A DNA stretch of 63,798 nt, counting the filler, from Octopus bimaculoides (Eukaryota), in assembly GCF_001194135.2 (NCBI RefSeq). It is 7 parts of 6 records of this genome, joined end to end, with 100 filler letters (N's around TTAATTAATTAA, not from the genome) between each part and the next. Parts side by side here need not be neighbours in the genome. Positions count along the whole stretch, not along the records: positions 44,564 to 61,568 come from NC_069003.1; 6 more parts are not named here. One strand, written 5' to 3'. How positions within the stretch are numbered: the first letter of the stretch is position 1; each line of letters starts with the position of its first letter. This document shows, piece after piece, positions 1 to 63,798 of this stretch. Both the position numbers and the translations under genes were made by a program. The notes beneath the pieces are model-generated. The model had not been told where the DNA came from. It saw nothing but the letters and a program-made list of their open reading frames with translations, and searched no databases.

Positions 1-25741: not shown

Positions 25742-28400
25742 GCATCATCATCATCATCATCGTCATCGTCGTCGTTGTCATCATCGTCGTTTAACGTCTG
25801 CTTTCCATGCTCGCATGGGTTGGGTGGTTTGACTAAGGACTGGCAAGCCAGGTGGCTGCACCAGACTCCAATCTGATCTGGCAAGGTTCTACAGCTGGAT
25901 ACCCTTCCTAACACCAACCACTCTGAGAGTGTAATGAGTGCTTTTTACACACAACTGGCATGAGAGCCAATCAGGTGGCACTGGCATTGGCCACACTCCT
26001 ATGGTGCATTTTACGTGTCACTAGCACAGGTGCCATTCAGGTAGTACTGGCATTGGCCATGACAGCGATTTTACTTGACTCAATAGGTCTCCTCAAGAAC
26101 AGCACATTGCCTGACAACTGAAGGAAACTCTTAAATGGACTGGTTATGCAACACTGGCATAGGCCATAGATACTATCTCATTTAGCTTGCCAGGTCACCC
26201 CAAGCACAGCATATCTCCAAAGGTCTTGGTCACTTGTCAATGCCTCAGAGAGGCCCAACATTCAAAGGTCATACTTCACCACCTCATCCCAGGTCTTCCT
26301 GGGTCTATCTCTTCCACAGGTTCCTTCCACTTCTTTACACAGCTGTCCTCATCCATGCGTAACACATGACAATACCAGCACAATCGTCTCTCTCTTGCAC
26401 AGCACGCCTGATGCTTCTTATGTTCAACTTTTCTCTCAAGGCACTTACACTCTGTCGTGTATGCACACTGACATTACACATCCACTAGACCTTGCTTCCA
26501 CACCTGAAACCTCTCCTCTTGATCCGGTAGTAACTCAGCTATTAGAGCAAGGTCATCTGCATAGAGGAGCTCCCAGGAGCAGCCTGTCTCGAATTCCTCT
26601 GTTATTGCCTAGAAGACTATGATGAATAAGAGGGGGCTGACGACTGATCCTTGATGGACCCCCAACTCCTACCTGAAATTCTAGTTTCCACATTAACCAC
26701 CAGATAACGGATTGGGGGACCCTGTCAAAGGCTTTCTCCATGTCAATGGAAACCAAGTAAAGAAGTTTATATTTGGCTAGGAATTTCTCCTGCAGCTGTC
26801 TTACCAGAAATATAGCATCAGTGGTGCTTCTCCCTGGCACAAAGCCAAACTGCATCTCATCTAAACTAACTTTCTCCCTAATTAGTTGGGCTCTGACCCT
26901 CTCTATGACTGATCCAACAATTTGATACTTCTGTAATTATTCATATCTAATGCATCACCTTTACCTTTGTAGTAGTTGACTATGGTGCTGCTACATCAGT
27001 CATTGGGTATGACTCCTTCATGTATCACCTTGTTGACTATATGAATGACTAGACTTTAGCTTACACCACCAGATATTTTAAGCATCTCTGCAGTGATTCC
27101 TGATGGGCCAAAGGCTTTGCCCAACTCCATGCCCTTAATTGTTTTATCTACCTGGGTACTGTCATTTCGGATAGCTGGTCCCTCTGTTGGGTCAACATTT
27201 GGAAGATTCTCTTTCTCCCATTCATTCTCTTCATTTAGCAACCATTCATAGTGGCATCTCCAAGTCTCTCACTTTGCAGCATCATTAAATGCAAGTGCAC
27301 CATCATCCATGCGAACACATTTCTCTCCTATGACATCACAATATTCTCTCACACTGTCTTTTCTCCTCTGGCTAAGTAAACCTGTCTCCTAGCTTCCCTT
27401 CTAATGATCTGATGTAGTTCCCTGCTATTACCACACTTCCAGTCCTTCCATACCTGTTTCTTTTCCTTAATAGCCCTGTTATCTACATTGTTCCACCACT
27501 ACATTACCTTAGGTCGAGAGGGGACTTTGCACCATCAACAGATCTGATCAATAGCCCTCAACAGATTATTCCATAGGAACCTCCAGTTGTCCTCCACGTT
27601 ATGGGATGCTACATCCTCCTCTTTTTCGTCAGAAGCTTCAAGTAATACCTCTCTAAATCTCTGTCCATTCACAGGATCTTTAAGCTTCCAGACACTTCTT
27701 TTCCACGTTGGTTGTCTTCTGGGCAGCCATTTAGCCCTCATCCTGAAGTCACTAACTACTAACCTATGTTGTGGGGTACCTTCTTCACCAGGGAAGGTCT
27801 TGGCATTTATAAGTAGCCATCTTTCCCGTTTCCTGGCAAGAATGTAGTCAATTGGACAAGAGTGTCCACCAGACTAGGAGGTGAACAGGTGACTGGCAGG
27901 ATTCTTGAAGCTAGTATTTACAGATCATAAGATCATTTGCATCACAGAACTCCAGTAGCCTGGTTCTCTCCTCATTATGGGAGCCAAATCTGTAGCCACC
28001 ATGTACACCATGGAAGCTTCCTGGATGTTGTCCAACATGCCCATTGAAGTTGCCCGCCATTTGTCGATGAGGTAGTCTGCAAGAGGGTGTCATAAAAACA
28101 GTCTCTCTGTTCATCAGTGTTCCCTGCCCAAAAAATTTCATACCTATGTTCTTTGCCTGTCAAGAACCTAGTAGAACTTCCTCTCCACCTTACTTCTTGG
28201 ATGCAGCACAGATCTACATGTCTCTGTTCAAGCATCTCAACAATCTCACCAGACCTACCTTTCAATGTGCCAACATTAAGTGTGCCAACTCTAAGGGTGT
28301 GGAAAGTGTGACCCTGTGACGCATCATGCATCTGAAAAGAAAACTTGCATTTGGCAGACCTCGTAGATATACAATAGCCTTCAACCTGTATACACTATAC
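25742..28400 (-). mobile_element. RTE-clade LINE, degenerate (APE + RT + tail)
   Basis: Endonuclease LRVGTLNVGTLKG, DLCCIQEVRWRG, AGNFNGHVG; [51 protein letters not shown]; (CAT)n tail. Confidence 0.92.
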
Positions 28401-30300
28401 CATCATTTTATGTGCTACACAATTACTACATTCCTTAGGAGATAAACACTAGGTAGGGGTGAGGGCAGCGTTCCGTATAGTGGGCCATTGGAAGTGCTCA
28501 GGAGAAAGACATTTGGTAGTGGAAAGAGGATAAAGACTTCCAGTATAAGTGGTGACAGTGGGAGGGGAGAGCACACTGTGAAATGGCGAAAGCACTCTGG
28601 CTGCCAATGTGAAAGATAAAGAGCACTACACTTTTGCATTTTTAACCATAGTTATAGCTGTAACCCATGGTACATGGGTTACTGTGACAAAATTAGATAA
28701 ATAAATGAATAACAATAATAAATGAGTGTGAAAATGAAGATGAGGGAGAATTGGATAGAACATAGGGTTTAGGGTTTCTTAAGTGTACTATAACATATGG
28801 CATGGAACAGACGAAAACTGTGTGGGTACATCGATAAATAAGTAATCATAGTTTGCACTGTAGATGAGGTTTTTAGATGTGTGCTAGGTTGGAAAGAAAA
28901 AGTTGCTTATCTGAACATCTTCTGACTTCCACTTCATGAGACTGCCAGTGATGCAATAAAATGTACCAGTACACATTATGAATGAATGGCTCGCATCTGT
29001 AATTTCCAACATTGCAACAGGAATAGCATCACTCATCAACAATCATTCAAGCTCAAGACAGGATACTCGTGATTCTAGCCAGTACTAATTTAAGCCACCT
29101 TGGATGGTCATTATACTTATGAAGGGACTTCCTTCACCTAGGTCTCACTGGGTCAGTTGAAAGGTAAATCCAGTATATCAAAGAAAGATGACTGGATACA
29201 TGAGTTGCCAAAAACAATCAGCAATTCTAAACTAAAAAGGTTTATTTGGGCTCCACTTCATTACTGGCTTGATAAATAGCTGTTGATATTTTGCTAATTT
29301 CATCTACTTTGTAATTAGATGTTGCTTTTTGTCCTTATGTTCTCCACACCAGGGAGCAACCTAAGCCTTGCCAGCTTAGTTACTGTCAATCCCACCAATG
29401 AAACATGAACTGCTGGTTTTCATGATTACCAATAGTAAATAATTTTTGACACAAAATTCACACTATAAGACAAGAAAGTTGGCTTGCTTTTGTTGTTGCT
29501 CAGTATGCCAGATGATATATGCCACAAGTTACATGTATGCATGTATGCACATATGTATGCATGTATGCATACATGTATACATGAATGCATACATGAATGA
29601 CTGCAATCCAATGACTAAAATAAAACAAGAACAAGAACAAAAGAATAATACCAAACTATACATGAGATAAGCTTGACAATCCCTTATGATAAAGCTTATG
29701 CTACCTGAGCTTATTCATTCAATTCTTCAACAATTACAAAATCCTCCATACATAACAAAATAAGCTGAACAAAAAACTGGATTGAATATTTTGAAACTAC
29801 TACACAGTATCAAATGTTGCTTGAATGAATGAGCAATAGCATCTTAACATAAACTTCTTCACTACCACTACCATAATTCAAACCACTACTATCACAACAA
29901 TTATTATTATCCAACATCTATTACACTGGCCAACAAAATTTTTGCTGCATTGATACCAACAACTGGTATTACGTAATTTGAGTATGCTGAATTCAAATAT
30001 GAAGTTAGTTGCTCTGTAAGCCCTAGATTTTTTTTCCAAATTTTGAATATTTCCAAGATATGATGTAATCTATCTGATAATTTTCTAATTATGCTATCTT
30101 CAAACTAGGTGGAAAAGAACAAATATCTATGCATTAAGATTCTAACTTTATTCATATATCTGAGTTAGTACACCACAATAAGAATTGGGCTATAAAAAAA
30201 TATTTCTTATTCTGATGCTGAATAAAATAAATGTTATCATGTACCAGTTTTTTTCACCATCTGCTTTTCAGTTGAAAATATATATTATATACAAATGATA

Positions 30301-30686
30301 GGTGTGGCTGTGTGCTAAGAAGCTTGCTTCCCAACCACATGGTTCTGGGTTCAGTCCCATTGCATGGCACCTTGGGCAAGTGTCTTCTACTGTAGCTTTA
30401 GGCCAACCAAAGCCTTGTAAGTGGATTTAGTAGACGGTATCTGAAAGAAGTCTGTCATATCTGTGTGATTTTGTGTCTGTGTCTGTCCCCCAATCACCAC
30501 TTGACAACCAGTGTTGGTGTGTTTATGTCCCCATAACTTAGCAGTTCAGCAAAACAGACCAATAGAATAAGTGTTAGGTTTAAGAAAAAAAAAAGTTCTG
30601 GGATCAATTTGTTCAACTAAAATCCTTCAAGGTGGTGCTCTAGCTTGGCTACAGTCAAATGACTGAAACAAGTAAAAGAATAAAAC
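30301..30686 (+). mobile_element. tRNA-derived SINE family A inserted in Chapaev3
   Basis: GGTGTGGCTGTGTGCTAAG head to GACTGAAACAAGTAAAAGAAT tail. Confidence 0.85.
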
Positions 30687-30734
30687 AATAGTTGAGAAAC
30701 TGATTAGGATGAAAGATAAAACACAAATAGATCT

Positions 30735-32351
30735 TATTCAGACAAGAATGTTCACTTGGAGCTCTTGTATTTGTAGACTTTCTCAGGGAATTCTTGTTTA
30801 ATGCTCCAGCAGTAGTCTGCCATTATGCTTTTATCCCATCACCCTTGATAAAGCACTTCCATGGTCCTGAGGTCCTGGTGGAAGTGCTCCCTTTGTTCAT
30901 CATTTACATATCCAAGGTTTTCGGGGAATTGATCAAGGTGGCTAAACAGGAGATGGAGTTTAACATATATGTTACACCCAAGATCATGGAAAGCTGACAA
31001 CATATTATTGACAAGAATTTCATAATCATCTGCTCTTCTGTTTCCAAGAGAATTTTTATGACTGTTACAAATGGCAGCCATGCTGTTCTTTCCTTGTCAG
31101 TCATCTTTCTGACAAATTCCTCATCACTTACAAGGACATGAATCTGAGGTCTGTCAAACACACCTGATTTGATCTTCTCAAATGATTAACCAAGAAATGC
31201 AGAGACTATATGTTAAAAACATTCACCATCAGTATTCAATGCTTTAGTGATTTGCTTCATCAAGCCCAGCTTCATATGGAGTGGTGAAAAAATATTTGGC
31301 ATACCTGCTTCCAGAGTCTCACAAATGAACCACTTCTGAATCCAGTGTTTCTCTTCATTTCAGCTGTCCCACATGCAGAGATAGCAGGAATACTCTGTCA
31401 AACCTTTTGATTGACCAAGGAGGAAATTGAACCATTTTCAAATCTACACAAATGGTCCAGTTGTGCTCATGATATTTTTGTTGGTCAATAACTATTTTTA
31501 TGTCATTGTATTTCTTCTTCAAAACACACTGAGTGACCAAATGGAACAGCTCCATAAACATTGCCATTGTGTAGAACACATTTCAGGCTGCACTTAGGAC
31601 TATCTAGAAATAGTTGCCAGTCAGTTGAACTGTACAAAGGGATTCCTAATTCCTGAAGAAGACCGAGTTTATCATGGCAGTAAACAAAATGTTTCTCTTC
31701 TGAAAAAAATGACACAAAAATCTGGTCTTGTTTTCAAAAATAAGAATCTTTTGAGCTTGGCCAAGTAGATAATTTTCTTGCAGACTGGACTCTAAAACTT
31801 CAACTGCAGTCTTGGAGAGTCCCAAATCATGCACTAAATCATTCAGTTCTGTTTGGTTAAACTGTTGAGGAGTTGATTTTTCAGTACCATAAGAGAGGTC
31901 TTGGAATTTTGAAGTAATTTGTTGATCTTCTTTATCATCCTCATACTCTTGTTCATTAGCTTTGTCTTCAGAAGAGGTAAATTCAAGGAAAACTGGATGG
32001 GATAAGATATTTTACACCTATTTTTCTTGCTGACGCTTTTGTGTTGCTCATACAAAAATAACAGTCACTTGTGCAGTCTCTGAACTCTTACCAAACCAAA
32101 GGACCTCCAAACAGCAGGGCCTTTCATTTCCCTTTACATCAGTGATGAAGCATTTCCTAACAGTTATGATACACAACATGATGGACACATTTTTTGTCAT
32201 GGTCGCCAAGGAAAATTCCAGAATAAGCATTATAAGCCCATCTCATAAACAATGTGATATTGTGCCGTTGACCAATAAGTGTGAAGGAGCCACAGACATA
32301 GCAAAAGCCATCAGGATTATGCACACACCTATGTCTATTTGAAGAAGCCAT
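30735..32351 (-). pseudogene. Chapaev3-type transposase pseudogene
   Basis: Frameshifted pieces CVHNPDGFCYVCG, DWQLFLDSPKCSLKCVLHNG, WTICVDLKMV, FDRPQI, LFSHLDQFPENLGYVNDEQREHFHQD. Confidence 0.85.
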
Positions 32352-32649
32352 AATCAGACCTGAAAAAACCCAATTTTCAATTCATCGTAAGTAGGATGTA
32401 TGCATTTCATTATGTCAAATTGAACTATAAATGTATGAAAAGTTAATCTTCAAAATGCCAGAAAACTAGAGCATGGAATGCAAAACTGATTATAGATTTG
32501 AAATTAGCACAAAAAAGACAGAATCAGTAAAAACAAAATCTCATGTGATAGAAAATTAAAACAAAATTGTTGTCCAGTGTTATCCCTTATCTAGTGTTAT
32601 AGGTCATGTGCTGGATATCAACAGACACGTCTAAAAACACCTGCTCTAT

Positions 32650-35105
32650 CATCATCATCATCATCATTTAACGTCCATGCTGGCATGGGTTGGACGGTTT
32701 GACTGGGCTGGCATGCTGGAAGGCTACACCAGGATCCAGTCTGATTTGGCATGGTTTTCTATGGCTGGGTGCCTTTCCTAATGCCAACCACTCTGAGAGT
32801 GTAATGGGGGCTTTTACATGTCACTGTATCGGTGCCACTTGCATGATACTGGTATCTAACATGACTGCGATTTTGCTCAGATTGATGGGTCTTCTTCTCA
32901 AGCACGACATAATGCCAAAGGTCTTGGTCATCGCTTCCATGAGACTCAATGCTTGAAAGGAACTCAGCTACCTTACGTCTGTGAGGCCCGTTCAAAAGGA
33001 ACTCAGCCACCTTGCTTCCGTGAGGCCCAACACTCAAAAGGAACTCAGCCACTTTGCCTTCATGTGGCCCAGGATCTCAGCCACTTTGTCTCCATGTGGC
33101 CCAGAAGCTCAGCCACCTCGCCTCTGTGAGGCCCAACACTCAAAAGAAACTCGACCACTTTGCCTCCATGAAGCCTAATGCTCAAAAAGAACTCAGTCAT
33201 TTTGCCTCTGTCAGGCCCAACACTCGAAAGGTACTCAGCCATTTTGCCTCTGTGAGTCCTGAGATTCAAAGGTTGATTTTTGCTTTTTTATATGCCACCA
33301 GCAGAGGTGCACTTGACTTGACAGGTCCTCTTAAGCAGAGCACATCGCCAAAGGTCCCGGTCATTGCCTCTGTGAGGCTCAAAGTTCAAAGGTCATGTTT
33401 CACCATCTCATCCCATGTCTTCCTGGGTCTACCTCTACTACAGGTCCCCTCCACAGTTACAGATCGACACTCTTTACACAACTGTCCTCGTTCATATGCA
33501 TCACATGACCATACCAGCGCAGTCATCTCTCTTGCACACCACATCTAATGCCTTTTATGCCTAACTTTTCTCTCAAGATTTTTACACTCTGTCAAACATG
33601 CATACTGACATTGCACATCCAGCGAAGCATACTGGCTTCATTACTCTAAAGCCTACGCATGTCCTCAGCTGTCATAGCCGACATTTCACTGCCATGTAGC
33701 ATAGCTGTTTGCACACAGGCATCAAACAATCTGCCTTTCACTCTGAGAGAGAGGCCCTTTGTTGCCAGCAGGGGTAGGAGCTCTCTGAACTTTGCCCAGC
33801 TTAATCTTATTCTCACAGCCATGCTCTTGAAACAACCACCTCCACTACTAACCTGGTCACTTAGATACTGGAAGTTATTTGCACCCCTGGCAGTTGATGG
33901 AATCTATTTTCTGCACATGTTCAGCATTTATTATGCCTGTGCACCTTCCACATACAAAAGTTAGTTTCTCTATTAACCTTCCTTTGATGTTGCTGCACCT
34001 TTTATGTGTCCAAAGCTTACACTGGGTGCGTTTTATGGAGTTTCTACCCATACCTTTTCTACAGATTGAGCAGGGCCAGCTACCTGAGGGGATTTGTGAT
34101 TTGTCTGCCTTCCTACTTACTAAGACTTTGGCTTTTGTTAGGTTAACTCTAAGGCCCTTTGACTGTAGGCCTTGTTTCCTTACCTGGAACTGCTTCTCTA
34201 TAAGAGCAAGGTCATCAGCATAGAGGTGCACCCAGGGGCAGCGTGTCTTGAATTCCTCCATTATTGCCTGGAAGACTGATGAACAAGAGGAGGCTGAGCA
34301 CCAAACCTTGGTGAACCACTACTTGAACCCTGAATTCTTCACTGTACTAGTTGCCAACCCTCACCTTACTGGTAGTGTCACCGTACAAGGTTTGTACAGC
34401 TCTCACCAAACACTCATCTATCCCTAGTTTCCGTATTGACCACCAGATAAAGGATCAGAGCTTCCTCCAAGTCAACAAAAGCAGAGTACAGAAATTTATA
34501 TTTGCTTAGGTATTTCTCCTGAAGTTGCCTTACCAGAAATATAGCATCAGTGGTGCTTCTACTTGGCACAAAGCCAAACTGCATCTCATCTAGACTAATT
34601 CTCTCCATGATTAGTTGGGCTATGACTCTCTCCACAACTTTCATCATCTGATCCAACAATTTGATACCTCTGTAATTATTTCTATCTAAGGCATCACCTT
34701 TACCTTTGTAGCAGTTGACTATGGTGCTGCTACACCAGTCATTGGGTATGACTCCTTCATGAACCACCTGATTTACAATATGGGTAACTAGACCATAACC
34801 CACACCGCCAAATATTTTAAGCATCTCAGCAATGACTCCTGATGGGTCAGGGGCTTTCCCTGTCTTCATATCCTTAATTGCTTTATCTACTGGAGTATTG
34901 TCAATTCGGATAGCTGGTCCCTCAGTTGGGTCAACATTTGGCAAACTTTCTTCATTTTCTTCATTCTCCATGTTCAGCAGTCTTTCATAATGGCACCACC
35001 AAGCCTCTTTCTCTGCAGACTCATTAAAAGCAAGTGCACCATCATCCATGCGAACACATTTCTCTCCTATGACATCACAATTTTCTTTCACCCACTGTCT
35101 TGCAA
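32650..35105 (-). mobile_element. RTE-clade LINE, 5'-truncated
   Basis: ORF 34414-35178 (GKAPDPSG, YKGKGDALDRNNYRGIKLL, QFGFVPSRSTTDAIF), LYADDL in 33875-34261, and (CAT)n tail. Confidence 0.92.
32935..33325. repeat. About 42-bp minisatellite (roughly 9 degenerate units) inside the RTE 3' end
   Basis: Unit like CCTCTGTGAGGCCCAACACTCAAAAGGAACTCAGCCACTTTG, with some shortened units. Confidence 0.85.
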
Positions 35106-35185
35106 CCCCAAATACTTCAGTTCGCTGGTCCTCACAGAATTGAACATAGGCAAACTGTTCTATTATTGAAATATACATACACTAG

Positions 35186-35238
<53 letters not shown>

Positions 35239-35536
35239 ATATTTCAGGTTGAGAACTTCAATGTAACTTTTAGATTCTTGCAGGAAACAGTATTCAGGTA
35301 AAATCATATCATTAATGTTTAAACAAGTTATTGAAAATAAAACACCAGGCTTGATAACAAGCAGTAAATATAAAAGCAAATATACAGTTCTGCTTACTTG
35401 TTTCCATCAGCAAATACAAAAGGGATACAAAAATCTGTTAGGAACTGTTCAATAAAATGTAACAAAGTAGCAAATCTGCAAAAGAAAACAGAATAGAATA
35501 GAAGAGAAGAGAAGAGAACAGAACAGAATAGAATAG

Positions 35537-35626
<90 letters not shown>

Positions 35627-36383
35627 AGGAAGGAAGGAAGGGATAAATAAATAAATGAATGAACAGACAAATAGAGACATGGACATACATATAGACTTAA
35701 CATACCTAGACAAAGAGGCATTCATATACAGGTAGATGAATATTATATGTGGAATTATTTAATAATTCTCATAATACTAAACTGTGATTTGACGACAAAT
35801 TTTTCATGAAGCAACATCTTTTTTCCATCAGCTGGATTAAGTGGTCATCAGAGACACAGTAAATACTTGCATTGGAAAAGAACGCATGATCCATGGCTAT
35901 TATTTCTGTAATTTATCTCTTTTATAATATCATCCAAGTCTTGGACATTAACAACCACAAAATAAATTGTATGTATTTCTATAAAAGAAACTTAGAAGAG
36001 AATGTCTTTCCATGTTTTTGTTTGTTTGCTTTTAATAATTAATTTTGTTGTGTTATCATGTCTGAAAAAAAGGAATCATTGACCATAAGATTTAAGGTCT
36101 TGTTTAGTTTTAAGTTTATTTTGCTGAATGTAAGTTGAAAAAAGTTGTCGGTATAATCTAAATATACATGTGATAGAAGAAATAACCTCCATAGTACAGC
36201 AAGGATTTTAAAAAATGCTTGAAACGTTTGTTGTAATGTTATGGGAAGGAGACAGATTGCATATTACTGATGCAGAGACACAGATGCTAGGATATGGTCA
36301 GAAATCATAAATATTTAACATTGCTCCTTTCCTTTTTTAGGTAGCACAAAAATACTGATCACCTAGTCGCTAGTTTTAGAAGA

Positions 36384-36420
36384 ATCACTTCTTGGCCTTT
36401 TGGCTAAGATCAAAGTGTAG
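36384..36420 (+). pseudogene. U2 snRNA 5'-fragment retro-pseudogene (37 nt)
   Basis: ATCACTTCTTGGCCTTTTGGCTAAGATCAAAGTGTAG matches the U2 5' end (AUCGCUUCUCGGCCUUUUGGCUAAGAUCAAAGUGUAG) with two CpG transitions; flanked by TAGTTTTAGAAGA / TAGCTTCAGAAGA (11/13). Confidence 0.85.
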
Positions 36421-37544
36421 CTTCAGAAGATATTAAGACAGAAAACATACTTCCCCCAGTTTTCCTGATGGGTTTCCTTAAAAGCTAAATATTCCACTGT
36501 GTCACTCCGTGTACGTCCATCTTGGATGGCAATTTTGTAGAATGTATCTTCTTTATGAGAGGTAGGAGTTGTTGGTGGTGGCTAAAATTACATATAATTG
36601 GAAGATAATAAAGTCAGTTAGTCAAAATGGTTGAAATGATCTTTCTCAATTAAAGTAGTATAGTTGGTACAGAATGTAAAAGATAATTTTATTTATATCT
36701 TGTCAAATTTGTTTTTAGCTTCTCAAGCTTTTAGAGTCAAATAAGGACAGCAGACCAAACACCAGTAATATGCCAAAACTGAGACAAATAATTATACAAC
36801 TTACAATAAACCCATTTCCTTAAACACAAATATTTCTGCTTGTTGAATGATTCATGTCATTATTTATTACTAAAAAGGGTAGTAACATAACAGAAATGAT
36901 GTAGAACTAAACTGAATGTCTAAAAACTTTATTTTAATTCCTACATATTTTGAATTCAAATACTTCTAGGTTCAACTCCGTACTTTATCCTGCCAGAGTC
37001 AATGAAATAAATATTTGACATGCTTTGATATCAATTCCTCACCCCAACTAATGAGTAAGGCCTGTGTCTATATGACCAATTAATTATAAATTATATGAAT
37101 CTTTAAGTAAGCAGACACCCCTGTCTTGAAGAAAGTAAAGATTTATACAGTTTAATGCAGATTAAAAATCTAGTACTTACATTATTAACTCATTATCACA
37201 GAATGGAATCACCTTCTGTAACTCAAATCATTAAACACCAATAACTAGCTAATGCAGTGCAGTATAAATAGAATGTAAACATAATTGCTTATGACTAGAC
37301 TCATTAATCCTGAAGTGAACATATTTACTTGATGTTTTAGGTATTTAATTCTTACACAAGCTACAGGTTTCACATGGTCAGTAATAAACTTCCATCAATA
37401 AGCTAATAATTTTATTTTAAGATATAACATAAAATTAATATAAACTGAGATAAACAGTACAAAGTATCATGAAGTAACAAGACAATAGAATGACATCAGT
37501 AGAGTAACTTAACATTTGTTCTCTGTTTTTGCTTCTAATGAATT

Positions 37545-37807
37545 TCAGAAATGAATTTCAGAAAAGCAAAAATTAATCAAAACTAAAAAAATCTTTTGTT
37601 CAATTACTGTTGGAAAAGTTGTTGAAAGAGTCCTTTGTAGTGACAGATCTTTCATATTTTCAGTAGGTATCTGTACAGTCATACCACATAACTGATTTTT
37701 GTCAACTGTGTTCATGATTTTCAGAGAAACCCCTTTTCTTTTTGTTAAAATGTCCTCTTCAGATTTTGAGATATCATCTTTAACTGGCAACAGATTCACT
37801 TTGAAAT
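37545..37807 (-). CDS. Possible orphan terminal exon, product unknown
   Basis: Acceptor TTTCATTTTAG|AT then an open frame FKVNLLPVKDDISKSEEDILTKRKG...EIHF-TGA in non-repetitive sequence; no recognisable family and no partner exons found. Confidence 0.2.
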
Positions 37808-40299
37808 CTAAAATGAAATCATTGTTTAGAAAATAAAATGAGAGAAAATATTTTTTAAAAAGAACAGTGCAAAAATCATAATCATTAAGATTTTATTATC
37901 AAAATAAATATTAATGATATTTTCTAATTGTATTGTATTCTCCTATAAAAGGGTTTGACATCATCACTACATGTTAGTATTCATAACAAGTGTGATCTGA
38001 CACTATCCACAGCTGTTCTAATAATAATATGCATAAACAGAATGAAAATTGTTGCTCGGTGTCTGAATGATAAAAACTATATTGAAAAATTATTTAGTTT
38101 CAGTGTGAAAGAATTTAGGGTTAAAACATCAAGTTAAAGAGAACATTAATCATCATGAGCTTCACTGTTGTTGAATTCATCATTTTGTATGTCTTAGATG
38201 ATGGAGAGGAATGAGAGAGTGAGACGGGAAGGGAAGAGACAGAGAGGAGACAGTGTCACCACCACCACCTTCATAGACCTTCTGAGATCTTTCAAATCAG
38301 TATCATAAACATAGGTAATAAGAGAACTCCGGATGGTTACACTCTGTGGAGAAAGAATTAGGACAATTGTGAGGGAAACACAAAAGGGAAGTGATAGAAG
38401 GATTTGAGTGGAGTAGTTTTAATAGCATTAAAATAGCTACAGAGAAAAGTCAGCAGACCAGATGTTATAATGTCCTAGTGAATGAGTCATTGCTAAAAGG
38501 GTCAGAGATCTTTTTTGGTGATACAGTTTAGAGTAATGATTTGTAGGTACATGGTATTTCGTTATGCAATGAAATATACTATAAAGTATGTTAAATGTTT
38601 TTATAAGTCAATACCATGTTCTACTGCATTAGCAGTGCTTTTTACATTATTTTGTTAAGGTTATTCTTCAATAGAATATCTGTAAAAATAACCTTAACAG
38701 TTTAGAATGTTTGTATTTGAACCTGCAATACCATTCCAGATATAGAAATAGCGTGCTATTGTATGTTTTTACTGAGTTTTGTAGATGGTCAGAAACAGAT
38801 CAGAACTTAAGTATTTTCTGAATATAATGGCTGATCTTTGAGATGCAGTTTCATTTATGTGAGTGTAGTCACCTTTAAAAAAAAGTCATCAAATATAGAA
38901 TCTTGTATTTATAGTGACTTTTGGTGCTTTAATTGTGTATTGTTCATGACTGGAGAAGGTCAGGTAAAAACGGATACAAGATTCTTAGCTTGATCTGAAT
39001 AGTAATAGTATATTTTTATTGTTTAAAGAGATTGGAGTGTCATATTCATTATGCAAGATGTTATTAAGGTCTATTTCATGGAAGTAGACCAGATGTCTGA
39101 GTTGTATGTAGATGACACCTAGAAGTTTGTGGAGAGTGCATTCTCCACATAAGAGTGAAATTTAGTATAGGAGGTGATAGACAGGTTGCTATTATGAAAT
39201 GAGACACATAGCCCAGTCACAAGACTTGCATGTGCTGATAAAGTTTGAATGAAAGAGACATTTAGGCAGAATTAAAAGGAGATTCTCAAACTAAATAAGG
39301 TTACAAACTTTGCTGATACTGAATGCAACAACATTACTATTGCACAACGTTTCAAAGTAGAATAAAGCATGTGCCTTCAGAAGGGGATTACTTTGAAGGA
39401 GATTAAATGCCAAATTGATATGTGCTATGGTTTGCTTTTTATAGCACCACTCCCAATACATTTTGATCCAACCTTGTTCACATTGTTGGGTGGTCATCAC
39501 CTACACATGAGTTCCAAAACTCATTGACAGGTTTTATTTTTCATCTCACAAAGTGTCCATCATTCACCCTCCTCACTGGCAGCTTCAGTGGTGTTACCAG
39601 TTTAGTTGCCAACAACCCAACTATGCAACAGATTGTACTAGATTACATGTTACCAGTAAGCACTCAAGAGCAACCTCAAGAGTGACCTGACATATTTTTA
39701 TTTTAAAATTTTATATTATTATACATTTATGTATTTTTTATATATCTATATTTTTATATTTTTTATGTATTTTATATTTCTTGTATATATATTTATGTTT
39801 TATATTCTTAAACCCTTGCTGTCCTGTAGGTCATCCTTTGTTGGGAAAGACTAGAAGGATACTCTGATGTAACACCCACTAGATTTGCTGAAGCAAACAA
39901 CTAGCTTTGGCTGATCTTTAGAGCACTTAGCACTATCATATATATTCATGCATGTGTTGAGCCACCAAACCTCAACCTAATGGCTGATCAAGCCATATCA
40001 TCACTACTTGATCTGTGACCTTGTCTGCATCTGACAAGTGGTATGCTGGGCATTAGTACAAGTTGTTCTTTCTTGGTGGAGAGTGTGGGTTTCGTCCAGC
40101 ACAGGCAAATTCCACTTAAAACAAACTCATAGTGCAGGTTGTTCAGTAGTGCAGGTTGTAACATGAGGATAAATCAAATCCTATAATGAAATGATGGCTA
40201 CAGGAACAGGTGGAGAAAGTTACTGGAGGTCTTTAGCTTGAGCTTCACACATATGATGGTAAGAAATAGATGACAGTCCTGTGAAACCTATGTAAGCAA

Positions 40300-42540
40300 T
40301 TTCACAGCATATAAAAATATACTACACTAGTAACTGCGTACACACCAACACTTGATTCTATAGATGCAGCTAAAGACAAATTCTGTTCCAATTTATGAAT
40401 ATTACTGAACCAAATTCCCAATCAAGATAAGATTTTAATCAGATTACCTTTCTTGGCCAAATTTTCTTGGCAAGCCTCTTCTTGGCAAAATGAACTCAAA
40501 CAGACTCCTGCTACTATCTTTGAGCAATGAGTTTGGACTTCCTGTCAACAACGCATGTTTTCAACAGTCCAATAAAAACAAAATAACTTGGTATGATCCT
40601 TAGATCAGGTCATGAACATCTGAATAACTATGTGATTGTTCAAAGCTCAGAAATGATGTTAAACTAACACATCCATCCCTTCCATAAGGCAGAACGTTGG
40701 ATACTCTATGATATACTTTGAAGTAAGATAAAAATGAGACCAAAACCAACCATAAAACAAGATTATAAAAAAAGTATTAGGTCAAAGTAGATAACAGTAA
40801 GGATATTCTCACTCAAGCACATGATGTAAAAGGTCAAAGTAGATAACAACAAGGATATTCTCATTCAAACACTTGATGTAAAGTTACAAAAATAGAAACA
40901 GGAAAAATATAGAAGAATCATAGAGTCAATTTAGAAATACTATTTATGAGTCACCCAGAGTTCTTGGGTTTTCATGTAAAAACCAAGATCGGCTTGATGA
41001 AAATAATGAGGAACAGCTTCAGGAAATGTATTGACTTCATAAAAAACGGATTACAGATAAAAACTCTGCTAGAAAGAAAAAGCTTTACATATTTACCAAA
41101 ACTCTTTTCAAACTAAACCCCAAAGTATGAAGCAACAGTGGTGGGAATAAAAGGCTAAAGTTCTGCAAGAATCAGCAAACAAACATTGTACGAAAGATCT
41201 AGATCAAAATTTGAGGCAGCTATTTGTTCCAAGTAAAGAAAGTTGCTCTCCTGCTTTTTCTACTGAAGGGAATCTTCTTACAGATCATAATGACATACTG
41301 AAACATTGGACAGGACATTTTAAAGATGTACTCAATAGGGAAACAAATGTAGGTATGAACCCAATCAATATACCCCAAAGACCTGTAGTTGAAGTCATTG
41401 ACATACTTGCATTAGATCCAGGTTTGGATGAAGTGAAAGTGACTATAAAACAACTGACAAATGGAAAAGCCCCAGGGGTGGATGGTAATCCCGAAGAAAT
41501 CTTTAAATGTAGCAGTAATACTTTGGTAGGTAAATTGACAGAGCTTATAGTCCAAATATGGCAAAAAGGAACTGTCCATCAACAATTCAAAGATACACTG
41601 ATTCTACTTAATTCTACACCTATATAAGCATGAAGGTATTAAGTATTAATGTGATAATCATCATGGTATATCTATTACAGAAAAAAAATTCCCTCTAGAA
41701 TAATCTTAAAAAGAAGAAACACTAATTTAGTTGGTACTGTCTATCCAGAAAGTCAGTGTAGGTCAGGTTGAGGGGCAGTAGATATAGTATTCAGTTTGTA
41801 ACAAGTTCAAGAAAAGGCTTGGGAGTGCAATAAAGACTTCTATGTGTAGACCTTACAAAAGTCAATGACTCTGTATGTGAACAGGCTCTATGGAAAATAT
41901 TAGCAGAGCTCAGGATTCCCAAGTAAATGCTAAATGTCATAGTGCCCCAACACAAGAATATGAAAGTATCTCTTCCCGCAAGTGGCAGTCAATCTCAGCC
42001 TTTTAATGTAAAAAATGATACAAAACAAGGTTGTGTTTTGACACTAGTATTATTTACACTATTTTTTGCAGTACTCCTGGAATGTGCCTTTTTTTATGTA
42101 AAAGAGAGTGTGTTTCTCGAATATAGAACAATATATCTTCAACAAACAGTGTTTCAAAGCAAGGACTAATGTTGCATTTCACACAAGAGACTTATTGTTT
42201 GTAGCTCATATGCTTTAGTTGTTGAGAGTGTTCCTTGAAGACAAAGATCTGAAAACAGTTGCAGTTGATGCCTTCACAAATTTGGGTTCTACAGAAACAA
42301 GTGATGCTAAACTTGACAAGGAGGTTCAGACTCACATTGAAAATGCTAGTACAGCTTTTGGAAGATCTATGATCAACTTTGGAATGCTTGTGTCTCAGTA
42401 ACAACAAAAATAGATGTATAAAGACAGTTGTCCTAAAAACACCTTTATATGGAGCAGTGACCTGAACACTTTATTGTAAACACATCAGTCAACTGAACAA
42501 ACTATCGTATACAATATCTTAAGCAAATATGCAAGGTTAA
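40300..42540 (+). mobile_element. Old RTE/BovB-like LINE
   Basis: LVTAYTPTL..DKF endonuclease piece; RT pieces ILKHWTGHFKDVLNR, GKAPGVDG, KQGCVLTLVLF, ENASTAFGR; many stops and a 52-bp tandem duplication at 40779-40882. Confidence 0.85.
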
Positions 42541-43418
42541 GTGAGTCCCTCTGCATGATAGCATTTGGTACCTAATACCCGAAGAGAAGCTTTGGAAAGC
42601 ACACTATAAGGTTTTTCCCCAGATAATATTACAATTTTTTATATATATATAAAACACATGCACAGGTTGGTTCAGCTCCACTCCTATTTGCTCTTTTTGT
42701 TCAGCAAAGTTCTTTCATTGCCATTTGCAACTTTTTGAGTGCTTTCTATTTCAATTAATTTTGCCTGTCTGAGACCTTATTGGTTGTAGGTGTGTGTAGT
42801 TTAGGAGAGGAGGCAAGGGTGATGATAACCGATGTGTTTGTGTGTGCATGCATGTGTATATGTGTGTGTCTGAGAGTGTGTGTGTGTGTGTGTGTATTCC
42901 TGCATCTGTGCATATGCATGACTGTGTGTGTGTGTGTGTGTGTCTGTGTGCCAGTGTGCCTGTGCATGTGAGTTTGTGTGTGTGTTGTGTGCATGTGTGT
43001 GTGTGCTTGTACATGAATATGTGTGTGTGTATGTATGTGTATGCTTGGACAGTGTATGCCTTGTGTTTGTATGAGTGTGTGTGTAAGGGCATATATGTGG
43101 CATGAGTGTAAGTGTGCAATATTGCGCATTCTTGTATCTGTGTGTTAGTGTTTATGTGTAAGTGCTTGTACATGCATGTGTGTCTGTGCATCTATGTGTA
43201 TTTGTGCACGTGTCCACATGCCTGTTTATGTGTGCATGTGTATACGTTGCATGTGCATGTTGAGCTTGTGTATGCATGTGTTCATGCATGAGTGTTTATA
43301 TACGTCTGAGTGTATGTACACATGCGTGAATGGGGTGTATGTGTGTATGGTCATGTGTTCCTGTGGCTTTATGCATGTGTTTATGTTTGCATGTATGTGC
43401 ATGTTTGTTCAAATTACC

Positions 43419-43803
43419 GGGAGTGGCTGTGTGGTAAGTAGCTTGCTTACCAACCACATGGTTCTGGTTTCAGTCCCACTGCGTGGCACCTTGGGCAAGT
43501 GTCTTCTACTATAGCCTCAGGCCGACCAAAGCCTTGTGAGTGGATTTGGTAGACGGAAACTGAAAGAAGCCTGTCATATATATGTATATATATATATATG
43601 TATATNNNNNNNNNNCGCTTGACAACCGATGCTGGTGTGTTTACGTCCCCGTAACTTAGCGATTCGGCAAAAGAGACCGATAGAATAAGTACTAGGCTTC
43701 CAAAGAATAAGTCCTGGGGTCGATTTGCTCGACTAAAGGCGGTGCTCCAGCATGGCCACAGTCAAATGACTGAAACAAGTAAAAGAGTAAAGAGTAAAGA
43801 GTA
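43419..43803 (+). mobile_element. tRNA-derived SINE family A
   Basis: Near full-length, low-divergence copy with GAGTAAA tail. Confidence 0.9.
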
Positions 43804-46220
43804 TCTACCTGCTTGTCAGCCCACCTACATTCTTACCTAATTAACTAACAGCCTGTATAATTAACCTAACTAGTAAGACTAGGCACGTAGTCTTCAACAT
43901 AAAGTACATGGAAGGGATTTATAAGGACAAGAACACAGTATACATTGGGGAGACCTTTACTAGTTTAGCAACGAGGCTAAATATGCACTGGAGAGAATAA
44001 AATGATGGGAAAGAGTAGTTCCCACTATCAGCATACCAAAGAGCAGCATGGTGGCACTCTTGGCCAAACTGACATCTGCATTTTGTCCAAACACCCAAGG
44101 GACCTGTCACTTCGACAAATACAAGAGTATGTCAACATAAATGAAACATTAGCCATACTGAATAAAAAATACATGTAGGAGGTAGAGATACCTCAATCTC
44201 AAAGGTATCATCCATGCAGTGTGCATACATAGGTGCATCTGAGTGGACAGGTAGATAGGTAGGTAGGTTGGTGGGTGGGCGGGTAGGTGGGTAGGTAGGT
44301 AGGTAGCTGGCTGGTTGGTAGTTAAGTAGGTAGGTAGGAAGGTAGATAGATATCTTTTTATTATAGCCACACAGGGCTAAATACAGAAAATGGACAAATT
44401 ACAAAGTAGAGCTTTGGGGGGGGGATAATTTGGATCAAAAGGGATCGCGGGAAGAAAAGAAAANNNNNNNNNNNNNNNNNNNNNNNNNNNNNNNNNNNNN
44501 NNNNNNNTTAATTAATTAANNNNNNNNNNNNNNNNNNNNNNNNNNNNNNNNNNNNNNNNNNNNACAATGTCAATCAAAAAATAAGCAATCACATTATATT
44601 AATCCAGAAGCTACAAGATAATTTCTGATGAATTCAAAACAATGCGAATAAATAAGTATTACATTTTACAGAATAATCTGAATGCTAAAGGGTTAATATG
44701 TTAACATAAGGGTTTCGAATAAAGCATCTATAAAATTAGTTTTTAAGCTTCAAGTGGCAATGGGGGTCAATCAGAATAAAATAGTAATCAAAGGGGTCCA
44801 GAAGCAAAAAAAAAAAAAAAAAAATGACTGAGAACCACTGATTTATATTAACTCCAGGAATATATTTTTCTGCTTGTTTTTTTCATTTTTGCTTTCATAA
44901 ATACGTAATGTTTATTTATTCATCATGTTTATTTATTTATGGTCATACTAGAACAGTGCTTGTATCCTCATCATTATCATCATCATTGTTTTGATGTGTG
45001 GTCCATTCATGTGTGATGTACGTGACTGTCAGAAACAAAGATTATGAAGTGTCTGAGATGTAATTCTTGAATGTTTTCAAAAATTGTATCAATTGATTGT
45101 TCACAATGAAGTTTAAGTACCCAGGCAAGAATTAAGCAAAAAATTTTTGGAAGGATCCCAATGAATGTGACTTAAGTGTTGCAGGAATATTTGGTAGTTC
45201 CAAAACACCAAAGAATCAAAACCAGATTGTTAGATTGTGACAACCAAGATTTTGTTAGCAATCAATGACCTCTGTACATGACTGATCAATCAGACCTCTG
45301 GCCAAGATCACTAAATCAATACAAATGTGATTTGCTCAATTATTAATGTTATCAAGGAACACTGACCACTCAAACCTATGGTGAAACAGGATGTCATCAA
45401 CAACTTTTTTGTCATTGACAGAAACAAAGTACAGAATTCATTTGTGACTAGCAAGTAGTGGTGAGATAGACATGCCATGCTGCAAGACCAACCACTCACC
45501 CTACTGTCATTCTCAACATACAAAATACCCCATAAACTGTTGAGCTGCCTTTTTTGTCTTGGTGAAAACAGTTTTCCATTATGGCTCATGATGACAATAC
45601 ATAGTCTTAACGACAAAATAAATATTTTTGTATTAGTTGATCACAGGTCAACCAAAATGTTTCATGGGTGACTGACTGACTTATTCATGAATGCATACCG
45701 AAAGTAATGTGTCATTTTCAGCAGTTTACAGACAAAACTAAATGCATGGTTTTAGTGACAGAGAAAATATGATGTTATATTATAAAAGAGAAGCAGATCT
45801 CTGTCTGTCCGTCACAACATGTGTAAGAGCGAAAGGGGGGAAGAATGAGTATACATTACAACTTATTTTTAGAAGGAGAGGTGAATAACTTGTCATTCAG
45901 AGAGAAACACAGTGAAAGAGAGAAAGTATGTGATAGATAGATAGATAGATTGTTGTCACCATAATAATAAGTTTTGATTTAAAACGTGAGAATTTTTAGT
46001 ACAAGTCTGTCAACACAACACGCTTCAAAAGTAGCACATACAAATATATGATGTTATTTGTGTGTGTGTGTGTGTGTGTATATGTTTCTGTAAACATATC
46101 TGACAATGGAGAAATATTACCTTCCTTGAAAACAGATGAAGGCAGTTGGCATTCAATCATAGAAAATCTGCCTCAACAAATTCTGTCTGACCCATGCAAA
46201 TGGATGTGATGATGATAATG

Positions 46221-46320
46221 ATGAAAATAGTGGTCGAAAATAATGTTCGAATAAATAACTACATATTTGATGCCTTCACTTTAACTGCTGTTGTATATAA
46301 TGTGTATATATTATATATAG
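46221..46320 (+). CDS. Candidate first exon (leader/signal-like) of putative Ig-like GPI-anchored protein
   Basis: Open frame MKIVVENNVRINNYIFDAFTLTAVVYNVYILYI ending at phase-1 donor G|GTATTA; further in-frame ATGs back to 46200. It implies a short 52-nt intron, so it is tentative. Confidence 0.35.
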
Positions 46321-46372
46321 GTATTAATTACTAATTATTCTAATTATGTTGGAATAATAGATCTTTTTACAG

Positions 46373-46429
46373 ATTCGAGTGTTTTTGCAGATTGGAGAGT
46401 TAAGAAATCTTGTAAAATCTTACAAAGTG
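46373..46429 (+). CDS. Candidate 57-nt exon 2 of putative Ig-like protein
   Basis: TCTTTTTACAG| (D)SSVFADWRVKKSCKILQS G|GTAAAT; phase 1-1; splices in frame to the 48428 exon. Confidence 0.5.
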
Positions 46430-47089
46430 GTAAATATATTTAAAAACCCTTTTTTTCTTTTTAAACTGGACACTTTATTTTCAATTCTGTCTTCTGTCTT
46501 TTACTCTTCTTCACTCATAGTTTTTAATCCCATTCTATCTTTATGTGGTGAGTGATGGACAAGGCTGGAGGTGCAGTTGATGGAAAATTTGAGTACGGAG
46601 AAGGGCTATGGTAAGAGAGAGAGAAGTTAAGGGAATAATGTAGGTGTAGGAGGGGTAGATCGGGAGATTTAGGGTTACATATGGGTGGCTACAGTGACTG
46701 GAGCATGATCATGGATATGAGTGGGAGCTGAGGATGAGGGCAGATATGTGAGGTGTTAAGATGAAGTAAGGCAAAGACGAGAGAAGAAGGTAAATGAAGG
46801 CATAGAAAGGATGCGATCAGTGAAGATGGTATGGGAAAAGGAAGGAAGGATAATGGAAATAAGGAGTGGAAGTTGTTCTGGTGGAGGGAGGTAAGTGGCA
46901 GCACAAAGAAAACGGTGTGGAGTAATATGCGCCAGTTCTGTTTCCGAGTGAATACAGCCACTGTGTAGTGCCATAGATAGAGGAGTGATGGAGTAACTGG
47001 GTGTTAGAGGAATGAGGTGTGGGTAATGCTTGAAGAGGCAGAATGGGTTACAAGCACAAACAGAATGAATTTTGGATATTGTATTTTGC

Positions 47090-48335
47090 TGTGATGGACA
47101 GCTCTTTGTGGGCACAGTGAATTGCCAATCATCTCGGTCCTTTGTCATGTCTTCTGTGAAGCTCAACGTGTTGAGATCAACCTTTACTTCTTCATCCCAT
47201 GTTTTCCTCTTCTACAAGTTCCATCCACTTTAAGTACTTCTTGAAGCAGCTGTCTTCATCCATACGCATCACATGACCAAACTAGTCCAGTCTTCTTATC
47301 TGTACACTACATCTACTTCCTGTTATGTTTACTCTCTCTCTCTCAATAATTTAGCACTTTGTTTTCTATGCACACTGATATTGCCCATTCGATAAAGTAT
47401 ACTTTATTCTTCTCTAGTCTTTGCTTATCCTCTGCATTCAGGGTCCATATCTCCCTACCATGTAGCATTGCTGATCGTACACAAGCATCATATTTTCTCT
47501 CTGAGAGAAATTTATTGCTAACAGAGATTATAACTTCCAGAACTTTCTCCATCCTATTCCTATTTTGGCAGCTATATTTTCAGAACATCCTCCTCCACTG
47601 TTAATTAGGTCACCTAGGTAACAGAAACTTGGAATTTATTGTGTCTCCTTAATATTCAGTGCACTTATGCATCTTGTTACTTGTTACCCTAATTTCTGTG
47701 TTCACCTTCCTGTCATTCCACTTCCCCTCTTCTGTGTCCATAGCATGCATTAGGTATATAACCTTTCCTGCATATTGAGCAGGATCATTTATCTGATGGG
47801 TGTGAGGTCCTGTCTGTTTTCCTGCTTGCTAGAACTTTGATTTTTGCCAAGTTAACTTTAAGGCCTTTTGACACCAGCTTTTGCTTCCATACCTGAAATT
47901 TCTTTTTTCAAATACCACTGCAGATTCCACTCTGAAAATGAGCTCATTAGCATATAGTAGTTCCCAAGGGCAGCTAGTATTAAATTCCTCTGTTGTGACC
48001 TAGAGGACAGTGATTAAGAAGAGGGAAGTGAGAACTGAGCTCTGGTGCACATGTAGATCTACCCAAAGTCCATTGCTGTACTCATGACCACCTCCCACCT
48101 GACTGATAGTACCCCTGTACATGGCTTGTTTGGCTTTCACAAGCCATGTACCTCTAGCTTCTTTAAAGACCACCTCATCCCAGAGTAGGAGAGTATGTTG
48201 AAGGCTCTCAGGTCCAACAAATGCCACCTACAATGGCTTACTTTTAGCTAAATACTTCTCTTGCCTTTGTGTTACTAAGAAGATGGCATCTGTATTACTT
48301 CTTCCTGGCACAAAACCAAAGATCATGCGAGTGAG
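47090..48335 (-). mobile_element. Degenerate RTE LINE RT fragment
   Basis: FGFVPGRSNTDAI, KAFVGP, YDACVRSAMLHGREIW and WFGHVMRMDEDSC-like pieces. Confidence 0.8.
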
Positions 48336-48427
48336 TGGTGGGTTCTAAAGACAATGAATCTGTTATGGGTGATTAAGTTGTATCCTATTCTGCCAGTGAA
48401 TAATAATGGTTTACTTCTTTATTTCAG

Positions 48428-48727
48428 AACCAGTGGAATTGGGACAAAGCGTACTTCTTAGAACTGAAGAAATTCCTAATCTAACAATTCCCTTTCACTG
48501 GGAATGTGGACCCAAAAGGTTTCAATGTGAAATAACATGCCTTAATCACAGCCATTTTAAAGTTACAAATAATGGTAACAGTTCTACTTTATGGATGTGG
48601 AAAGTAACAAAAGAGTGTTTAAAATTGGACTTCATTCAGGGCGATTACGACATTCTAGGAACAGTTGAAATACAGTTAAAGACTACTACTGCTGCTACTA
48701 CTGCTAATGCGACTGCTGCTACTTCAG
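48428..48727 (+). CDS. Ig-like domain plus Thr-rich stalk exon of uncharacterised cell-surface protein
   Basis: TTACTTCTTTATTTCAG| (E)PVELGQSVLLRTEEIPNLTIPFHWECGPKRFQCEITCLNHSHFKVTNNGNSSTLWMWKVTKECLKLDFIQGDYDILGTVEIQLKTTTAATTANATAATS G|GTATTA. Exactly 300 nt, phase 1-1; complex non-repetitive sequence with 4 Cys, Trp, N-glycosylation sequons and a beta-strand pattern. Confidence 0.62.
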
Positions 48728-48759
48728 GTATTACTACTACTACTACTACTATTAATAAT

Positions 48760-48980
48760 AATACTCCTTTCTATTAAAAGTGCAAGGTCTGAAATTTTGT
48801 TGAGAAAGGACTAGTTGATTACATCCAACCCCAGTGTTTCACTGGTACTTAATTTATCGACCCCAAAAGGATGAAAGGCAAAGTTGACCTCGGTGGAATT
48901 TGAACTCAGAATGTAGCAGGAGATGAAATACCGCTAATCATTTCACTCAGCGTGCTAACAATTCTGCCAGCTTTCCACTT
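48760..48980 (-). mobile_element. tRNA-derived SINE family B
   Basis: Reverse copy whose (AAT)n tail abuts the Thr-codon run after the Ig-like exon. Confidence 0.85.
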
Positions 48981-49179
48981 TAATAATTATAATAATTACA
49001 TTAATTGTTGTTCTTTATTGGCCGTGTTTACAATATAAATTGGCAACCCTTTGCTTTCACCATAGCCCTTGAATACATTGTCTTTGTCTCAATTAAGATA
49101 ATTGTTATTATTTAACTGGGGTTTGGATCATAAATTAGCATAGAATTATCATGGAAAGTTTTAATCTAGATCACTTTAA

Positions 49180-49398
49180 CCCTTTTGTTACCATACTTGT
49201 TGAAACACACTGCCTTTGTTTCAATTAATTTTGTAAACACTGAAGAATTTAGTCAAATAATTTTGTCATTATTAAGCTAGTGTTTGAAACGTAAATTTAC
49301 AAGAAATTTTGATGGAAGAAAGTTTTGAGATCCCTTTAAAACAAGAAATTTGTACCATAGAAACAAAAGCAGTTTTAAACAAGTTGGTATCAAAAGGG
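49180..49398. mobile_element. piggyBac-like MITE
   Basis: TTAA|CCCTTTTGTTACCA ... TGGTATCAAAAGGG|TTAA: TIRs and TTAA TSD. Confidence 0.8.
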
Positions 49399-49450
49399 TT
49401 AAGCCTGGTAGATATTACTATTTTTTATTAAAAATAGTAATATCTACCAG

Positions 49451-49527
49451 GTTTTGCATCAGGAACCAGCCTCATCCTTTTCATTGCGATTCTAGTTGCT
49501 GTCATCTTGCAACTATGGAATATATAG
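49451..49527 (+). CDS. Candidate terminal exon, copy 1 (GPI-signal-like hydrophobic tail)
   Basis: CAG|GT completes Gly; GFASGTSLILFIAILVAVILQLWNI-TAG; phase-compatible with the Ig exon. No polypyrimidine tract, and the acceptor lies in a hairpin. Confidence 0.4.
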
Positions 49528-50922
49528 AAATGGTATTTTCTATTTTATTTTGATATTGGTCAGCTCTTTAATAGACTTATACTGTTTTCAGTCGGCATAA
49601 TTACTTTTAACATAAATTATGTTTTATGCATCATCATAATCATCGTCATTGGTTTACCTTTGCTTTTCCCAAAACTCTGCTCCAACTTACTCTGGCCTGA
49701 TCAATGCAATCATAGAAGAAAAAATTGGTGTTAAAACCATTCCACCAATGGTGATTTCTGCTGGAACACTCTGCTTTTGTTTCAATTAATTTTGGAAATA
49801 ACAAAGAATATTTTGGTTTGAAGTCTTAGCACAAAACCAGCAATATCAGAGGAGGTGGGTATCAGTCAATTACATTGACCCCAACACTCAACTGGTACTT
49901 AACTTATTGACCCTGAAAAGATGAAAGGTAGAAAATAGACTCCGGAGAAATTTGAACTTGCTGGCTTTTTGTCCAGCTCTTTACATTCTAAATGTCTTGC
50001 TCCGTGTGCTGGTAGTTCTGCCTACTCACCCCTTCCATGACAGAACTGTAACAAACCCGTCATATACACACACACACATATATGTACATATATATATATA
50101 TATATTTTATTATATGTATTTATTTTCTCCTAATTAATAAATAACACGGACAAAATAAATTGGTTAATAGATACCAGGGTAGCAAAGATCACAAAATGAC
50201 TGTGGTGTAACTCCTGTTTATGAGGTAGAAACTCCTTGATATTTTGGGTACTTGAGTATATATAAATTTAATGAATGGAGTAAAACGCATATTTTAACTG
50301 CATACTTTAATTTCCNNNNNNNNNNNNNNNNNNNNNNNNNNNNNNNNNNNNNNNNNNNNNNNNNNNNNNNNNNNNNNNNNNNNNNNNNNNNNNNNNNNNN
50401 NNNNNNNNNNNNNNNNNNNNNNNNNNNNNNNNNNNNNNNNNNNNNNNNNNNNNNNNNNNNNNNNNNNNNNNNNNNNNNNNNNNNNNNNNNNNNNNNNNNN
50501 NNNNNNNNNNNNNNNNNNNNNNNNNNNNNNNNNNNNNNNNNNNNNNNNNNNNNNNNNNNNNNNNNNNNNNNNNNNNNNNNNNNNNNNNNNNNNNNNNNNN
50601 NNNNNNNNNNNNNNNNNNNNNNNNNNNNNNNNNNNNNNNNNNNNNNNNNNNNNNNNNNNNNNNNNNNNNNNNNNNNNNNNNNNNNNNNNNNNNNNNNNNN
50701 NNNNNNNNNNNNNNNNNNNNNNNNNNNNNNNNNNNNNNNNNNNNNNNNNNNNNNNNNNNNNNNNNNNNNNNNNNNNNNNNNNNNNNNNNNNNNNNNNNNN
50801 NNNNNNNNNNNNNNNNNNNNNNNNNNNNNNNNNNNNNNNNNNNNNNNNNNNNNNNNNNNNNNNNNNNNNNNNNNNNNNNNNNNNNNNNNNNNNNNNNNNN
50901 NNNNNNNNNNNNNNNNNNNNNN

Positions 50923-50961
<39 letters not shown>

Positions 50962-51124
50962 ATACATACATATACATATATACAAATACATATATAAACA
51001 TATACATAAAAATGAATAAATAGAGTCAAGAAGGAGTAGGTTTAAACAGCTATTTAATAAACACTACACATGTTTTGATACAACATGGATCCACATATAT
51101 ACAGGATTTAAATTAAACAATGTC

Positions 51125-51460
51125 TTACCTGTATAATGGGTGAACGAGCTCTATAATGTAGTCCCCTTCAAGTACCCCTACGTATTTGTAGCTCTCTGCT
51201 GGTACTAACTCTTTTATGACATTCTGCTGGTCAAGGTTAACGTTATATGTTTCTGTCATTTTTCCTTTGATAAAGGTAGCTTTTGCACATTTATTGAGGC
51301 CAAATTGCATCCTGATGTCATCACTGAATTGTTTAACAATCACTAGTAAGCCCTTGAAGTGTTGGTCATTTTTTGCAAAGAGCTTTAAATCATCCATGTA
51401 AATAAGATGATTTATATTTTTATCAAACATTTTATAACTGTACGGTGCATCGTTGAGCAC
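51125..51460 (-). mobile_element. R4/Dong-like reverse transcriptase fragment
   Basis: INHLIYMDDLKLFAK...FSDDIRMQFGLNKCAK...YKYVGVLEG (RT domains 5-7). Confidence 0.8.
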
Positions 51461-51958
51461 AGTACGGTTTGCCTGCACAAAAGAAGGTCTACTTCCAATA
51501 AATATTAATAACATTAGAAACACTTATACTACCCTATAGTAGCACAAATAACCCCACAGCATACAAATAGTAGCCCCTGATAGTAAAATGTAGGTTATAC
51601 AACTTACTCCTTAATTTATAGTTTGTCTTGTTAGGAATTACCGAGGCTCTTGTAGGTATTCAAATAAACAACCCCTCCTCTTACCCTGTTTCTAAATTTA
51701 AGATGTTACCCCCCACCCCACCCATATCAACTACCTACTTCTTATACCAATTTGCCTTTCCCCCATTTTATCATCACTTAACCCCTTGTATTAATGCTTG
51801 TTATTTCTATCATAACTTATCTGAGAACACAAAGGCCTTAGGTTTTCTACCATATAGTCTTTTACCCCTAATAACTACTTCAAATCCTCAATTTTATTTC
51901 AATTTTAGCCTTTCCTATCTTGTTCATTTCTTTTTATTTATTTTATTTTTTTTTGCAG

Positions 51959-52035
51959 GTTTTGCATCAGGAACCAGCCTCTGCATTTTCATTGCAATTC
52001 TAGTTGCTGTCATCTTGCAACTATGGAATATATAG
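51959..52035 (+). CDS. Candidate terminal exon, copy 2 (GPI-signal-like hydrophobic tail)
   Basis: Long T tract + GCAG|GT; GFASGTSLCIFIAILVAVILQLWNI-TAG; near-identical to 49451-49527, and the similarity continues about 90 nt past the stop. Confidence 0.42.
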
Positions 52036-52534
52036 AATGGTATTTTCTATTTTATTTTGATATTGGTTAGCCTTTTAATAGACTTTTACTGTTTTCAGTC
52101 GACATAATTACTTTTAACATAAGCACCTTTTATACCACGGATGTATTTGTCGGTACTTGCTGGAATTTGGACCTCCACTCTCTGCCCTTCTCCCACTTTA
52201 AATGGACATTAATATCCCTACATATTTGGGAACAATGTTACCCCCTTGTTTGATTTATTCATCTTATTTCACTTTATTTGTTTTTTATTATATGTTATAT
52301 TTCTCTTTATTTTATTGTACTCTATGTCCACCCTCTCCCACCATACATTGTATGTATCTGCTTGCTTTTGGTACTATGCAACTACCGACAAATACATCCG
52401 TGGTATAAAAGGTGCTTATGTTAAAAGTAATTATGTAGACTGAAAACAGTAAAAGTCTATTAAAGGGCTTACCAATATCAAAATAAAATTTAAAAAAAAA
52501 AAAAATTTGATGTACTATGTAGCACTAATGAAGG

Positions 52535-52862
52535 TGCATGGCTCAGTGGTTAGAGCGTCAAGTTTACGATTGTGAGGTGGTGAGTTCGAATCCTGGACCG
52601 GGCTGCGTGTTGTGTTCTTTAGCAAGGCACTTTATTCCACGTTGCTCCAGTTCACTCAGCTGTAGAAGTGAGTTGCGACATCGCAGGTGCCAAGCTGTAT
52701 CGGCCTTTGCCTTTCCCTTGGATAACACTGGGGGCATGGAGAGGGGAGACTGGTGTCCATGGGTGACTGCTGGTCTTCCATAAACAACCTTGCCTGGACT
52801 TGTGCCTTGGAGGGTAGCTTTCTGGGTGCAATCTCATGGTCAGTCATGACCAAAGTGGGTCT
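52535..52862 (+). mobile_element. tRNA-derived SINE family C
   Basis: GCATGGCTCAGTGGTTAGAGC (A box), GAGTTCGAATCC (B box), GTGTTCTTTAGCAAGGCACTT central domain. Confidence 0.8.
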
Positions 52863-54169
52863 CAGTATGTAGAACTGTAAGTGTAGCCTATTGATTGAAA
52901 TAGTTTGTCTGCACCCACTTAGAGTTAATATATTATTTGATTATAATTTTTAAATTATTAGATTTATTAATAGGAATAATCTGATTTTAGGGTAATGTAA
53001 TATAAGCACAGCCTGTTGATATACCTTTGTTTATGATTTTTAATGATTAGATTTAATTATCTTAGGGTATTTGTTATTGTTTTTAAGTATGTTCAGTAAA
53101 TTGTTTCAATTAAAGAAACTTCACTCACAGTACTAATTTACCAGTGGACCTGTTATTAACTGTACCCATATATTACCAATATACTCTTTTAAGTTGTTTT
53201 ACAATGATAGGAACTATATAATCTTAATGACTATGTAATGCTTATCTAATATATAAATCCCATTCTGTCTATCAGTGTTTTGTGCGCTTATAACTTGAGT
53301 ATTGTCCATCCGATCACACTGAAATTTTAAACCACTTTAACTAACTGTAATCAACCACATGTATTTACGGTCAAATATGTTCTTACGGCTGTTTTCCGTG
53401 CGATAAACCAACTGACACGAAAAACTACTGGGAAAAGGCAGTTACAAAACAAGTGAAAATTTAAAAAAAACAAAAAAACATTACTGGCCATTGCTCCATT
53501 TTCTGAATATATTCTCAACAAAATTCAATTGAAAATAAAAAAAGATTAACTCATTGCTTATAAAACATGAAAANNNNNNNNNNNNNNNNNNNNNNNNNNN
53601 NNNNNNNNNNNNNNNNNNNNNNNNNNNNNNNNNNNGGGGGGTACGTCTAAAATCTTACCTAATGTTTCTCATCCAACTTTAAAAAAATAAATAGTATTGT
53701 TTAATTTTCAAAATAAAATTGATTTACAAAGAAAATGCCTTATGTTATTTATTGCACATTGTGTTATTTCAGCCCTGAGTTTCAACTCCTTTTGTGTCAG
53801 TTTTTGAGAGAAGGGAGACTTTCCTAAGCATTTTTGCACCTTTATTGCGTAGCAATTTCTGTTTGCCTGTCCATCAGGTTATTAAAACTTCCATTTATAT
53901 TTTTATTCGAATCTAATGTTACTTATCCCGTAGTTCTTACTGCTACGCCAGTGAAAATCAAAATAAAATACATAAAGCAACAGTCATCAAATGTAAAAGC
54001 CAAAGAACTGTTTATTGCTTAAATATCACTTGCAATATTCACTTTGGAGATAAAACAGTGTTCAGTCTGACGTATATGTGTCAACATGAGGTATGTACTA
54101 TGGAAGAGTACATTGCGCTTATCCTAATGTGAAAAGTGTTTGAGTGCAAAAAGTTTAAGTTTAATGATG

Positions 54170-54957
54170 GCCGTTGCCAGTACCGCCTGACTGGCCTTCG
54201 TGCGGGTGACACGTAAAAGCACCCACTACACTCCCTGAGTGGTTGGCGTTAGGAAGGGCATCCAGCTGTAGAAACTCTGCCAAATCAGATTGGAGCCAGG
54301 TGTAGCCATCTGGTTTCACCAGTACTCAGTCAAATCGTCCAACCCATGCTAGCATGGAAAGCGGACTTTAAACGAAGATGATGATGATGTCCAATTCCAC
54401 TGGAAGTTGTATATATTGTGGACTGAACAGCTTTCCTTCATTTTATTGGCCTCTTGACAATTTTGCAATGGTTCACTGGGTTAAGATTCACAATCAATCA
54501 ATTTTCATTATTTGATGACTGGCACCCATGCCAACGTCGTCTCCTTCATTGGACACGAAACTCAGCTTGCGAAGACTTATTGGGGCAAGCGAAAGCAAAA
54601 TCGGGATGGCACCTGTGCCCAGCATCACCTTTCTGGCACTTGTGCTCGCGGCATGTGTAAGGACTTTCGAGCGAGAAAGTTGCCAGTGCCCCTGGACTGG
54701 CTCATGTGCGGGTGGCACATAAAATACACCATTTTGAGTGTGGCCGTTGCCAGTACCGCCTGACTGGCCTTCGTGCGGGTGGCACGTAAAAACACCCACA
54801 ACACTCTCGGAGTGGTTGGCATTAGGAAGGGCATCCAGCTGTAGAAACTCTGCTTAAACAGATTGGAGCCTGGTGTAGCCATCTGGTTTCACCAGTCCTC
54901 AGTCAAATCATCCAAACCATGCTAGCATGGAAGGCGGATGCTAAATGATGATGAATC
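54170..54957 (+). mobile_element. Two RTE 3' tails in tandem
   Basis: GTTGCCAGTACCGCCTGACTGGCC...GGAAGGGCATCCAGCTGTAGAAACTCTG...(GAT)n appears at 54170-54390 and again at about 54480-54957. Confidence 0.85.
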
Positions 54958-55206
54958 CCTGCTTTCACTAATTCAGTATATCATTTGCAACAGATTCTGT
55001 GTCAGATGAGCTATGAAATTAATGATACTTTTTTGTGTCTTTGCTAAAACTTTATATCTGGAAATATATATATATATGTACACACGAGTGTGAAATGAAA
55101 AACCAGAACAGAATTTGCATATGTTTATAAAAAAATATATTTCCATATAAATGATTGCAAAGGGAAATTTAATTAAAATCAATATAAATGTATATCAATT
55201 AATTCA

Positions 55207-55484
55207 CTATGATTGTGTTTCTTCCGAATCTTTCTTGTCGTTTTGTTTATAAGCAAGGAGATGGTGTCCTCCATTGTACATACACCGTATTTTTTGATAC
55301 ATAAAGCAAAAGAAAAAGAGGAGGTTATCATATTCCCCGTGGTACTCGTCGCTGATAAAATATGTATGGTAATCCCGTAGAAAATAGTAGATTGCTTCAA
55401 CCGTACTCAAATAGGTGTTCGGTTTGTCCCGCTGGTGGCGCCAGAACTTGGTGTGCCTGGTTTTCATCTCTACACAACGAATTC
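55207..55484 (-). CDS. DTWD1: DTWD1 terminal coding exon 4
   Basis: TTTCTTCTCTTACTAG|GA completes Gly; [34 protein letters not shown]...YDNLLFFF...TQS-TAG. The four exons total 903 nt (300 aa plus stop). Confidence 0.95.
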
Positions 55485-55739
55485 CTAGTAAGAGAAGAAA
55501 GAAAAACAGGAGATGTATATATGTATGTACATATGTTTGAAGCTCTGAAGAAGCAACAGGGCGATACACAAGTACTCAACTGTGAGTGCACTGCATCTTA
55601 TAGCTGAAACAACTAAAAGCTAATGAAGTTCATATCATAACTGTTCATTCTTTTGTCATCTCAGTTTATTATATATATATATATATATATATTGGTACCC
55701 GTGCTGGTGGCACGTAAAAAGCACCATCCATATGTTCTT

Positions 55740-56139
55740 CAACCATAGATCCAACTTTTGGACAAACATTCCCATCTTCAAGATGAACTCTGTGACAGTG
55801 CAGTTGGGCCCTTGAAATGACAGGTTTAAGTGGTTAAGGGCTCCAAAAATGTCTGGCAGGAAGGCCAATAAGAAAATTATGGGCATGAAAGTAGCAAATC
55901 ATTGTTAGATTACCTCGTGTAAGGCAGTAAACATTTTAATGAAGAAAATATTAACTTGTAATGGCATGCTTGCCTCGCTAGAACCCAGTCAGCCTCCACC
56001 CAGCCTAGAGAGAACAAAGACATGCACCAGAAACCAAACAAGCAACTGTCATTTTATACATGCGTGCCCCTCAAGGTCATACATAGCATCAGGCGTACCA
56101 CCTGGAAAGCCCTCGCATACCACTGGTTGGGAATCACTG
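55740..56139 (-). mobile_element. hAT/Buster-like transposon remnant in DTWD1 intron 3
   Basis: LAFLPDIFGALNHLNLSFQG...FVQKLDLW transposase motif; terminal CAGTGATTCCCAACCAGTGG at 56139. Confidence 0.7.
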
Positions 56140-56297
56140 GTCTACAGGATCAGAGCCAACCAATAAAAACAATGAAGAATTCCTCTACGTGGTCGTTTGT
56201 TCTCCTAGCAGTAGCAGTCAAGTCTCCCTCAAATCACAACCTAATGTCTAAAGTAAAGAAAGTGGGGCACTGGATAATGTAATTTTACATATATGCG

Positions 56298-56458
56298 CAG
56301 GAGTGGCTGCGTGGTAAGTTGCTTGCTTACCAACCACATGGTTCCGGGTTCATTCCCACTGCGTGGCACCTTGGGTAAGTGTCTTCTACTATAGCCTTGG
56401 GCTGACCAAAGCTTTGTGAGTGGATTTGGTAGACGGAAACTGAAAGAAGCCCCTCGTA

Positions 56459-56503
<45 letters not shown>

Positions 56504-56725
56504 ATGTATATGTTTGTGTGTCTGTGTTTGTCCCCCCAGCATCGCTTGACAACTGATGCTGGTGTGTTTACGTCCCCGTAACTTAGTGGTTCGGCAAAAG
56601 AGACCGATAGAATAAGTACTAGGCTTACAAAGAATAAGTCCTGGGGTCGATTTGCTCGACTAAAGGCGGTGCTCCAGCATGGCCACAGTCAAATGACTGA
56701 AACAAGTGAAAGAGTAAAGAGAGAA
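56298..56725 (+). mobile_element. tRNA-derived SINE family A in DTWD1 intron 3
   Basis: Near full-length copy. Confidence 0.9.
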
Positions 56726-56871
56726 AAGAGTATATTCTGAAAAAAGAAAATATAGAGACATGATGGTCAAGGCTGGAATGCTTTTGATTGTAGGTTTGCT
56801 CAATTAAAGTTGATCTGAGGCTAAATAACAACAACAACTTAATGGTGTCTATGATGATGATGATTATTTAC

Positions 56872-57193
56872 CTTTTAGACGATCGTCTTTAGAAATTTGG
56901 TTGGTTTGGTTCCATGTACTGTCAATGAAGATTACCCTTTCAAATGGTGCCACGGACAGTTTAGTGTATTTTCTACAAGGAGTTGGAGAATTTGCTGAAT
57001 CAGATTTCCTCTTTGTAGCTTTTGTAGAATCGTTCAAACCATTTGTAGGATCTTCATTGTTAAATTGGGCATTTGGTTTGTCCCCATTTTCATGTTGAGA
57101 ATCTGAAGAAGTCTGTGGATTGGAGATGCACCCAGCAGCAGCCTTTAATTCTTCAAGTGTGACAGACTCAGGACCAGGGAAAACCAAAACAAC
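56872..57193 (-). CDS. DTWD1: DTWD1 coding exon 3
   Basis: CCCTAG| VVLVFPGPESVTLEEL...FERVIFIDSTWNQTNQISKDDRLK G|GTAAAT; contains the family DxTW motif; 322 nt, phase 0-1. Confidence 0.95.
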
Positions 57194-57321
57194 CTAGGGA
57201 ATATAGATTCAACCAATTTAAGTTTGTAGTGAATTGGACAACTAAATGACTGACCGAACAACCTACTGTCCATCTGTTCATCCACCCATTTTTTCCATCC
57301 ACTATCCCTGAGAGGAATATA

Positions 57322-58050
57322 TCATCATCATCATCGTTTAACGTCCGCTTTCCATGCTAGCACGGGTTGGACGATTTGACTGAGGACTGGTGAACCAGAT
57401 GGCTACACCAGGCTCCAATCTGATTTGGCAGAGTTTCTACAGCTGGATGCCCTTCCTAACGCCAACCACTCCGAGAGTGTAGTGGGTGCTTTTACATGCC
57501 ACTGGCACGAAGGCCAGTCAGACGGTATTGGCAACGGCCACGCTCAAAATGGTGTATTTTATGTGCCACCTGCACAGGAGCCAGTCCAGCGGCACTGGCA
57601 ACGATCTCGCTCGAATGCCTNNNNNNNNNNNNNNNNNNNNNNNNNNNNNNNNNNNNNNNNNNNNNNNNNNNNNNNNNNNNNNNNNNNNNNNNNNNNNNNN
57701 NNNNNNNNNNNNNNNNNNNNNNNNNNNNNNNNNNNNNNNNNNNNNNNAATGCCTTTACACGTGCCACGGGCACAAGTGCCAGAAAGGTGACACTGGACAC
57801 AGGTGCCATCACGATTTCGCTTTCGCTTGCACCAACAGGTCTTCGCAAGCCGAGTTTAGTGTCCAATGAAGGAGACGACGTTGGCATGGGTGCCAGTCGT
57901 CGAATTTAGTTCGATTTTGATTTCACTTGCCTCAACAGGTCTTCGCAAGCGGAGTTTAGTGTCCAATGAAGGAAGGTACGCATAAGTGAGCTGGCTACAC
58001 CCCTGGATTTAGGTCTCACTTGGCTTGCTGGGTCTTCTCATGCACAGCAT
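57322..58050 (-). mobile_element. RTE 3' tail in DTWD1 intron 2
   Basis: (CAT)n-CGTTTAACGTCCGC...GGATGCCCTTCCTAACGCC; contains an N gap. Confidence 0.85.
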
Positions 58051-58065
58051 ATTTCCATATATATT

Positions 58066-58648
58066 AATTTAAAATGTGTTATGAGTATTATAAGATAAAA
58101 TCCTATATAAACCCAACTAACAGTTAAAAAAAAGATGGAGAAGGGAAGATGTTGAAAAATTTTTATAAATTTTTAATCCATACGATCGTTTCGAATGATA
58201 ATACTGATATGTAAGAAAACATGGAAAAAATTATATTAATTATAATAATAATTAAATTAAATCAATTTAATTAGGTATTACTATTCTTTTCAGTGGAAAA
58301 AATTATAAAAGATCAAAAAAGGTATTAACAAAAGAATGTTACAATAAAACTACAGACAGCCTGTGTCTGATAAAGTTGATCGGATATTCATAACAAGAAT
58401 GTGAAATAGGAAAAAATAGAGATATAGGAACATGTCTATGTAGTGTTGAGTCTATCAGTGTAAGAACTAGAACTGTTTTGGTCAACGGATATTTTTCATG
58501 CTTTCTTACATGTCAGAATTATCATTCGAAACGATTGTATGGATTAAAAATCTATAAAAACTTTCAACATCTCTTCTCTATTTTTATTAACTGTTAGTTG
58601 AGTTTATATAGGATTTTATCCTATAATACTCATAACACATTTTTAATT
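58066..58648. repeat. Fold-back element (arms 58066-58231 and 58490-58648) with degenerate hammerhead
   Basis: Arms are reverse complements (e.g. AAAATGTGTTATGAGTATTAT / ATAATACTCATAACACATTTT; CCATACGATCGTTTCGAATGATAAT / ATTATCATTCGAAACGATTGTATGG). Confidence 0.9.
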
Positions 58649-58827
58649 GTCATATTTTCATATTTTAAATACTTGCAATAGCAAGTTACTACTTTGATAT
58701 GAAAGATCTTGATAAGAAATCTAACTTTTTGGACCCCCCGCAAAAGTTCATAATGTTCTACCTAAACAAATTTTTCTCACAATTATATATTATATATATA
58801 TCATATAAATATATATANNNNNNNNNN

Positions 58828-59312
58828 CTTATGCATACCTTTCCTTCATTGGACACTAAACTCTGCTTGCGAGGACCTGTTGGGGCAAGTGAAATCAAAA
58901 TCGAAATTGAACCAAATTCGATGACTGGTACCCGTGCCAGTGGAGCTCTAACAGCACCATCCGAGCGTGATCATTGCCAGAACAGCTGTCTGGCTTCCAT
59001 GCTGGTGGCATGTAAAAAGCACCATTTGAGTGTGATCATTACCAGTGTTGCCTTACTGGCACTCGTGCCAGTGGCACGTGCAAAAACATTCGAGCAAGGT
59101 CATTGCCAGTACTGCCTAACTGGCCCTCGTGCCGGTGGCACGTAAAAGCACCCACTACACTCTCGGAGTGGTTGGCGTTAGGAAGGGCATCCAGCTGTAG
59201 AAACTCTGCCAGATCAGATTGGAGCCCGGTGCAGCCATCTGGTTCACCAGTCCTCAGTCAAATCGTCTAACCCATGCTAGCATGGAAAGCGGACGTTGAA
59301 TGATGATGATGA
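58828..59312 (+). mobile_element. RTE 3' tail in DTWD1 intron 2 (opposite orientation to 57322-58050)
   Basis: AAAAGCACCCACTACACTCTCGGAGTGGTTGGCGTTAGGAAGGGCATCC...(GAT)n. Confidence 0.85.
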
Positions 59313-59530
59313 CACACACACATATACAGGTATATACATATACAACAGGCTTTTTTCAGTTTCCAATTATCGAATTCACTCACAGGGCTCTGGTCAAGCC
59401 CAGCCTTTAGTAGAAGACATTTGCACAAGGTGCTGTCAAGTGGGACTGAATCCAAAATCGCATGGTTGGGAAGCAAACTTTTTAATCACACAGTCATGCC
59501 TATCTCTATTAATTTCTAATTAATACTTAC

Positions 59531-59668
59531 TTTGTCTTTATCATAATTTGGAACACAAGGATATGTGTAGACACTGACGTTGTCTGGTGCTAAAACGGCA
59601 GCATGGCTGGCAGTACTTTTGCCTGCACACTCACTGGGATGGCGCAGGATGTCAATGGCTATAGGCAG
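59531..59668 (-). CDS. DTWD1: DTWD1 coding exon 2 (46 codons)
   Basis: Not in the ORF track; translated by hand. TTCTTTCTTTCGACAG| LPIAIDILRHPSECAGKSTASHAAVLAPDNVSVYTYPCVPNYDKDK |GTAAGT matches the DTWD1 HPxE.GKSTA.HA..LAP block; 138 nt, phase 0-0. Confidence 0.95.
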
Positions 59669-59699
59669 CTGTCGAAAGAAAGAACAAAGACGATATTAA

Positions 59700-59875
59700 C
59701 CCTTTAGCATTGAAACCAGCCATATCTGGCCCCAAATTTTCTATTTGTTTCATGTTCAAACTGGCCAGATCTGACCTCTCACACCTATTTGACAATATCA
59801 TTGTAAAAATATACAATCCCATTACTGATATCTTGAAGCTACAAGGTAATGCCTGATTAATTCAAACCAACACTC
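59700..59875. mobile_element. piggyBac-like MITE, one end only
   Basis: TTAA|CCCTTTAGCATT terminus; the matching family end AATGCTAAAGGG|TTAA occurs at about 44680-44695. Confidence 0.6.
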
Positions 59876-60419
59876 TTTTACTTGTTCAGTGTGTGTGTAT
59901 GTTTGTGCGTCTGTGTTTTTCCTCCAACATTGCTTGACAACCGATGCTGGTGTGTTTACGTCCCCGTAACTTAGCGGTTCGGCAAAAGAGACCGATAGAA
60001 TAAATACTAGGCTTACAAAGAATAAGTCCTGGGGGCGATTTGCTCGACTAAAAGGCGGTGCTCCAGCATGGCCACAGTCAAATGACTGAAACAAGTAAAA
60101 GAGTATATGTGTTAAGACTGGTCCTTCTGGTGGTGCCACATGTAAAAGTACCCCACCCTTGTGACATCACATAATAACAACTGTGTGGTGTCACATGAAA
60201 GTACCTGTGTGGTGCCATGTAAAAGCGCCTATGCAGTACCATGTTAAGGCACCCAGCACACGCTGGTTGGCATTAGGAAGGACATCCAGCTGTAGAAACC
60301 ATGCCAAATCAGACTGGAGTCTGGTGCATCCTGCTGGCTTGCCAGCTCTGGCCACACCATGCCAGCTTGGACAACGGACGTTGACTGAAAGAAAATATGT
60401 AAAGATGTGATTGATTTAC

Positions 60420-60584
60420 CTTGACGACAGGTGTTAAATGTTCCGTTCCTATCACAGGTTTATAACAGGTGTAACAGAAATATTTCCTTGATTTTCCACA
60501 CTCTGGACACACTCGACGATCATCTGATTCATCCAGGAAATCATAATTGCTTATTTTCAAGTCAGGAAATGGATTTTCTTCCAT
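60420..60584 (-). CDS. DTWD1: DTW domain-containing protein 1 (tRNA-uridine aminocarboxypropyltransferase), coding exon 1 (55 codons)
   Basis: ATG at 60584; MEENPFPDLKISNYDFLDESDDRRVCPECGKSRKYFCYTCYKPVIGTEHLTPVVK with the CxxC...CxxC motif of DTWD1; phase-0 donor AAG|GTAAAT. A polypyrimidine acceptor (TTACTCTTACACAG) lies 19 nt upstream of the ATG, so this exon starts near 60603. Confidence 0.95.
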
Positions 60585-60669
60585 TGTATAAAAACAAGTG
60601 ATACTGTGTAAGAGTAAAAAATAATTCTTTTTATTATAAACACAAGACTTGAAATTTTTTTTTTTTTTG

Positions 60670-61269
60670 AGGGGAGGGGTTAGTCAATGCTTGTGTTCAG
60701 TGAGTACTTATTTTATCAACTCTGAAAGGATGAACTCAGAATGTACCCAGAATGGTGGAAGAAATGTCTCTAAGTATTTTGTCCAACATGTGACTGATTC
60801 AGCCAGCATTGCAGCCTTTCTTTCTACAAAGGCACAAGGCCTGCAATTTTGGTGGGAGGTGGCTTCTCAATTACATCAAAGCCCCAGTGTTCAACTGGTA
60901 CTTATTTTATCGACCCCACCAAGAGGATGAGAAGCAAAGTTGACCATGACAGAATTTGATCTCAGAAAGTGAAGCACTGGAAGAAATGCCACCAACCATT
61001 TTGTCCTGTGTGCCAATGATTCTACCACCTCACCACCTTTATAATAATAATAATCCTTTCTACTGGAGGTACAAGGCCCCAGATTTGGTGGGAGGAGACT
61101 AGTTGATGACAGTGACCCCTAATGTTCAACTGGTACTTATTTCATTGACCCCCAAAAGGATGAAAGGCAAAGACGATCTCAGTTGAATTTGAACTCAGAA
61201 TGTAAAGACAGATGAAATGTTGCTAAGCATTTTGCCCAGATTGCAAACAAGTCTACCAGCTCACCACAT
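60670..61269 (-). mobile_element. Three tandem copies of SINE family B
   Basis: The GGTACTTATT..GACCC..AAAGGATGAA..GAACTCAGAA block recurs at about 60700, 60900 and 61130; the copies are linked by (AAT)n. Confidence 0.8.
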
Positions 61270-61279
61270 AATAATAATA

Positions 61280-61568
61280 ATAATAATTAATTCGTTTTAT
61301 TGGCCACAAGGGCTAATATCAATTAAAGACATATAAGGACAAAGACAGGACGAAGGTTACAAAAGGTTTTGTCCGAAAAGGTAGGAAAGTTCGTCTACAC
61401 AGAGGAAGAAAACGAAGAAAGATATAATAAATAAATAGATAAATAAGTAGAACTCCCAAAGGGGGAGGCGCTTCGAAAAAGGAAAGGTTACACGTGGAAA
61501 AACCCATAAAACCACGGGAGCCTGGTCAGAAAAATAAGAAAGGGGTATAGAGCCCTTTCTCCTTTTAC
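61280..61568 (-). mobile_element. L1/Tx1-like 3' end
   Basis: (AAT)n then TTTTATTGGCCACAAGGGCTAA, the same terminus style as at 24630 and 44355. Confidence 0.45.
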
Positions 61569-61706
61569 NNNNNNNNNNNNNNNNNNNNNNNNNNNNNNNN
61601 NNNNNNNNNNNNTTAATTAATTAANNNNNNNNNNNNNNNNNNNNNNNNNNNNNNNNNNNNNNNNNNNNATGTATATACATACATATATATATATATGTAT
61701 CTATAT

Positions 61707-62235
61707 GAACACTTCAAAAAATAGGCCTACTTTCAGGATGGAATCTGAAGATAGTTTACATACCCATGTACATTTGTAACCTTCAGTCTGAGATAGCAAC
61801 ATGTATTTCTAAAATATTCACTACGTCAACTCGTGTGTGTTTGGAACTTTAAGCGTCCCACTCCGTTTAAAGAGAAAACTATCGTAAACAATAAAAAAGC
61901 TACTATATAAAAGCATTATTACTGTTAAAACAGTAATAATGAGGTGGTTAGCAAGACTTGTATCTTAATAGGTATAATATGAAATATTTGAATAAAAGAA
62001 GGGTAAAAATACCGCTTACCAAAGATGAAAGCGAAAGTTTCAAAAACCACCGATCCTACGATTAAATACACACACGAGCAATGCAGTGAACACTTCAAAA
62101 AAATATGCCCACCTTCAGGATGGAATTTGAAGATAGTTTTCATATCCCAATATCATCGTAGGATTGATGGTTTTTGAAGTTTTCGCTTTCATCTTTGGCA
62201 AGCGGTACTTTTGCCCTTCTTTTATTCAAATACGT
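61707..62235. repeat. Combined direct (61707-61765 / 62089-62150) and inverted (61985-62062 / 62156-62235) repeats
   Basis: GAACACTTCAAAAAA..TTCAGGATGGAAT.TGAAGATAGTTT.CATA.CC appears twice; AAAGATGAAAGCGAAA..TTCAAAAACCA..ATCCTACGAT is mirrored. Confidence 0.85.
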
Positions 62236-63304
62236 ATATATATCTATATATATGTATGTATGTATATATATATATATATATATATNNNNNNNNNNNNNNN
62301 NNNNNNNNNNNNNNNNNNNNNNNNNNNNNNNNNNNNNNNNNNNNNNNNNNNNNNNNNNNNNNNNNNNNNNNNNNNNNNNNNNNNNNNNNNNNNNNNNNNN
62401 NNNNNNNNNNNNNNNNNNNNNNNNNNNNNNNNNNNNNNNNNNNNNNNNNNNNNNNNNNNNNNNNNNNNNNNNNNNNNNNNNNNNNNNNNNNNNNNNNNNN
62501 NNNNNNNNNNNNNNNNNNNNNNNNNNNNNNNNNNNNNNNNNNNNNNNNNNNNNNNNNNNNNNNNNNNNNNNNNNNNNNNNNNNNNNNNNNNNNNNNNNNN
62601 NNNNNNNNNNNNNNNNNNNNNNNNNNNNNNNNNNNNNNNNNNNNNNNNNNNNNNNNNNNNNNNNNNNNNNNNNNNNNNNNNNNNNNNNNNNNNNNNNNNN
62701 NNNNNNNNNNNNNNNNNNNNNNNNNNNNNNNNNNNNNNNNNNNNNNNNNNNNNNNNNNNNNNNNNNNNNNNNNNNNNNNNNNNNNNNNNNNNNNNNNNNN
62801 NNNNNNNNNNNNNNNNNNNNNNNNNNNNNNNNNNNNNNNNNNNNNNNNNNNNNNNNNNNNNNNNNNNNNNNNNNNNNNNNNNNNNNNNNNNNNNNNNNNN
62901 NNNNNNNNNNNNNNNNNNNNNNNNNNNNNNNNNNNNNNNNNNNNNNNNNNNNNNNNNNNNNNNNNNNNNNNNNNNNNNNNNNNNNNNNNNNNNNNNNNNN
63001 NNNNNNNNNNNNNNNNNNNNNNNNNNNNNNNNNNNNNNNNNNNNNNNNNNNNNNNNNNNNNNNNNNNNNNNNNNNNNNNNNNNNNNNNNNNNNNNNNNNN
63101 NNNNNNNNNNNNNNNNNNNNNNNNNNNNNNNNNNNNNNNNNNNNNNNNNNNNNNNNNNNNNNNNNNNNNNNNNNNNNNNNNNNNNNNNNNNNNNNNNNNN
63201 NNNNNNNNNNNNNNNNNNNNNNNNNNNNNNNNNNNNNNNNNNNNNNNNNNNNNNNNNNNNNNNNNNNNNNNATATATATATATATATATGTATATATATA
63301 CATG

Positions 63305-63339
<35 letters not shown>

Positions 63340-63425
63340 GTGTATATATATGTATATATATGTGTGTATATATATGTGTATGTATATATGTATATATGTG
63401 TGTATATATACATGTATGTATGTAT

Positions 63426-63457
<32 letters not shown>

Positions 63458-63493
63458 GTACATATATATATATATTTATATATATATATACAA

Positions 63494-63798
63494 AAAGCAC
63501 CACTGATGCCATATTTCTAGTAAGACAGCTGCAGGAGAAATACCAAAACCTAGCCAAGGATAAGCCTCTGTACCTGGCTTTCGTTGACATGGAGAAAGCC
63601 TTTGACAGGGTCCCCCGATCCCTTATCTGGTGGTCAATGAGGAAACTTGGGATAGAAGAATGGTTAGTGAGAGCTGTGCGAGCCATGTACAGAGATGCTG
63701 TCAGTAAGGTGAGGGTTAGAAATGAGTACAGTAATGAATTCCGGGTAGAGGTAGGGGTCCACCAAGGTACCGTCCTCAGCCCCCTCCTATTTATCATA
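63494..63798 (+). mobile_element. Young RTE LINE RT fragment running off the window
   Basis: Uninterrupted [15 protein letters not shown]...[13 protein letters not shown]...[15 protein letters not shown]. Confidence 0.92.

What the first reader, a model, noticed from the sequence alone, without database searches (positions are those of the whole stretch)
46221..52035. Hand-assembled unannotated-looking gene: small Ig-like, Thr-stalked, GPI-type surface protein
Seen: exons 46221-46320, 46373-46429, 48428-48727 and 49451-49527 (or 51959-52035) join through three phase-1 GT-AG introns into 534 nt (177 aa) with no stop. The layout is hydrophobic leader, SSVFA|DW cleavage-like site, about 85-aa domain with 4 Cys (ELGQSVLL, WEC, C-x3-C, NSSTLWMWKVTKEC), Thr/Ala stalk, small residues SGFASGTS, then a hydrophobic tail ending at the stop. 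Established: symmetrical phase-1 exons of about 100 codons are typical of Ig-superfamily modules, and small-residue omega site plus hydrophobic C-terminus is the GPI signal. Inference: a lineage-specific receptor or adhesion/immune-type protein that the ORF track shows only as a fragment. The first and last exons are the weak parts.
Basis: partly seen in the sequence, partly recalled or inferred. Interest (0 to 1): 0.75.

Follow-up and report, generated by a model that had tools for sequence, protein, structure and literature searches.

The report
Fast-evolving octopus Ig-like surface protein gene
This is a real gene, cut off at its 5' end by the piece's edge, for a small cell-surface glycoprotein with one antibody-like domain; it belongs to an undescribed family found only in octopods, and its domain exon has changed faster than the surrounding introns.

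Summary

- **Orthologue:** exon 3 (48428-48727), the terminal exon (49451-49527, or its copy 51959-52035) and exon 2 up to its donor (46429) match Octopus sinensis LOC115223473. Splice sites are conserved, and the same DTW-domain gene lies downstream.
- **Exon 1:** The real signal-peptide exon should lie about 345-380 bp left of the piece edge (44564).
- **Exon 2 acceptor:** an 18-nt tandem duplication left two in-phase acceptors, 46373 and 46391.
- **Family:** a profile search found 27 related protein clusters. All 20 that were looked up are octopod.
- **Fold:** AlphaFold2 gives pLDDT 91.7. The best Foldseek matches are Ig V domains, but the canonical B-F disulfide is absent and no Pfam Ig model passes threshold.
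- **Evolution:** the domain exon is 19% diverged against 8.4% for introns (p = 2e-7), yet the reading frame is intact.
- **Anchor:** GPI or tail-less transmembrane; untested.
- **Assembly gap:** it lies between the two terminal-exon copies, in non-coding DNA.

The parts
46391..46429 (+). Exon 2, core 39-nt form (phase 1 to phase 1). It encodes (x)WRVKKSCKILQS, the start of the domain (family motif Y-K-I-x-Q).
   Evidence: Aligns with O. sinensis exon 2, L001 12706-12744, with an identical donor context CAAAGTG|gtaaatat. Exon 2 is also 39 nt in O. bimaculoides paralogue LOC106881157. Adding these residues raises the family-HMM score from 75 to 85 bits.
46373..46390 (+).
   Evidence: The acceptor ATCTTTTTACAG|A at 46361-46373 is 13/13 identical to the O. 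sinensis acceptor. Sequence alone cannot choose between the two acceptors.
46362..46397 (+). 18-nt tandem duplication (TCTTTTTACAGATTCGAG / TGTTTTTGCAGATTGGAG, 15/18 identical) that duplicated the exon-2 acceptor.
   Evidence: Read directly from the sequence. O. sinensis has a single copy.
48428..48727 (+). Exon 3 (300 nt, phase 1-1). It encodes the V-like Ig domain (to 48681) and the Thr/Ala stalk (48682-48727).
   Evidence: Splice sites conserved with O. sinensis and at the same position as in the O. bimaculoides paralogue. Family HMM 75-85 bits. AF2 pLDDT 91.7. Foldseek best matches are Ig V domains.
48503..48681 (+). Hyperdivergent part of the domain (strand C end, C', C'-D region, E-F and F-G loops): 44/179 nt differ from the orthologue.
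   Evidence: pN is 0.265 against 0.084 divergence in introns (p = 3e-10). The first 75 nt of the exon differ at only 5 positions.
48682..48751 (+). (ACT)n-type trinucleotide array. It encodes the Thr/Ala stalk and runs through the exon-3 donor into the intron.
   Evidence: Tandem Repeats Finder, period 3, 23 copies. The stalk is 15 aa here and 21 aa in O. sinensis.
48728..48777 (+). Read-through of the exon-3 donor to a stop (…TSGITTTTTTINNNTPFY*). This is a possible anchor-less, secreted isoform made by intron retention.
   Evidence: ORF 48406-48777. O. sinensis isoform X1 (P0002) is the same kind of retained-intron product.
49451..49527 (+). Terminal exon, copy a (GFASGTSLILFIAILVAVILQLWNI*). 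It sits at the ancestral position but has a weak polypyrimidine tract.
   Evidence: The upstream flank 49336-49434 is 96% identical to the sequence just upstream of the O. sinensis last exon.
51959..52035 (+). Terminal exon, copy b (GFASGTSLCIFIAILVAVILQLWNI*). It has a strong polypyrimidine tract and keeps the SLCI motif of O. sinensis.
   Evidence: About 95% identical to copy a over roughly 168 nt (D9/D10). Aligns with L001 18064-18153, including the T-tract.
50316..50922 (.). Assembly gap between the two terminal-exon copies. It is non-coding (last intron or downstream DNA).
   Evidence: Flanked by TA/CA microsatellites at 50063-50139 and 50923-51023. No exon lies within 789 nt of it.

Best explanation
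**Identity (shown).** The locus is the orthologue of Octopus sinensis LOC115223473, truncated at its 5' end by the piece edge. It belongs to an undescribed, octopod-restricted family of surface glycoproteins.

**Gene plan**
- A signal-peptide exon lies outside the piece, about 345-380 bp left of 44564 (inferred from collinearity).
- A 39-nt or 57-nt exon 2 follows.
- One phase-1/phase-1 exon encodes a divergent V-like Ig domain plus a Thr/Ala stalk. The stalk is encoded by an (ACT)n coding microsatellite.
- A short terminal exon encodes small residues (SGFASGTS) followed by 18 uncharged hydrophobic residues that run to the stop.

**Domain (predicted)**
- It lacks the canonical B-F disulfide.
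- It has a near-invariant C-x3-C pair in the C' region. A second pair (W-x-C at the end of strand C, and a Cys before strand F) is gained and lost together across the family.
- A sequon at N61-S-S is shared by 19 of 31 domain copies.

**How it most likely works (inferred)**
- The protein enters the secretory pathway and is N- and O-glycosylated.
- It is held on the outer face of the cell on a mucin-like stalk. The anchor is either GPI (my estimate about 0.6) or a tail-less transmembrane helix.
- Retention of the intron after exon 3 would give a soluble form.
- It probably acts as a recognition or adhesion module. The ligand-contacting surface would be the rapidly changing C-C'/E-F/F-G part, since that part has diverged about three times faster than the introns while the A-B strands and the G strand stay conserved.

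**Not known.** The ligand and the tissue of expression.
For: **Orthology and synteny**
- The only close homologue is O. sinensis XP_029649930.1, 56% identical.
- Its locus is collinear with the piece and is followed by the same DTW-domain gene on the opposite strand.
- Splice sites of exons 2, 3 and 4 are conserved.
- An O. bimaculoides paralogue has the same four coding exons, all in phase 1.

**Family**
- A profile search of 1.84 billion representatives gave 27 true hits with 1-4 tandem domains.
- All 20 clusters looked up are from Octopus or Argonauta.
- An HMM built without self or orthologue scores the window at 85 bits.

**Fold**
- AF2 gives pLDDT 91.7, pTM 0.83 and 8 strands.
- The Foldseek PDB matches listed are nearly all antibody V or nanobody chains (TMq 0.48-0.66; 7 with E <= 1e-3, best 4.7e-4). 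Many of the viral-library hits that carry a name are Ig-like proteins.
- Ten of the 11 weak PDB sequence hits are Ig domains.
- Sub-threshold I-set hits recur across the family.

**Disulfides**
- C44 is present in 31/31 copies and C48 in 30/31.
- C37 and C74 are both present in 13 copies, both absent in 14, and discordant in 4 (p = 5e-5).

**Coding status**
- The ORF is intact.
- All 3 coding indels are multiples of 3, against 4 of 24 in introns.
- The simulated chance of acquiring no stop codon at the observed divergence is 0.08.

**Accelerated evolution**
- The exon-3 domain differs at 49/254 nt, against 249/2952 in introns (p = 2e-7).
- In 48502-48681, pN is 0.265 against 0.084 in introns (p = 3e-10).
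- dN/dS is 1.5 overall.

**Anchor**
- The hydrophobic run reaches the stop, with no basic residues, in the window, in O. sinensis X2 and in paralogue LOC106881157.
Against: - **No expression evidence.** There are no transcript data for the window's species. Neither the 123-aa ORF nor any near-identical protein is on record.
- **Derived residues at conserved sites.** The window copy is the only one of 31 domain copies with Leu at the near-invariant Trp77. It has Cys for the common Tyr in Y-K-I, which gives an odd number of Cys. It carries the derived residue at 8 strongly conserved sites, against 2 for O. sinensis. This could mean decay.
- **dN/dS is not significantly above 1** (nonsynonymous vs synonymous p = 0.38). 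Synonymous divergence is also somewhat raised (0.185 vs 0.084, p = 0.065). Gene conversion or a local mutational effect could therefore contribute.
- **Ig assignment rests on prediction.** No Pfam Ig model reaches threshold, and none hits the window protein at all. TM-scores are about 0.5-0.66, not higher.
- **GPI signal not evaluated** by any predictor. Many paralogues have true cytoplasmic tails.
- **Exon 1 cannot be inspected.**
Confidence: 0.75

Rival explanations
1. The window's copy is a decaying or silent gene. It is orthologous to a functional O. sinensis gene but is no longer under protein-level constraint in this lineage, and the ORF survives by chance.
For: - dN/dS is 1.5.
- The near-invariant Trp77 is lost and Tyr5 has become Cys. 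The window carries 8 derived changes at conserved sites, against 2 for O. sinensis.
- The family-HMM score is lower than for the orthologue (85 vs 102 bits).
- The exon-2 acceptor and the terminal exon are duplicated, and a retroelement fragment sits next to the gene.
- There is no transcript evidence.
Against: - Neutral drift cannot exceed the neutral rate, yet the exon diverged 2.3-3 times faster than the introns.
- There is no stop codon in about 130 codons (simulated chance 0.08). All coding indels are in frame, against 4 of 24 in introns.
- All four domain Cys, Trp35, the sequon and every inspectable splice site are intact.
- AF2 folds the window sequence itself with high confidence.
Confidence: 0.15
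2. Exon 1 at 46221-46320 supplies the start codon and the leader, so the gene lies wholly inside the piece.
For: - The junctions are GT-AG and in phase, and the joined frame is open.
- The donor TAG|GTATTA is acceptable.
Against: - The O. sinensis locus has no homologue of this segment, although the flanking intron sequence is 86-93% identical.
- The orthologue and the paralogue both start with a short M(N/D)(I/L)LRN... signal exon placed 3 nt after an acceptor (cag|ATCATG), 2.7-3.2 kb upstream of exon 2.
- There are 25 equivalent ATG...GT phase-1 candidates in 1.8 kb, and 5 further in-frame ATGs upstream.
- The peptide has Asn-interrupted, Tyr-rich hydrophobicity, unlike the family's signal peptides.
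Confidence: 0.04
3. The excess exon divergence comes from ectopic gene conversion with paralogous domain exons, or from a local mutational process. It is not diversifying selection on a binding surface.
For: - Synonymous divergence in the variable segment is also raised (0.185 vs 0.084 in introns, p = 0.065).
- The family is multi-copy, so donor sequences exist.
- In residues 36-86 the two orthologues are no more alike (49%) than either is to some paralogues (42-54%).
Against: - No sampled paralogue is closer to the window than the orthologue across residues 36-86 as a whole (best 44%). In the 59-86 sub-segment three paralogues marginally exceed it (48% vs 46%).
- The known paralogues looked up sit on other chromosomes or contigs.
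- Divergence is concentrated in nonsynonymous changes (38.7 nonsynonymous vs 6.3 synonymous).
- Only 50%-identity representatives were sampled, so this test is weak.
Confidence: 0.15
4. The C-terminal hydrophobic segment is a tail-less type I transmembrane anchor, not a GPI attachment signal.
For: - Most paralogues have a homologous G-S-G-T-S...hydrophobic segment followed by a K/R-rich cytoplasmic tail, so they are true TM proteins.
- The window's run GTSL(I/C)…LQLWNI spans 18-21 residues, long enough to cross a bilayer.
Against: - No residue follows the hydrophobic run, and there is no basic stop-transfer flank.
- The O. sinensis orthologue's run is only 11-14 residues, too short for a stable TM helix.
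- Small residues (A/S/G) lie 7-11 positions upstream, as at omega sites. This is judged by eye from established GPI-signal rules.
Confidence: 0.4

Closest known systems
Octopus sinensis LOC115223473 (XP_029649930.1 isoform X2; XP_036368504.1 isoform X1), annotated 'uncharacterized protein'
   Same: - It is the positional orthologue: collinear introns (91.6% identical) and the same downstream DTW gene.
- Exon boundaries and phases are the same.
- The layout is the same: signal, domain, Thr stalk, hydrophobic end.
- It also has a retained-intron isoform.
   Different: - Protein identity is only 56% (64% within the domain).
- There is a 4-residue indel in the F-G loop, the stalk is 6 residues shorter here, and the stop is shifted by 5 codons.
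- The window has a duplicated exon-2 acceptor and a duplicated terminal exon.
- Leu replaces Trp77 and Cys replaces Tyr5.
Octopod paralogue family (for example O. sinensis LOC115225115, LOC115229017, LOC115225372; O. bimaculoides LOC106867739, LOC106881157, LOC106869802; Argonauta hians GAB1602345). Unnamed, with no Pfam entry.
   Same: - Same ~95-aa domain, with consensus Y-K-I-x-Q...V-L-G...P-N-M-K-R-P-V-x-W-x-C...Y-E-C-D-x-T-C...Y-K-V-T-Q-x-G-N-x-S-T-L-W-I...C-L-x-W-x-F...G-x-I-x-L-x-I.
- Same phase-1 exon plan in the paralogue examined, and the same G-S-G-T-S motif before the anchor.
   Different: - Many paralogues have 2-4 tandem domains, real cytoplasmic tails or an extra Cys-rich module.
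- Many O. sinensis paralogues sit together on one 21-Mb contig.
- This gene has a single domain and lies on another chromosome, next to the DTW gene.
Immunoglobulin superfamily V/I-set domains (Pfam V-set PF07686, I-set PF07679)
   Same: - Predicted beta-sandwich whose best structural matches are antibody V domains.
- Conserved Trp in strand C.
- An L-x-I...V-T motif before strand F.
- The domain is encoded by a single phase-1/phase-1 exon.
   Different: - There is no B-F disulfide. Ile or Thr and Phe occupy those positions, and the disulfides are C-to-F and C-x3-C instead.
- No Pfam Ig model reaches its gathering score. The best family member scores 23.6 vs 23.7 bits, and the window itself has no hit.
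Thy-1/CD90, and the squid Thy-1-like glycoprotein Sgp1 (Williams, Tse & Gagnon 1988, Immunogenetics 27:265, pmid 2894353; reference seen in PMC2189447)
   Same: The working analogy is a very small surface glycoprotein made of one V-like Ig domain, heavily glycosylated, with a lipid-type C-terminal anchor signal. The Sgp1 paper (by its title) puts Thy-1-like glycoproteins in cephalopods.
   Different: - No sequence similarity was detected to Thy-1 or to any PDB chain.
- No non-octopod protein appeared in the exhaustive profile search.
- The Sgp1 sequence was not at hand, so a direct comparison was not made.
- Thy-1 has the canonical disulfide and no Thr stalk.
CD8 / CD7-type receptors (V domain on an O-glycosylated Thr/Pro stalk)
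   Same: Architecture: one V-like domain held away from the membrane on a Thr-rich, presumably O-glycosylated stalk.
   Different: Those receptors have transmembrane and signalling tails and canonical Ig disulfides, and there is no homology. This is an analogy from general knowledge, not a test.

Membership tests
Octopod LOC115223473/LOC115225115-type domain family (unnamed) | Significant match to the domain profile built without the query or its orthologue | tested here: met
   85 bits (exons 2+3) and 75 bits (exon 3 alone) against the 29-sequence HMM.
Octopod LOC115223473/LOC115225115-type domain family (unnamed) | Invariant C-x3-C pair and Trp35; co-varying Cys37/Cys74 pair | tested here: met
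   The window has W35, C37, C44, C48 and C74. Family counts: C44 31/31, C48 30/31, W35 30/31.
Octopod LOC115223473/LOC115225115-type domain family (unnamed) | Near-invariant Trp in strand F (C-L-x-W-x-F) | tested here: not met
   The window has Leu (CLKLDF). 29 of 31 copies, including the orthologue, have Trp.
Octopod LOC115223473/LOC115225115-type domain family (unnamed) | Gene plan: signal exon, 39-nt exon, domain exon and anchor exon, with all introns in phase 1 | tested here: met
   Exons 2-4 match O. sinensis and O. bimaculoides LOC106881157. The signal exon lies outside the piece.
Octopod LOC115223473/LOC115225115-type domain family (unnamed) | N-terminal signal peptide | not testable with these tools
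   The orthologous exon lies about 345-380 bp left of the piece edge. tblastn finds no copy inside the piece.
Immunoglobulin superfamily (V/I-set) | Ig-type beta-sandwich fold | tested here: met
   By prediction only. AF2 pLDDT 91.7 with 8 strands. Foldseek probability 1.00 to antibody V domains, TMq 0.48-0.66.
Immunoglobulin superfamily (V/I-set) | Canonical intersheet disulfide between strands B and F | tested here: not met
   There is no Cys in strand B (SVLLRT). Phe79 sits at the strand-F position in 28/31 copies.
Immunoglobulin superfamily (V/I-set) | Match to a curated Ig sequence model above its threshold | tested here: not met
   The window has no Ig hit at E <= 10. Across the family, I-set hits 6/31 and Ig_3 4/31, all below gathering score. 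PDB profile hits to titin, obscurin and CD2 have E of 0.05-0.4.
Immunoglobulin superfamily (V/I-set) | Domain encoded by one exon flanked by phase-1 introns | tested here: met
   48428-48727 is 300 nt and phase 1-1.
GPI-anchored proteins | Hydrophobic segment at the extreme C-terminus with no cytoplasmic residues | tested here: met
   LILFIAILVAVILQLWNI* or LCIFIAILVAVILQLWNI*. The same end-type is seen in O. sinensis X2 and LOC106881157.
GPI-anchored proteins | Omega site (small residues at omega and omega+2) followed by a 5-10 residue spacer | tested here: inconclusive
   By eye only. In A-A-T-S-G-F-A-S-G-T-S, omega could be Ala with omega+2 = Ser and a 7-residue spacer. The O. sinensis equivalent is less clear (Tyr and Pro nearby). 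No NetGPI, PredGPI or big-PI was available.
GPI-anchored proteins | Release by PI-PLC, or a chemically demonstrated anchor | not testable with these tools
   Requires an experiment.
Thy-1 / squid Sgp1 | Detectable sequence homology | tested here: not met
   For Thy-1, there was no hit in the PDB sequence searches. No non-octopod protein appeared in the library-wide profile search. Sgp1 itself was not compared directly.

The most novel reading that the evidence does not exclude
The gene could belong to an octopod-only system of variable surface recognition molecules. This would be a tandemly expanded family of non-canonical V-like domains whose exposed C-C'/F-G face is under diversifying selection. 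It could serve immune-type non-self recognition, or the self or conspecific recognition of octopus skin and suckers. Anchored and secreted isoforms would be made by intron retention.
Probability: 0.08. Interest if true: 0.85.

Novelty: new variant of a known kind. Interest (0 to 1): 0.45.

Why it matters
- **A possible recognition family.** Octopods have no antibodies, and little is known about their cell-surface recognition repertoire. Here is an octopod-restricted, multi-copy family of small Ig-like surface proteins that no paper in the searched library describes and that has no Pfam model. At least one member has changed its domain exon about three times faster than the neighbouring introns. 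That makes it a candidate for host-pathogen, gamete or self recognition.
- **Annotation.** A Pfam-style model of this domain would turn about 30 'uncharacterized' octopod proteins into a named family.
- **Ig fold evolution.** The domain is a natural case of an Ig-like sandwich that has swapped the canonical disulfide for two other pairs.
- **Practical limit.** For this window the gene cannot be completed, because its first coding exon lies beyond the piece edge.

Tried and rejected
only noise, DUF3262 at E = 0.9.
- **PDB sequence search with the two-sequence profile:** nothing meaningful.
- **Exact look-ups:** O. sinensis isoform X2 and the window's 123-aa ORF are both 'not on record'. This gave no transcript or genome context for the window's species.
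- **Exon 1 inside the piece:** tblastn with MNILRNCLFLVCI found nothing better than E = 17-32.
- **Second domain copy:** none in the piece or in the O. sinensis locus.
- **Haplotype-duplication artefact for the two terminal exons:** rejected as the simple explanation. Similarity covers only about 168 nt, stops well short of the gap on both sides, and the copies differ by about 5%. A real small duplication around a lineage-specific insertion (49616-51936, with a reverse-transcriptase fragment) fits better, but the mechanism is unexplained.
- **Gene-conversion donor:** none among the sampled paralogues at protein level across the whole variable segment.
- **Literature:** searches for the LOC identifiers, for octopus lineage-specific IgSF expansions and for cephalopod-specific orphan membrane proteins found no description of this family.
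- **False positive:** P0030, a bacterial repeat protein in the profile search, was discarded.

Full report
**1. Checking the observation**

The same holds with the alternative last exon. The piece (44564-61568) is 37% G+C and has four internal N runs.

The gap inside the finding (50316-50922) was examined first.
- It is bordered by TA/CA microsatellites at 50063-50139 and 50923-51023.
- It lies 789 nt downstream of terminal-exon copy a and 1036 nt upstream of copy b. No reading frame runs into it.
- A model ending in copy a never crosses it. A model ending in copy b crosses it inside an intron.
- Continuity across the gap cannot be tested by comparison, because 49616-51936 has no equivalent in the related genome.

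**2. An orthologue fixes the gene structure**

The only close protein in a 5.8-billion-sequence database is Octopus sinensis LOC115223473, 'uncharacterized protein', at 56% identity over 140 residues.
- Isoform X2 is 154 aa.
- Isoform X1 is 181 aa and reads through the donor after the domain exon.

Its locus (L001) is collinear with the piece and is followed by a DTW-domain gene on the opposite strand. The window has DTW exons in the same place, at ORFs 56864-57187 and 60309-60584 on the minus strand. This is therefore the positional orthologue.

| O. sinensis coding exon (L001) | Content | Window equivalent |
|---|---|---|
| 10001-10040 | MNILRNCLFLVCI + 1 nt | outside the piece |
| 12706-12744 | 39 nt | 46391-46429 (or 46373-46429) |
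| 16454-16783 | domain + stalk | 48428-48727 |
| 18086-18145 | hydrophobic tail | 49451-49527 or 51959-52035 |

All introns are in phase 1.

- **Exon 3** has both splice sites conserved base for base.
- **Exon 2** shares the donor context CAAAGTG|gtaaatat.
- **Terminal exon** aligns with both window copies.
- **O. bimaculoides paralogue LOC106881157 (L002)** has the same plan, including a 39-nt exon 2 and an ATG placed 3 nt after an acceptor (cag|ATCATG).

**3.

*Exon 1 (46221-46320) is a chance ORF.*
- The surrounding stretch 45348-46322 has no counterpart in O. sinensis, although the intron sequence on both sides is 86-93% identical.
- It ends in TA-rich low complexity.
- Five more in-frame ATGs lie at 46194-46218.
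- It is one of 25 ATG...GT phase-1 candidates in the 1.8 kb upstream.
- Collinearity starts at the very first base of the piece: 44564 equals L001 10383. That is 343-382 nt downstream of the orthologous signal exon, so the real first coding exon lies just outside the piece.
- tblastn finds no copy of it inside the piece.

*The exon-2 acceptor is duplicated.* The 18-mers 46362-46379 (TCTTTTTACAGATTCGAG) and 46380-46397 (TGTTTTTGCAGATTGGAG) are a tandem repeat, 15/18 identical.
- The downstream acceptor restores the 39-nt exon seen in O. sinensis and the paralogue.
- Both are in phase 1, and sequence alone cannot decide between them.

*The terminal exon has two copies*, about 95% identical over roughly 168 nt (D9/D10).
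- Copy a keeps the ancestral upstream flank. Positions 49336-49434 are 96% identical to O. sinensis. Its polypyrimidine tract is poor.
- Copy b keeps the T-tract and the ancestral SLCI residues.
- Between them lies a block specific to the window's lineage. It holds the gap and a reverse-transcriptase fragment at 51125-51523 on the minus strand.

**4. A family, restricted to octopods**

A profile of the two orthologous domains was searched against 1.84 billion representative proteins. It gave 27 genuine hits and one bacterial false positive.
- Members carry 1-4 tandem copies of a ~95-aa domain behind a signal peptide.
- They end in a transmembrane segment with a basic tail, or in a hydrophobic segment that runs to the C-terminus.
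- All 20 clusters looked up come from O. sinensis, O. vulgaris, O. bimaculoides or Argonauta hians. All but one are named 'uncharacterized' or 'hypothetical'. P0026 is named 'zinc finger protein 239-like' and is probably a merged gene model.
- Many O. sinensis paralogues share one 21.3-Mb contig.
- An HMM built from 29 domain copies, without the window or its orthologue, scores the window's exon 3 at 75 bits. With the exon-2 residues added it scores 85 bits. This independently supports the 46429/48428 junction.
- Literature searches found no description of the family.

**5. Fold and disulfides**

No Pfam model covers the window protein. Family members give only sub-threshold I-set or Ig_3 hits; the best is 23.6 bits against a gathering score of 23.7.

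With the 31-sequence alignment A5, AlphaFold2 gives mean pLDDT 91.7, pTM 0.83 and eight strands.
- Foldseek against the PDB returns almost only nanobody and antibody V domains (probability 1.00, TMq 0.48-0.66, best E = 4.7e-4).
- Many of the named hits in the viral library are Ig-like proteins.
- Ten of eleven weak PDB sequence hits are Ig domains: titin, obscurin, myotilin, CD2 and scFv.

The domain is therefore an Ig-like V/I-type sandwich by prediction, but a non-canonical one.
- Strand B has no Cys, and Phe79 sits where the strand-F Cys would be.
- C44 and C48 (C-x3-C) are present in 31/31 and 30/31 copies.
- C37 (after the strand-C Trp) and C74 (before strand F) are both present in 13 copies, both absent in 14, and discordant in 4 (Fisher p = 5e-5, not corrected for phylogeny). 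This points to C37-C74 and C44-C48 disulfides, which is an inference.
- The sequon at N61-S-S occurs in 19/31 copies.
- The Thr/Ala stalk is an (ACT)n array at 48682-48751 that continues into the intron. Its length differs between the species.

**6. Mode of evolution**

| Region (window vs O. sinensis) | Differences | Divergence |
|---|---|---|
| Introns | 249/2952 | 8.4% |
| Exon-3 domain | 49/254 | 19.3% (Fisher p = 2e-7) |
| 48428-48502 | 5/75 | 6.7% |
| 48503-48681 | 44/179 | 24.6% |

- In the variable part (codon range 48502-48681), pN is 0.265 (p = 3e-10 vs introns). pS is 0.185 (p = 0.065 vs introns).
- Overall dN/dS is 1.53 over 130 codons. On its own this is not significantly above 1.
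- The ORF is nevertheless kept. The simulated chance of acquiring no stop codon at this divergence is 0.08.
- All three coding indels are multiples of three, against 4 of 24 in introns.

A rate above the intron rate cannot come from relaxed constraint alone. It needs positive selection, gene conversion or a local mutational effect.
- No sampled paralogue looks like a conversion donor across the variable segment. Only 50%-identity representatives were available, so that test is weak.
- At strongly conserved family positions the window carries 8 derived residues, including Trp77 to Leu and Tyr5 to Cys. O. sinensis carries 2.
- Some loss of constraint in this lineage therefore remains possible.

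**7. Mechanism proposed**

*Shown:*
- orthology and gene plan;
- family membership;
- the predicted Ig-like fold;
- a stalk encoded by a repeat;
- a hydrophobic C-terminal end;
- accelerated exon divergence.

*Inferred:*
- The protein is secreted into the ER and is N- and O-glycosylated.
- It is displayed on the cell surface on a mucin-like stalk.
- The tail has no cytoplasmic residues and no basic flank. It is only 11-14 hydrophobic residues long in O. sinensis. I therefore favour a GPI signal (about 0.6) over a tail-less transmembrane anchor. No predictor was available.
- Read-through of the exon-3 donor (ORF 48406-48777) would give a soluble isoform, as in O. sinensis X1.
- The fast-changing C-C', E-F and F-G segments are the likely ligand-contacting surface of a recognition or adhesion molecule.
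- The ligand and the tissue of expression are unknown.

**8. Comparison with what is known, and verdict**

The gene works like a Thy-1- or CD8-type small V-domain surface glycoprotein. [quoted passage not shown] 1988, pmid 2894353; reference seen in PMC2189447). No sequence relationship to any of these was detected.

It is a member of an unnamed octopod family. It is an IgSF domain only at the level of predicted fold, and fails two classical IgSF criteria: the canonical disulfide and a curated sequence model.

The novelty lies in the family (an octopod-only, non-canonical Ig-like domain with accelerated evolution), not in the gene as such, because its orthologue is already annotated. Interest is moderate.

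Noticed in passing
window 55064-61052, minus strand (ORFs 56864-57187 and 60309-60584): Exons of a DTW-domain gene (Pfam DTW, E = 2.4e-6 for 56864-57187). They are collinear with the 302-aa DTW gene downstream of the O. sinensis orthologue. This served as the synteny anchor.
   Followed up: partly
window 51125-51523, minus strand: Reverse-transcriptase fragment (RVT_1, E = 2e-6; YMDDL motif). It lies inside the window-specific block 49616-51936 that separates the two terminal-exon copies and has no O. sinensis counterpart.
   Followed up: partly
window 49536-49615, 52043-52160 and 52378-52495: The 3' flank of the terminal exon occurs three times. The third copy is inverted (118-nt arms, 95% complementary, 217 nt apart), forming a potential hairpin just after exon 4b. 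Its origin is unexplained.
   Followed up: no
window 54168-54954, 57321-57615, 59097-59312, 60264-60345: Several direct and inverted copies of a roughly 220-nt SINE-like repeat. Many copies also occur in the O. sinensis locus.
   Followed up: no
window 46362-46397: An 18-nt tandem duplication created two in-phase acceptors for exon 2. It is absent from O. sinensis.
   Followed up: yes
window 52529-52864: A stretch 90% identical to L001 25600-25937, which in O. sinensis lies inside the DTW gene. Here it sits between the surface-protein gene and the DTW gene. It is either a repeat or a small rearrangement.
   Followed up: no
P0026 (O. sinensis XP_036358517.1, 'zinc finger protein 239-like'), residues about 194-273: A copy of the octopod domain is fused behind C2H2 zinc fingers in this annotated protein. 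This is probably a merged gene model.
   Followed up: no
P0019, P0020, P0022, P0025, P0028, P0029 (Octopus and Argonauta): A subset of the family has a second, different Cys-containing module after the domain (KPKIE...C.Y.V.A.CS.P.T.I.C...). It was not characterised.
   Followed up: no
L001 9990-10003 and L002 about 2325-2340: In both the O. sinensis orthologue and an O. bimaculoides paralogue, the start codon sits 3 nt after an acceptor (cag|ATCATG). This implies a conserved upstream 5'-UTR exon.
   Followed up: partly
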